Assembly (NCBI RefSeq): GCF_044704955.1
Contig: NW_027252668.1
Span: 5,704,001-5,768,000 of the forward strand
DNA: 64,000 bases
From: Pristiophorus japonicus
Lineage: Eukaryota
Direction: 5' to 3'
Part shown: positions 1 through 64,000 of the stretch, piece by piece
Numbering within the stretch: the stretch's first letter is position 1
How the letters are laid out: each line of letters opens with the position of its first letter
The notes under the pieces: generated by a model
Database searches by the model: none
The model's input: the letters and a program-made list of their open reading frames with translations, nothing else
Told to the model about the DNA's origin: nothing
Program-made: the position numbers and the translations under genes

Positions 1-460
1 GGAGAAGAAATTCCTTCTCAACTCGGCTTTAAATTGGCTCCCCCGTATTTTGAGGCTGTGCCCCCTAGTTCTCGTCTCCCCAACCAGTGGAAACAACCCC
101 TCTGCCTCTATCTTGTCTATCCCTTTCATTATTTTAAATGTTTCTATAAGATCACCCCTCATCCTTCTGAACTCCAATGAGTAAAGACCCAGTCTACTCA
201 ATCTATCATCATAAGGTAACCCCCTCATCTCCAAAATCAGCCTCGTGAATCGTCTCTGTACCCTCTCTAAGGCTAGTATATCCTTCCTTAAGTAAAGTGA
301 CCAAAACTGCACGCAGTACAGGTGCGGCCTCACCAATACCCTATACAGTTGCAGCAGGACCTCCCTGCTTTTGTATTCCATCCCTCCTGCAATGAAGGCC
401 AACATTCCATTCACCTTCCTGATTACCTGCTGCACCTGCAAACTAACTTTTTGGGATTCA
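1..460 (-). mobile_element. CR1 LINE, 3' part of ORF2 (runs off window start), interrupted by Tx1 insertions
   Basis: Reverse complement closely matches the CR1 at ~53410-53870; breaks at ...TTTTGGGATTCA (460) and resumes at 3640. Confidence 0.9.
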
Positions 461-670
461 TTTGTTTTAATTGCCGGTGCTTTTAGTGTCCCCTTCCCTT
501 TTATAGGGGGCACTGGGGAAAAATTGTGATTTTAGTGCCCAAAAAAAAACCAAAAAAAAAAGACAAACAAAAAAAAAGGAAAAAAAGGGCCTTGTAAATG
601 TCTGGTGTGTCATCCAGGTTGGGTGGCACAGATAAATGTTTTATGTTTTGCAGGTAGACTCTAAAAGAGT
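461..670 (+). mobile_element. Tx1-clade retrotransposon, 3'UTR-only copy
   Basis: Colinear with 3421-3639 (hairpin, A-rich tract, terminal AAAAGAGT); followed by target sequence TTCATGCACAAGGAC (671-685). Confidence 0.85.
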
Positions 671-685
671 TTCATGCACAAGGAC

Positions 686-3400
686 GGCTCTCTCGTCTCG
701 GATCCGGAGGGCGTCAACAACAGGGCCCATGAATATTACGGGGCTCTGTTCTCTCCGGATCCGTCCAGCGAGGAAGCGCGTAGAGTTTTGTGGGAGGACA
801 TGCCGAAAGTCAGCCCGGAGGGTGCCGAAAATCTGGAAGCTCCGCTAAGCCTGGCGGAGCTGACCGGTGCCCTCGACCGGCTCTCGAGGGGAAAATCCCC
901 GGGGCTGGACGGGCTGACCGTGGAGTTCCACAGGGCATTCTGGAACGTCCTGGGGGGCGACTACGCGCGGGTCCTGGGGGAATGTCTGGCGACCGGGGAG
1001 ATGACCCTCTCTTGGCGCAGGGCAGTCATCGTCCTGCTGCCTAAGAAGGGCGATCTCCGCCTCCTTAAGAACTGGCGCCCGGTCTCCCTCCTCAGCACGG
1101 GCTACAAAATCTTCGCCAGGGCGATGTCTGCTCGCCTTGGTGCCATGCTGGACCACATGATCCACCCCGACCAGTCCTACACGGTCCCGGGCCGGACAAT
1201 CCACGACAACATCCATCTGGTCCGGGACCTCATCCATCATTCCCAGGAGGCTGGTCTGTCGGTCGCCTTCTTATCCCTCGACCAAGAGAAGGCGTTCGAC
1301 AGGGTGGATCACGACTACCTGCTCAGAACTCTGCGCGCTTTCGGGTTCGGGACGCATTTCGTCGCCCGGATCCGACTTTTGTACGCCGCCGCGGAGTGTC
1401 TGATTAAGGTTAACGGGTCCTTGACGGCGCCCCTTCGCTATAGGAGAGGGGTGCGCCAGGGATGACCCATGTCCGGCCAGTTATATGCCATCTGCGTGGA
1501 GCCTTTCCTGCGCCTCTTGCGGACGAGGTTGACGGGACTGGCTCTGCAAGGGCCGGGTGTGGAGGTCGTCCTTTCGGCTTACGCCGATGACGTGCTCCTC
1601 GCGGTAGAGGATCCCGCTGACCTGCGGAGGATGCGTGAGTGCCAAGAGATTTACTCGGCTGCATCCTCCGCCAGAATCAACTGGGAGAAATGTTCCGGAC
1701 TCCTGGTGGGTCAGTGGCGGGTGGACTCCCTGCCAGAGGAGCTCAGGCCTTTTGCCTGGAGCACGACCCATCTCCTCTATCTGGGAGTCTACCTTAGCCC
1801 CGACGAGGGAGCCTGGCCGGCAAACTGGCAGGAGCTGGAGGCCAAGGTCGCCGCTCGCCTAGGGCGCTGGACAGGACTGCTCCGAGTGCTGTCCTACAGG
1901 GGTCGAGCGCTAGTCATAAACCAGCTGGTGGCCGCAATGTTGTGGTACCGGCTGGTCACTTTGACCCCTCCCCCTGCGTTTGTCGCCAAGATACAGAAGA
2001 AGCTGGTGGACTTCTTCTGGAACAACAGGAAGCACTGGGTCTCTGCCGCGGTCCTGAGTCTCCCGCTTGAGGAGGGCGGTCAGTCGTTGGTGTGCGTCAG
2101 CGCCCAGCTCGCGACTTTCCGTCTTCAGACCCTGCAGAGATACCTTTACGTCGAGCCCCCTCCTAGGTGGTGTGCTCTGGCGAGGTATTTCTTCCGCCAG
2201 CAGCTCGACCTCAATTATGACACGCAGCTCCTGTTTGTGAACTTGGGGGGTGTCAGGACCGCCCTCCGGGAGCTGCCTGTCTTTTACAGGGAACTCATCA
2301 GGGTCTGGAACAAAGTCTCCACCAAGCGCAGCTCTCCGCCGGCTGGAGTGGCGGCCGTCCTGCAGGAACCGCTGCTCGGGAATCCGTACCTCCGCGACCG
2401 AGGTTTTATGTGGCGGTCGGAAGAGAGGGCTGTGGCTGGTGAGGTGACCAGGGTCAGGGCCCTGCTCGATGGCGGAGGAGCGGGCGGGATGGCACCAGGC
2501 ATGCTGGCGCGGCGTCTAAATTCAGCCGATGTCCGCCGCGCGGCCAAAGCCATCGAGTCGCTAAAAACAGCTTTGGGCCCTGACTCCGTTAGGTGCATCG
2601 AGGAGGCTCAAGCACGTGGGGAGATCCCGTCCGAACTGACCCCCGTCCGGACGGAATTCCTCATTGGCGCCAAACCCCGGAACCTCCCTCGGGGGCCGGC
2701 GCCTCACAACTTGAGCCGCCTCGGGGAAATCCCCTCCGTGCCTTTCAGTTCCGCGCGGAGGGGTTTCCTGTACGGGCTGCTCCTGCATACTCTCAACTTT
2801 GCCATCCTCGCCTGCCGTCCGGACACGCCATGGCATGCCATCCTGCCGTCCGGAGGAGGCGGGGGTCCCCGATGGAGGGCACTCTACGCAGGGGTCCTCC
2901 CACTATTCATCGGGGACTTGGCCTGGAGGGTGGTGCACGGAGCAGTGCCGTGCAACAAATTTTTAAGCCGGTTCATGGACTCCCAGGCCGCCTGCAATTT
3001 CTGCGGTCTGGAGGAGTCCGTGTTCCATGTTTTTATTGAGTGCAAGAGGTTGCAGCCCCTGTTTCATTATTTAAAGGGGCTGCTCCTGAAATTCTGGCTG
3101 CACTTCAGTCCCACTCTCTTTGGGCACCCTGTGCGGAGGGGAGTGGGTAGGTCCGAGGGCCTCCTCATAGGACTGCTCCTGGGCACGGCCAAGAGTGCCA
3201 TCAGCCGGTCCAGGCAGCGGGCGGTCGAGGGGGTCGTTCAACCTGAATGCCTGCCTCTCTTCCGTTCTTACATCCGGTCCATGGTGTCCTTGAAGATGGA
3301 GCACGCGGTGTCCACCGGTACGCTCGCGGCCTTCCGCGAGAGGTGGGCACCGGAGGGACTGGAGTGCACCATCACGCTCGGCAACCAAATTTTTATTTGA
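686..3400 (+). pseudogene. Tx1-type ORF2 (RT + C-terminal Cys/His knuckle), endonuclease missing, one in-frame stop
   Basis: KSPGLDG, NWRPVSLL, LDQEKAFDRV, GVRQG*P (TGA 1463-1465), AYADD, YLG, CNFC..ESVFH...EC. Confidence 0.9.
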
Positions 3401-3639
3401 TTTTGCGTTTTAAAGTTTAATTTGTTTTAATTGCCGGTGCTTTTAGTGTCCCCCTCCCTTTTTATAGGGGGCACTGGAGGAAAAAAAAAAAATTGGATTT
3501 TAGTGCCCCCAAAAAAAAAGAAAAACACAAAGAAAAAACACAAAAAAGAAAAAAATGGGCCTTGTAAATATCTGGTGTGTCATCCAGGTCGGGTGGCACC
3601 GATTAATGTTTATGTTTTACAGGTAAACTCCAAAAGAGT
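686..3639 (+). mobile_element. Tx1-clade (L1 group) non-LTR retrotransposon, 5'-truncated, ~15-bp TSD
   Basis: ORF2 RT and C-terminal domains plus 3'UTR; direct repeat TTCATGCACAAGGAC at 671-685 and 3640-3654. Confidence 0.9.
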
Positions 3640-3700
3640 TTCATGCACAAGGACCCCCAGGTCCCTCTGCACCACAGCATGTTGTAATTTCTCCCCATTC
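3640..3700 (-). mobile_element. Continuation / truncated 5' end of the CR1 at 1-460
   Basis: Reverse complement of 53322-53382; the homologous site in unit 2 (~36420) is empty. Confidence 0.85.
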
Positions 3701-3816
3701 AGCCGTCTTCACAAAGCAATCCTGCAAAAACATCGTAGGGACGAGGGAGTGGGAGTTTTTGCTGGGACCGCGCAGGAGTTAATATCTGACAGAAAATGTT
3801 CGAGATTAGTTTAGTG

Positions 3817-4065
3817 AGAGAAACTTCTTCACCCAGAGAGTGGTGAACCTGTGGAATTCTCTACCACAGAAAGTTGTTGAGGCCAATTCACTAAATATAT
3901 TCAAAAAGGAGTTAGATGAAGTCCTTACTACTAGGGGGATCAAGGGGTATTGCGAGAAAGCAGGAATGGGGTACTGAAGTTGCATGTTAAGCCATGAACT
4001 CATTGAATGGCAGTGCAGGCTGGAGGGGCCGAATGGCCTACTCCTGCACCTATTTTCTATGTTTC
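3817..4065 (+). mobile_element. Short CR1 3'-end insertion (unit 1 only)
   Basis: Matches 3' end of 46186-47230, ends in TTTCTATGTTTC; absent at ~36533. Confidence 0.8.
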
Positions 4066-4956
4066 GATTAGAGTCAAACACTCGGTCACTGAGAGTAATA
4101 TCGAAGTGGATAATCAAGAGGTTATATGTAGGGAGGAACTTATTACAATCACTATCATGAATGAAGTAGTACTCGGTGAAATAATGGGACGAAAGACAGA
4201 CAAGTCGCCTGGAATTGATGGCTTACATCCTGTGGTCTTATGAAATGTGGCTGTAGAGATAGTGGATGCATTGTTTGTAATCTATCAAAATTCCCTGGAT
4301 TCTGGGGTGGTCCCAGCAGATTGGAAAACCGCAAATGTAACACCCTTATTTAAAAAAGGAGGCAGACAAAAAGCAGGAAACTATCACCCAGTTAACCTAA
4401 CATGTATCATTGGGAAAATGCTGGAGTCCATTATTAAGGAAGCAGTAGCAGGACATTTGGAAAAGCATGATTCAATCAAGCAGAGTCAGCATGTTTTTAT
4501 GAAAGGGAAATCATGTTTGACAAATTTGCTGGAGTTCTTTGAGGATGTAATGAGCAGGGTGGATAAGGGGGAACCAGTGGATGTGGTGTATTTCGATTTT
4601 CAGAAGGCATTCGATAAAGTGCCACATAAGAGGTTACTGCACAAGATAAAAGCTCACGGGATTGGGAATAATATATGCTTGGATAGAGGATTGACTAACG
4701 AACAGAAAACAGAGTCGAGATAAATGGGTCATTTTCCGGTTGGCAAACAGTAACTAGTGGGGTGTCGCAGGGATTGGTGCTGGGTACTCAACTATTTACA
4801 ATCAATATTAATGACCTGAATGACGGGATCGAGTTTAATTTAGCCAAGTTCGCCGATGATACAAAGATGGGTGGGAAAGCAAATTGTGAGGAAGACACAA
4901 AAAATCTGCAAAGGAATATATAGACAGGCTAAGTGAGTGAGCATATATGTGGCCCA

Positions 4957-5062
4957 TAAGAACATAAGAAATAGGAGCAGGAGTAGGCCATATAGTCCCT
5001 CGAGCCTGGTCCGCCATTTAGTGTGATCATGGCTAATCCTATCATGGACTCAGGTCCACTTC
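4957..5062 (-). mobile_element. Nested antisense CR1 3'-tail fragment
   Basis: TAAGAACATAAGAAATAGGAGCAGG tail inside the host CR1; also at ~37405-37518, where it is flanked by CAGAT repeats. Confidence 0.7.
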
Positions 5063-5767
5063 CAGATGGAGTATAATGTGGGAAAATGTGAGGTTATCCA
5101 CTTTGGCAGAAATAATAGAAAAGCAAATTATAATTTAAATAAAGAAAAATTACAAAGTGCAGCAGTACAAAGCGATCTGGGGATCCTTGTGCATGAAACA
5201 CAAAAAGTTTGCATGCAGGTACAGCAAGTAATCAGGAAGGCAAATGTAATGTTGGCCTTTATTGCAAGGGGGATAGAGTATAAAAACAGAAGTCCTGCTA
5301 CAACTGTACAGGGTATTGGTGAGGCCACATCTGGAGTACTGTGTACAGTTTTGGTCTCCGTATATAAGGAAGGATATACTTGCATTGGAGGCTGTTCAGA
5401 GAAGGTTCACTCAGTTGATTCCGAAGATGAGGCCAATGACTTATGAGGATAGGTTTGAGTAGATTGGGCCTAAAAACATTGGAGTTCAGAAGAATGAGAG
5501 GTGATCTTATTGAAACTTATAAGATAATGAGGGGACTTGACAAGGTGGATACAGAGAGGATATTTCCACTCATAGGGGCAACTAAAACTTGGGGACATAA
5601 TCTTAGAATTAGGGGCTGCCCATTTAAAACTGGGAAGAGGAGGAATTTCTTCTCTCAGAGGGTTGTAAATCTATGGAATTATCTGCGCCAGAGAGCTGTG
5701 GCGTCTGGGTCATAGAATATATTTAAGGCGGAGATAGTCAGATTTTTGAGCGATAATGGAGTAAAGG

Positions 5768-5978
5768 TGTTGTGTGTGGAGAAAGAGTCAGACTGAACAC
5801 TGTGAGCTCAAAGTAAAGTGTGACCTTCGTCTTTGATTGCAGGTCTCCAGAGTGCCTCTCCAACCTGGGAAGCCTCCTTAAATACCTGTGCTCCCAAAGA
5901 ATTATGGGATCCTTGGGACTCCAGGGGATGAGCCCTCTGGTGGCTGTATAGAGTAAATACAAGTATACAGATATAACA
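5768..5978 (-). mobile_element. Solo LTR (211 bp) inserted in CR1 3' region
   Basis: TGTT...AACA termini, 5-bp TSD AAAGG (5763-5767, 5979-5983); absent at ~38208. Strand tentatively from TATA/polyA-like motifs. Confidence 0.75.
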
Positions 5979-6554
5979 AAAGGGTTATGCGGAGCGGGCA
6001 GGGAAGTGGAGCTGAGTCCATGATCAGATCAGCCATGATTTTATTGAATGGCAGAGCATGCTCGAGGGATCAAATGGCCTACTCCTGCTCTGATCACAGC
6101 CAAGCAAGTGATAAATATGGGACACTGTTTCTCTCACTCTCTGACACTGTCCCGCAGTGTGGGATTCACAATGTGTCTGTCTCTGGTACAATATAGTGAG
6201 AGAGGAGACTTCATCTTCTGTCTCTCCAGAATAAAACGGGACTTCACAGGTCAGCCTGGAACTGATACTGTGCATGTCTTTCTGTGTCTCACCGACCTAT
6301 CTCGCACTCTCCTGTCTCTCGCTCAGACCTCTCCCCTCTCTCTGCCTCTCTGTTGCTATCCGCTCTCTCTTGTACTGGTTGTGAAGGCGGGATACTGTTA
6401 TTTAGCGTGATGTGGAAACACTGTTGGATGTGCAAGACGGATAATGTCTCTGTTTCTCTCTCTGGTGCAATACGTGAAGGTGTAGCACTGTTACTGAGCG
6501 TATTATGGAGACACTGATACAAAGTGTAAAACTGATACTGCATCTGTCTGTGTC

Positions 6555-7028
6555 TGGGCGACCAACATCCTCAAGGTTGTGGCCGATGGCAAGGATCGCA
6601 GAGGAATGTCCTTGGCCACGATAAATAAGGCTCTGGCGGCCAAAGGCGTGGATGTGGAGAAGCGCGCGTCCAAGATAAGATTCAGTATTAAGAGTAATGT
6701 GATGAATGGCTCCCTGAAGCAGATCAAGGGCACGGGCGCCTCGGGCTCCTTCAAAATCGCTAATACAGATCCCCATGAGAAAGTGGGAAAGAAGGTGAAG
6801 AAAGCAGCAGCCAAGAAATCTCCAGCAAAGAAAGCAGCAGCGAAGAAAACGAGCACCAAGAAGGCGCTAACAGCAAAAAAGACAGCGAAAGGGCCGGCTA
6901 GGAAGAAGGCGGCGGTGAAGAAGCCCAAGAGCCCCAAGAAAGTGAAGGCGGCCAAAAAGGTGGAGAACCCGAGGGTCAAGGCCACGCCCAAATCAGCAAA
7001 GGCCAAGAAAGCAGCACCCAAAAAGTAA
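6555..7028 (+). pseudogene. H1: Histone H1, 5'-deleted (promoter and first ~37 codons lost)
   Basis: Aligns to 40005-40537; fused directly to spacer equivalent to ~38837, i.e. a ~1.17 kb deletion relative to unit 2. Confidence 0.9.
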
Positions 7029-7062
7029 ATAAAATGGCAACTTCTAAACATTTAAACCCAAA

Positions 7063-7103
7063 GGCTCTTCTCAGAGCCACCCACGCCTCTCAGAAAAGAG
7101 CTG
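7063..7103 (+). promoter_or_regulatory. Histone 3' stem-loop and downstream element (H1)
   Basis: GGCTCTTCTCAGAGCC ACCCA, then AAAAGAGCTG. Confidence 0.9.
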
Positions 7104-7199
7104 ATCCCGGAATCAAATAATCCCTGTCCCGGGCTCAGATTCCAGATAGAAATCATTGAAAATGACCGCGGGATCCCTCGTGACTCGTTGGCATTGGCT

Positions 7200-7788
7200 G
7201 CACGCCCCCACCCCCCCCCCCCCCCCCAGTGTCTGCACCCGCCCCTCCCCCAGTGTCTGCACCCACCCCTCCCCCAGTGCCTGCACCCACCCCTCCCCCA
7301 GTGCCTGCACCCACCCCTCCCCCAGTGTCTGCACCCACCCCTCCCCCAGTGCCTACACCCAACCCTCCCCCAGTGTCTGCACCCACCCCTCCCCCAGTGT
7401 CTGCACCCACCCCTCCCCCAGTGCCTGCACCCACCCCACCCCAAGTGTCTGCACCCACCCCTCCCCCAGTGTCTGCACCCACCCCTCCCCCAGTGTCTGC
7501 ACCAACCTCTCCCCCAGTGTCTGCACACTCCCTCCCCCAGTGTCTGCACACTCCCTCCCCCAGTGTCTGCACCAACCTCTCCCCCAGTGTCTGCACACTC
7601 CTCTCCCCCCGTGTCTGCACCCACCCCTACCCCAGTGCCTGCACCCACCCCTCCCCCAGTGCCTGCACCCACCCCTCCCCCAGTGTCTGCACCAACCTCT
7701 CCCCCCCAGTTTCTGCACCAACCTCTCCCCCCCAGTGTCTGCACACTCCTTCCCCCAGTGTCTGCACCCATCCCTCCCCCAGTGCCTA
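7200..7788. repeat. 24-bp C-rich minisatellite, ~24 copies
   Basis: Unit ACCCACCCCTCCCCCAGTGTCTGC; 8-aa periodicity in the ORF track. Confidence 0.95.
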
Positions 7789-8356
7789 CAATAAAACACA
7801 GAGAATGGGATGTCCGGCCCGGGCCTCACTGTAACTGGGATTTGAGTCCGGCTCCAGTCTCAGTTCCTGGTCATTGTCATTTCACAGATTCAGGGGGAAG
7901 AGTCTCTGTGAGACGATGGGACTGGCGGCGATATCTCGCCTCACAACTCAAACCCCAAACTCCAGATTCTCCAAATCAGCTGGAATAAGGTGTTTGTAAA
8001 GTGCTGAACCGGTCTGTGAGAGGAGATGGAATAGTCTGAGATTGATAGCGAACGGACTATATAGGCGGGAATATTCCTGATTGTGAATTGTACCGGGACC
8101 TTATTTAAAAGCTTCTGGTCCCTGGAAGCCTTGAATATGAATTCCGAGTCTGGGCTTGTGCGGAGCGCTGTGTATCGGTTGTATTGTGGAGAAAACAATT
8201 TGAAATTGGCGGTTGCAGAAAGCTGGAGGTGGAGCTGGAAGATCAGAGGCGGCGCTCTGCTCTGTCTCTCAATCTTGATTCTGTCTCCTCCCCTGCCGCG
8301 CTATCTGTTTCACCTCTCACTCTGTCTCCTCCCCTTCCCGCCTCTCTCACTCTGCG

Positions 8357-8393
8357 CTTTCTCAGTCAGGTCGGGGCCGGCTCTTTAAAAAAG
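8357..8393 (+). promoter_or_regulatory. H4 promoter: subtype element and TATA-like box
   Basis: CTTTCTCAGTCAGGTCGG resembles the vertebrate H4 site II element; TTTAAAAA here versus TATAAAAA in unit 2. Confidence 0.55.
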
Positions 8394-8437
8394 GAGCCAG
8401 GAGCAGTTGGTTCGTCATTCAGCGACAGTTTGAGTGA

Positions 8438-8758
<321 letters not shown>

Positions 8759-8889
8759 ACAACTCCACCCTTTCCACCCAGCACAACACCAAGGCTCTTT
8801 TAAGAGCCATCCACCGCCTCACAGAGAGCAGTGACCTGGGGATGGCAGTGTGGACAGTTTTGTTGGGAAATTATTTCAGCTATTTAATT

Positions 8890-8985
8890 AAAGGAAAGAA
8901 AGACATGGATATATATAGCGCCTTACACGGCCATCGGACTTCTCAAAGCCAATGAAGTACTTTTGCAGTGCAGTCGCTGTAGGAA
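8890..8985 (-). mobile_element. Degenerate 3' tail of SacSINE1-like SINE
   Basis: Similar to 12860-12940 (GGAT.TATATAGCG...CCAATGAA.TACTTTT). Confidence 0.5.
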
Positions 8986-9486
8986 TATGGGAACTATTAA
9001 ATATTTTAGAACAATAGTTTAATATGAGATCAGAAACTCCACGTGTCCCGGTCACAATCAGCGGGCGGGGATACACAGTCTCCCCTCAGATAATCCTGTC
9101 ATGTTGTGAGCTTTGTGTGAGAATCGGTGAAACGGGCGGGATGGATGCGGGACTTTGTGTTTACAGGATGCAGTGACCGGGGAATTATTCCCGCCCGCTA
9201 CAGACCCATCAGGGAATGGGACAGAATTTAAACCGGAATGTTGAAGAGAATGGGATTGGTGATTTATAATGGGGCACCATCGAGGTTATAAAGAGCCGGA
9301 TTCTTAAATTGCTGGCGGGAAATTAGAGTTTCTTTAATCTCTGTTCGTTGAGACTCTGAAATTGGCGGGCTGTTTGAAATTGACGAACTTGTCAGTTTCA
9401 TTTCAGTCAATCATGGCCCAGTAATCCCCGCCCTTCCCTTTCGCTCTCGGTGATTGGTTGAAACATGATTGGCGGTCGGGTTATGA

Positions 9487-9990
<504 letters not shown>

Positions 9991-10582
9991 ACTCCTGCCC
10001 AGGCTCCAAGTTTTAGCACCAAGTGCAACAACGGCTCTTTTCAGAGCCACCAAATCAGCAAAGGAAAGAGTTGCGACCGGCCCCAGGCAAACTATCCTGT
10101 GTGCACGTCTTGTAGTGTTACTATAACTGGGGCTTTATGTAGTGCAGGCGGTGAATATTTGACGGTGCGGCGTTGCTCCAGGTTTTAATCTGAGTCAGAT
10201 GCCCAATGTGGGTCGCTAACTATCAAGTGGGAGAGCTGATAGTGTATTGATCCCACTGCACATACCGGGACAGATTCCAGAGAGGGGACGAACTGCCTGT
10301 AATCTGTATCTGATCTTTACGCAAATTAAAAAGAGTAAAAGTCCGCATGGATCAATGTGTTCAAATGTATACATTTCTCCCTGTGGAATAATTGCCCATC
10401 AACCGCTCATTCCTTTATACTCGGCTCTTATGATCCGTTTCATATTCGGCTGTCCCAACATGTTTTGTATTAAATTAGATCAGGGACAATTGTGATCCAC
10501 AAAACAGAAAGCAGCCTTTTCACAGACAATGTGGGTGGCTCTGAAAAGAGCCTTTGGGTTATTAGATTAAATCCTGTCCGCT

Positions 10583-11149
<567 letters not shown>

Positions 11150-11979
11150 TTACTGTCTCCAACAGTCAGAATATCGATTTTTAATTCAAAAACACCAAGA
11201 AATTTTAAATAGCGGATTATGGTAATATCAATTCACCATTAGTCAAAGATTTCCCAACACGTTTTAATTAATTTTTTCTTTTACATATTCCCCTTGCAAG
11301 TTCCATGCTGCTACATTCAGGATTAAATTCGGGTACTATTTCAAACTGTCTAATGGGCGGGAATCAATCCCCACCAATTCTGTAAAGGGACACATTCCAA
11401 CTCAATCTTTGTAAAAGTTGGGTTTCACAGATTATCGATCGATCCCCTGCAAAGGCGGGAGTGAGCCCAGAACTGGGAATCCTTCTGTGAAGAGAAGAGG
11501 GACAGAGAGTTCAAGCTGCCCCGGTTCTCGTCTCTGTAAGAACTCCCATTCTGGGTTGTTACACTGCGGGGAGTGTCGGCTTAATAAACGGACTGACCCG
11601 CGACAGGAATTGAAAAATAAACTTGAAAAGGGGTTGCGAGAGAGAATGTGTGACTGAAATCTGAGTCTTAGCCCCTTAACAAGCTATTAATTCGGCAGGC
11701 GGTGTAAATGAACGTATCTGAGAGCAAAGGGAAACATCGACCAGGGACCGTATTTGTAGTTGGCGGAAAATTCCAGCGACGCTAAGGTGGAACCGGACCG
11801 TGAAACTGATATCTGAAAATTCAAAACTAAATCTATAGCTGGAAGTGTAAAACTTCTCAAATATACTTGTTCAGGAAATAATTACAGTAAACAGAGTGCA
11901 GCTCTTTCAGAGAGGTTGTGGGTGGCTCTTAAAAGAGCCGTTGTGTTTGGGGTTTGATCTGTCAGGACAGCGGGCAGTC

Positions 11980-12359
11980 TCACTTGGAGCTGGTGTACTT
12001 GGTCACCGCCTTTGTCCCTTCCGACACGGCGTGCTTGGCCAGCTCCCCGGGCAGCAGCAGGCGCACGGAGGTCTGGATCTCCCGGGAACTGATGGTGCGG
12101 CGCTTGTTGTAATGAGCCAGGCGGGAAGCCTCACCCGCGATGCGCTCGAAAATATCGCTCACAAACGAGTTCATGATGCCCATGGCCTTGGAGGAGATGC
12201 CGGTGTCGGGGTGAACCTGCTTCATCACTTTGTAGATGTAGATGGCGTAAATCTTCTTCCTCGACCTTTTCTGCGCCTCTTGCCGCTCTTCGCTGGGATT
12301 TTCTTGATTACTTTCTTAGCGCTTTTCTTGGCTAGATCTGTTTTCTTTTCGTCAGCCAT
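11980..12359 (-). pseudogene. H2B: Histone H2B with +2 frameshift
   Basis: 380 nt versus 378 in unit 2; CCTTTTCTGC (~12265-12274) versus CCTTCTGC; stem-loop at 11924-11939 intact. Confidence 0.85.
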
Positions 12360-12409
12360 CGACTCGTTCAGTCAGGCGCAGATTTGGGGAAACTCTGCTC
12401 CGAGCCCGC

Positions 12410-12545
12410 ATTATATCGGCAGCCCCACACTCCGCCCACAGCCCTATGCTAATGAGGGATGGGCGAAGGCAATGGTTGTGATTGGCTTGTCGATATCCAT
12501 TGTTCAGTATCTCTCTGATTGGATGTTTAAAGAAACCAATCAAAT
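12410..12545 (-). promoter_or_regulatory. H2B promoter (TATA, GC box, octamer-like H2B box, CCAAT)
   Basis: Minus strand TATAAT, GGGCGG, CCTCATTAGCATAGG (H2B octamer-box like) and CCAAT boxes. Confidence 0.7.
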
Positions 12546-12859
12546 TTGTTGCTCGCCACAATCTCAAATTCTTGAATGAGGTCATCAGTTACAACACCTC
12601 CTGATTTATATCTGTTCTTTATGTGTTTCTGTTCTGCTTTCAGGCAAAAATCTTACGAAGAAGGTTCATACATTTTTTCCTATAATATATATATTTTAGA
12701 ATCTGAACAGCAAACTCGCTGCTCTGTTTGCCGATCTCGATTTCTACATGTTCAACAGACATTGACCGCTTTCTACCCGAGATTGACTGAGGGTGACTTC
12801 TGGTCAGGAATCTCCCAGTTTATCAATCGTCGGGATTTAATATTAAGTAGAAAAATACT

Positions 12860-13276
12860 GACTTGGATTTATATAGCGTCTTTCATGACCTGCTTCACAT
12901 CCAATGAAATACTTTTTGAAGAGTAGGCACGGATGTAATGTAACGCGGCAGCCAATTTGGGAACAGCAAGCTCCCACAAACAGCAACATAATGGTCAAAT
13001 GATCTGTTGTGTTGTGTTGATCGAGGGATAAATATTGCCTATGAGACGCGATAACTCCCCATATTGCTATGAGATGTTTTGCGTCCAGCTGAGAGAGCAG
13101 ACGGTGGCTCGGTTTAACGTCTTATCCGATCGATGTCACCTCCGACAATGTAGCGCTCCCTCAACACTGCACTGGAGTTTCAGCCTAGATTTTTCTGCTC
13201 AAGACCCTGGAGTGGGACTTGAACCCACAACTTTCTGACTCAAAAGTGAGGGTGCTCCCAACTGAAGCACAGCTGA
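12860..13276 (-). mobile_element. tRNA-derived DeuSINE (SacSINE1-like)
   Basis: Minus-strand tRNA-like head with B box GGTTCAAGTCCC; body and tail CGCTATATAAATCCAAGTC recognised as shark SacSINE1-like. Confidence 0.8.
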
Positions 13277-13317
13277 TAAGATTGTGATCAATAGATCAGT
13301 TTCTTCAGACAGTAACC

Positions 13318-13453
13318 AGCCCTTTCACAGATAGAGTGGGTGGCTCTGAAAAGAACCAACGTGGTATTAGATTAAATCTTGTCCACTTTCCTTGTTCTTG
13401 CTGAACCCAGCCTTGGATTTCTTTGTCAGAAGCACTGCCTGGATATTGGGCAG
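13318..13453 (-). pseudogene. H2A: H2A 3'-end relic with degenerate stem-loop
   Basis: Minus strand reads [12 protein letters not shown]; flank resembles 10513-10640 including GGGTGGCTCTGAAAAGA. Confidence 0.8.
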
Positions 13454-13519
13454 TTCAGCCATGATCCTATTGAATTGTGGAGCAGGCTCCAGAGTCCTTT
13501 TGGCCTTCTCCTAATTCTT

Positions 13520-14880
13520 ATAGCTATCAGTTGCTGATATGTGAGTGTTGTTTTTTTACCTCAGTTACTGGCAGGCGAATTTGTGTTTTATTATACACCT
13601 GTCAAATTCTGGTATGTGATTATCATTCTGTTTCTGTCTGTCTCTGTGATATGTGTGTGGGTTTATTCTGCACTTTGTCAGTTTCTGTATGGGAGTGTGT
13701 GTTTTATTCTCTACCTGGCAGCCTCTGGTATAATAGTGTGGGATTTCATCTGTACCTGTCCATCTGTGGCTGGTATCTGAGTGGGGTTTAATCTGTCATT
13801 TCTGGGATGTGAGTGTTGGGTATAATCTGTACCTGTCATTTCTGGTATGTGATTGTGGGGTTTAATCTGTACCTGTCAGTTTCTGGTGTATGAGAGTGGG
13901 GTTTAATCTGTACCTGTCAGTTTCTGATATCTGACTGTGGAGTTTAATCTGTACCTATCTGTTTCTGGTATGTGAGTTGTGTGTTTTATTCTGTACTTGT
14001 CAATTTCTGGTATGCGAGTGTTGGATTTATTTTATACCCGTCAGTCTCTAGTATGCAAGTGTGGAGTTTAATCTGCATCTGTCTGATTCTGGTATGTGAG
14101 AGTTGGGTTTCATCTGTACCTGGCAGGTTCTGATATGTAAGTGTGGGGTTTATTCTGTACCTTTCTGCCTGAGTATGTGAGTGTAATGTTTATTCTGTAC
14201 CTGTCAGTGAGTGTGGGGGATATTCGGTACCTCTTTGTTTCAGGTGTGTGAGTGTTAGATTTAGTCTGTACCTGGTTGTTTCTGGTATACAAATGTTGTG
14301 TTAAATCTGTACCCTTCAGTTTCCACTTTGTGAGTGTGGGGTTATTCTGTAGCTGTCTGTCTCTGGTATATGAGTGTGGGATTTAATCTGTACCTGTTAG
14401 TTTCAGGTATGTGAGTGTAGGGATTAATCTGTACCTGTCATTTCTGGTATGTGAGTGTGGGTTTAAACTGTACCTGTCATTTCTGGTATGCGAGTGTGGA
14501 TTTAATCAAAATCTGTACCTGTCAGATTCTGGTGTGTGAATGTGGGTTTTATTCTGTATCTATCATTTTCTGGTATGTGAGGGTGGGCTTTTCTCTATTT
14601 TTCTGGCCTTGGTATGTGAGGATGGGATTTCTTCCGTACCTGCCAATCTGTGGCTGGTATATGAGAGTGGCGTATAATCTGTACCTGTCACTTTCAGGGA
14701 TTTGAGAGTGGGATTTAATCTGCAACTGTCGTTTCTGGTGAGTGTTGGGTATAAACTGTACCTGTAAGATTTCCTCGCTTTCTGTCAACTTCTGCTACAA
14801 AGTTTTTACCCTGAATTTGTCAGTTTCTGGTAGGGGAATGCGGATTTCACTTTGTACCTGTCAGCATTTTATGTGTGAGT
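13520..14880. repeat. Degenerate ~41-bp satellite (older subfamily)
   Basis: TTTAATCTG recurs at 13861, 13902 and 13943; consensus about TCTGGTATGTGAGTGTGGGGTTTAATCTGTACCTGTCAGTT. Confidence 0.85.
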
Positions 14881-17800
14881 ATGAGTGTTTCCCTGTATAT
14901 ATCTGTCTCTGGTTTGTGAGGGTGGGATTTTCCCTGTAGATATCTGTCTCTGTGATGTGAGGCTGGGATTTTCCCTGTATATATCTGTATCTGGTATGTG
15001 AGGGTGGGATTTTCCCTGTATATATCTGTCTCTGGTGTGTGAGAGTGGGATATTCTCTGGAAATATCTGTCTCTGGTGTGTGAGAGTGGGCTGATCCCTG
15101 TAGATATCTGTCTCTGGTATGTGAGGGTGGGATTTTCTCTGTATATATCTGTGTCTGGTGTGTGAGGGTGGGATTTTCTCTGTATATATCTTTCTCTGGC
15201 ATGTGAGAGTGGGATTTTCCCTCTACATATCTGACTGGTGTGTGAGGGTGGGATTTTCCCTGTATATATCTGTCCCTGGTATGTGAGGGTGGAATTTTCC
15301 TTGGAAATATCTGTCCCTGGTGTGTGAGGGTGGGATTTTCCCTGTACATATCTGTCTGGTATGTGAGGGTGGGATTTTCCCTGCATATATTTCTGTCTCT
15401 AGTGTGTGAGGGGAGAATTTTCTCTGTATATATCTTTCTCTGGGATGTGAGGGTGGGATTTTCCCTCTACATATCTGACTGGTGTGTGAGGGTGGGATTT
15501 TCCCTGTATATATCTGTCCCTGGTATGTGAGGGTGGGATTTTCCTTGTAAATATCTGTCCCTGGTGTGTGAGGGGAGAATTTTCCCTGTATATATCTGTC
15601 TCTGGTATGTGAGGGTGGGCTGATCCCTGTAGATATCTGTCTCTGGTATGTGAGGGTGGGATTTTCTCTGTATATATCTGTGTCTGGTGTGTGAGGGTGG
15701 GATTTTCTCTGTATATATCTTTCTCTGGGATGTGAGGGTGGGATTTTCCCTCTACATATCTGACTGGTGTGTGAGGGTGGGATTTTCCCTGTATATATCT
15801 GTCCCTGGTATGTGAGGGTGGGATTTTCCTTGTAAATATCTGTCCCTGGTGTGTGAGGGGAGAATTTTCCCTGTATATATCTGTCTCTGGTGTGTGAGAG
15901 TGGGATATTCTCTGGAAATATCTGTCTCTGGTGTGTGAGAGTGGGCTGATCCCTGTAGATATCTGTCTCTGGTATGTGAGGGTGGGATTTTCTCTGTATA
16001 TATCTGTGTCTGGTGTGTGAGGGTGGGATTTTCTCTGTATATATCTTTCTCTGGCATGTGAGAGTGGGATTTTCCCTCTACATATCTGACTGGTGTGTGA
16101 GGGTGGGATTTTCCCTGTATATATCTGTCCCTGGTATGTGAGGGTGGAATTTTCCTTGGAAATATCTGTCCCTGGTGTGTGAGGGTGGGATTTTCCCTGT
16201 ACATATCTGTCTGGTATGTGAGGGTGGGATTTTCCCTGCATATATTTCTGTCTCTAGTGTGTGAGGGGAGAATTTTCTCTGTATATATCTTTCTCTGGCA
16301 TGTGAGGGTGGGATTTTCCCTCTACATATCTGACTGGTGTGTGAGGGTGGGATTTTCCCTGTATATATCTGTCCCTGGTATGTGAGGGTGGGATTTTCCT
16401 TGTAAATATCTGTCCCTGGTGTGTGAGGGGAGAATTTTCCCTGTATATATCTGTCTCTGGTATGTGAGGGTGGGCTGATCCCTGTAGATATCTGTCTCTG
16501 GTATGTGAGGGTGGGATTTTCTCTGTATATATCTGTGTCTGGTGTGTGAGGGTGGGATTTTCTCTGTATATATCTTTCGCTGGGATGTGAGGGTGGGATT
16601 TTCCCTCTACATATCTGACTGGTGTGTGAGGGTGGGATTTTCCCTGTCTATATCTGTCCCTGGTATGTGAGGGTGGGATTTTCCCTGTAAATATCTGTCC
16701 CTGGTGTGTGAGCGGAGAACTTTCCCTGTATATATCTGTCTCTGGTATGTGAGGGTGGGATTTTCTCTGAGCATATCTGTCTCTGGTGTTTGGGAATGGG
16801 ATTTTCTCGATATATATCTGTCTCCAGTGTGTGAGGGTGGGATTTTCTCTGTATATAATCGGTCTCTAGTGTGTGAGGGTGCGATTTTCTCTGGAAATAT
16901 ACAGTCTCCGGTATGTGATGGTGGGATTTTCCCTGTATATATCAATCTCTGGTATGTGAGGGTGGAATTTGTTCTCGATATATCTGTCTCTGGTGTGTGA
17001 GGGTGGGATTTTCCCTGTATATATCGGTCTCTGGTGTGTGAGGGTGGGATTTTCCCTGTATTTATCTGTTTCTGGTGAGTGAGGGTGGGCTTTTCACTGT
17101 ATATATCTGTCTCTGGTATGTGCGGGTGGGATTTTCTCTGTATATATCTGTCTACGGTATGTAAGGGTGGGATTTTCCCGGTATATATCTGTCTCTGGTG
17201 TGTGAGGGTGGGATTTTCTCTGTATATATCTGTCCAATCTGTGAGGGTGTGATTTTCTCTGTATTTCTCTGTCTCTCGTGTGTGAGGGTGGGATTTTCTC
17301 TATGTATTTGTCTCTGGTATGTGAGGGTGAGATTTTTTCTGTATAGAATCGGTCTCTGGTGCGTGAGGGTGGGATTTTCCATGCTTATATCTGTCTCTGA
17401 TATGTGAGGGTGGGATTTGTCCTGTATGGATCTGTCTCTGGTATGTGAGGGTGAGATTTTCACTGTGCATATCTGTCTCTGGTGTGTGGGAGTGGGATTT
17501 TCTCGATATATATTTGTCTCTGGTGTGTGAGGGTGGGATTTTCCCTGTGTAGTTCTGTCTCTGGTGTGTGAGGGAGGGATTTTCCCTGTATATATACAGT
17601 CTCCGGTAGGTGAGGGTGGGATTTTCACTGTGCATATCAATCTCTGGTATGTGAGGGTGAAATTTTCTCTGTATGTAATCGGTCTCTGGTGTGTGAGGGT
17701 AGGATTTTCCCTGGAAATATCTGCCTCTGGTGTGTGAGGGTGGGATTTTCCATGCTTATATCTGTTTCTGGGATGTGAGGGTGGGATTTGTCCTGTATGG

Positions 17801-20800
17801 ATCTGTCTCTGGTATGTGAGGGTGAGATTTTCACTGTGCATATCTGTCTCTGGTGTGTGGGAGTGGGATTTTCTCGATATATATCTGTCTCTGGTGTGTG
17901 AGGGTGGGATTTTCCCTGTGTAGTTCTGTCTCTGGTGTGTGAGGGAGGGATTTTCCATGTATATATACAGTCTCCGGTAGGTGAGGGTGGGATTTTCACT
18001 GTACATATCAACCTCTGGTATGTGAGGGTGGAATTTTCTATGTATGTAATCGGTCTCTGGTGTGTGAGGGTAGGATTTTCCCTGGAAATATCTGCCTCTG
18101 GTGTGTGAGGGTGGGATTTTCCATGCTTATATCTGTTTCTGGGATGTGAGGGTGGGATTTTCCCTGTATATATCTGTCTCTGGGATGTGAGGGTGGGATT
18201 TTCTCTGTATATATCTGTCTCTGGTGTGTGAGGGTGGGATTTTCTCTGTATATATCTGTCTCTGGTGTGTGAGGGTGGGATTTTCTCTGTATATTCCTGT
18301 TTCTGGGATGTGAGGGTGGGATTTTCCCTGTATATATCTGTCTCTGGGATGTGAGGGTGGGATTTTCTCTGTATATATCTGTCTCTGGTGTGTGAGGGTG
18401 GGATTTTCTCTGTATATATCTGTCTCTGGTGTGTGAGGGTGGGATTTTCTCTGTATATTCCTGTCTCTGGCATGTGAGGGTGGGATTTTCTCTGTACAGA
18501 TCTGTCTCTGGTATGTGAGGGTGGGATTTCCCCTGTATATATCGGTCTCCGATATGTGAGGGTGGAATTGTCTCTGGTGTGTGAGGGTGGGATTGTTCCT
18601 GTATATATCTGTCTAGTATGTGAGGGTCAGATTTTCTCTGTATATATCGGTCTATGGTGTGTGAGGGTTGGATTTGTCCTGTATATATCGGTCTCTGGTG
18701 TGTGAGGGTTGGATTTTCCCTGTATATATCTGTTTCTGGTGTGTGAGGGTGGGATTTTCCCTGTATATATCTGTCTCTGCTGTGTGAAAGTGGGATTTTC
18801 TCTATATATATATATATCTGTCTCTGGTGTGTGAGGGTGGGATTTCCCCTCTATATATCGGTCTCTGGTGTGTGAGGGTAGGATTTTCCTCGTATATATC
18901 TGTCACTGGTATGTGAGGGTGGCATTTTCCCTGTATTTTATCTGTTTCTGGTGAGTGAGGGTGGGATTTTCACTGTATATATCTGTCTACGGTATGTGAG
19001 GGTGAGATTTTCCCTGTATATATCTGTCTCTGGTGTGTGAGGGTGAGATTTTCCCTGTATATATCGGTCTCTGGTGTGAGGGTGGGATTTTCTCTGTATA
19101 TATCTGTCTAGTCTGTGAGGGTGTGATTTTTTCTGTATTTCTCTGTCTCTCGTGTGTGAGGGTGGGCTTTTCACTGTATATATCTGTCTCTGGTATGTGA
19201 GGGTGAGATTTTCTCTGTGCATATCTGTCTCTGGTGTGTGGGAGTGGGATTTTCTCCGTATATATCTGTCTCTAGTGTGTGAGGGTGGGATTTTCTCTGT
19301 ATAGAATCGGTCTCTGGTGCGTGAGGGTGGGATTTTCTCTGTATATATCTGTCTAGTCTGTGAGGGTGTGATTTTTTCTGTATTTCTCTGTCTCTCGTGT
19401 GTGAGGGTGGGCTTTTCACTGTATATATCTGTCTCTGGTATGTGAGGGTGAGATTTTCTCTGTGCATATCTGTCTCTGGTGTGTGGGAGTGGGATTTTCT
19501 CCGTATATATCTGTCTCTAGTGTGTGAGGGTGGGATTTTCTCTGTATAGAATCGGTCTCTGGTGCGTGAGGGTGGGATTTTCCATGCTTCTATCTGTCTC
19601 TGGTATGTGAGGGTGGGATTTGTCCTGTATGGATCTGTCTCTGGTATGTGAGGGTGAGATTTTCTCTGTGCATATCTGTCTCTGGTGTGTGGGAGTGGGT
19701 TTTTCTCGATATATATCTGTCTCTGGTGTGTGAGGGTGGGATTTTCCCTGTGTAGTTCTGTCTCTGGTGTGTGAGGGAGGGATTTTCCCTGTATATATCT
19801 GTCTCTGGTGTGTGATGGTGGGATTTTCCCTGTATATATCAGTCTCTGATGTGTGAGGGTGGGATTTTCCCTGTATATATCTGTCTACTCTGTGAGGGTC
19901 AGATTTGCTCTGTATATCTCTGTCTCTGGTGTGTGAGGGTGGAATTTTCCCTGTACATATCTGTCTCTGATGTGTGAGGGTGGGATTTTCCATGCTTCTA
20001 TCTGTCTCTGGTATGTGAGGGTTGGATTTGTCCTGTATATATCGGTCTCTGGTGTGTGAGGATGGAATTTTCCCTGAATATATCTGTCTCTGGTGTGTGA
20101 GGGAGGGCTTTTCCCTGTATATATCTGTCTCTGGTGTGTGAGGGTGGGATTTTCCCTGTACATATCAATCTCTGGTATGTGAGGCTGGAATTTTCCCTGT
20201 ATATATCTGTCTCTGGTGTGTGAGGGTGGGATTTTCCCTGTATATATCTGTCTCTGGTGTGTGAGGGTGCGATTTTCCCTGCAGATCTGCAGTCTCCGGT
20301 ATTTGAGGGTGGGATTTTCCCTGAATATATCTGTCTCTGGTGTGTGAGGGTGCTATTTTCTATGTATATATCTGTCTCTGGTGTGTGAGGGAGGGAATTT
20401 CTCTGTATAGAATCGGTCTCTGGTGCGTGAGGGTGGGATTTTCCATGCTTATATCTTTCTCTGGTATGTGAGGGTGGGATTTGTCCTGTATGGATCTGTC
20501 TCTGGTGTGTGATAGTGGTATTTTCACTGTATACACCTGTCTCTGGTGTGTGAGGGTGGGATTTTCTCTGTACATATCAATCTCTGGTGTGTGAGAGTGG
20601 GATTTTCTCTGTATATACCTGCCTCTCGTGTGTGAGGGTGGGATTTTCCCTGTAAATACCTATCTCTGGCATGTGAGGGTGGTATTTTCCATGCATATAT
20701 CTGCCTCTGGTGTGTGAGGGTGGAATTCTCCCTGTATATATCTGTCTCTGGTATGTGAGGGTGGGATTTTCTCTGTATATATCTGTCTCTGGTGTGTGAG

Positions 20801-23800
20801 GGTGGGATTTTCCCTGCAGATATGCAGTCTCAGGTATTTGAGGGTGGGATTTTCCCTGTATATATCTGTCTCTGGTATGTGAGGGTGGGATTTTCTCTGT
20901 ATATATCTGTCTCTGGTGTGTGAGGGTGGGATTTTCCCTGCAGATATGCAGTCTCAGGTATTTGAGGGTGGGATTTTCCCTGAATATATCTGTCTCTGGT
21001 GTGTGAGGGTGGGATTTTCCCAGTAAATATCTGTCTACTTTGTGAGGGTCAGATTTTCTCTGTATATCTCTGTCTCTGGTGTGTGAGGGTGGAATTTTCC
21101 CTGTACATATCTGTCTCTGGTGTGTGAGGGTGGGATTTTCCATGCTTCTATCTGTCTCTGGTATGTGAGGGTTGGATCTGTCCTGTATATATCGGTCTCT
21201 GGTGTGTGAGGATGGAATTTTCCCTGAATATATCTGTCTCTGATGTGTGAGGAAGGGCTTTTCCCTGTATATATCTGTCTCTGGTATGTGAGGGTGAGAT
21301 TTTCTCTGTGCATATCTGTCTCTGGTGTGTGGGAGTGGGATTTTCTCCGTATATATCTGTCTCTAGTGTGTGAGGGTGGGATTTTCTCTGTCTAGAATCG
21401 GTCTCTGGTGCGTGAGGGTGGGATTTTCCATGCTTCTATCTGTCTCTGGTATGTGAGGGTGGGATTTGTCCTGTATGGATCTGTCTCTGGTATGTGAGGG
21501 TGAGATTTTCTCTGTGCATATCTGTCTCTGGTGTGTGGGAGTGGGCATTTCTCGATATATATCTGTCTCTGGTGTGTGAGGGTGGGATTTTCCCTGTGTA
21601 GTTCTGTCTCTGGTGTGTGAGGGAGGGATTTTCCCTGTATATATCTGTCTCTGGTGTGTGATGGTGGGATTTTCCCTGTATATATCAGTCTCTGATGTGT
21701 GAGGGTGGGATTTTCCCTGTATATATCTGTCTACTCTGTGAGGGTCAGATTTGCTCTGTATATCTCTGTCTCTGGTGTGTGAGGGTGGAATTTTCCCTGT
21801 ACATATCTGTCTCTGATGTGTGAGGGTGGGATTTTCCATGCTTCTATCTGTCTCTGGTATGTGAGAGTTGGATTTGTCCTGTATATATCGGTCTCTGGTG
21901 TGTGAGGATGGAATTTTCCCTGAATATATCTGTCTCTGGTGTGTGAGGGAGGGCTTTTCCCTGTATATATCTGTCTCTGGTGTGTGAGCGTGGGATTTTC
22001 CCTGTACATATCAATCTCTGGTATGTGAGGCTGGAATTTTCCCTGTATTTTTCTGTCTCTGGTGTGTGAGGGTGGGATTTTCCCTGTATATATCTGTCTC
22101 TGGTGTGTGAGGGTGCGATTTTCCCTGCAGATCTGCAGTCTCCGGTATTTGAGGGTGGGATTTTCCCTGAATATATCTGTCTCTGGTGTGTGAGGGTGCT
22201 ATTTTCTATGTATATATCTGTCTCTGGTGTGTGAGGGAGGGAATTTCTCTGTATAGAATCGGTCTCTGGTGCGTGAGGGTGAGATTTTCCATGCTTATAT
22301 CTTTCTCTGGTATGTGAGGGTGGGATTTGTCCTGTATGGATCTGTCTCTGGTGTGTGATAGTGGTATTTTCACTGTATACACCTGTCTCTGGTGTGTGAG
22401 GGCGGGATTTTCTCTGTACATATCAATCTCTGGTATGTGAGGGTGGGATTTTCTCTGTATATAATTGGTCTCTGGTCTGTGAGGGTGGGATTTTCTATGT
22501 ATCTATCTGTCTCTGGTGTGTGAGGGTGGGATTTGCTCTGTATATATCTGTCTCTGGTATGTGAGTGTGGGATTTTCTATCCCAATATCTGTCTCTGGTA
22601 TGTGAGGGTGGGATTTTCTCTGTGCATATCTGTCTCTGGTCTGTGAGGGTGGGATTTTCCCTGTATATATCTGTCTCTGGTATGTGTGGATGCGATTTTC
22701 CCTGTATATATCTGTCTCTGGTGTGTGAGGTTGGGATTTTCTATGTATATATCTGTCTCTGGTGTGTGAGAGTGGGATTTTCTCTGTATATACCTGCCTC
22801 TCGTGTGTGAGGGTGGGATTTTCCCTGTAAATACCTATCTCTGGCATGTGAGGGTGGTATTTTCTCTGCATATATCTGTCTCTGGTATGTGAGGGTTTGA
22901 TTTTCTCTGTATATATCTGTCTCTGGTATTTGAGAGTGTCATTTTCCCTGTATATAATCGGTCTCTGGTGTGTGAGGGTGGGATTTTCCATGCATATATC
23001 TGCCTCTGGTGTGTGAGGGTGGAATTCTCCCTGTATATATCTGTCTCTGGTATGTGAGGGTGGGATTTTCTCTGTATATATCTGTCTCTGGTGTGTGAGG
23101 GTGGGATTTTCCCTGCAGATATGCAGTCTCAGGTATTTGAGGGTGGGATTTTCCCTGAATATATCTGTCTCTGGTGTGTGAGGGTGGGATTTTCCCAGTA
23201 AATATCTGTCTCTGGTATGTGAGGGTGGGATTTTCTCTGTATATATCTGTCTCTGGTGTGTGAGGGTGGGATTTTCCCTGCAGATATGCAGTCTCAGGTA
23301 TTTGAGGGTGGGATTTTCCATGCATATATCTGCCTCTGGTGTGTGAGGGTGGAATTCTCCCTGTATATATCTGTCTCTGGTATGTGAGGGTGGGATTTTC
23401 TCTGTATATATCTGTCTCTGGTGTGTGAGGGTGGGATTTTCCCTGCAGATATGCAGTCTCAGGTATTTGAGGGTGGGATTTTCCCTGAATATATCTGTCT
23501 CTGGTGTGTGAGGGTGGGATTTTCCCAGTAAATATCTGTCTACTTTGTGAGGGTCAGATTTTCTCTGTATATCTCTGTCTCTGGTGTGTGAGGGTGGAAT
23601 TTTCCCTGTACATATCTGTCTCTGGTGTGTGAGGGTGGGATTTTCCATGCTTCTATCTGTCTCTGGTATGTGAGGGTTGGATCTGTCCTGTATATATCGG
23701 TCTCTGGTGTGTGAGGATGGAATTTTCCCTGAATATATCTGTCTCTGGTGTGTGAGGAAGGGCTTTTCCCTGTATATATCTGTCTCTGGTGTGTGAGGGT

Positions 23801-24785
23801 GGAATTTTCCCTGTACATATCAGTCTCTGGTATGTGAGGGTTGGATTTGTCCTGTATATATCGGTCTCTGGTGTGTGAGGGAGGGATTTTCCCTGTATAT
23901 ATCTGTCTCTGGTGTGTGAGGGTGAGATTTTCTGTGTATATGTCGGTCTCTGGTATGTGAGGGAGGGATTTTCCCAGTATATATCGGTCTCCGATATGTG
24001 AGGGTGTAATTTTCTCTGTATATAATCGGTCTCTGGTATGTGAGGATGGGATTTTCTATGTGCATGTCAGTGTGGTTTGTGAGTGCGGGATTTTCTCTGT
24101 ATATATCTGTCTGGTGTGTAATGGTGGGATTTATTCTCTATATATCTGTCTCTGGTTTGTGAGGCTGGGATTTTCCCTGTATATACTCTGCTCTGCTCTG
24201 CTGTGTATATATCTGTCTCTGGTGTGCGAGGGTGGGATTTTCCCTGTATATATCTGTCTCTGGTATGTGAGGGTGCGATTATCCCTGCAGAGATGCAGTC
24301 TCTGGTATTTGAGGGTGGGATTTTCCCTGAATATGTCTGTCTCTGGTGTGTGAGGGTGCTATTTTCTCTGTATATATCAATCTCTGGTGTGTGAGGGTGG
24401 GATTTCCTCTGTATGTATCTGTCTCTAGTATGTGAGGGTGGGATTTTCTCTGTGCATATCTGTCTCTGGTCTGTGAGGGTGGGATTTTCCCTGTATATAT
24501 CTGTCTCTGGTATGTGAGGATGGGATTTTCCCTGTATATATCTGTCTCTGGTGTTTGAGGGTGGGATTTGCTCTGTATATATCTGTCTCTGGTATGTGAG
24601 TGTGGGATTTTCTCTCCCTATATCTGTCTCTGGTATGTGAGGGTGGGATTTTCTCTGTGCATATCTGTCTCTGGTCTGTGAGGGTGGGATTTGCTCTGTA
24701 TATATCTGTCTCTGGTGTGTGAGTGTGGGATTTTCTCTGTATATATCTGTCTCTGGTGTGTGAGTGTGGGAATTTCCCTGAATAT

Positions 24786-25790
24786 GCTCTGCTGGGGCCC
24801 CAGCTGTTTACATTGTACATTAATGATTTGGACGAGGGGATTAAATGTAGTATCTCCAAATTTGCGGATGATACTAAGTTGGGTGGCAGTGTGAGCTGCG
24901 AGGAGGGTGCTATGAGGCTGCAGAGTGACTTGCATAGGTTCGGTGAGTGGGCAAATGCATGGCAGATGAAGGATAATGTGGATAAATGTGAGGTTATCCA
25001 CTTTGGTGGTAAAAACAGAGAGAGAGACTATTATCTGAATGGTGACAGATTAGGAAAAGGGGAAGTGCAACGAGACCTGGGTGTCATGGTACATCAGTCA
25101 TTGAAGGTTGGCATGCAGGTACAGCAGGCGGTGAAGAAAGCAGATGGCATTTTGGCCTTCATAGCGAGGGGATTTGAGTACAGGGACAGGGAGGTATTGC
25201 TACAGTTGTACAGGGCCTTGGTGAGGCCACACCTGGAGTATTGTGTAGAGTTTTGGTCTCCTAACTTGAGGAAGGACATTCTTGCTATTGAGGGAGTGCA
25301 GCAAAGGTTCACCAGACTGATTCCCGGGATGGCGGGACTGACATATCAAGAAAGACTGGATCAACTGGGCTTGTATTCACTGGAGTTCAGAAGAATGAGA
25401 GGGGATCTCATAGAAACGTTTAAAATTCTGATGGGTTTAGACAGGTTAATGCAGGAAGAATGTTCCCAATGTTGGGGAATTCCAGATCCAGGGGTCACAG
25501 TCCAAGGATAAGGGGCAATCCATTTAGGACTGAGGTGAGGAGAAACTTCTTCACCCAGAGAGTGGTGAACCTGTGGAATTCTCTACCACAGAAAGTTGTT
25601 GAGGCCAATTCACTAAATATATTCAAAAAGGAGTTAGATCTAGTCCTTACTACTTGGGGGATCAAGGGGTATAGCGAGAAAGCAGGAATGGGGTACTGAG
25701 GTTGCATGTTCAGCCATGAACTCATTGAATGGCGGTGCAGGCCCGAAGGGCCGAATGGCCTACTCCTGCACCTATCTTCTGTGTTTCTGT
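24786..25790 (+). mobile_element. 5'-truncated CR1 LINE inside satellite
   Basis: LGPQLF..YINDL, KFADDTKL, RPHLEYC, 3'UTR. Confidence 0.93.
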
Positions 25791-26245
25791 ATATCTGTCT
25801 CTGGTGTGTGATGGTGGGATTTTCCCAGTATATATCTGTCTCTGGTCTGTGTGTGTGGGATTTTTCCTGTATAAATCTGTCTCTGGTGTGTGAGGGTAGG
25901 ATTTTCCTTGTATATAATCTGTCTCTAGTCTGTGAGGGTGGAATTTTCCCTGTATATATCTGTCTCTGGTGTGTGAGGGTGGCATTTTCCCTGTATATAA
26001 TCGGTCTCTGTTGCGTGAAGGTGGGATTTTCTCTGTATATAATCGGTCTCTGGTATGTGAGGGTGGGATTTTCCCTGTATACATCTGTCTCTGGTGTGTG
26101 AGGTGGGATTTTCCCTGTATATATCTGCCTCTGGTGTGTGAGGGTGGGATTTGTCCTGTATATATCTGTCTCTGGTGTGTGAAGGTGGTATTTTCCCTGT
26201 ATATATCTGTCTCTGGTGTGTGAGTGTGGGATTTTCCCTGAATAT

Positions 26246-27245
26246 GCTGTGCTGGGGCCCCAGCTGTTTGCATTGTACATTAATGATTTGGACGAGGGGA
26301 TTAAATGTAGTATCTCCAAATTTGCGGATGACACTAAGTTGGGTGGCAATGTGAGCTGCGAGGAGGATGCTATCAGGCTGCAGAGTGACTTGGATAGGTT
26401 TGGTGAGTGGGCAAATGCATGGCAGATGAAGTATAATGTGGATAAATGTGAAGTTATCCACTTTGGTGGTAAAAACAGAGAGACAGACTATTATCTGAAT
26501 GGTGACAGATTAGGAAAAGGGGATGTGCAACGAGACCTGGGTGTCATGGTACATCAGTCATTGAAGATTGGCATGCAGGTACAGCAGGCGGTTAAGAAAG
26601 CAAATGGCATGTTGTCCTTCATAGCGAGGGGATTTGAGTACAGGGGCAGGGAGGTATTGCTATAGTTGTACAGGGCCTTGGTGAGGCCATACCTGGAGTA
26701 TTGTGTACAGTTTTGGTCTCCTAACTTGAGGAAGGACATTCTTGCTATTGAGGAAGTGCAGCGAAGGTTCACCAGACTGATTCCCGGGATGGCGGGACTG
26801 ACCTATCAAGAAAGACTGGATCAACTGGGCTTGTATTCACTGGAGTTCAGAAGAATGAGAGGGGATCTCATAGAAACGTTTAAAATTCTGACGGGTTTAG
26901 ACAGGTTAGATGCAGGAAGAATGTTCCCAATGTTGGGGAAGTCCAGAATCAGGGGTCATAGTCCAAGGATAAGGGGTAATCCATTTCGGACTGAGATGAG
27001 GAGAAACTTCTTCACCCAGAGAGTGCTGAACCTGCGGAATTCTCTACCACAGAAAGTTGTTGAGGCCAATTCACTAAATATATTCAAAAAGGAGTTAGAT
27101 ATAGTCCTTACTAGTCGGGGGATCAAGGGGTATGGCGAGAAAGCAGGAATGGGGTACTGAGGTTGCATGTTCAGCCATGAACTCATCGAGTCTGTACCGC
27201 CATTCAAAGTGCTGAATGGCCTACACCTGCACCTATTTTCTGTAT
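26246..27245 (+). mobile_element. 5'-truncated CR1 LINE inside satellite (duplicate of 24786-25790)
   Basis: Same 5' junction CCCTGAATATGCT.TGCTGGGGCCCC; premature stop near 26663. Confidence 0.93.
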
Positions 27246-28183
27246 ATCTGTCTCTGGTGTGTGAGGGTGGGATTTTCCCTGAATATAATCGGTCTTTGGT
27301 GTGAGAGGGTGGTATTTTCCCTGTGTTTATCGGTCTCTGGTGTGTGAGGGTGGGATTTTCCCTGTATATATCTGTCTCTGGTATGTGAGGGTGGGATTTT
27401 CCCTGTATATATATATCTGTCTCTGGTGTGTGAGGGTGGGATTTTTTATGTATATATATCTGTCTGGTATGTGAGGGTCGGATTTTCTCTGTATATATCT
27501 GTCTCTGCTATGTGAGGGTGGAATTTTCCCTGTATATATCTATCTCTGGTGTGTGAGGGTGGGCTTTTCCCTGTATATATCGGTCTCTGGTATGTGAGGG
27601 TTGGATTTTCTATGTATATATCTGTCTCTGGTGTGTGAGGATGGGATTTTCTCTGTCTTTCTCTGTCTCTGGTGTGTGAGGGTGGGATTTCCTCTGTATA
27701 TATGTCTCTGGTATGTGAGTTTGGGATTTTCCCTGTATATATGTGTCTCTGGTATGTGAGGGTGGGATTCTCTCCATTTATCTGCCAGTTTCTGAAATGT
27801 GAGTGTGGATCTTCCTCTGTACCTGACAGTTTCTGCTTAATTGAAAATTGATGCCGCCTATCTCATACCGTTAAATTCAACACCTTTCTTGTCTGTCAAT
27901 GCTGTTGCAACTACATTTGTTGTTTTACTATTATCTTCACTTGGAGTATCCTTGGCACTGTTTGGGACATGAACTCTGCTCTTCACCCATTTTTTGGACA
28001 TTTAACTACTATTTTTACTGTAGTTTTTCACTGAGTACTCATTTATTAGTTTGAAGTCCCTTTTAGTTTAATTTTGTTAATTTTAATTTACAAATGGGAT
28101 TGACAATTGTCTTGTTGTAAAATCCTGCTGCAAGATCCCATAATTCAGTTCTGACCTGCGACGGATATTCAAAGTACCTCGGT

Positions 28184-28255
28184 TGAGATGGCCAAGAATC
28201 GAACCCGGGTCAACTGCTTGAAAGGCAGCTATGCTCAGCACTATACCACCATCGC
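28184..28255 (-). tRNA. tRNA-Gly(TCC)-derived gene/pseudogene carrying a TTC anticodon
   Basis: GCGATGGTGGTATAGTGCTGAGCATAGCTGCCTTTCAAGCAGTTGACCCGGGTTCGATTCTTGGCCATCTCA; acceptor-stem mismatch; D-loop GG changed to GC. Confidence 0.8.
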
Positions 28256-28668
28256 CCACACATCAGTCATTTTGTATTTGCAGACAAACTGCTTCTTACG
28301 GGTCTTCAGCGGGACAAATAAATTGCTGAGCAATCATTTTAATCAGAATGTAAGCACGGTGCTGGGACACCTTCCCTCCAATTACAAATGGTCACTCTGA
28401 ATAGTAATCTTGCTTGGACCGAGCCCTCACCCCATTTATTAGTTTAAAATCTGGACTGAGTCCTCACCCCAGTTACTTTTTCTTCAGTCCCCTCTAGATT
28501 AAACAATAGTTATCACCAAAAATAAATGAAACCTCAATTTTATGTGATAAATAAATGGATGATGAATGTGCTTTGTAAATGTTAGAGAAATGGCATTTGC
28601 TGGAAGGCACTCGTGTTCGGTTCTAAACTGCGACATGGTGACATAAACTGTATTAAATGGAACCTGTT

Positions 28669-28740
28669 TGTGCTGGTCGAGAATGAAACCTGAGTCAACC
28701 CCTGGGAAGGCAGCTATGCTCAGCACTATAGCACCATCAC
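28669..28740 (-). pseudogene. Degenerate tRNA-Gly(TCC) pseudogene
   Basis: Homologous to 28184-28255 with anticodon TCC; anticodon stem and T loop disrupted. Confidence 0.7.
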
Positions 28741-28974
28741 ACTAAGTTTAACATGTAAACCTCTGTATTGACAGACCACTCACCATGGGTCTTTGGAGCT
28801 TTAGTCAGGACTAACTGCAATCATTGTAATCTGAACGTAAACAAGGTTGTTCAGGTTATTTGTCTCCAGCTTAAAACAGTTACTGATGAATGGTCATCTT
28901 GTTGCACTACTGGCTGGCAGCCAGGAGATGGCACCAACCTCCAATAGTTTGGCTGTTGTGGATTGTGTGCACAC

Positions 28975-29119
28975 CCAGACCGCTGTGAGTCTGGTGCTGC
29001 CCGGGGAGCTGGCCAAGCACGCCGTGTCGGAATGGGACAAAGGCGGTGACCATTGCAAATAAATTCACAACACAGGAAAAAGCATTAAAAAATCAACGGC
29101 TCTTTTAAGAGGAAACCAC
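28975..29119 (+). pseudogene. H2B: H2B 3'-end relic with degenerate stem-loop
   Basis: [19 protein letters not shown], then a frameshift; ACGGCTCTTTTAAGAG downstream. Confidence 0.8.
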
Positions 29120-29184
29120 AGTGTTAATTTAGTCGATTTATTCATTCTGCTATCATCCTTTTATAAAATAATGGTACAACACAG

Positions 29185-29870
29185 AGTGTGTGAGTTTCAC
29201 TCTGTATCTATCTGTCTCTGGTATGTGAGTGAGTTTCACTCTGCACCAGTTCTGGTGTGTGAGTGCGCATTTTATTATGTACCAGCTGATTTCAGCTAAG
29301 TGGGTGTGTGGCTTACACTGTATCTATCAGTTTCTGTTTGCGAATGTGGGGCTTAATCTACCTGTCAGTTTCTGATATGCAAATCTGTGTTTTTACTCTA
29401 ACTGTCAGGTTGTGAAAAGTGAGAGTGGGTTTTACGCTGTAACTGTCAGTTTCTAGTTTGTGAATGTGGGTTCCACTCTGTACCTGTCAGTTTCTGATGT
29501 GTGAGTGAGTTTTACTCTGTACCATTCATTTACCACTACATGAGTGTGGGTTTTCCTTTCGACCTGTCAATTTCTGCTGTGGAAGAGAGGGGTTTACGTG
29601 AGTGTGGGTTTTAGTCTTTATCCGTCAGTCCCTGCTTTGTGTGTGTTATTTTTTTTTTCAGTATCTTCTCTTTCTGGTCTGTGAATGTGGGTTTTATTAT
29701 GTACCTGTCAGTGTCTGAAATGAGAATGTGGGTTTTACTCTGTACCTGTCTGTCTCTGGAATTACATTTGTGGGTTTTATTCTGTAACTCTCATTTTCTG
29801 GTACGCGAGTGTGGGTATTCCTCTGTATCTGCCAGTTTCTGGTATGAGTGGAGGTTTTACTTTATATGAA
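29185..29870. repeat. Degenerate ~40-41-bp satellite
   Basis: Recurrent GTGAGTGTGGG...CTGTACCTGTCAGTTTCTG. Confidence 0.75.
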
Positions 29871-30390
29871 TAGAAAACGAAAATATTGTTTAAAACCTGA
29901 GAGATTAGTAAATGTTGCAATTCAGGGGGACTTGAGTGCCATTGTACGCAAAACATTGAAAGTTAACATGTAGGTACAGCAAGCACTTAGGAAGGTGAAA
30001 GGTGTGGGTCTATACACTTGGAGATGAGAAGAATGAGAGGTGATCTTATTGAAACATATAAGACCCTGGGGGGATTGACAGGGTAAATGCTGAGTGGCTG
30101 CTTCCACTGGATGGACAGTCCAGAACTAGGAGTGTTAGACTCACAATAAGGGCTCAGCCATTTAGATCTTTGATGAGAAGAAATGTCTTCACTGAGAGGG
30201 TTGTGAATCTTTGGAATGCTCTACCCCAGAGAGATGTGGATGCTCAGGTGATGAGTGTATTCAAGACTGAGATTGACATTTTGTTTGATATTAAGGGAAC
30301 CAAGGGATATGGGGATAGTGCGGGCAACGGGAGTTGAGGTAGAAGATCAGCCATGATCTAATTCAATGGCGGAGCAGGCTCGAGGGGCAA
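29870..30390 (+). mobile_element. Old internally deleted CR1 3' fragment
   Basis: RRMRGDLIETYK and CR1 3'UTR; paralog at 55610-56135. Confidence 0.8.
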
Positions 30391-31700
30391 ATCATAGAAT
30401 CATAGAAATTTACAGCAGGGAAGGAGGCCATTTTGGCCCATTGCGTCCACGCCGGCCGACCAAGAGCTATCCTGCCTAATCCCATTTTCCAGCTCTTGGT
30501 CCGTAGCCCTGAAGGTTACGGCACTTTAAGTGCACATCCAAGTATTAAATGTCGTGAGGGTTTCTGCCTCTACCACCCTTTCGGGCAGTGTGTTCCAGAC
30601 CCCCACTACTCGCTGGGTGAAGACATTTCCCCTCGTATCTCCTCTAAACCTCCCCCCAATTACATTAAATCTATGTTCCCTGGTTGTTGACCCCTCTGCC
30701 AAGGGAAACAAGTCCTTCCTTTCCACTCTATCCAGAACCCTCATAATTTTATACACCTCAATCAGGTCTCTCCTCAGCCTCCTCTCTCCAATCTTTCCTC
30801 ATTGCCAATATTCACCAGTCCAGGCAACATTCTTGTAAATCTCCTCTGCACCCTTTCCAGTGCCATCACACCTTACTGTAATGTGGTGACCAGAACTACA
30901 CACAGTACTCCAGCTGTGGCCTAACCAGTGTTTTATACAGTTCAAGCACAACCTCCTTGGCTTTTGTTTTCTATACCTCGACTAATAATGCAAATATTCC
31001 ACATGCCTTCTTAACCACCTTATCTACCTGGTCTGCTATCTTCAGGGATCCGTGGACATGTACTCCAAGGTCCCTTTGTTCCTCTACACTTTTCAGTGGC
31101 GTACCATTTAATGTGTATTCCCTTTCCTTGTTAGCCCTCCCCAAATGCATGACCTCACACTTCTCTGGATTGAATCCATTTAGCACTGTTCCACCCACCT
31201 GACCAGTACATTGATATCTTCCTGCAATCCACAGCTTTCTTCTTCATTATCAACCACACAGCCTATTTTACTGTCAGCTGTAAACTTCTTAATCATACCC
31301 ACAACATTCCAGTCCAAGTCATTGATATATACCACAAAAAGCAAGGGACCCAGCACTGAGCATCTCGGAACCCCACTGGATACATCCTTCCAGTCACAAA
31401 AACACCTATCAACCATTACCCTTCGCTTTCTGCCTCTGAGCCAATTTTGGATCCAACTTGCCACTTTGCCCTGGATCCCATCGGCTTTTACTTTCGTGAT
31501 CAGTTGGCCATGTTGGACCTTATCAAAAGCTTTGCTAAAATCCATATACACTACATCACATGCACTGCCCTCATCGATCCTCCTGGTTAGCTCCTCGAAA
31601 AATTCAATCAAGTTAGTCAGACATGACCTTCTTTTAACAAATCCATGCTGACTGTCCTTGATTAATCCCTGTCTTTCGAAATGAAGCTTTATCCTGTTCC
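30391..31700 (-). mobile_element. CR1 LINE (different subfamily), 5'-truncated
   Basis: SQHGF..RRSCLTNL, MDFSKAFDKV; tail ATCATAGAATCATAGAA; holds the empty ERV site CTACATCACATGC (~31551). Confidence 0.88.
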
Positions 31701-31739
31701 TCAAATGGCCAACTCCTGCTCCGATTGCTTATGTTCTTT

Positions 31740-33900
31740 TATGAGTGTGAGTTCATTCCGCACCTACATGTCTCTGGTATGTCAGTGGGAGTTCACACTG
31801 TATCTATCTGTCTCTGGTATGTGAGTGTGAGTTCACACTGTATCTATCTGTCTCTGGTATGTGAGTGTGAGTTCACACTGTATCTATCTGTCTCTGGTAT
31901 GTGAGTGTGAGTTCACACTGTATCTATCTGTCCCTGGTTTGTGAGTGTGAGTTCACTCTGTATCTATCTGTCTCTGGTATGTGAATGTGAGTTCATTCTG
32001 CATCTATCTGTCTCTGGTGTGAGTGTGAGTTTCATTCTGTATCTATCTATCTCTGGTATGTGAGTGTGAGTTCACACTATATCTATCTGTCCCTGGTTTG
32101 TGAGTGTGAGTTCACTCTGTATCTATCTGTCTCTGGTATGTGAGTGTGAGTTCATTCTGTATCTATCTGTCTCTGGTATGTGAGTGTGACTTTCAATCTG
32201 TATTTATCTGTCTCTGGTTTGTGAGTGTGAGTTCACTCTGTATCTATCGGTCTCTGGTATGTGAGTGTGAGTTCATTCTGTATCCATCTGTCTCTGGTAT
32301 GTGAGTGTGAGTTCATTCTGTACCTATCTGTCTCTGGTATGTGAGTGTGAGTTCACACTGTATCTGTCTGTTTCTGGTATGTGCATATATGCTTTTCTCT
32401 GTATCTGTTATGGGAGTCTGGGTTTTATTCTTTCCTTGTTATTTTCTGATATGTTAGTGAGTGTCCTACCCTATAACTGACAGTTTCTGCTTAATTGGAA
32501 GTTGCTTTTCCTTTGTATCTGCCAGTTTCAGGTGTGGGCGAGACGTTATAACCCTGTTCCAGTCAATAACTGGGAAGTGAGGATGGTCTTTCTTCTATCT
32601 GTCAGTATCTGTTAGGTGAGTGTGGGTTTTACTTTGTACATGTCACTTTCTGGTATGTGATTGGGTACTTTATTCTGCAACTGTTAATTTCAAGTTAGTG
32701 GGTTAGTAATTTACACTGTATGTATCTTTCGCTAGAACACGAATGTGGCATTTACTCTGTATCTGTCAGTATCTAAGTGTAGGTTTTATTTTACCTGTCA
32801 GTTTCTGATATGTGAGATTCAATAGATGAGTGTGGTGCTTAATCTCTGCTCGTCAGTTTCTGATACATGAGGGTGTGTTTTATTCTGTACTTATCAGTCT
32901 ATTGTATGTGAATGTGCGTTATGATCTGTACTTGTCAGTTTCTGGTATGTGAGTATTGTTTTAATCTGTACTAGTCAGTTTCTGGTATGTGATTGTGGAT
33001 TTTATTCTGAACCTGTCAGTATCTGATATGTGAGTGTTGGTTTAATCTGTACCCGTCAGTTTCTGGCTTATGAATGGTAGTTTAACTTTAACTGTCAGCT
33101 TTTATGTATGATACATGAATATGGGCTTTATACTGTATGTGTCTCTCATATGCGAGTCTGTGTATATTTCCGTAACTGTCAGATTTAGGTATGCGTGTGG
33201 GGGTTTAATCTGTGCCTCTCAGTTTCTGGTGTGTTAGTCTGGGTTTAATTAGCACCTATTAGCTCCTGCAATTTGGGTGTATGTTTTAGACTGTACCTGT
33301 CAGTTCCTGCTATATGAGCGGGGATTTACTCTGCATCTGCCCATCTCTGGTATGTGAACGTGAATATCTGTTTTATGTTCTACCTGAATTTGTCTGATAT
33401 GTGAGTGAAGGTTTTACCTTTCTGATAGGTGTGTGTGGGTTTCACTCTGCATCTGCCAGTTTATGAGATGGCAATATGTCTTTAGCTCAGAAACTGTCAG
33501 ATTCTGCAAGTATCAGTTTTACTTTTTACCTGTGTTTTCTGACATGTGACTCTGGGATTTACACTCTACCTGTCACTCTCTGGTGTGGAGTTTACTCTGT
33601 GCGTGTCACTTTCATCTATGTGGGTGTGGGTTGTAGATTGTATCTGTCAGCCTATGGTACGGGAGTGTGGGTTTTATTCTGCACCTGTCATTTTCTGGTA
33701 TATTCGAGATGGCTTAATACTGAATCTCTCCTTTCCTGATACGTGATTATTGCTTTTGCTCTGTACCCGTCAGCTTCTGCTATGAGAGTATGGTTTTTAC
33801 TTTCTAACTTATATATTAAGGTATGTGATTGTGTGTTTTATTCTCTACCTGCCAGTTTCTGGCAAGTGAGTGCGGGTGTTTAATCTACATGTTAGTTTGA
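31740..33900. repeat. 40-bp satellite variant (homogeneous ~31780-32380) grading into degenerate copies
   Basis: TATCTATCTGTCTCTGGTATGTGAGTGTGAGTTCACACTG at 31801, 31841 and 31881. Confidence 0.9.
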
Positions 33901-33929
33901 TCTGTTTCAATGGTGAAACAGCGTCTGAT

Positions 33930-34395
33930 TCTACTGCTCCTTGTAAGATTCACAATGTAACTCTTGTACTGTGGATTACTGTGGGACTGACTGCTTCTGC
34001 TGCCTGTGATAATAGGATTGAGGCCAGTTCTGTATCTCTGCGCTCTGTGAGTGATAATGTACTTACTGTGTGTGGGAAGGAGCTGCCTACACTGGTTGAC
34101 AGTCCGTGTGTGCCAGCAGTGTGGATTGACACTGTGTCAGTGTCTATCTGTTCCTGTGTTTGTGAGTAAGTGAGTGAAAATGGATCTGTCTCAGTGCGAT
34201 ATGTTTGGACTTTGAAACAACATCTTATTGTACTGCTCCAAGTGACTGTGGGATTCATAATGTAACTCTGGAAATTCGGATCACTGTGGGACTGACAGCT
34301 TCTGCTGCCTATGACAATAGGATTGAGACCAGTTTTGTGTCTCTGCGCTCTGTAAGTGATAATATACTTACTGTGAGTGAGAAGGTGCTGACAGC
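33930..34395. repeat. Diverged direct repeat, ~160 bp, offset ~299 bp
   Basis: ACTGTGGGACTGAC.GCTTCTGCTGCCT.TGA.AATAGGATTGAG occurs twice. Confidence 0.8.
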
Positions 34396-35139
34396 ACTGT
34401 TCCTTGTGTTCCGAGTGGAGGGAAGATCACATTTATTCAGGCTCAGTGAAGTACTTCTCTCTGAGAATAATAATACGAGAACATTATTAGTTATGATATG
34501 GACAGGTGAGTGGGAGAATATAAAAAATAAAGTTATAATTAACATGTTTGTTTATAATAAAGTAAAGTATCTGGAGAGGGGAAACCACGATACAAACAGC
34601 ACTGGTCCATGAATAGGACCACCCGATTGGAACAGTTCAGGTTTATATCTCCCACTCCCATGGGACTACTTGTAAAATTCTGAATCTCTTCCTGGAATAT
34701 AACTATAGTACCTGGGCTGTACAACAATTGTTTTCAGTCTATTGAAACCGAGTTGAGGGCCTGTGTAGTTAACAGAATGTCACAGGGCCCGGATCCTGAT
34801 GTATCTGAGGGAGCGACAGGCTCTCGATCACCAGCAATACGGTTCTGGACAACTCAATGCATCAAAACAAAATAATCGATGCTTGAAATGACTTCTCCAC
34901 ACTCCTCACCTGGTGCCTGCAATAGATACACTTTGTGAAACTCCTCACATCCTCACCGTCAGGCTGTGTTTCCACTGTTCACTGTCGAAGAACAACAGAC
35001 ACGGTGAGATTGGGACTGAATCAGGAACATTCACTACTGATTTGGGGAAAGAAAGCAGCAATGATTTGAAAGAGCGAGGTGATTTACTTTCACTGTTACC
35101 CCACACTGTATACACAACTACTTTAGTAGAACAATAAAT

Positions 35140-35506
35140 CAAGTGCCCCCTTATTAAAGGAGCATTAAAACAGACAAATTTAACTTTGGCATTAAATGGA
35201 TCAAATTAAAATTTGGTTCCTGGGGGTGATGATGCACTCCAGTCCCTCTGGCGCCCATCTCTCACAGAAGGCCACGATCGTACCGGTGAACACCGCATGC
35301 TCCATCTCCAGGGACACCCTGGCACGAACATAACCGTGGAAGAGAGGCAGGCAGTCGGGCTGAACACCCCCTCGACCGCCCGTGGCCTGGACCGGTTAAT
35401 GGCTACCTTGGCCATGCCCAGGAGCAGTCCTACGAGGAGGCCTTCCGATCTGCCCGCTCCCCTCCGCACAGGGGGCCCAAAGATCAGGAGCGGGGGACTG
35501 AAGTGC
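35140..35506 (-). mobile_element. Tx1-like 3' fragment (related subfamily)
   Basis: LHFSPPLLIFGPPVRRGAGRSEGLLVGLLLG matches the ORF2 C-terminus at ~3100-3400; different 3'UTR. Confidence 0.85.
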
Positions 35507-35999
35507 AAACGATTAACGAGTGTCAACCTTATGCAGGAGCCATCAAGCAAACTCTACCAAGTAACGTTCATTGGTTCATGTGCAACGGCCTGCGGAGAAC
35601 CATGAGATGCTACTGTAAGTACTGCTTACAACCAGAGTCATCAGAGGACCATTTTATCCTCAAGTCGAAAGTAAGAGACTGTCCACACACAGCCCGAGAA
35701 TGGCTTCTCCCTTCCCCCACTCACTCCATGTTCCGGAACTAGTTCCTGCTCCACTCTGCCTCTGACAAACAAACAGCCCCCGACGGAACTAAACCAGGAA
35801 CGTTCACTCCTGGTTAGGAGAGAGAAAGCAGCAATGATTGTAAACAGCAGATTCTGCCCATTCTGTCTCCCTTCCCGCTGGACACACACTGTCCACACAC
35901 AGCACGAGAATGGCCTCTCCATCTCCCCACTCACACCACGCACTGATACTGCTTCTTGCTCCACACCGCCCCTTACACACAGACCCCGACTCCCCCCGG

Positions 36000-36260
36000 A
36001 CTCAGTGCCGGTCGCTGAGCCCATCTGCGGACACGCTCCCAAAGCGCTGCGCTGCTGTAAGGAGGCTGCTGCTCGCTGCCTTGCCGCGGGCTCTCCATTC
36101 CCGGCTGTTTGAAACCATCTTCTTCCGCTCACTGAGTGAATGGCGATCACAGGCAGGACTGGGGGAGGGGAGGGCGCATGCGCTCTTCTGCTCACTGGGA
36201 ATCGACACAGGGGGCGGGGCTGAGCCGCGCATGCGTAGCTCTCTGCAATAATTCAGCCTA
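36000..36260 (-). promoter_or_regulatory. CpG-rich promoter-like segment (NRF1, GC box, ETS-like motifs)
   Basis: GCGCATGCGC (~36174), GCGCATGCGT (~36227), GGGGCGGGGC (~36212), CGGAAG on minus (~36122); orientation inferred. Confidence 0.5.
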
Positions 36261-36544
36261 TAAAAATCAATGTGCACCTTTCCCAATTTACTTTTATCAG
36301 AATCTGACAAAGGAACTGGGCCTGGGGGGAAAAGGACAGATAATGATTAAAGCTGGGAGCTTTGTCCCTTGGAGATGCTCAATTTGGGATCATTCCGTGC
36401 AGGGTATTTCTCTCTCCATGAGCCCGTCTTCACAAAGCAATCCTGCAGAAACATCGGTGGGACGAGGGAGTGGGAGTGTTTGCTGGGACCGTGCAGGAGT
36501 TAATATCTGACAGAAACAGTCCGAGATTAGTTTAAACACTCTCA

Positions 36545-38337
36545 CTGTGAGTAATATCGAAGTGCACAATCAAGAGGTTATAGGTAGGGAGGAACTTATT
36601 ACAATCACTGTCACTAATGAAGTAGTACTCGGTAAAATAATGGGACTAAAGGCGGACAGGTCCCTTGGACCTGATGGCTTACATCCTGTGGTCTTAAGAA
36701 ATGTGGCTGCAGAGATAGTGGATGCATTGTTTGTAATCGACCAAAATTCCCTGGATTCTGGGGAGGTTCTAGCAGATTGGAAAATTGCAAATGTTCAAAA
36801 AAGGAGGCAAACAAAAAGCAGGAAACTATAGACCAGTTAGCCGAACATCTGTTGTTGTGAAAATGCTGGAGTCCAGTATTAAGGAAGCAGTAACAGGTCA
36901 TTTGGAAAAGCATGATTCAATCAAACAGAGTCAGCATGGTTTTATGAAAGGGAAATCATGTTTGATAAATTTGCTGGAGGTCATTGAGGATATAACAAGC
37001 ACGGTAGATAAGGGGCAACCTGTGGACGTGGTGTATTTGGATTTCCAGCAGGCATTCGATAAGGTGCCACATAAGTGGTTACTACACAAGATAAAAGCTC
37101 ATGGGATTGGGAGCAATATATTAGCATGGATAGAGAATTGGCTAACTAACAGAAAACAGAGAGTCAGGATAAATGGGTCATTTTATGGTGGGCAAACAGT
37201 GATGAGTGGGGTGCCACAGGGATCGGTGCTGGGTCCTCAACTATTTACAATCAATATTAATGACTTGGATGAACGGGCCGAGTTTAATTTAGCCAAGTTT
37301 GCTGATGATACAAAGATGGGTGGGAAAGCAAATTGTGATGAGGACACAGTACATATGCAAAGGGATCTCGACAGGCTAAGTGAGTGTGCAAACATTTGGC
37401 AGATAAGAATATAAGAACATAACAAATAGGAGCAGGAGTAGGTCATATGGCCCCTCGAGCCTGCTCCGCCATTTAATACAATCATGGCTGATCCGCTCAT
37501 AGACTCAGGTTCACTTCCAGATGGAGTATAATGTGGGAAAATTAGAGGTTATCCATTTTGGCAGAAATAATAGAAAAGAAAATTATAATTTAAATGGAGA
37601 AAAATTGCAACGTGCAGCAGTACAGAGAGCCCTGGGGGTCCTTGTACATGAAACACAAAAAGTTAGTATGCAGGTACAGCAAGTAATCAGGAAGTCAAAT
37701 GGAATGTTGGCCTTTATTGCAAGAAGGATAGAGTCTAAAAGCAGAGAATTCCTGCTGTACAGGGTATTGGTAATGCCACACCTGGAGTACCGTGTACAGT
37801 TTTGGCCTACATATTTAAGGAAGAATATACTTACATTGGAGGCTGTTCAGAGAAGGTTCACTCGGTTGATTCCGGAGATGAGGGGGTTGAGTTATGAGGA
37901 TAGGTTTGAGTAGGTTGGATCTGTACACATTGGAAATCAGAAGAATGAGAGGTGATCTTATTGAAACTTATAAAATAATAAGGGGGCTTAACAAGGTGGA
38001 TGCAGAGAGGATATTTCCACATAGGGCAACTAAAACTAGATTACATAGTCTTAAAATAAGGGGCCGCCCATTTAAAATTGAGGAGGAATTTCTTCTCTCA
38101 GAGGGTTGTAGATCTATGGAATTATCTGCCCCAGACAACTGTGAAGGCTGTGTCATTGAATATATTTAAGGCGGAGATAGACAGATTTTTGATTGATAAG
38201 GGAGTAAATGGTTATGGGGAGGGAGCAGGGAAGTGGAGCTGAGTCCATGATCAGATCAGCCGTGATCTTATTGAATGGCAGAGCAGGCTCGAGGAGCTAA
38301 GTGGCCTACTCCTGTTCCGATTTGTTATGTTCTTATG
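36545..38337 (+). mobile_element. Degenerate CR1 LINE (paralog of 4085-6090)
   Basis: GNYRPVS, DFQQAFDKVPH, SGVPQGSVLGP, FADDTK; tail TGTTATGTTCTTATG. Confidence 0.9.
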
Positions 38338-39739
38338 GCCCTGGGCTGCACGATTGCAGATAGTTCAACAGGCAAGAGAGTGATAAATGTGGGACATTGT
38401 TTCTCTCACTCTCTGACACTGTCCCGCAGTGTGGGATTAATAATGTGTCTGTCTCTGGTACAATATCAGTGAGAGAGGAGACTGCATCTTCTGTCTCTCC
38501 AATGGGAACTTTCAGAATAATACGGGACTTCACAGGTCAGTCTGGAACTGATACTGTGCATGTCTTCTGTGTCTCACCGCCCTACCTCGCACTCTTCTGT
38601 CTCTCGCTCAGCCCTCTCCCCTCTCTCTGCCTCTTTGTTGCTATCCCTCTCTCTTGTACTTTTTGTGAAGGCGGGATTCTGTTATTTAGCGTGATGTGGA
38701 AACAGTGTTGGAAGTGCAAGACTGATAATGTCTCTGTTCTCTCTGGTGCAATACGTGAAGGTATGGCACTGTTACTGAGCGTATTATGGAGACACTGATA
38801 CAAAGTGTAAAACTGATACTGTATCTGTCTCTGTGTCTTTTCCGCTGGTGCTGTACATTAATGTGTGATAATATTATTGAGAGTAATATGGAGACACAGT
38901 TCGGTAGTTTAAGATTGATTCTGTGTCTGTCTGTCGCTCTCTCTGATAGCCATCTCTGGGTGTTGAGTATGGGATGGATCGGGCACCAGTAACTGTTACA
39001 TGTCCCTCATTTTCTGAGAAGAGAGAGACAAAGAGAGGCTGCAGGGGCAGTGAGCTCATAATTTGTATTTTCATGTTAGTCAAACATATTTCTGCATTAG
39101 AACAATAACAACTTAAAAGCAGATATGGGTTAAGCCAGCCACAGCTGTGATTGGCTCCTGCCCCTGAATCTGGGAACAGACACTGTGAGGAGCGCCGGCC
39201 TCAGAGTGTTTAACACTTACTGAGCTGGGAAACGACAACTGACCCGAGAATCGGCAGCACAGCCGAGCGGAGAGGAAAGCCTGTGCTGGGAACTGTAAAT
39301 CTGGGAACAGTTTGTGCTGTGAATGTGCAGATTTCAACATTGTGTGAGCGAGAGTGTGTTAAAGGGGCGGGCGGGTTAGACTAATGTCACTGTGTTTGTG
39401 TGTCCGCTCTCATCGCCAGATTTCAGAGTCCATCTTGTGTAAAATTCAAAGATTTCCCCGTCACAGGATCGCCCTGCTGCCCTGCTCAGGCCTGAAGTGG
39501 GACTGAAACAGAAAGTTTGATTTGGTTACAAATTTCAGTCAAAAAACAGAGAAAATATCCGCGATCGGCTGAGAGAGCGCGACCAGTGCAGCAATGAAAC
39601 GGGTTTAAATCGAAATTACTGCCTTCAATTCGGATGGAACTTTCTCGGCAGCAAACATTCCGGTCTTCGGGACAGAAAGAGGCCAGTCTGGGAATGTGGA
39701 GGGCCCGAGTTGAATTGGAATCGGAGAGTTAGTGAGGAG

Positions 39740-39820
39740 AGAGAAACACAGAGAGGCTGGAGGGGCCGGGAGCTGACAGCAGGATGTCTCCTCCCCGTCC
39801 GCTCGCTGCCTTTAAGTTGC
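39740..39820 (+). promoter_or_regulatory. H1 promoter with H1 (AC) box
   Basis: AAACACA at 39744-39750, G-rich element, TTTAA at ~39811. Confidence 0.55.
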
Positions 39821-39892
39821 TCTGTGTCGCCGCCTCTCGTTTCATTTCTGACCCAGCTCTGACTGTCAGAGAGATTTTCCAGAGTCGCGGAC

Positions 39893-40537
39893 ATGACTGA
39901 TACTGCAGCCGCCGAAACGGCTCCTCCTGCCGCCGTCGCTCAAACCAAGGCTCCCAGCAAGAAGAAGAAGGCGGCTCCCCGCTCCGGGCCAGCCGGTCCC
40001 AAGTTGGGCGACCAGATCCTCAAGGTTGTGGCTGATGGCAAGGATCGCAGGGGAACGTCCCTGGCCGCGATAAAGAAGGCTCTGGCGGCCAAAGGCGTCG
40101 ATGTGGAGAAGCGCGGTTTCCAGATCAGGTCCAGTATCAAGAAGAATGTGATGAATGGCTCCCTGAAGCAGATCAAGGGCACGGGCGCTTCGGGCTCATT
40201 CAAAATCGCTAATACAGATCCCCAGGGGAAAGTGGTAAAGGAGGTGAAGAAGCCAGCAGCCAAGAAATCTCCAGCAAAGAAAGCAACAACCAAGAAATCT
40301 CCAGTAAAGAAAGCAGCAGCCAAGAAATCTCCAGTAAAGAAAGCAGCAGCCAAGAAAACGAGCACCAAGAAGGCGCTAACGGCAAAAAAGACAGTGAAAG
40401 GGCCGGCTGGGAAGAAGGCGGCGGCGAAGAAGCCCAAGAGCCTCAAGAAAGTGAAGGCGGCCAAAAAGGTGGAGAACCCGAGGGTCAAGGCCACGCCCAA
40501 ATCAGCAAAGGCCAAGAAAGCAGCGCACAAAAAGTAA
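39893..40537 (+). CDS. H1: Histone H1 (intact, 214 aa)
   Basis: MTDTAAAETAP..., globular domain (SLAAIKKAL, KGTGASGSFK), Lys-rich tail; stem-loop at 40572-40587. Confidence 0.96.
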   Translation: MTDTAAAETAPPAAVAQTKAPSKKKKAAPRSGPAGPKLGDQILKVVADGKDRRGTSLAAIKKALAAKGVDVEKRGFQIRSSIKKNVMNGSLKQIKGTGASGSFKIANTDPQGKVVKEVKKPAAKKSPAKKATTKKSPVKKAAAKKSPVKKAAAKKTSTKKALTAKKTVKGPAGKKAAAKKPKSLKKVKAAKKVENPRVKATPKSAKAKKAAHKK

Positions 40538-40703
40538 ATAAAAAGGCAGCTTCTAAACATTTAAACCCAAAGGCTCTTTTCAGAGCCACCCACGCCTCTC
40601 AGAAAAGAGCTGATCCCGAAATCAAATAATCCCTGTCCCGGGCTCAGATTCCAGATAGAAATCATTGAAAATGACCCCGGGATCCCGAGTGACTCGTTGG
40701 CAT

Positions 40704-40783
40704 TGTCTGCACCCCACCGCGCCCCCAGTGCCTGCACCCACCCCTCCCCCAGTGTCTGCACCCACCCCTCGCCCAGTGCCTAC
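40704..40783. repeat. 24-bp minisatellite, ~3 copies
   Basis: Same motif and position as 7200-7788. Confidence 0.85.
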
Positions 40784-41406
40784 AATAAAACACAGAATGG
40801 GATGCCCGGCCCGGGCCTCACTGTAACTGGGGTTTGAGTCCGGCTCCAGTCTCAGTTCCTGGTCATTGTCATTTCACAGATTCAGGGGGAAGAGTCTCTG
40901 TGAGACGATGGGACTGGCGGCGATATCTCGCCTCACAACTCAAACCCCAAACTCCAGATTCTCCAAATCAGCTGGAATAAGGTGTTTGTAAAGTGCTGAA
41001 CCGGTCTGTGAGAGGAGATGGAATAAGGTCTGAGATTGACAGGGAACGGACTATATAGGCGGGAATATTCCTGATTGTTAATTGTACTGGGACCTTATTT
41101 AAAAGCTTCTGGTTCCTGGAAGCTTTGAATATGAATTCCGAGTCTGTAAGGGTTTGTGCGAAGCGCTGTGTATCGGTTGTATTGTGGAGAAAACAATTTG
41201 AAATTGGCGGTTGCAGAAAGCTGGAGGTGGAGCTGGAAGATCAGAGGCGGCGCTCTGCTCTGTCTCTGTTTAACTTCTCACTCTGTCTCCTCCCCTTCCC
41301 GCCTCTCTCACTCTGCGCTTTCCCAGTCAGGTCGGGGCCGGCTCTATAAAAAAGGAGCCAGGAGGATTGCTTCCTCATTCAGCGACAGTTTGAGTGAAGA
41401 ATCATC

Positions 41407-41718
<312 letters not shown>

Positions 41719-42457
41719 ACAACTCCACCCTTTCCAACCAGCACAACACAAAGGCTCTTTTAAAAGCCACCCACCTCCTCACAGAGAGAGCAGTGACCTG
41801 GGGATCGGTGTGTGGACAATTTGGGTTGGAAATTATTTTAGTTATTTATTTAATGGAAAGTAACACGCCGAGTTATGTACCGCCTTACACGGCCATCGGA
41901 CTTCTCAAAGCCAATAAAGTACTTTTGCAGTGTAGTCGCTTTCGGAATATGGGAATTATTAAATATTTGAGAACAATAGTTTAATATGAGATCAGAAACT
42001 CCGGGTGTTCCGGTCACAATCAGCGGGCGGGGATACACAGTCTCCCCTCACAGATAATCCTGTTGTGTTGTGAGCTTTGTGTGAGAATCGGTGAAACGGG
42101 ACGGCACTGGCGGGATCAATGCGGGACTTTGTGTTTACAGGATGCAGTGAGCGGGGAATTATTCCCGCCCGCTACCGACCCATCAGGGAATGGGACAGAA
42201 TTCAAACCGGAATGTTAAAGAGAATGGAATTGGTATTTTATAATGGGGCACCATCGAGGTTATAAAGAACCGGATTCTTAAATTTGGCGGGAAATTAGAG
42301 TTTCTTTAATCTCTGTTCGTTGAGACTCTGAAATTGGCGGGCTGTTTGAAATTGACGAACTTGTCAGTTTCATTTCAGTCAATCATGGCCCAGTAATCCC
42401 CGCCCTTCCCTTTCGCGCTCGGTGATTGGTTGAAACATGATTGGCGGTCGGTTATGA

Positions 42458-42961
<504 letters not shown>

Positions 42962-43731
42962 ACTCCCCCTGCCCGGGCTCCAAGCTTTAGCACCAAGTGC
43001 AACAACGGCTCTTTTCAGAGCCACCAAATCAGCAAAGGAAAGAGCTGCGACCGCCTCCAGGCAAACTGTCCCATGTACACCCCGTGCACGTCTTGTAGTG
43101 TTACTGTAACTGGGGCTTTATGTAGTGCAGGCGGTGATTATCTGACGGTGCGGTTTTGATCCAGGTATCAATGCGAGTCAGATGCCCAGTATACCGACTG
43201 CACCCGCCCAATGTGGGGCGCTAACTATAAGTGGGAGATCTGACAGTGAATTGATCCCACTGCACAGACCGGAATAGAATCCAGAGAGGGGACGAGCTGC
43301 ATGTAATCTGTATCTCACCTTTAACCCAACTCTTAATGCGGGCACAGTTCGGATACTATTTGTAATATTTTAAATTAACCATGAGCTGCAATTCCATCCT
43401 TCTGTCCGCAAATTTTTAAAAAAAGGCTAAAAGTCCGCATGGATCAATGTGTTCAAATGTATACATTTCTCCCTGTGGAATTATTAACTCTATTAAAGTC
43501 AGTGAGCCCATCAACCGCTCATTCCTTTATACTCGGCTCTTATCATCCGGTTCATATACGGCTGTCCCAACATGTTCGATGACTAGCGGTCTCACGTTCA
43601 GCTTCCGTCTGTTTTGTATTAAATTCGACCAGGGACAATTGTGTTCCACAGAACAGAAAGCAGCCCTTTCACAGATAGTGTGGGTGGCTCTGAAAAGAGC
43701 CTTTGGGTTATTAGATTAAATCCTGTCCGCT

Positions 43732-44298
<567 letters not shown>

Positions 44299-45148
44299 TT
44301 ACTGTCTCCAACAGTCAGAATAACGATTTTTAATTCAAAAACCCCAAGAAATTTTAAAATAGCGGCTTATGTGAATATAAATTCACCATTAGTCAAAGAT
44401 TTCCCAACACGTTTTCATTAATTTTGTCTTTTACTTATTCCCCTTGCAAGTTCCAGGCTGTTACAATCAGGATTAAATTCGGGTACTATTTCAAACTGTC
44501 TAATGGGCGGGAATCAATCCCCACCGATTCTGTAACGGGACACATTCCAACTCAATCTTTGTAAAAGTTGGGTTTCACAGATTATCGATCGATCCCCTGC
44601 AAAGGCGGGAGTGAGCCCAGAACTGGGAGTCCTTCTGTGAAAAGAGAAGAGGGACAGAGTATTCAAACTGCCCCGGTTCTGGTCTCTGTAAGAACTCCCA
44701 TTCTGGGTTGTTACACTGCGGGGAGTGTCGGCTGAATAAACGGACTGACCCGCAACAGGAATTGAAAAATAAACTTGAAAAGGGCTTGCGAGAGAGAACG
44801 TGTGACTGAAATCTGAGTCTCAGTCCCTAAACAAGCTCTTAATTCGGCAGGCGGTGTAAATGAACGTGTCTGAGAGCAAAGGGAAACAGCGACCAGGGAC
44901 CGTATTTGTCGTCGGAAAATTCCAGCGACGCTAAGGTGGAACCGGACAGTGAAACTGATATCGGAGAATTCAAAACTAAATCTGCAGCTGGAAGTGTAAA
45001 ACTTCTCAAATATACTTGTTCAGGAAATAATTACAGTAAACAGAGTGTAAAGGGAGATGCGTTTGTGCAGCTCTTTCAGAGAGGTTGTGGGTGGCTCTTA
45101 AAAGAGCCGTTGTGTTTGGGGTTTGATCTCTCAGGACAGCGGGCAGTC

Positions 45149-45526
45149 TCACTTGGAGCTGGTGTACTTGGTCACCGCCTTTGTCCCTTGCGACACGGCG
45201 TGCTTGGCCAGCTCCCCGGGCAGCAGCAGGCGCACGGCGGTCTGGATCTCCCGCGAACTGATGGTGCGGCGCTTGTTGTAATGGGCCAGGCGGGAAGCCT
45301 CACCCGCGATGCGCTCGAAAATATCCTTCACAAACGAGTTCATGATGCCCATGGCCTTGGAGGAGGTGCCGGTGTCGGGGTGAACCTGCTTCATCACTTT
45401 GTAGATGTAGATGGCGTAACTCTCCTTCCTCGACCTTCTGCGCCTCTTGCCGCTCTTCGCTGGAGTTTTCTTGATTACTTTCTTGGCGCCTTTCTTGGCG
45501 GGACCTGTTCTCTTTTCGTCAACCAT
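45149..45526 (-). CDS. H2B: Histone H2B, ORF intact but promoter interrupted
   Basis: 125 aa with substitutions I54T, N67K and E113Q (human numbering); stem-loop at 45093-45108; insertion at 45581-47230. Confidence 0.85.
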
Positions 45527-45580
45527 CGTCTCGTTCAGTCAGGTGCAGATTTGGGGAAACTCTGCTCCGAGCCCGCATTA

Positions 45581-46185
45581 ACCCTGAGCAACTCAAGCCC
45601 AAGGAGAGCATCCTCACAGTCAGACACTGATTCTACACCCACCGACGGCACGAAAGCCAGGAAATTTCGAAATACGCCGCAGACCTCAGGAGGCTGGTGG
45701 CACCGTGTGATTTCGGCAACCACCTTAACAAAGCGCTGCGGGACATTTTTGTTATTGGAATTGGCTATGAGGACCTTCTTCATAAGCTACTGTCGGCGGA
45801 TACTACAGTCACACTGCAGAAGGCCATCTCCGTGAGCCAGGCATTCATGACCTCGATCTGTGGCTCTGGGCAGATGACTCACCTACAGGACTCAAGACCG
45901 GCAGGTACTGTGCACAGAATGCACCGTTTAGAGGCTGGACTGTAGAGTGCAAACCGTCTCGGGGAAGAGAGAACAGGTCCCGAGTCCCTTAACTCAGAGT
46001 CCGCCGAGGGGGGCTAATCGAGTAGCTCCATGCTGGCGTTGTGAAGGGAATCACAGGGCTCACCAGTTAAAGACTATGTGTGCAAAGGCTGCAGCACAAA
46101 GGGCCACCTCCAGCGAATGTGTAAGAAAAATATGACTCATTGTGTCGATGAAGAGTCTGCAGAGGGCCATGAATCCAGCGCGGAC
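45581..46185 (+). mobile_element. Degenerate Gypsy-type gag fragment (5' part of chimeric insertion)
   Basis: LKPKESIL..FYTHRR..YAADLRRLVAPCDF..LRDIFVIGI, CWRC..NH and CKGC..KGHLQRMC knuckles. Confidence 0.75.
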
Positions 46186-47230
46186 TTTTCAGAATTGCAG
46201 GCAGTGACTAGTGGGATACCGCAAGGTTCTGTGCTGAGGCCCCAGCTGTTTACACTGTACATTAATGATTTAGACGAGGGGATTAAATGTAGTATCTCCA
46301 AATTTGCAGATGACACTAAGTTGGGTGACAATGTGAGCTGCGAGGAGGATGCTATGAGGCTGCAGAGCGACTTGGATAGGTTAGGTGAGTGGGCAAATGC
46401 ATGACAGATGAAGTATAATGTGGATAAATGTGAGGTTATCCACTTTGGTGGTAAAAACAGAGAGACAGACTATTATCTGAATGGTGGCAGATTAGGAAAA
46501 GGGGAGGTGCAACGAGACCTGGGTGTCATGGTACATCAGTCATTGAAGGTTGGCATGCAGGTACAGCAGGCGGTTAAGAAAGCAAATGGCATGTTGGCCT
46601 TCATAGCGAGGGGATTTGAGTACAGGGGCAGGGAGGTGTTGCTACAGTTGTACAGGGCCTTGGTGAGGCCACACCTGGAGTATTGTGTACAGTTTTGGTC
46701 TCCTAACCTGAGGAAGGACATTCTTGCTATTGAGGGAGTGCAGCGAAGGTTCACCAGACTGATTCCCAGGATGGCGGGACTGACCTATCAAGAAAGACTG
46801 GGCTTGTATTCACTGGAGTTCAGAAGAATGAGAGGGGACCTCATAGTAACGTTTAAAATTCTGATGGGTTTAGACAGGTTAGATGCAGGAAGAAGGTTCC
46901 CAATGTTGGGGAAGTCCAGAACCAGGGGACACAGTCTAAGGATAAGGGGTAAGCCATTTAGGACCGAGATGAGGAGAAACTTCTTCACCCAGAGAGTGGT
47001 GAACCTGTGGAATTCTCTACCACAGAAAGTAGTTGAGGCCAAATCACTAAATATATTCAAAAGGGAGTTAGATGAAGTCCTTACTACTAGGGGGATCAAG
47101 GGGTATGGCGAGAAAGCAGGAATGGGGTACTGAAGTTGAATGTTCAGCCATGAACTCATTGAATGGCGGTGCAGGCTAGAAGGGCCGAATGGCCTACTCC
47201 TGCACCTATTTTCTATGTTTCTATTTTTCT
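46186..47230 (+). mobile_element. CR1 3' part (3' part of chimeric insertion)
   Basis: VTSGIPQGSVL, FADDTKL; tail TTTCTATGTTTCTA; ATTA repeat at 45577-45580 and 47231-47234. Confidence 0.92.
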
Positions 47231-47365
47231 ATTATATCGGCAGCCCCACACTCCGCCCACAGCCCTATGCTAATGAGGGATGGGCGAAGGCAATGGTTGT
47301 GATTGGCTTGTCAATAGCCATTGTTCTGTATCTCTCTGATTGGATGTTTAAAGAGACCAATCAAA
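47231..47365 (-). promoter_or_regulatory. Displaced H2B promoter
   Basis: Nearly identical to 12410-12545, now 1.65 kb from the gene. Confidence 0.8.
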
Positions 47366-47679
47366 TTTGTTGCTCGTCACAATCTCAAATTCTTGAATGA
47401 GGTCATGTGTTGCAACACCTCCTGATTTATACTCTGTTCTTTATGTGTTTTTGTTCTGCTATCAGGCAAAAATCTTACGAAGAAGGTTCATCATTTTTTC
47501 CTATAATATATATATTTTAGAATCTGAACAGCAAACTCGCTGCTCTGTTTGCCGATCTCGATTTCTACATGTTCAACAGACATTGACCGCTTTATACCCG
47601 AGATTGACTGAGGGTGACTTCTGGTCAGGAAACTCCCAGTTTATCAACTGTCGGGATTTAATATTAAGTAGAAAAATAC

Positions 47680-48100
47680 TGACTTGGATTTATATAGCGC
47701 CTTTCATGACCTGCTTCACATCCAATGAAATACTTCTTGAAGTGTCGGCACTGATGTAATGTAACGCGGCAGCCAATTTGGGAACAGCAAGCTCCCACAA
47801 ACAGCAACATGATAATGGTCAAATGATCTGTTGTGTTGTGTTGATCGAGGGATAAATATTGCCCAAGACACGCGATAACTCCCCATATTTCTATGAGATC
47901 TTTTGCGTCCAGCTGAGAGAGCAGACGGTGGCTCGGTTTAACATCTTATCCGATCGATGTCACCTCCGACAATGTAGCGCTCCCTCAACACTGCACTGGA
48001 GTTTCAGCCTAGATTTTTCTGCTCAAGACCCTGGAGTGGGACTTGAACCCACAACTTTCTGACTCAAAAGTGAGGGTGCTCCCAACTGAAGCACAGCTGA
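47680..48100 (-). mobile_element. SacSINE1-like DeuSINE (paralog of 12860-13276)
   Basis: Colinear with the unit 1 copy. Confidence 0.8.
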
Positions 48101-48139
48101 TAAGATTGTGATCAATAGATCAGTTTCTTCAGACAGTAA

Positions 48140-48277
48140 CCAGCCCTTTCACAGATAGAGTGGGTGGCTCTGAAAAGAACCAACGTGGTATTAGATTAAA
48201 TCTTGTCCACTTTACTTGTTCTTGCTGAACCCAGCCTTGGATATTTTTGTCAGAAGCACTGCCTGGATATTGGGCAG
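48140..48277 (-). pseudogene. H2A: H2A 3'-end relic
   Basis: Paralog of 13318-13453. Confidence 0.8.
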
Positions 48278-48344
48278 TTCAGCCATGATCCTATTGAATT
48301 GTGGAGCAGGCTCCAGAGTCCTTTTGGCCTTCTCCTATTTCTTA

Positions 48345-51300
48345 TAGCTGTCAGTCGCTGATATGTGAGTGTTGTTTTTTACCTCAGTTACTGGCAGGCA
48401 AATTTGGGTTTTATTATACACCTGTCAAATTCTGGTATGTGATTATCATTCTGTTTCTGTCTGTCTGTGTATTTGTGTGGGTTTATTCTGCACTTTGTCA
48501 GTTTCTGTATGGGAGTGCGTGTTTTATTCTCTACCTGGCAGCCTCTGGTATGGTAATGTGGGATTTCATCTGTACCTGTCCATCTGTGGCTGGTATCTGA
48601 GTGGGGTTTAATCTGTCATTTCTGGGATGTGAGTGTTGGGTATAATCTGTACCTGTCATTTCTGGTATGTGATTGTGGGGTTTAATCTGTACCTGTCAGT
48701 TTCTGGTGTATGAGAGGGGGGTTTAATCTGTACCTGTCAGTTTCTGATATCTGACTGTGGGGTTTAATCTGTACCTATCTGTTTCTGGTATGTGAGTTGT
48801 GTGTTTTAATCTGTACTTGTCAATTTCTGGTACGCGAGTGTTGGATTTATTTTATACGCGTCAGTCTCTAGTATGCGAGTGTGGAGTTTAATCTGCATAT
48901 GTCTGATTCTGGTATGTGAGAGTTGGGTTTCATCTGTACCTGGCAGGTTCTGATATGTAAGTGTGGGGTTTGTTCTGTACCTTTCTGCCCGAGTATGTGA
49001 GTGTAATGTCTATTCTGTATCTGTCAGTGAGTGTGGGGGATATTCGATACATCTTTGTTTCAGGTGTGTGTGTGTGTGTTAGATTTAGTCTGTACCTGGT
49101 TGTTTCTAGTATACAAATGTTGTGTTAAATCTGTACCTGTCAGTTTCCACTTTGTTAGTGTGGGGTTATTCTGTAGCTGTCTGTCTCTGGTATACGAGTG
49201 TGGGATTTAATCTGTACCTGTCATTTCTGGTATGTGAGTGTGGGGTATAATCTGTACCTGTCATTTCTGGGATGTGAGTGTGGGTTTTATTCTGTGTCTA
49301 TCATTTTCTGTTATGTGAGGGTGGGCTTTTCTCTATCTTTCTGGCCTTGGTATGGGAGGATGGAATTTCATCTGTACCTGCCAATCTGTGGCTGGTATAT
49401 GAGAGTGGGGTATAATCTGTACCTGTCACTTTCAGGGATGCGAGAGTGGGATTTAATCTGCACCTGTCGTTTCTGGTGAGTGTTGGGTAGAATCTGGTCC
49501 TGAAGGATTTTCTCGCTGTCAACTTCTTCTACTAAGTTTTTCCCCTAAATTTGTCAGTTTCTGGTACGGGAATGTACCTGTCAGCATTATATGTGTGAGT
49601 ATGAGTGTTTCCCTGTATATATCTGTCTCTGGTGTGTGAGGGTGGGATTTTCCCTGTATATATCTGTCTCTGGTATGTGAGGGTGGGATTTTCTCTGTAT
49701 ATATCTGCCGTTGGTATGTGAGGATTGGATTTTCCCATTATTTATCTGTCTCTGGTATGTGAGGGTGGGATTTTCCCTGTATATGTCAGTCTCTGCTGTG
49801 TGAGGGTGGGATATTCCCTGTATATATCTGTTTCTGGTATGTGAGAGTGGGATTTTCCCTGTGTATATCTGTCTCTGGTATGTGAGAGTGGGATTTTCCC
49901 TGTATATATCTGTCTCTGGTATGTGAGGGTGGGATTTTCCCTGTATATATGCAGTCTCCGGTATATGAGGGTGGGATTTTCCCTGAATATATCCGTCTCT
50001 GGTATGTGAGGGTGGGATATTCGATGTATATATCTGTCTCTGGTATGTGAGGGTGGGGTTTCCCTGTATATATCTGACTCTGGTATTTGAGGGTGTGGTT
50101 TTGCCTGAATCTATCTGTCTCTGCTGCGTGAGGGTGTGATTTTCCCTGTATATATCTGTCTCTGCTGTGTGAGGTTGTGATTTTCCCTGTATATATCTGA
50201 CTCTGGTATGTGAGGGTGGGATTTTCTCTGTGTGTATACAGTCTCCGGTATGTGAGGATGGGATTTTCCCTGTATATATCTGTCTCTGGTATGGGAGGGT
50301 GGGATGTTCTCTGTATGTATCTGTCTCTGGTGTGTGAAGGTGAGATTTGCTCTGTATATATCTCTCTCTGGTATGTGAGGGTGGGATTTCCTCTGTATAT
50401 ATCTCTCTCTGGTGTGTGAATAGAAACATAGAAACATAGAAAATAGGTGCAGGAGCAGGCCATTCAGCCCTTCTAGCCTGCACCGCCATACAATGAGTTC
50501 ATGGCTGAACATGAAACTTCAGTACCCCCTTCCTGCTTTCTCGCCATACCCCTTGATCCCCTGAGTAGTAAGGACTTCATCTAACTCCCTTTTGAATATA
50601 TTTAGTGATTTGGCCTCAACTACTTTCTGTGGTAGAGAATTCCACAGGTTCACCACTCTCTGGGTGAAGAAGTTTCTCCTCATCTCGGTCCTAAATGGCT
50701 TACCCCTTATCCTTAGACTGTGACCCCTGGTTCTGGACTTCCCCAACATTGGGAACATTCTTCTTGCATCTAACCTGTCTAAACCCGTCAGAATTTTAAA
50801 TGTTACTATGAGGTCCCCTCTCATTCTTCTGAACTCCAGTGAATACAAGCCCAGTTGATCCAGTCTTTCTTGAAAGGTCAGTCCCACCATCCCAGGAATC
50901 AGTCTGGTGAATCTTCGCTGCACTCCCTCAATAGCAAGAATGTCCTTCCTCAAGTTAGGAGACCAAAACTGTACACAATACTCCAGGTGTGGCCTCACCA
51001 AGGTCCTGTACAACTGTAGCAACACCTCCCTGCCCCTGTACTCAAATCCCCTCGCTATGAAGGCCAACATGCCATTTGCATTCTTAACCGCCTGCTGTAC
51101 CTGCATGCCAACCTTCAATGACTGATGTACCATGACACCCAGGTCTCGTTGCACCTTCCCTTTTCCTAATCTGTCACCATTCAGATAATAGTCTGTCTCT
51201 CTGTTTTTACCACCAAAGTGGATAACCTCACATTTATCCACATTATACTTCATCTGCCATTCATTTGCCCACTCACCTAACCTATCCAAGTCACTCTGCA

Positions 51301-52020
51301 GCCTCATAGCATCCTCCTTGCAGCTCACACTGCCACCCAACTTAGTGTCATCCGCAAATTTGGAGATACTACATTTAATCTCCTCGTCTAAATCATTAAT
51401 GTACAATATAAACAATGTGGGATTTTCCATGCTTATATCTGTCTCTGGTATGTGAGGGTGCGATTTACCCTGTATATATCTGTCTCTGGTGTGTGAGGGT
51501 GGGATTTTCTCTGTATATATCTCTCTCTGGTGCGTGAATGTGGGAATTTCCCTGTATATATCTGTCTGTGGTATGTGAGAGTGGGATTTTCCCGGTATAT
51601 ATCAGTCTCTGGTGTGTGAGGGTGGGATTTTCCCTGTATTTATACAGTCTCCGGTATGTGTGGGTGGGATTTTCCCTGTATATATCACTCTCTGGTATGT
51701 GACGGTGGAATTTTCCCTGTATTTTTCTGTCTCTGGTGTGTGAGGGTGGGATTTTCCACGCTTATATCTGTCTCTGGTATGTGAGAGTGGGATTTTCCCT
51801 GTTTATATCTGTCTCTGGTGTGTGAGGGTGGTATTTTCCCTGTATATATCAATCTCTGGTATGCGAGGGTGTAATTTTCCCTGTATTTTTCTGTCTCTGG
51901 TATGTGAGGGTGGAATTTTCCCGGTATATATCTGTCTCTGGTCTGTGAGGATGCGATTTTCTCTATTTATCTGGCAGTTTCTGAAATGTGAGTGTGGGTC
52001 TTCCTCTGTACCTGACAGTT
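48345..52020. repeat. 41-bp satellite block, unit 2 (core ~49600-51960)
   Basis: Same monomers and flanks as unit 1, much shorter. Confidence 0.93.
50420..51413 (-). mobile_element. 5'-truncated CR1 inside satellite, antisense
   Basis: ORF 50519-51430 open (FADDTKL...GIKGYGEK); (ATAGAAAC)n tail at 50420. Confidence 0.94.
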
Positions 52021-52372
52021 TCTGCTTAATTGAGAATTGATGCCGCCTATCTCATACCGTTTAATTCAACACCTTTCTTATCTGTCACTGCTGCTGTAAC
52101 TACATTCGTTGTTTTACTATTACCTTCACTTGGAGTATCCTTGGCACTGTTTGGGACCCGAACTCTGCTCTTCACCCATTTTTTGGATATTTAACGACCA
52201 TTTTTACTATAGTTTTTCACTGAGCACTCATTTATTAGTTTGAAGTCCCTTTTAGTTTCATTTTTTAAATTTTAATTTACAAATGGGATTGACAATTGCC
52301 TTGTTGTAAAATCCTGCTGCAAGATCCCATAATTCAGTTCTGACCTGTGGGGGGTATTAAAATTACCTCGGT

Positions 52373-52444
52373 TGCGATGGCCAAGAATCGAACCCGGTTC
52401 AACTGCTTGAAAGGCAGCTATGCTCAGCACTATACCACCATCGC
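52373..52444 (-). tRNA. tRNA-Gly(TCC)-derived gene with TTC anticodon
   Basis: Perfect acceptor stem GCGATGG/CCATCGC plus A73; anticodon loop CT-TTC-AA; TTTT about 11 nt downstream; D-loop GC and two G:U pairs in the T stem. Confidence 0.8.
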
Positions 52445-52587
52445 CCACACATCAGTCATTTTGTATTTGCAGACAAACTGCTTCTTACGGGTCTTCAGCG
52501 GGACAAATAAATTGCTGAGCAATCATTTTAATCAGAATGTAAGCACGGTGCTGGGACACCTTCCCTCCAATTACAACTGGTCACTGC

Positions 52588-54107
52588 AATAAAGCAATAA
52601 AGAAAGGAAAGATAGATTACGAAGGTAAACTTGCGCAAAACATAAAAACGGATAGTAAAAGCTTTTACAGACATATAAAACGGAAAAGAGTGACTAAAGT
52701 AAATGTTGGTCCCTAAGAAGATGAGAACGGGGATTTAATAATGGGAAATGTGGAAATGGCTGAGACCTTAAACAATTATTTTTCTTTGGTCTTCACAGTG
52801 GAAATCATGTTTAACTAATTTACTGGAATTCTTTGAGGATATAACGAGCATGGTGGATAGAGGTGTTCCGATGGATGTGGTGTATTTAGATTTTCAAAGG
52901 GCATTCGATAAGGTGCCACACAAAAGGTTACTGCAGAAGATAAGGGTACGCGGAGTCAGAGGAAATGTATTAGCATGGATAGAGAATCGGCTGGCGAACA
53001 GAAAGCAGAGAGTCGGGATAAATGGGTCCTTTTCGGGATGGAAATCGGTGGTTAGTGGTGTGCCACAGGGATCGGTGCTGGGACCACAACTGTTTACAAT
53101 ATACATAGATGACCTGGAAGAGGGGACAGAGTGTAGTGTAACAAAATTTGCAGATGACACAAAGATTAGTGGGAAAGCAGGTTGTGTGGAGGACACAGAA
53201 AGACTGCAAAAAGATTTAGATAGGTTAAGCGAATGGGCTAAGGTTTGGCAGATGGAATACAGTGTCGGAAAGTGTGAGGTCATCCACCTTGGGAAAAAAA
53301 CAGTAAAAGGGAATATTATTTGAATGGGGAGAAATTACAACATGCTGCGGTGCAGAGGGACCTGGGGGTCCTTGTGCATGAAACTCTTTTGGAGTTCCTG
53401 CATGAAACTCCAAAAAGTTAGTTTGCAGGTGCAGCAGGTAATCAGGAAGGCGAATGGAATGTTGGCTTTCATTGCGAGAGGGATGGAGTACAAAAGCAGG
53501 GAGGTCCTGCTGCAACTGTACAGAGTATTGGTGAGGCCGCACCTGGAGTACTGCGTGCAGTTTTGGTCACCTTACTTAAGGAAGGATATACTAGCTTTGG
53601 AGGGGGTACAGAGACGATTCACGAGGCTGATTCCGGAGATGAGGGGGTTACCTTATGATGATAGATTGAGTAGACTGGGTCTTTACTCGTTGGAGTTCAG
53701 AAGGATGAGGGGTGATCTTATAGAAACATTTAAAATAATGAAAGGGATAGACAAGATAGAGGCAGAGAGGTTGTTTCCACCGGTCGGGGAGATGAGAACT
53801 AGGGGGCACAACCTCAAAATACGGGGGAGTCAATTTAAAACTGAGTTGAGAAGGAATTTCTTCTCCCAGAGGGTTGTGAATCTGTGGAATTCTCTGCCCA
53901 AGGAAGCAGTTGAGGCTAGCTCATTGAATGTATTCAAATCACAGATAGATAGATTTTTAACCAATAAGGGAATTAAGGGTTACGGGGAGCGGGCGGGTAA
54001 GTGGAGCTGAGTCCACGGCCAGATCAGCCATGATCTTATTGAATGGCGGAGCAGACTTAAGGGGCTAGATGGCCTCCTCCTGTTCCTAATTCTTATGTTA
54101 TGTTATG
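52588..54107 (+). mobile_element. CR1 LINE (unit 2 only), internally deleted, same subfamily as 1-460
   Basis: DFQRAFDKVPH, SGVPQGSVLGP, FADDTK; tail TTATGTTATGTTATG; empty site at ~28400. Confidence 0.92.
53381..53410 (-). mobile_element. Tiny Tx1 3'-terminal footprint(s) in CR1
   Basis: 53381-53396 is the exact reverse complement of 3626-3641; TGCATGAA duplicated (53375-53382, 53399-53406). Confidence 0.7.
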
Positions 54108-54376
54108 AATAGTAATCTTGCTTGGACCGAGCCCTCACCCCATTTATTAGTTTAAAGTCTGGACTGAGTCCTCACCCCAGTTACTTTTTCTTCAGTCCCC
54201 TATAGATTAAACAATAGTTATCACCAAAAATGAATGAAACCTCAATTTTATGTGATAAATAAATGGATGATGAATGTGCTTTGTAAATGTTAGAGAAATG
54301 GCATTTGTTGGAAGGCACTCGTGTTCAGTTCTAAACTGCGACATGGTGACATAAACTGTGTTAAATGGAGCCTGTT

Positions 54377-54448
54377 TGTGCTGGCCGAGAATGAAACCCA
54401 AGTCAATCCCTGGGAAGACAGCTATGCTCACCACTATAGCACCATCAC
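54377..54448 (-). pseudogene. Degenerate tRNA-Gly(TCC) pseudogene
   Basis: Paralog of 28669-28740. Confidence 0.7.
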
Positions 54449-54681
54449 ACTAAGTTTAACATGTAAACCTCTGTATTGACAGACCACTCACCATGGGTCT
54501 TTAGAACTTTAGTCAGCACTAACTGCAATCATTGTAATCTGAACGTAAACAAGGTGTTCAGGTTATTTGTCTCCAGCTTAAAACAGTTACTGATGGATGG
54601 TTATCTTGTTGCACTACTGGCTGGCAGCCAGGAGATGGCACCAACCTCCAATAGTTTGGCTGTTGTGGATTGTGTGCACAC

Positions 54682-54826
54682 CCAGACCGCTGTGAGTCTG
54701 GTGCTGCCCAGGGAGCTGGCCAAGCACGCCGTGTCGGAATGGGACAAAGGCGGTGACCATTGTAAATAAATTCACAACACAGGAAAAAGCATTAAAAAAG
54801 CAACGGCTCTTTTAAGAGGAAACCAC
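54682..54826 (+). pseudogene. H2B: H2B 3'-end relic
   Basis: Paralog of 28975-29119. Confidence 0.8.
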
Positions 54827-54889
54827 AGCGTTAATTTAGTCGGTTTATTCATTCTGCTATCGTCCTTTTATAAATTAATGGTACAACAC

Positions 54890-55610
54890 AGAGTGTGAGT
54901 TTCACTCTGTATCTATCTGTCTCTGGTATGTGAGTGAGTTTCACTCTGTACCAGTTCTGGTGTGTGAGTGCGCATTTTATTATGTACCAGCTGATTTCAG
55001 CTAAGTGGGTGTATGGCTTACACTGTATCTATCAGTTTCTGTTTGCGAATGTGGGACTTAATCTACCTGTCAGTTTCTGATATGCGAATCTGTGTTTTAC
55101 TCTAACTGTCAGGTTGTGAAAAGTGAGAGTGGGTTTTACGCTGTAACTGTCAGTTTCTGGTTTGTGAATGTGGGTTCCACTCTGTACCTGTCAGTTTCTG
55201 ATGTGTGAGTGAGTTTTACTCTGCACCATTCATTTACCACTACATGAGTGTGGGTTTTCCTTTCTACCTGTCAATTTCTGCTGTGGAAGAGAGGTGTTTA
55301 CGTGAGTGTGGGTTTTAGTCTTTATCCGTCAGTCCCTGCTTTGTGAGTATTATTTTTTTTTCCAGTATCTTCTCTTTCTGGTCTGTGAATGTAGGTTTTA
55401 TGATGTACCTGTCAGTGTCTGAAATGAGAATGTGGGTTTTACTCTGTATCTGTCTGTCTCTGGAATTAAATTTGTGGGTTTTATTCTGTAATTCTCATTT
55501 TCTGGTACGCGAGTGCGGGTATTACTCTGTATCTGTCAGGCTCTGAGATGCGAGTGTGGGTATTCCTTTGTATCTGCCAGTTTCTGGTAGGAGTGGAATG
55601 TTTTACTTTA
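54890..55610. repeat. Degenerate ~41-bp satellite
   Basis: Paralog of 29185-29870. Confidence 0.75.
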
Positions 55611-56135
55611 TATGAATAGAAAACCAGAATATTGTTTAAAACCTGAGAGATTAGTAAATGTTGCAATTCAGAGAGACTTGAGTGCCATTGTACGTAAAAT
55701 ATTGAAAGTTAACATGTAGGTGCAGCAAGCACTTAGGAAGGTGAAAGATGTGGGTCTATACACTTGGAGATGAGAAGAATGAGAGGTGATCTTATTGAAA
55801 CATATAAGACCCTGAGGGGGATTGACAGGGTAGATGCTAAGAGGCTGCTTCCACTGGATGGACAGTCCAGAACTAGGAGTGTTAGACTCACAATAAGGGC
55901 TCAGCCATTTAGATCTGAGATGAGGAGAAATGTCTTCACTGAGAGGGTTGTGTATCTTTGGAATGCGCTACTCCAGAGGGATGTGGATGCTCAGGTGATG
56001 AGTGTATTCAAGACTGAGATTGACATTTTGTTTGATACTAAGGGAACCAAGGGATAGGGGGATAGTGCGGGCAACGGAGTTGAGGTAGAAGATCAGCCAT
56101 GATCTAATTCAATGGCGGAGCAGGCTCGAGGGGCA
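55610..56135 (+). mobile_element. Old CR1 3' fragment
   Basis: Paralog of 29870-30390. Confidence 0.8.
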
Positions 56136-57296
56136 AATCATAGAAATTTACAGCATGGAAGGAGGCCATTTTGGCCCATTGCGTCCGCGCCGGACGACCA
56201 AGAGCTATTCTGCCTAATCCCATTTTCCAGCTCTTGGTCCCTAGCCCTGAAGGTTACGGCACTTTAAGTGCACATCCAAGTATTAAATGTCATGAGGGTT
56301 TCTGCCTCTACCACCCTTTCGGGCAGTGTGTTCCAGACCCCCACTACCCGCTGGGTGAAGACATTTCCCCTCGTATCTCCTCTAAACCTCCCCCCAATTA
56401 CATTAAATCTATGTCCCCTGGTTGTCGACCCCTCTGCCAAGGGAAACAAGTCCTTCCTTTCCACTCTATCCAGAACCCTCATAATTTTATACACCTCAAT
56501 CAGGTCTCTCCTCAGCCTCGTCTCTCCAATCTTTCCTCATTGCCAATATTCTCCAGTCCAGGCAACATTCTTGTAAATCTCCTCTGCACCCTTTCCAGTA
56601 CCATCACACCTTACTGTAATGTGGTGACCAGAACTACACACAGTACTCCAGCTGTGGCCTAACCAGTGTTTTATACAGTTCAAGCATAACCTCCTTGTCT
56701 CTTGTATTCTATGCCTCGACTAATAAAGGCAAGTATTCCACATGCCTTCTTAACCACCTTATCTACCTGGCCTGCTACCTTCAGGGATCCGTGGACATGT
56801 ATTCCAAGGTCCCTTTGTTCCTCTACACTTTTCAGTGTTGTACCATTTAATGTGTATTCCCTTGCCTTGTTAGCCCTCCCCAAATGCATGACCTCACACC
56901 TCTCTGGATTGAATCCATTTGGCACTGTTCCACCCACCTGACCAGTACATTGATATCTTCCTGCAATCCACAGCTTTCTTCTTCATTATCAACCACACAG
57001 CCTATTTTACTGTCAGCTGTAAACTTCCTAATCATACCCACAACATTTCAGTCCAAGTCATTGTTATATACCACAAAAAGCAAGGGACCCAGCACTGAGC
57101 CCTGCGGAACCCCACTGGATACATCCTTCCAGTCACAAAAACACCTATCAACCATTACCCTTCGCTTTCTGCCTCTGAGCCAATTTTGGATCCAACTTGC
57201 CACTTTGCCCTGCATCCCATCGGCTTTTACTTTCGTGACCAGTTGGCCATGTTGGACCTTATCAAAAGCTTTGTTAAAATCCATATACACTACATC

Positions 57297-57624
57297 TGAT
57301 AGAGTATTCAAACAGGCTCATTTAGACAGGCTTTGAAAATTCACAGTCCCCCAAGTCAAAGCTACTACGTGCTGCTCAGCATGTTGCATTAACTCATCAA
57401 TCACCTTGACATTTTAGGACCTTGGGTATTGAGCCAATAAGGTCAAAGAAGGCGAGTTATTTTCTGTAAATTGATCCAGGGATAAATACAGCCATTTTGA
57501 CCATGTGGTTTCAGTAAGACAAAGGAACTGGCAATCAGCCAACAGTTTGTTGCTCTCTGCCAAGATTAAAAAGTTAAAACTACCATCAGAGTTCGTATTT
57601 CATTGGAAATTAAGAGATCGAACA
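57297..57624 (+). repeat. ERV 5' LTR
   Basis: 8 substitutions versus the 3' LTR by manual count; CCAAT, TATA-like box, ATTAAA. Confidence 0.95.
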
Positions 57625-57910
57625 ATTTTGGTGCTGCGAACAGGATCGCTGAGGAAAGAAACTGAATTTTGGACATCGGACCTACATACTGAGGTAAGGA
57701 CACCTCTTTTTTTTAAAAAAAGTCCTCGGTCAAAAGTCTAAATTCGCCTCTCCTTCTACGCGATTCTGAAAGCCTCCGGTTTGCGAACTCCCCGGTTGGT
57801 AGTCGGCTCGAGGTCCCATAGACGTCTAAACTTCGGCGGTGTGTTAGTTAATTAATCACCGACCTATTGATTGGCTGGGAAAGCTTACGGCTCGAGACCC
57901 CAGTAAAGAA

Positions 57911-59473
57911 ATGGCAGCAGGAGATAAGAGCAAAGAATTGCCTACAACTGTTAAAGGTGGGCAAGCACCATCTGAAGTTTCGCTCGATTTAATTCTCGAA
58001 CAGTTGAAAGAATACATAGAGCAACAATTCAACTTATCTAAAACCTGTATTAAGATCGAACAAAAGTACGGAACCTCCAAAGGACAATGGTCCTTGGACG
58101 AGATTAAAAGGTTCTGGGGAAAAACGACCCATATGAAAAATAAAGAGCGAAATAGATGGTCCCTAGCGGTTATGGGCCAGATTCAAAAGCGGAATGAAAT
58201 TATAATGCGTTCCCAACATGATTGAGAACTGACCAGTACAAAGGATCAATTGCAAGCAGTTCGTGCACAGCTGCGACAGAAAAAGCTTGAACTTGAAAAG
58301 CTGGAAGCGGAAGTTAAAGATCTTAAAGGTGAAATTAAAGAATGGAAAAAATCATTAGGTCAAGAGACAGTAATAGGAAAAGGAAAATGTATTGATCAAT
58401 TCCCAGGGTATCCATGTTTGGATAAATTAAAAGCGCAAACCCGAAGACACGACCGAGGAATAGATACGGATTCTGAATCCTCCGACAATACAGTGTCGGA
58501 GGATGATGAATTAGGGGTGCACTTTGCCCCGTTTAAAAAAAGACGAGTTGTAGTCAAATCAGAAGAGACTGCGGATGAGGGCGGAACCAAAAAAACAAAG
58601 AGAAGGGTGTATGCAGAATACTTAGTTCATGCTCCGGCAGACCCAGAGAAAATTGATAAATGGTCCAAGGAATTGCCCAATCCAAAGAAAGGGGGAGTAA
58701 AAACGTGGGACCAATTGGACCGCTTAAGAAATATATATCAACTTCATCCCTGGGACGGAGTGCAAATTTTGACCATAATGGTGCCAAAAACACAGGGAAG
58801 AAAATTGCACGACAAGGTAGATGAAGCTTTGGGGCAGAATGAGCAAGAATTAGACGCAGGATGGGAGGTGATTAAACACTGGCTGCAAGCCTTCAGTCCA
58901 GCTAAGACAGACTGGGGAAAAATTGCAGCCTGCCAACAGAAAGGAACAGAGGAGGTCCTGGAGTATGACGAGCAGTTTAGATGCACGTGGCTAGAACATT
59001 CGGGTATGAATAATACGGATGAGGAATTGGATGAACAAGTGTTTGGACCCCTGAAAGCAGCTTTCGTGGCAGGTCTAAAGCCAGAAGTGTCCAAAATGCT
59101 TAAGGTAGTGTTACCGGACTGGGAAGGTAGAGGAACTACCTTTGCAGCATTGGTGGATCGATGTAACCAATTAGATCGGGATATGGGAGTTAAAGTCCGA
59201 GCTGTTCAGGCTATGGGATGGAAATCCCAGGATTCCGATAAACAGTTATTAGGAAAATTACCCGGAAAATGTCATTATTGTGGGAAAGAAGGTCACTGGG
59301 CCAAGACGTGCAGGGCAAATCAGAAAGATCGTGGCTGGGGAAGAGGACGCAGCCAGGGATACAATTCAGCCAACAAGCCAGGCTTGTCACAAGATAACGA
59401 CCTCATAGAAGCATTTAAGCGACTGGCAATACAACAACAGAAGGAGTTACTTGGGATAGCAAAAAACGATTAG
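57911..59473 (+). pseudogene. gag: ERV gag, one in-frame TGA (58223-58225)
   Basis: ORFs 57911 and 58250 share a frame; MHR-like QQKGTEEVLEYDEQF; knuckle CHYCGKEGHWAKTC. Confidence 0.88.
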
Positions 59474-59870
59474 AGCCCACCCTGGCCGCCCTCCTCGCAC
59501 TAATACAACAAAGGGGAGATGGGCTATATATAACTGAGGGTGGGCGATAAGCATGTGGACTGTCTTTTAGACACAGGGGCGGAATTAACATGCTTAGCCC
59601 TACAATATGGAGACTTTTTGCCATTGGATGGTAGGGTACATACAGCCTATGGAGTTGGAGGCCATAAAATGGAAATTAAAAGGACAACACCGGTACTTTT
59701 CAGGCTGGGTCCACATGAACTAACCACGCCGGTCTGGATAGGCCCAGTAGATCAACCCCTTTTGGAAATGGACGTTCTAATCCAAGTAGATTCATCGTTG
59801 CATTTTGAGGATGGTTGGGTGACATGGTCAATTAGAACTTTGAAGAAAGAAGAATTGAAGGAACACCATG
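59467..59870 (+). pseudogene. pro: ERV protease (apparent indel near 59538)
   Basis: LLDTGA catalytic motif; GVGG flap. Confidence 0.85.
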
Positions 59871-60271
59871 GCCCCAGGCACTACCAATAGTGCTATGTAG
59901 CATTAGGGCAACCCTGAACAGAACTACAGGTCTAAGCCCATTTGAAATTATATCAGGAAGACCCATGTAGCTGCCAGGAACTATCGATTTATGGAAAGCT
60001 GATGTTCACTTAATGGGTGACACTTTGCTATTAGTTCTGTTTCCCGACAAGTATCGGCAGCTTGGGTAATCCACCCGAAGGAGGACACGACATCATCCCG
60101 GGAGTCTGGGTGTATGTGAAAAAGTTGCATAAAGAACCTTTGGGTGCCAAGTGGGAGGGACCTTATCAAGTGTTATTGACCACCCAGGCAGCTGTTAACG
60201 TCCAAGGAAAGAAAGCCTGGATCCATGCTTCACACGTTAAACGAGCACCTGTAACTAAAGCTGAAATCTAA
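59870..60271 (+). pseudogene. ERV integrase C-terminal remnant
   Basis: PGVWVYVK..LGAKWEGPYQVLLTT..WIHASHVK (GPY/F module); RT, RNase H and IN core absent. Confidence 0.8.
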
Positions 60272-60295
60272 TAAGGACAATTACTTTTTGCGAAA

Positions 60296-61649
60296 ATGTA
60301 TAAATGTACTGTATTATTGATTGTAGGTATCCTAGGCATAGGCCTACTTCTTACTAGCCGACCCTCTGCACCAAAGGGAAATAGTAGGGTAGCAAGGGAA
60401 TTACATGTAAATACCTTTTTATAATATGTCATACATTTATGCCAAACAAGGTAACATTTCTAGTTGTTGGGTGTGTTCGTATATTCCTATTCACTCAAAG
60501 GGAGGGATTCCCTTGAGGCCAGTTCCCTTGAATATCTCGGAAATGGCTGAGTGGATAATTAATCAAAATAAAACAGGCAATGCATTTCAGGATACGGAAA
60601 ACTGGGCACGTAAATGGAAGTCAGCAGGTTACAATCTGACTACCTTTGAAGGGGGATACCAACCGTGCTACAATAATTCCAAACGGCCCCCATTTTTTGT
60701 TATCACTAATACAACGGGAATAGGAAGACCGGGGGAATCGGTCTGTCTGATTAGAAACATCAAAGGAGGCCAAAATATGGGGTATAGTAACTGCTCCCGG
60801 AATTATAATAAAATCAAGCCACGGAACCGTCCAAACTGGGCCGATGTGGGAATTTTTAACGTAACGGGGATTCTGAATAAAACAGATGGAAAAGCCTGGA
60901 CAGGCCCCGGAGTGTTGCTGACAAAGAAACAGCTAACATTCATTGCCTATAATGGCACCTATTGGGTGTGTGGCCACAAGGCCTACCCTTGGCTGCCCCA
61001 GAATTGGATGGAATCCTGCTATTTAGCCTACATTGTGCCTTATATGTCTCATATAAAGTCACTGTCGGAACATTTACACCGTCCTAAGAGAGTTATCACA
61101 GAAACAGAGAGGTTCTTTGCCATTCTGATCCCCGGATATGGGACCGCCAAACTGGCAAGGGAATCCATTAACATGGCATCCATTGTGGAACGGGTAGCCA
61201 ATGATACCTCAGAGGCCCTAGTTAAAATCAATGCAGAAATGGTAGCAATCCACACAGTAGCCCTACAGAATAGACTGGCCCTTGATTACATCCTGGCTGA
61301 AAAGGGAGGTACTTGCGCCCTACTCGGAACTGAGTGTTGCACATATATTCCAGATAGCTCCGAAGAAATTACCCACTTAGCGGAGCATATCCAAAAGGAG
61401 GTAGAAAAACTTAAGCAACCTCCATCATTCACTTTGAGGAGTGGAGCCACTGAATGGCTAGGTTCAACAGGAACTTCATTGGTGGAAGGTTTAATTCTAT
61501 TTGTTGTAATTGTTTTACTTTTATATTGTTTGTTTATGTTGATTAAATGTTGTTGCGACCAGGTGGCTGTAGCTGCTGTCCCGAAGGTGAGACACCTTGC
61601 AGGTCCCAGCAGACCGTCTGTACGTGGCACAGGGGTATGTTATGCTTAA
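60296..61649 (+). pseudogene. env: ERV env, gamma-type, single +1 frameshift near 60423
   Basis: Signal peptide from ATG 60296; CWVC; RPKR furin site; LQNRLALDYILA immunosuppressive domain; CX6CC; TM anchor. Confidence 0.9.
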
Positions 61650-61924
61650 GAAAAGGTTGTTTACTGATTGAATTAAGATACTGATTTGGATTAAATTGGA
61701 ATAAGGTTAATTAACCTACTAAAACCAGACTTCCATTGTGGCCACGATGGAACTCGGGTTGATGTAAATTTGTATGGAAGCTACTAGTCCGGACATGTGG
61801 CGAAACACATCAGCAAATTTTAGAAGGAAACTCTATTAACATGTATGAAATTATTTTGTAGAATGTTTAACCAGTGATACCTGAAGTTTTATGATTCAGT
61901 TTGTGAAAGAATCAAAGGGGGGAT

Positions 61925-62252
61925 TGATAGAGTATTCAAACAGGCTCATTTAGACATGCTTTGAAAATTCACAGACCCCCAAGTCAAAGCTACTACGTGC
62001 TGCTCAGCATGTTGCATTAACTCATCAATCACCTTGACATTTTAGGACCTTGGGTATTGAGCCAATAAGGTCAAAGAAGGCGAGTTCTTTTCTGTAAATT
62101 GATCCAGGCATATATACAGCCATTTTGACCATGTGGTTTCAGTAAGACAAAGGAACTGGCAATCAGCCAGCAGTTTGTTGCTCTCTGCCAAGATTAAAAA
62201 GTTAAAACTACCATCGGAGTTCGTATTTCATTGGAAATTAAGAGATCTAACA
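61925..62252 (+). repeat. ERV 3' LTR
   Basis: Direct repeat of 57297-57624. Confidence 0.95.
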
Positions 62253-62439
62253 ACATCACATGCACTGCCCTCATCGATCCTCCTGGTTACCTCTTCAAAA
62301 AATTCAATCAAGTTAGTCAGACATGACCTTCCCTTAACAAATCCATGCTGACTGTCCTTGATTAATCCATGTCTTTCCAAATGAAGCTTTATCCTGTCCC
62401 TCAAATGGCCAACTCCTGCTCCTATTGCTTATGTTCTTA

Positions 62440-63150
62440 TATGAGTGTGAGTTCACACTGTATCTATCTGTCTCTGGTATTGAGCGGGAGTTCACTCTGT
62501 ACCTGTCTCTGGTATGTGAGTGTGAGTTCATTCAGTACCTATCTGTCTCTGGTATGTGAGTGCGAGTTCATTCTGTACCTATCTGTCTCCGGTATGTGAG
62601 TGTGAGTTTCACTCTGTATCTATGTGTCTCTGGTTTGTGAGTGTGAGTTCACACTGTATCTGTCTGTCTCTGGTATGTGCGTATATGCTTTTCTCTGTAT
62701 CTGTTATGGGAGTCTGGATTTTATTCTGTACTTGTTATGTTCTGATATGTTAGTGAGTGTCCGACCCTATAACTGCCAGTTTCTGCATAATTGGAAGTTG
62801 CTTTTGCTTTGTATCTGTCAGTTTCAGGGATGGGCAAGATGCTATAACCCTGTAACAGTCAATAACTGGTAAGTGAGGATGGTCTTTACTCTGTCAGTAT
62901 CTGTTGTGTGAGTGTGGGTTTTACTTTGTACATGTCACTTTCTGGTATGTGATTGGGTGCTTGATTCTGCAACTGTTAATTTCAAATTAGTGAGTTAGTA
63001 ATTTACACTATGTATCTTTCGCTAGAACACGGATGTGGCATTTACTCTGTATCTGTCAGTATCTAAGTGTAGGTTTTATTTTACCTGTCAGTTTCTGATA
63101 TGTGAGATTCAATTTTATTTTGTATCTGCGACTCTGGTATGGGAGTATGG
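62440..63150. repeat. 40-41-bp satellite variant (unit 2)
   Basis: Paralog of 31740-32820 with fewer 40-bp monomers. Confidence 0.8.
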
Positions 63151-63154
63151 GCGG

Positions 63155-64000
63155 AGATAAGAAATAATAAGGAAAATAAGTCACTGGTGGGAGTGATCTA
63201 TAGGCCCTCTAACACTAGCTACACTGTAGCACAGACTATAAATGAAGAAATAATGGAGGCTTGCAAGAAAGATACGGCAATAATCATGGGTGATTTTAAT
63301 CTTAATATTGATCGATAAATCAAATTGGTAAATGTAGTCCCGAGAAAGAGTTCATAGAGTGTATTCGGGATGGTTTCTTAGAACAATACGTTGTGGAACC
63401 AACCAGGGAGCAGACTATTTTAGATTTGGTAATATGTAATGAGACTGGATTAATTAATAATCTCATTGTAAAGGATCCTCTTGGGAAGAGTGATCATTGC
63501 ATGTTAGAATCTCAAATTCAGTTTGAGGGTGAGAATCTCAAACTAGTGTCCTGAACTTAAATAAAGGCAATTACAAAGGTATGAAGGCAGAGTTGGCTAA
63601 AGTGGACTGGGAAAATAGACTAAAGGGTAAGATGGTAGTTGAGCAGTGGCAAACATTTAAGGAGATATTTCATATCTGTCAACAAATATATATTCCAGTG
63701 AGAAAGAAGGACTCTTAAGAGAAGGATCAACCATCCATGGCTAACCGAGGAAGTAAAGGATGGCATCAAATTGAAAACAAAGGCATACAAATGTTGCAAA
63801 GAATAATGGAAGGTCAGAGGATTGGAAAATTTTTAGAAACCAGCAAAGGATGACTAAAATTAATAAAGTGAGAAGATAGATTACCAGAGTAAACTAGCAA
63901 GAATTATAAAAACAGACAGTAAGAGCTTCTACAGGTATAGCTACAGTAAAAGTTGGTCTCTTAGACAATGAGACTGGGCAGTTAATAATGAGAAACAGAG
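63155..64000 (+). mobile_element. Degenerate CR1 ORF2 endonuclease/linker region (runs off window)
   Basis: GVIYRPSN, IIMGDFN, EPTREQTILDL, SDH and PWLT motifs. Confidence 0.85.

Follow-up and report, generated by a model that had tools for sequence, protein, structure and literature searches.

The window, i.e., the whole stretch of 64,000 nucleotides of Pristiophorus japonicus DNA that was analysed, contains at its left end an antisense CR1-type LINE, interrupted by two copies of a Tx1 retrotransposon (Table 1). A preliminary description had proposed that an antisense CR1 was split by Tx1 insertion and that a 3'UTR-only copy and a 2.95-kb copy lie head-to-tail; indeed, both copies are present, and both CR1 parts match one and the same empty site (locus L081), with 94% identity on the left, where 460 bp are joined in register, and 98% on the right. 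The tail of the host element, located in locus L049, lies about 230 bp to the left of the window. The long copy corresponds to the 7.2-kb element from position 4224 onwards and has one in-frame stop (1463-1465); it contains the Pfam domains RVT_1 and zf-RVT, the latter being the C-terminal zinc motif, and its stop codon at 3398-3400 is followed by a 3'UTR of 240 nt. The short copy shows a target overlap of merely 3-4 bp, TCA[T], and is missing from a segmental duplicate of the locus. Between the two copies, TCATGCACAAGGA(C) occupies 672-685. The duplication around the long copy had been given as 15 bp; its true length is 13 bp, as shown by off-target copies, which place the end of the element at ...AAAAGAGTT and the cut at GGGAT|TCATG. 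The extra positions are one T of the element and one base of the GAC microhomology. Folding of the whole 3'UTR is no better than that of shuffled sequences (z-score only -0.86), so that the predicted stem-loop is not significant on energy alone.

Table 1. Features of the Tx1 insertions and of their CR1 target in the window
Feature	Position	Strand	Remarks
Host CR1-type LINE, 3' part of ORF2, up to cut site GGGAT|	1..457	-	Minus-strand reading QQVIRKVNG...CVQFWS
Short target overlap TCA(T), 5' junction of short copy	458..461	+	AT is microhomology with the element
Tx1 copy 1, 3'UTR only, terminus GTAGACTCTAAAAGAGTT	461..671	+	86% to full-length copy, 6964-7185
Target site duplication, left copy, TCATGCACAAGGA	672..684	+	GAC at 683-685 shared with the element (microhomology)
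Tx1 copy 2, 2.95 kb, 5'-truncated within ORF2	686..3640	+	95% to full-length copy
Predicted 3'UTR stem-loop TGTCATCC/GGGTGGCA	3571..3600	+	Present in most variants
Terminal hairpin AACTC-CAAAA-GAGTT	3626..3640	+	Stem conserved, loop variable
Target site duplication, right copy, TCATGCACAAGGA	3641..3653	+	
Host CR1 resumes colinearly, 62 bp, then stops	3641..3701	-	Codons ...QRDLGVLVH; 98% to empty site
Empty homologous site, older CR1 subfamily, GTGTT|TCATGCACAAGGATCCCC on minus strand	5170..5215	+	
Third event: 17-nt abortive Tx1 insert GGAACTCCAAAAGAGTT, same site of another CR1 copy	53382..53398	-	7-bp duplication TCATGCA

The 17-nt insert at 53382-53398 does not figure in the preliminary description; close to it, GAGTT replaces GGAT at 53406-53410, which is likely a still shorter Tx1 footprint. 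Another empty site in a CR1 of an older subfamily is found near 37641.

As judged from its sequence, the host is likely an abundant LINE of the CR1 clade. It ends, about 680 nt from the insertion site, with (AACATAAG)n on the antisense strand, without poly(A); a short tandem-repeat 3' tail lacking poly(A) is typical of CR1. The best named matches of the host ORF2 are bird and turtle LINE-derived models (40-55%), none of which is labelled CR1, and a search of the ESM Atlas with the host returned generic RT names only. The CR1 label thus derives from the bird LINE-derived best matches, together with the description of CR1 as the hallmark LINE of birds (PMC5753468).

The full Tx1 element is 7.2 kb long and codes for an ORF1 with a CCHC knuckle and a 1,299-aa ORF2 with APE, RT and zinc domains; both frames are open in 2 of 16 full-length copies. 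The ORF1 frame spans 703-705 aa and includes the zinc knuckle CHACREVGHVRKNC, for which the Pfam zf-CCHC E value is 0.004, below cut-off. In ORF2, PF03372 (Exo_endo_phos), PF00078 and PF13966 were recognized, the last just under cut-off; the APE catalytic motifs are intact and the nearest PDB endonuclease is 2v0r, an L1/Tx1L loop chimera. The TPRT signature is present, with 5' truncation, a fixed 3' end and target duplication. Membership in the Tx1 clade, as previously suggested, is supported by 49% ORF2 identity with Xenopus Tx1L and by the RT tree, where the element falls in an 11-row clade with Tx1L, turtles, sturgeon and stingray (support 100/100; 35 rows chosen from 120 listed matches, one short row dropped, midpoint root without L1 or CR1 outgroup); teleost relatives, with 34-42% identity, are placed outside this Tx1L subclade. 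Divergence measured against the column yardstick is 2.0% for the Tx1 element vs 2.65% for the host CR1 subfamily, indicating that the former is younger than or coeval with the latter, and the variants shared among six open ORF2 copies comprise 27 synonymous and 20 non-synonymous changes. With the turtle protein as query, a metagenome search yielded a single contig of 1.2 kb that lacks the ends; in four other organisms (4 runs), contigs cover the end of the Tx1 ORF2 and CR1, the 3' junction being bridged by 0 of the 32 pieces shown.

Genome-wide analysis bears out the proposal that this family is site-specific for the CR1 ORF2. In a pattern search with one 3'-end variant (629 exact ends of at least 15,987 junctions), TTTCATGCAC directly follows 512 ends (81%); with one mismatch allowed, 92 of the first 100 listed ends, which come from contigs C1-C2, are on target and 8 elsewhere, so that the 3' flanks, whose tabulation the preliminary description had recommended, are not heterogeneous. 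Sequence-specific Tx1 families have been defined by more than 20% of flanks falling in one repeat type (Kojima 2015, PMC4494074), compared to the 81% of exact ends found here for one end variant. An independent BLAST sample gave TTCATGCAC(A) directly after 27 of 30 elements, with L011 and L019 off target and L006 on target with 2 extra bases; on-target copies run into colinear CR1 directly (21/30) or via a further stacked copy (5/30). The cut site, GGGAT|TCATG, is antisense within the CR1-type ORF2, at codons DLGVLVHESQK. At 48 filled left junctions, the duplication is most often 13 bp (17/48), being 13-15 in 26/48 and 1-5 in 13/48, and 5' breakpoints are scattered from position 1 to about 7,000 of the element, which indicates independent insertions. 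The site has about 54,000 occurrences over 11.8 billion strand positions, i.e., about 5e-6 per position, and it directly follows 512 of the 629 ends, so that a chance association is excluded; reversed-pattern controls gave 0 in every search. At least 6,844 of the 53,978 sites (12.7%) are filled. The motif TTCATGCACAAGG was also considered as the element's own tail, a possibility ruled out by the off-target copies: these end with GAGTT and carry their own duplications of 11-14 bp (7 of the 8 off-target ends among the first 100 listed), hence the motif is target and not tail, and on-target flanks are colinear CR1. All 10 off-target duplications read out are 10-14 bp long and begin with TC(A/C); beyond this and a weak AT before it, these sites have little in common.

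With a probability of roughly 85%, we propose that a family of the Tx1L lineage inserts antisense at GGGAT|TCATG in ORF2 of an abundant LINE, likely of the CR1 clade, and that it does so likely because its own APE endonuclease recognizes and nicks the site, this role of the endonuclease being extrapolated from Tx1L. An improbable alternative assigns part of the targeting to the element RNA. Over its last 25-30 nt, the element is similar to the sense strand of CR1 on both sides of the cut; pairing of the RNA with the uncut strand, or with read-through target sequence on which it folds back, might then account for much of the specificity, and the endonuclease would read only TC, the sole feature (as TC(A/C)) that the off-target sites share. 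Among the 8 commonest end types, 3 match the target window better than any of 807 other 40-nt windows (0 of 807 as good), in each of two empty-site loci, and for the remaining 5 types this window ties or lies near the top (5-29 of 807 windows as good); such scores are reached by 0-22 of 500 shuffles, and the alignments are all in one register. However, the comparison was post hoc, on sequences rich in A/T runs; for the commonest end type, the score is just 18 and is equalled in other windows; some of the likeness can come from the terminal palindrome alone; RNA lying on the uncut strand has the wrong polarity for copying from the primer; and the Tx1L endonuclease is site-specific by itself (PMC1950540). 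Far less probable is a hotspot without evolved specificity, produced by a weak preference for TC combined with the high copy number or the open chromatin of the CR1 subfamily: the high number of target sites, the 8 off-target ends among the first 100 and the shortness of their common motif would fit, but insertion is precise to the base and occurs in one orientation at a single position within a LINE of several kilobases, 81-92% of the ends fall on a site that makes up about 5e-6 of strand positions, and the homologous older-subfamily CR1 sites in the window, two only, are empty. Least credible is the spread of one or few Tx1-in-CR1 composites by the CR1 machinery or by segmental duplication: identical-junction groups do occur (4 and 5 of 30 loci, a third of 3), as do four tandem repeats on C7 and the duplicate of the window locus, and duplicates inflate the counts somewhat, but the groups are local duplications, since their flanks outside CR1 are 98.6-99.9% identical and they number only 4 and 6 genome-wide, which largely rules out CR1-mediated hitchhiking, and 5' breakpoint and duplication differ from locus to locus in most cases, in host CR1 copies that differ on average by 4.8% at filled sites.

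Under endonuclease-directed targeting, the bottom strand would be nicked at TGA/ATCC and the top strand 13 nt downstream, with reverse transcription presumably beginning at the terminal hairpin, ...AACTC-loop-GAGTT, and often stalling within 8-35 nt. A stop at this stage would leave tiny inserts, and a stalled reverse transcription could make an end-to-end jump onto a nascent nuclear Pol III RNA, at its U-rich 3' end, the putative templates being pre-tRNA, 5S, 7SL, vault and tRNA-SINE. Abortive Tx1 inserts of 8-17 nt are found at the CR1 site, as are independent chimeras with pre-tRNAs, in which intron and trailer are retained, 5S, 7SL and vault RNA; the chimeras occur in at least 7 of 90 sampled loci, some with two RNAs in series and with Tx1 tails down to 13 nt, and the breaks of tiny inserts and chimeras fall inside the terminal hairpin. 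The pre-tRNA-Tyr chimera corresponds to the gene array sequence, including intron and trailer, up to TTTT, and the 7SL chimera to its gene, also up to TTTT. Amplification of SINE type was not found with the one junction type searched: the 7SL chimera is present at one locus, as three tandem units, and the remaining 21 chimera junctions differ in RNA or breakpoint. A 7SL-headed SINE family was thus discarded, the other 37 of 40 scored 7SL matches belonging to the gene array on C14.

The preliminary description had attributed the stacks to repeated independent insertion, which holds for part of them, but many share one common 5' breakpoint. Re-insertion beside Tx1 copies occurs solely at the regenerated CR1 site; the GAGTT|TCATG junction and the left GGGAT|TCATG would both remain usable, so that filled sites could be hit again, producing stacks. 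In many same-breakpoint stacks, a resident copy seems to have received a new 3' end, as neighbours have near-identical 5' ends and, in most pairs, divergence rising toward the 3' end; one pair (L180) lacks this gradient, which counts against overwriting. There are nevertheless signs that resident copies are overwritten at filled sites, and a new cDNA switching onto the resident copy would likely duplicate or overwrite it. That same-breakpoint stacks arose through unequal crossover only was rejected, because the leftmost copy has the same breakpoint and the 3' ends derive from different subfamilies; for stacks of identical units, plain unequal crossover may still apply. CpG decay does not explain the excess divergence between the window locus and its duplicate, as non-CpG sites alone give 2.7-3.1% vs 0.9-1.2% in the flanks.

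By using a conserved coding stretch in a young LINE of high copy number, the family likely has a safe harbour, comparable to Tx1D for Tx1L. A broader scenario, which we regard as rather doubtful, is that this would be the first documented LINE specialized on the coding sequence of an element from a different LINE clade, disabling at least 13% of the CR1 subfamily copies at a conserved ORF2 motif; its 3' end would repeat its own target in inverted form and contribute to guiding insertion, and through its jump-prone RT new Pol III-headed SINEs would arise at the site again and again, resident copies being constantly overwritten. The family adds an autonomous LINE of another clade to the target classes of sequence-specific Tx1 elements, and its thousands of base-precise insertions, together with off-target sites, abortive products and open copies, form an unusually large and young natural data set. 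Several questions thus become testable: the change of APE specificity, since the enzyme is 49% identical to that of Tx1L, which has been studied biochemically, but differs from it in loop and site; the role of one LINE as suppressor of another, driving escape at a constrained coding motif; the birth of SINE heads from Pol III precursors; and re-targeting as a homogenizer of repeat copies. Moreover, a site-specific LINE with a dispensable-repeat target is attractive as a tool for safe-harbour insertion.

The published Tx1 targets that were found comprise DNA transposons, LTR elements, small-RNA genes and microsatellites (PMC4494074, PMC1950540), with no LINE among them; no Tx1 or other LINE targeting CR1 was found in the literature searched, Repbase/Dfam and Kojima 2015 Fig. 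3 aside. The type member of the clade, Tx1L of Xenopus laevis, likewise has a fixed insertion site in another transposable element, the non-autonomous piggyBac transposon Tx1D (PMC4494074, PMC1950540, PMC6719617), and its endonuclease nicks nearly exclusively its own target (PMC1950540); the two elements share 49% identity across the whole ORF2, the RT clade and the APE endonuclease. Unlike Tx1L, which targets a DNA transposon, the present family inserts into the coding region of a LINE from a different clade and has thousands of filled sites; the minor-groove hairpin loop of its endonuclease is 3 residues shorter (FTWVRPGVGWSR vs FTYVRVRDGHVSQSR in Tx1L), and the bases after the nick are ATCC/AACT instead of AGTT (PMC1950540). 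Keno, Kibi and Koshi, which insert into U2 snRNA genes and microsatellites, also belong to the Tx1 clade and share the multicopy-target strategy but not the targets (PMC4494074); from Tx1-Mar (Mariner-N4) and Keno (U2), the present family differs in its target.

The crocodilian Tx1-Mar, Tx1-8_Crp, Tx1-4_AMi, Tx1-9_AMi and SINEU also target other transposable elements, often antisense and in tandem, and acquire small-RNA heads by template switching (Kojima 2015, PMC4494074). Their targets are Mariner-N4, LTR elements and Harbinger, the text naming no LINE; their heads are U1/U2, in amplified SINE families, whereas the heads found here are Pol III precursors, each from a separate event, and they are old (85-87% to consensus) compared to about 98% in the present family (PMC4494074). 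These families are distinguished here by description, the RT tree being built without their sequences. Zepp/ZeppL of green algae, of L1 type, insert into LINE copies and form tandem arrays of 5'-truncated copies, but Zepp uses its own copies, in centromeric clusters, and the present family uses an unrelated LINE clade, in which the sites are dispersed and number in the tens of thousands (PMC8226300 for Zepp). Finally, in U6-LINE chimeras a small RNA is likewise joined 5' of a LINE 3' end by template switching, with L1, L2 and RTE-like LINEs, and pre-tRNA retropseudogenes have been read as a sign of nuclear recruitment (PMC4476161); the present family differs in taking many different Pol III RNAs, all to one defined site.

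Two stacked Tx1 copies, a target duplication and a split antisense CR1 are all present in the window sequence, as the preliminary description had stated (Table). Beyond the right duplication the host CR1 resumes for 62 bp, and an empty site elsewhere in the genome aligns in register with both CR1 flanks (94% and 98%, sequence comparison). The short copy is missing from the segmental duplicate of the locus; thus, it likely arrived after that duplication, at the regenerated left site. At window 53406-53410 and in the fetched locus L008, TTTTGGAGTT/TCATG replaces TTTTGGGAT/TCATG; the change moves the CR1 reading frame by one base and is likely the footprint of an abortive Tx1 insertion of 5 nt.

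Features of the window locus, and host-RNA chimeras at other fetched loci (L-numbers)
Feature	Location	Strand	Basis
Host CR1-type LINE, break	457/458	minus	sequence reading
Tx1 short copy, 3′UTR only	461-671		sequence reading
Target duplication, left copy	672-684		sequence reading
Tx1 long copy, 2.95 kb, RT and zinc motif	686-3640		domain search
Target duplication, right copy	3641-3653		sequence reading
Third event: 17-nt insert, same site of another CR1 copy	53382-53398
7SL chimera	L024/L043		Rfam
5S chimeras	L038, L041		Rfam
tRNA-Trp chimera	L100		Rfam
tRNA chimera	L106		ARAGORN
tRNA-SINE chimera	L112		by eye
tRNA 3′ half chimera	L138		by eye

Targeting of the CR1 site by the Tx1 family is real and strong across the 5.92-Gb genome containing the window. 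BLAST with the last 95 nt of the element, without flank, gave 1,609 candidates, of which 40 were scored; 30 were fetched, and 28 of these are on target (including four from one tandem repeat, the window and its duplicate), with two elsewhere. The 3′ flanks are largely the same, and the proposal that CR1 ORF2 is the target of the family holds. The exact 19-mer element end occurs 629 times, followed in 512 cases (81%) by TTTCATGCAC. Of the first 100 ends listed, 84 show an exact on-target junction; the remaining 16, all fetched and inspected, divide into 8 on-target ends carrying one or two mismatches and 8 off-target ends; the first 30 listed lead directly to colinear CR1 in 21 cases, to a further stacked Tx1 copy in five and off target in four. 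Exact junctions over all end variants number 15,987. The right half of the target site is found 53,978 times and is preceded by an element end 6,844 times, i.e., at least 12.7% of the sites are filled, with about two junctions per filled site (approximate, the two patterns being different); exact empty copies of the commonest site form are 26,800. Segmental duplicates are included in these genome-wide counts, whereas mutated copies are missed.

Loci L164 and L114 read A/TCC before insertion and GAGTT/TCC at the junction; thus, the element terminates in AAAAGAGTT and the cut is GGGAT/TCATG, which on the CR1 coding strand lies within DLGVLVHESQK, at a distance of about 680 nt from the CR1 tail. 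Of 48 filled left junctions, 17 match the target over 13 bp and 26 over 13-15 bp; the match is 8-11 bp in 8, 6 bp in 1 and 1-5 bp in 13. Off-target copies have duplications of their own in seven of the eight found among the first 100 ends and in L011, L019, L174 and L176, that of L168 being degenerate; none is visible in L087. The duplications begin with TC(A/C) in 10/10 examined. Off-target L174:7498-8210 and L093 hold stacks of several short copies, each with the same duplication, from which any site seems to become reusable after a first insertion.

The 5′ breakpoints of Tx1 copies are spread across the whole element. Identical-junction groups have only 4 and 6 members genome-wide and also share flanks beyond CR1, so they are local duplications rather than CR1-borne composites. 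Within many stacks one 5′ breakpoint recurs, leftmost copy included, and neighbours sharing it are near-identical at the 5′ side and diverge toward the 3′ side (L009, L011, L034, L045/46, L103, L112, L142, L166 and the 7SL unit), a gradient weak in L090 and absent in L180. The long copy of the window differs from same-breakpoint copies in the segmental duplicate by 2.7-3.1% at non-CpG sites, compared with 2.9% for independent copies and 0.9-1.2% for flanks. The simplest reading of same-breakpoint stacks is that a new cDNA would switch onto the resident copy, duplicating or replacing it; ordinary gene conversion is a possible source of the same pattern. G000:C1:9710121-9765228 contains nine junctions spaced about 7.2 kb, a head-to-tail array at one site whose copies are likely full-length.

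The 3′ end of the element is a hairpin with a conserved stem and a variable loop: of 91 distinct ends, 77 retain ACTC...GAGTT, and truncation inside the hairpin accounts for most of the remaining 14. Inserts of 8-17 nt are common at the target. The last 25-30 nt of the element show a likeness to CR1, sense strand, over the stretch that spans the cut, the target being the best of 807 windows for three of eight end types and near-best for the remaining ones in this post hoc test; it may stem from captured target sequence, from a fold-back involving read-through RNA, from a role in guiding insertion, or from chance.

Host RNA is fused 5′ of the Tx1 end in at least 7 of 90 loci, drawn from three samples not selected for fusion and with many 5′ ends beyond view. 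The exact junction TTTT/CTCYAAAAGAGTTTCATG occurs at 24 places, three in the tandem 7SL unit and one in a tRNA-SINE; among the other 20, Rfam identified tRNA or vault RNA within the insert in nine, about seven are tRNA-like by eye, three had no identification and one is a plain mini-stack. A tRNA-Tyr chimera, 98-99% identical to a gene array, retains the intron and, as far as the TTTT terminator, the trailer, and the 7SL copy likewise ends at its own terminator. Two RNAs seem to follow one another in four inserts; in none of the five gene-array loci checked was the first RNA of the L201 insert a neighbour. Such chimeras may form by end-to-end template jumps in the nucleus, for which parts of PMC4476161 and PMC4494074 offer a comparison; no amplified SINE emerged among those seen. 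Three tandem units of about 7.5 kb at G000:C8:199117500-199140000 (L043, L044, L147) each join a full-length 7SL copy to a full-length Tx1, placing the 7SL promoter upstream of the element. The 7SL genes form a 4-kb tandem array at G000:C14:178.09-178.32 Mb (L053-L079), and intron-containing tRNA-Tyr genes a 1.4-kb one on G000:C1155 (L208-L212).

The full-length element is about 7.2 kb, with a 0.9-kb 5′UTR beginning CCAAT, an ORF1 that encodes about 700 aa including a CCHC knuckle, a 1,299-aa ORF2, and a 240-nt 3′UTR devoid of poly(A). The catalytic motifs of APE and RT are intact; both ORFs are open in 2 of 16 full-length copies examined, ORF2 in five. By a column yardstick, with nine known duplicates removed and two overlapping loci retained, Tx1 copies diverge by 2.0% (n=42) and host CR1s by 2.65% (n=45), which indicates that the CR1 wave preceded or coincided with that of Tx1. 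The motif and tail features of the host LINE are, we take it, those of CR1, and the best named matches of its protein are bird and turtle LINE-derived models, none being labelled CR1. The CR1 label rests on these points and on CR1 as a hallmark of bird genomes (PMC5753468, in part). In one Tx1 copy the endonuclease region is interrupted by a short CR1-type piece (L040:3796-4168), i.e., nesting in the reverse direction also occurs.

A sister Tx1 family is represented by a 330-bp fragment (window 35090-35507, minus strand; 86% in the ORF2 end), which has a different 3′UTR, no CR1 target flank and no match among the fetched loci; this family may have a target of its own. The window also carries long arrays of a 40-41-bp minisatellite with strong strand skew (13653-33066, 48474-51961, 62438-62679), the biggest being 14888-24195 with 228 copies.

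The nearest named full-length proteins are a turtle model (50%) and Xenopus Tx1L ORF2 (49%); teleost relatives are 34-42% identical and a horn-shark fragment 70%. In the RT tree the element adjoins a stingray sequence, and a 100/100 clade unites both with the sturgeon and turtle sequences and Tx1L. These affinities point to a cartilaginous fish as the likely host organism. Turtle gene models P0001, P0002, P0006, P0009, P0014-P0016, P0022 and P0033 contain Tx1 ORF2 pieces repeated in series, hinting that these relatives too may stack at a fixed target. Published Tx1 targets, in the available text of PMC4494074, are Tx1D, U2, microsatellites, Mariner, Harbinger and LTR elements, and excerpts of reviews generally name 'transposons' or 'other TEs' (PMC4640811, PMC8869645, PMC6719617). 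No family targeting CR1 or a foreign LINE was found in the literature searched, most subscription papers, Repbase and Dfam lying outside the search. LINE-into-LINE nesting is known for Zepp, but Zepp targets itself (PMC8226300, excerpt). Tx1L, a relative by the tree, works alike, and its endonuclease nicks almost solely its own target (PMC1950540, excerpt).

Follow-up and report, generated by a model that had tools for sequence, protein, structure and literature searches.

Introduction

Retrotransposons of the Tx1 clade are known to insert into other transposons. Tx1L of Xenopus targets Tx1D, a piggyBac element (PMC4494074, PMC1950540). In crocodilians, Tx1-Mar targets Mariner-N4_AMi, Tx1-9_AMi targets Harbinger, and both Tx1-8_Crp and Tx1-4_AMi target LTR retrotransposons, while U2 and microsatellites are among the other targets of the clade (PMC4494074). 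The endonuclease Tx1L-EN nicks almost exclusively its own target, and the endonucleases of the Tx1 clade can be highly sequence-specific (PMC1950540). The text of PMC4494074 covered here contains no CR1 target, and the reviews PMC3747384, PMC8869645, and PMC6719617, in the portions covered here, add none for Tx1. No CR1-targeting Tx1 was found in the literature at the level of titles and abstracts; Repbase, Dfam, and Kojima and Fujiwara (2004) lie outside that scope and may hold one.

Some site-specific elements insert repeatedly at one site. The R1 element of Drosophila makes tandem insertions through its TSD, with variable TSDs and microhomology at the junctions, and a 3′ read-through RNA has been proposed (PMC2718515). 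Copies of SINEU-3, which is mobilised by Tx1-Mar, are arranged in tandem around a TSD by sequential insertions at one site, and for SINEU-2 both target duplication and target truncation occur (PMC4494074). Retrotransposon stubs of 5–20 nt were not found in the literature at the level of titles and abstracts, a scope that leaves most subscription papers outside.

Here I report a short interruption, or scar, in a CR1 element of Pristiophorus japonicus. The window analysed is a stretch of 64,000 nucleotides (contig NW_027252668.1, positions 5,704,001 to 5,768,000), and all positions below are counted from its first letter. An earlier note on this DNA had proposed that the scar consists of one or two extremely truncated Tx1 insertions.

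Results

The histone-gene units and their CR1 elements

Judged from its ORFs and paralogous blocks, the window is made up of two diverged copies of a histone-gene unit together with LINE fragments, a 41-nt satellite, and retrovirus-like remnants. The unit is about 30 kb long and lies at ~3690–32800 and again at ~36400–63100, each copy having its own LINE insertions. H1, H3, H2A, and H2B are backed by Pfam in the second unit, and H4-like frames are also present. The satellite, with a period of 41 nt, occupies ~14000–28000 and ~48500–52000. It is broken up by copies of a third CR1 subfamily, of which there are four (sites near 25085, 26545, 46527, and 51127; mutually 93–96% identical), the one at 46527 lying outside the satellite. 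The endogenous-retrovirus-like remnants of the second unit, on the plus strand, carry a 415-aa frame with a weak zinc knuckle (58226–59473) and a 412-aa frame that matches TLV_coat with E=1.9e-16 (60411–61649). A piece of a CR1 3′ end, ~100 nt long and inverted, was seen at 4961–5061 and 37416–37516 on the minus strand, within the paralogous CR1 pair near 5000/37500.

The scar lies in an element of the second unit, called the host CR1 here (Table 1). I take it to be a CR1; the label follows the earlier note and general features of the clade. Its frame gave a profile match to RVT_1 (E=1.8e-19), and its named relatives are from cartilaginous fishes (Callorhinchus, Leucoraja, Hypanus, Mobula, and Chiloscyllium). 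A reverse transcriptase ORF2 resembling CR1-type proteins, a microsatellite tail at the 3′ end, and the lack of a long TSD are the marks of the CR1 clade, and the host CR1 has all three; a clear TSD of any kind was not seen. The element is confined to the second histone-cluster unit. The paralogous site at 28396/28398 is empty of it while the flanks there are ~97% identical, which bears out the earlier claim that the scarred CR1 was inserted separately from its sister. The sister CR1, found in two parts at the start of the window, is in turn missing at the paralogous place near 36420. The host and sister CR1s are two separate young insertions. At the 5′ junction of the sister (3680–3710 compared with 36400–36430), the flank resembles CR1 sequence. 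This likeness suggests that the 5′ joining of the sister may have been guided by annealing.

Table 1. Features of the scarred site, the host CR1, and the Tx1-filled sister CR1 (positions in the window)
Feature	Position	Strand	Description
CR1 anchor	53374–53381	+	The same anchor adjoins both Tx1 3′ ends, at 672 and 3641
Tx1 15-mer	53382–53396	-	Identical to the final 15 nt of Tx1 copy B
6-nt Tx1-like piece	53397–53402	-	Tx1 positions 18–23 from the end, copy A type; positions 16–17 skipped
Target repeat	53399–53405	+	7 nt; TSD, or re-copy from read-through RNA
5-nt piece	53406–53410	-	First 5 nt of Tx1 cDNA; replaces 4 nt of the empty site
CR1 resumption	53411–53421	+	In register; the upstream frame stops at 53419–53421
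Host CR1	52586–54107	+	5′-truncated LINE, from the ORF2 RT region to a 3′ tail of short TTATG-type repeats
Sister CR1, 3′ part	1–457	-	Continues beyond the window; matches the host CR1 at 431 of 453 aligned nt
Target duplication left of copy A	458–461	+	4 nt
Tx1 copy A	462–671	+	210 nt; 3′ UTR only
Target duplication between copies A and B	672–685	+	14 nt; identical to 3641–3654
Tx1 copy B	686–3640	+	5′-truncated ORF2 (RT, weak zf-RVT) and 3′ UTR without poly(A) tail
Sister CR1, 5′ part	3641–3701	-	61 nt, 60 of them identical to 53321–53381; joined to the unit-1 flank

Two tandem Tx1 insertions in the sister CR1

The locus used for comparison turned out to be richer than the earlier note had stated, as it contains two tandem Tx1 insertions, copies A and B. 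Copy B has one in-frame stop (1463–1465) and a profile match to RVT_1. Its zf-RVT match (E=3.5e-5, 24.8 bits) stays under the cutoff of 27.5, as does that of the Alligator protein annotated as 'transposon TX1 149 kDa protein'. The latter is the best informatively named match of copy B (E=1.6e-93, 97% coverage), with 50% identity to the upstream ORF piece over 260 aa. By homology to named Tx1 ORF2 proteins, the donor at 686–3640 can be placed in the Tx1 clade. No Tx1 endonuclease survives in the window, where copy B is truncated at 686 and no intact copy was found.

Over their last 90 nt, 80 of 88 aligned positions agree between copies A and B. Since this difference of ~9% compares with ~4.5% between the two CR1s, the copies are independent insertions at one nucleotide and come from different source elements. 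It was seen that the last 3 nt of the 14-nt duplication are in frame with the ORF2 of copy B. This suggests that the 5′ junction of copy B may have formed with microhomology.

The Tx1 3′ end (645–678 and 3614–3647) lacks poly(A) and can form a short hairpin, which reaches into the target if transcription reads through. By eye only, the end also looks like a splice acceptor. A notable RNA hairpin at the Tx1 end was considered and rejected, as the fold lacks significance when the transcript ends with the element (z=0.35 and 0.82); for a read-through transcript, copy A gave z=-2.0 and copy B -0.01. A derivation of the Tx1 3′ end from its target, by capture of an inverted copy, was likewise rejected. 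The alignment looks suggestive, but it is not significant: shuffles did as well in 443 of 3000 cases for copy B and 262 of 3000 for copy A (362 and 60 of 2000 under stricter scoring), and 47 of 579 other Tx1 30-mers resemble the inverted target equally.

Anatomy of the scar

Direct comparison confirmed the earlier reading that 53381–53396 is the exact reverse complement of 3626–3641, in the same orientation relative to CR1. Because 53381 and the bases upstream of it are shared CR1 sequence, only 15 nt of this match are informative (53382–53396, the reverse complement of 3626–3640). Over 53321–53396, the scarred site and the filled junction are identical at 75 of 76 nt. When both strands of the window were searched, the exact 15-mer occurred twice. 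Allowing up to 3 mismatches gave four matches, namely the end of copy B and the scar (0 mismatches each), the end of copy A (2), and a place at 42890 (3), while shuffles gave a mean of 2.77 matches at that threshold. The probability of a further 14-nt match at a fixed position is ~4e-9 under uniform base frequencies. The Tx1 3′ end in the scar is intact, and it lies at the nick of the family and in the orientation of the family.

The 6-nt piece follows the 15-mer after a skip of two Tx1 positions; alternatively, the skip may be read as 2 untemplated nt. The last 4 nt of this piece, TGCA, double as microhomology with the target repeat. Both the 7-nt repeat and the 4-nt microhomology are present, but with the adjoining flank changed as well (53406–53410), the repeat may be no genuine TSD. 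The altered stretch shares a common prefix of 5 nt with the Tx1 cDNA versus 1 nt with the empty allele.

The earlier note had also stated that the 25 extra nt shift the CR1 frame. The net gain is indeed 25 nt (29 nt replacing 4), with the stop of the upstream frame just beyond, but the frame of the host CR1 was already broken by an A-run frameshift near 53295–53301, ~75 nt upstream of the scar. Because the host CR1 is both 5′-truncated and frameshifted, nothing functional is lost at the stop. The scar has no function, and it is expected to be without consequence.

The empty allele of the target

What did the site look like before the scar? In the empty allele, read from 454–457 and from homologues, the sister CR1 has a Ser codon after V-H-E. 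Among 128 CR1-like proteins, 18 homologue matches (one counted twice) have Glu before the site, followed by Ser in 11, Thr in 3, and Lys in 4, the Lys ones being distant. The four closest homologues that read H-E at the site, 85–90% identical downstream, all have Ser. Since the sister, 11 of the 14 non-Lys matches, and the four closest homologues agree on Ser, the empty allele most likely had a Ser codon, and 53406–53410 most likely represents a derived change. Thr is found at this residue in 3 of the 14 matches and in the second CR1 subfamily of the window, and a Thr codon of the right kind would be one base from the 53406–53410 variant. Thr in related subfamilies leaves a small chance of a variant that existed before the scar.

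Origin of the scar

A Tx1 origin, as the earlier note had proposed, is the best-supported reading: position, orientation, the exact 15-nt match to copy B, and the 6-nt match after the 2-nt skip all agree. On these comparisons, the scar is probably a Tx1-derived stub from an aborted insertion. That its letters come from Tx1 by some route, conversion and inheritance included, is very probable. The models were compared by parsimony and by enumeration of products, with either the empty allele or one bearing the 53406–53410 variant as the starting point. Starting from the empty allele, the parsimony cost was 11–17 with a Tx1 template versus 17–26 with local sequence only; starting from the variant allele, the two tie.

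Local template switching, or quasi-palindrome mutation, is known to leave short inverted and direct repeats side by side. The scar has a perfect 12-nt direct repeat (53375–86 and 53399–410) and a perfect 10-nt inverted repeat (53387–96 and 53406–15), and the final allele folds strongly (z=-4.18, with 0 of 200 shuffles as good). These features fit a purely local switch, during replication or repair, to the other strand of a CR1 allele in which the variant was present beforehand. The likeness to Tx1 would then be a coincidence, arising because the Tx1 end forms a short hairpin similar to the target. The earlier note had set a local inverted duplication against its own proposal, and the outcome depended on the starting allele. 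From the empty allele, the local duplication fails, as the best single out-and-back inverted switch is 8 edits from the observed scar versus 4 for one Tx1 insertion. From the variant allele it fits, at 1 edit versus 2; fixed-end scoring can move these edit counts by ~1. However, the variant is needed first, and it is 3 edits from the sister allele and spells the first 5 nt of the Tx1 cDNA. The breakpoints must also recreate the Tx1 end. When 10,290 switch combinations were applied to the empty allele, none gave the Tx1 15-mer at the nick; with the variant allele, 16 of 10,290 did, all at the Tx1 nick, and the strand jump departs 5 nt past the nick and not at it. Since the local model must coincide with the Tx1 end twice, independently and at the Tx1 nick, it is very unlikely, short of refuted. 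A quasi-palindrome mutation is similar in its adjacent short inverted and direct repeats, but would fit only if the 5-nt variant pre-existed.

The 21-nt block alone discriminates weakly between the two models, since there is a loose resemblance between the Tx1 end and the inverted target: the edit distance of the block is 3 to either Tx1 copy, 3 to the inverted variant allele, and 4 to the inverted empty allele. At 2.5–5% divergence, the probability of at least 7 edits in 30 nt is 1.4e-5 to 9e-4.

The main alternative to reverse transcription at the locus is abortive gene conversion, in which a break, perhaps the Tx1 nick, was repaired by brief copying of a Tx1-filled homologous CR1. No local reverse transcription would be involved, and the same letters would be expected. 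A filled allele of the donor type is present in the window, and the CR1 just upstream of the scar is nearer to the sister (60 of 61 nt) than the downstream part is (431 of 453). This difference in identity, which is the flank comparison for co-conversion, is not significant, however (Fisher p=0.50). Moreover, the 2-nt skip, the 7-nt repeat, and the 5-nt piece would still require extra steps. Conversion is considered unlikely here.

Could the scar be older than the insertion of the host CR1, or be what is left of something longer? The source element of the CR1 may already have had the 25 nt, or longer tandem Tx1 copies may have been deleted down to a remnant. The two-piece architecture is shared with the tandem at 462–3654, and the 10 synonymous and 10 non-synonymous codon differences between the sister and host CR1s fit different source elements. 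On the other hand, the host CR1 reaches ~795 nt upstream of the site versus 61 nt for the sister, so it did not come from the sister locus, and erosion would call for two deletions, each nearly complete. Nor do the first removed bases form a splice donor; splicing of Tx1 from a CR1 transcript was rejected as the first missing bases are not GT. Inheritance or erosion is thus rated as highly improbable.

An artefact of assembly or polishing, with reads of Tx1-filled CR1 copies mis-mapped onto the scarred copy, is the least probable of these alternatives. The repeat is young, both added pieces are the start of a junction present elsewhere, and the A-run frameshift is nearby. But the 2-nt skip and the 7-nt repeat belong to the scar and are absent from both filled junctions in the window, and the flanks, which are clean, align colinearly with the paralogous unit.

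A possible course of the insertion

Under the preferred reading, a sequence-specific Tx1 would have made an aborted insertion into a young CR1 copy through target-primed reverse transcription. The Tx1 endonuclease would nick the CR1 sense strand after 53381, with an ambiguity of 1 nt, and the freed CR1 end, that is, the 3′ end of the anchor, would prime reverse transcription on the 3′ end of the Tx1 RNA. Synthesis would proceed for ~21 nt, with the 2-nt skip, and arrest at a TGCA that is also present in the target. The 4-nt TGCA microhomology may then have closed the 5′ junction.

The 5 nt at 53406–53410 would also be templated by Tx1, by one of three routes. The favoured route, held at slightly less than an even chance, is re-priming within the same event on an RNA that reads through into the target; such an RNA would carry TGCA twice, ~26 nt apart. 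A plausible second is an earlier 5-nt insertion with the loss of 4 nt of the target, which would have left the site still cuttable, in parallel with the tandem of copies A and B. Later copying within the locus, guided by the hairpin, is possible but rather unlikely. The sequence is compatible with one event or with two, and the earlier note was right to allow for both.

Is the CR1 site a specific target of Tx1?

Three Tx1 3′ ends (copy A, copy B, and the scar) lie at one CR1 nucleotide and antisense to CR1, which in this one window is 3 of 3 ends with this Tx1 terminus. The inserts differ in length (210, 2955, and 15–21 nt, respectively), as do the target repeats (4, 14, and 7 nt). A tblastn search gave 12 rows for CR1-type loci spanning the site, two of them halves of one locus. 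Of the resulting 11 loci, 2 are hit and both belong to one subfamily (p=0.018, or 0.028 with paralog pairs merged). In the nearest unhit sites, 30 of 33 nt match, with differences at 2 and 4 nt beyond the nick. The earlier observation that both copies of this subfamily are hit holds. The sites near 5190 and 37645, cited there as empty, are empty, but they derive from one duplicated insertion (4066–5768 versus 36525–38212) and are not independent.

Three junctions in two CR1 copies of one window are thus suggestive of Tx1 specificity for the CR1 site, but not proof. The published criterion for target specificity is that more than 20% of flanks are one repeat, as given in the text of PMC4494074 consulted here. 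Against blanket targeting of CR1, a diverged Tx1-like fragment at 35200–35507 (minus strand) has no CR1 adjoining it; it is 82.5% identical to the end of the copy B ORF2 and has a different 3′ UTR.

I also looked for the site and the junction elsewhere. An 18-nt motif of the CR1 site gave 19 loci in GTDB genomes, all bacterial, where ~17 are expected by chance, and none aligned to the window beyond ~28 nt. A 47-aa query spanning the junction gave 4 and 7 proteins, none with the junction. None of the 128 CR1-like proteins retrieved translates a Tx1/CR1 junction, which is weak evidence, as shark repeat proteins are sparse in the sets.

Discussion

The scar is of value as one more independent junction, the third, that points towards a Tx1 aimed at coding sequence in another LINE. 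Should the same be seen across the genome, such scars would form a directly countable record of aborted target-primed reverse transcription, telling how early synthesis breaks off and in what way the ends are closed, and a new pair of site-specific endonuclease and target would be supplied. The pattern also suggests that CR1 could be under pressure to alter its target site. As a warning, indels of 5–25 nt in young repeats can be overlooked retrotransposon stubs.

A broader scenario is tentative and, at present, unlikely to hold in full. A Tx1 family of cartilaginous fishes may be specialised on one site in the RT gene of a young CR1 subfamily, and its failed attacks may commonly leave frameshifting scars of 5–25 nt, some of them by telomerase-like re-copying of the RNA 3′ end between two TGCA motifs ~26 nt apart. 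If this specialisation is true, the family would inactivate a rival retrotransposon in a sequence-specific way, and repeat annotation would miss the scars that it leaves.

By analogy, the locus may work like R1 or Tx1-Mar. It shares with R1 an invariant 3′ junction, TSDs of 14 bp and shorter, microhomology or untemplated bases at the 5′ junctions, and tandem re-insertion into the TSD. In contrast, R1 belongs to another clade and targets the 28S rDNA, and the parts of PMC2718515 covered here give no example as short as 5–21 nt. As with SINEU-3, sequential insertions at one site sandwich a TSD. SINEU-3 copies, however, are described as non-autonomous SINEs with U2-derived bodies in a DNA-transposon target, whereas the scar is a bare terminal stub of a LINE. 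The transposon-targeting Tx1 elements are similar in their Tx1-like ORF2, a fixed point of insertion inside another repeat, target duplications, and tandem copies around a TSD. They differ from the present case, in which a CR1 LINE of a cartilaginous fish is entered in antisense within its coding region. The mechanism itself is thus familiar from these systems; what is unusual is the apparent target in a CR1 coding region and the extreme shortness of the insert.
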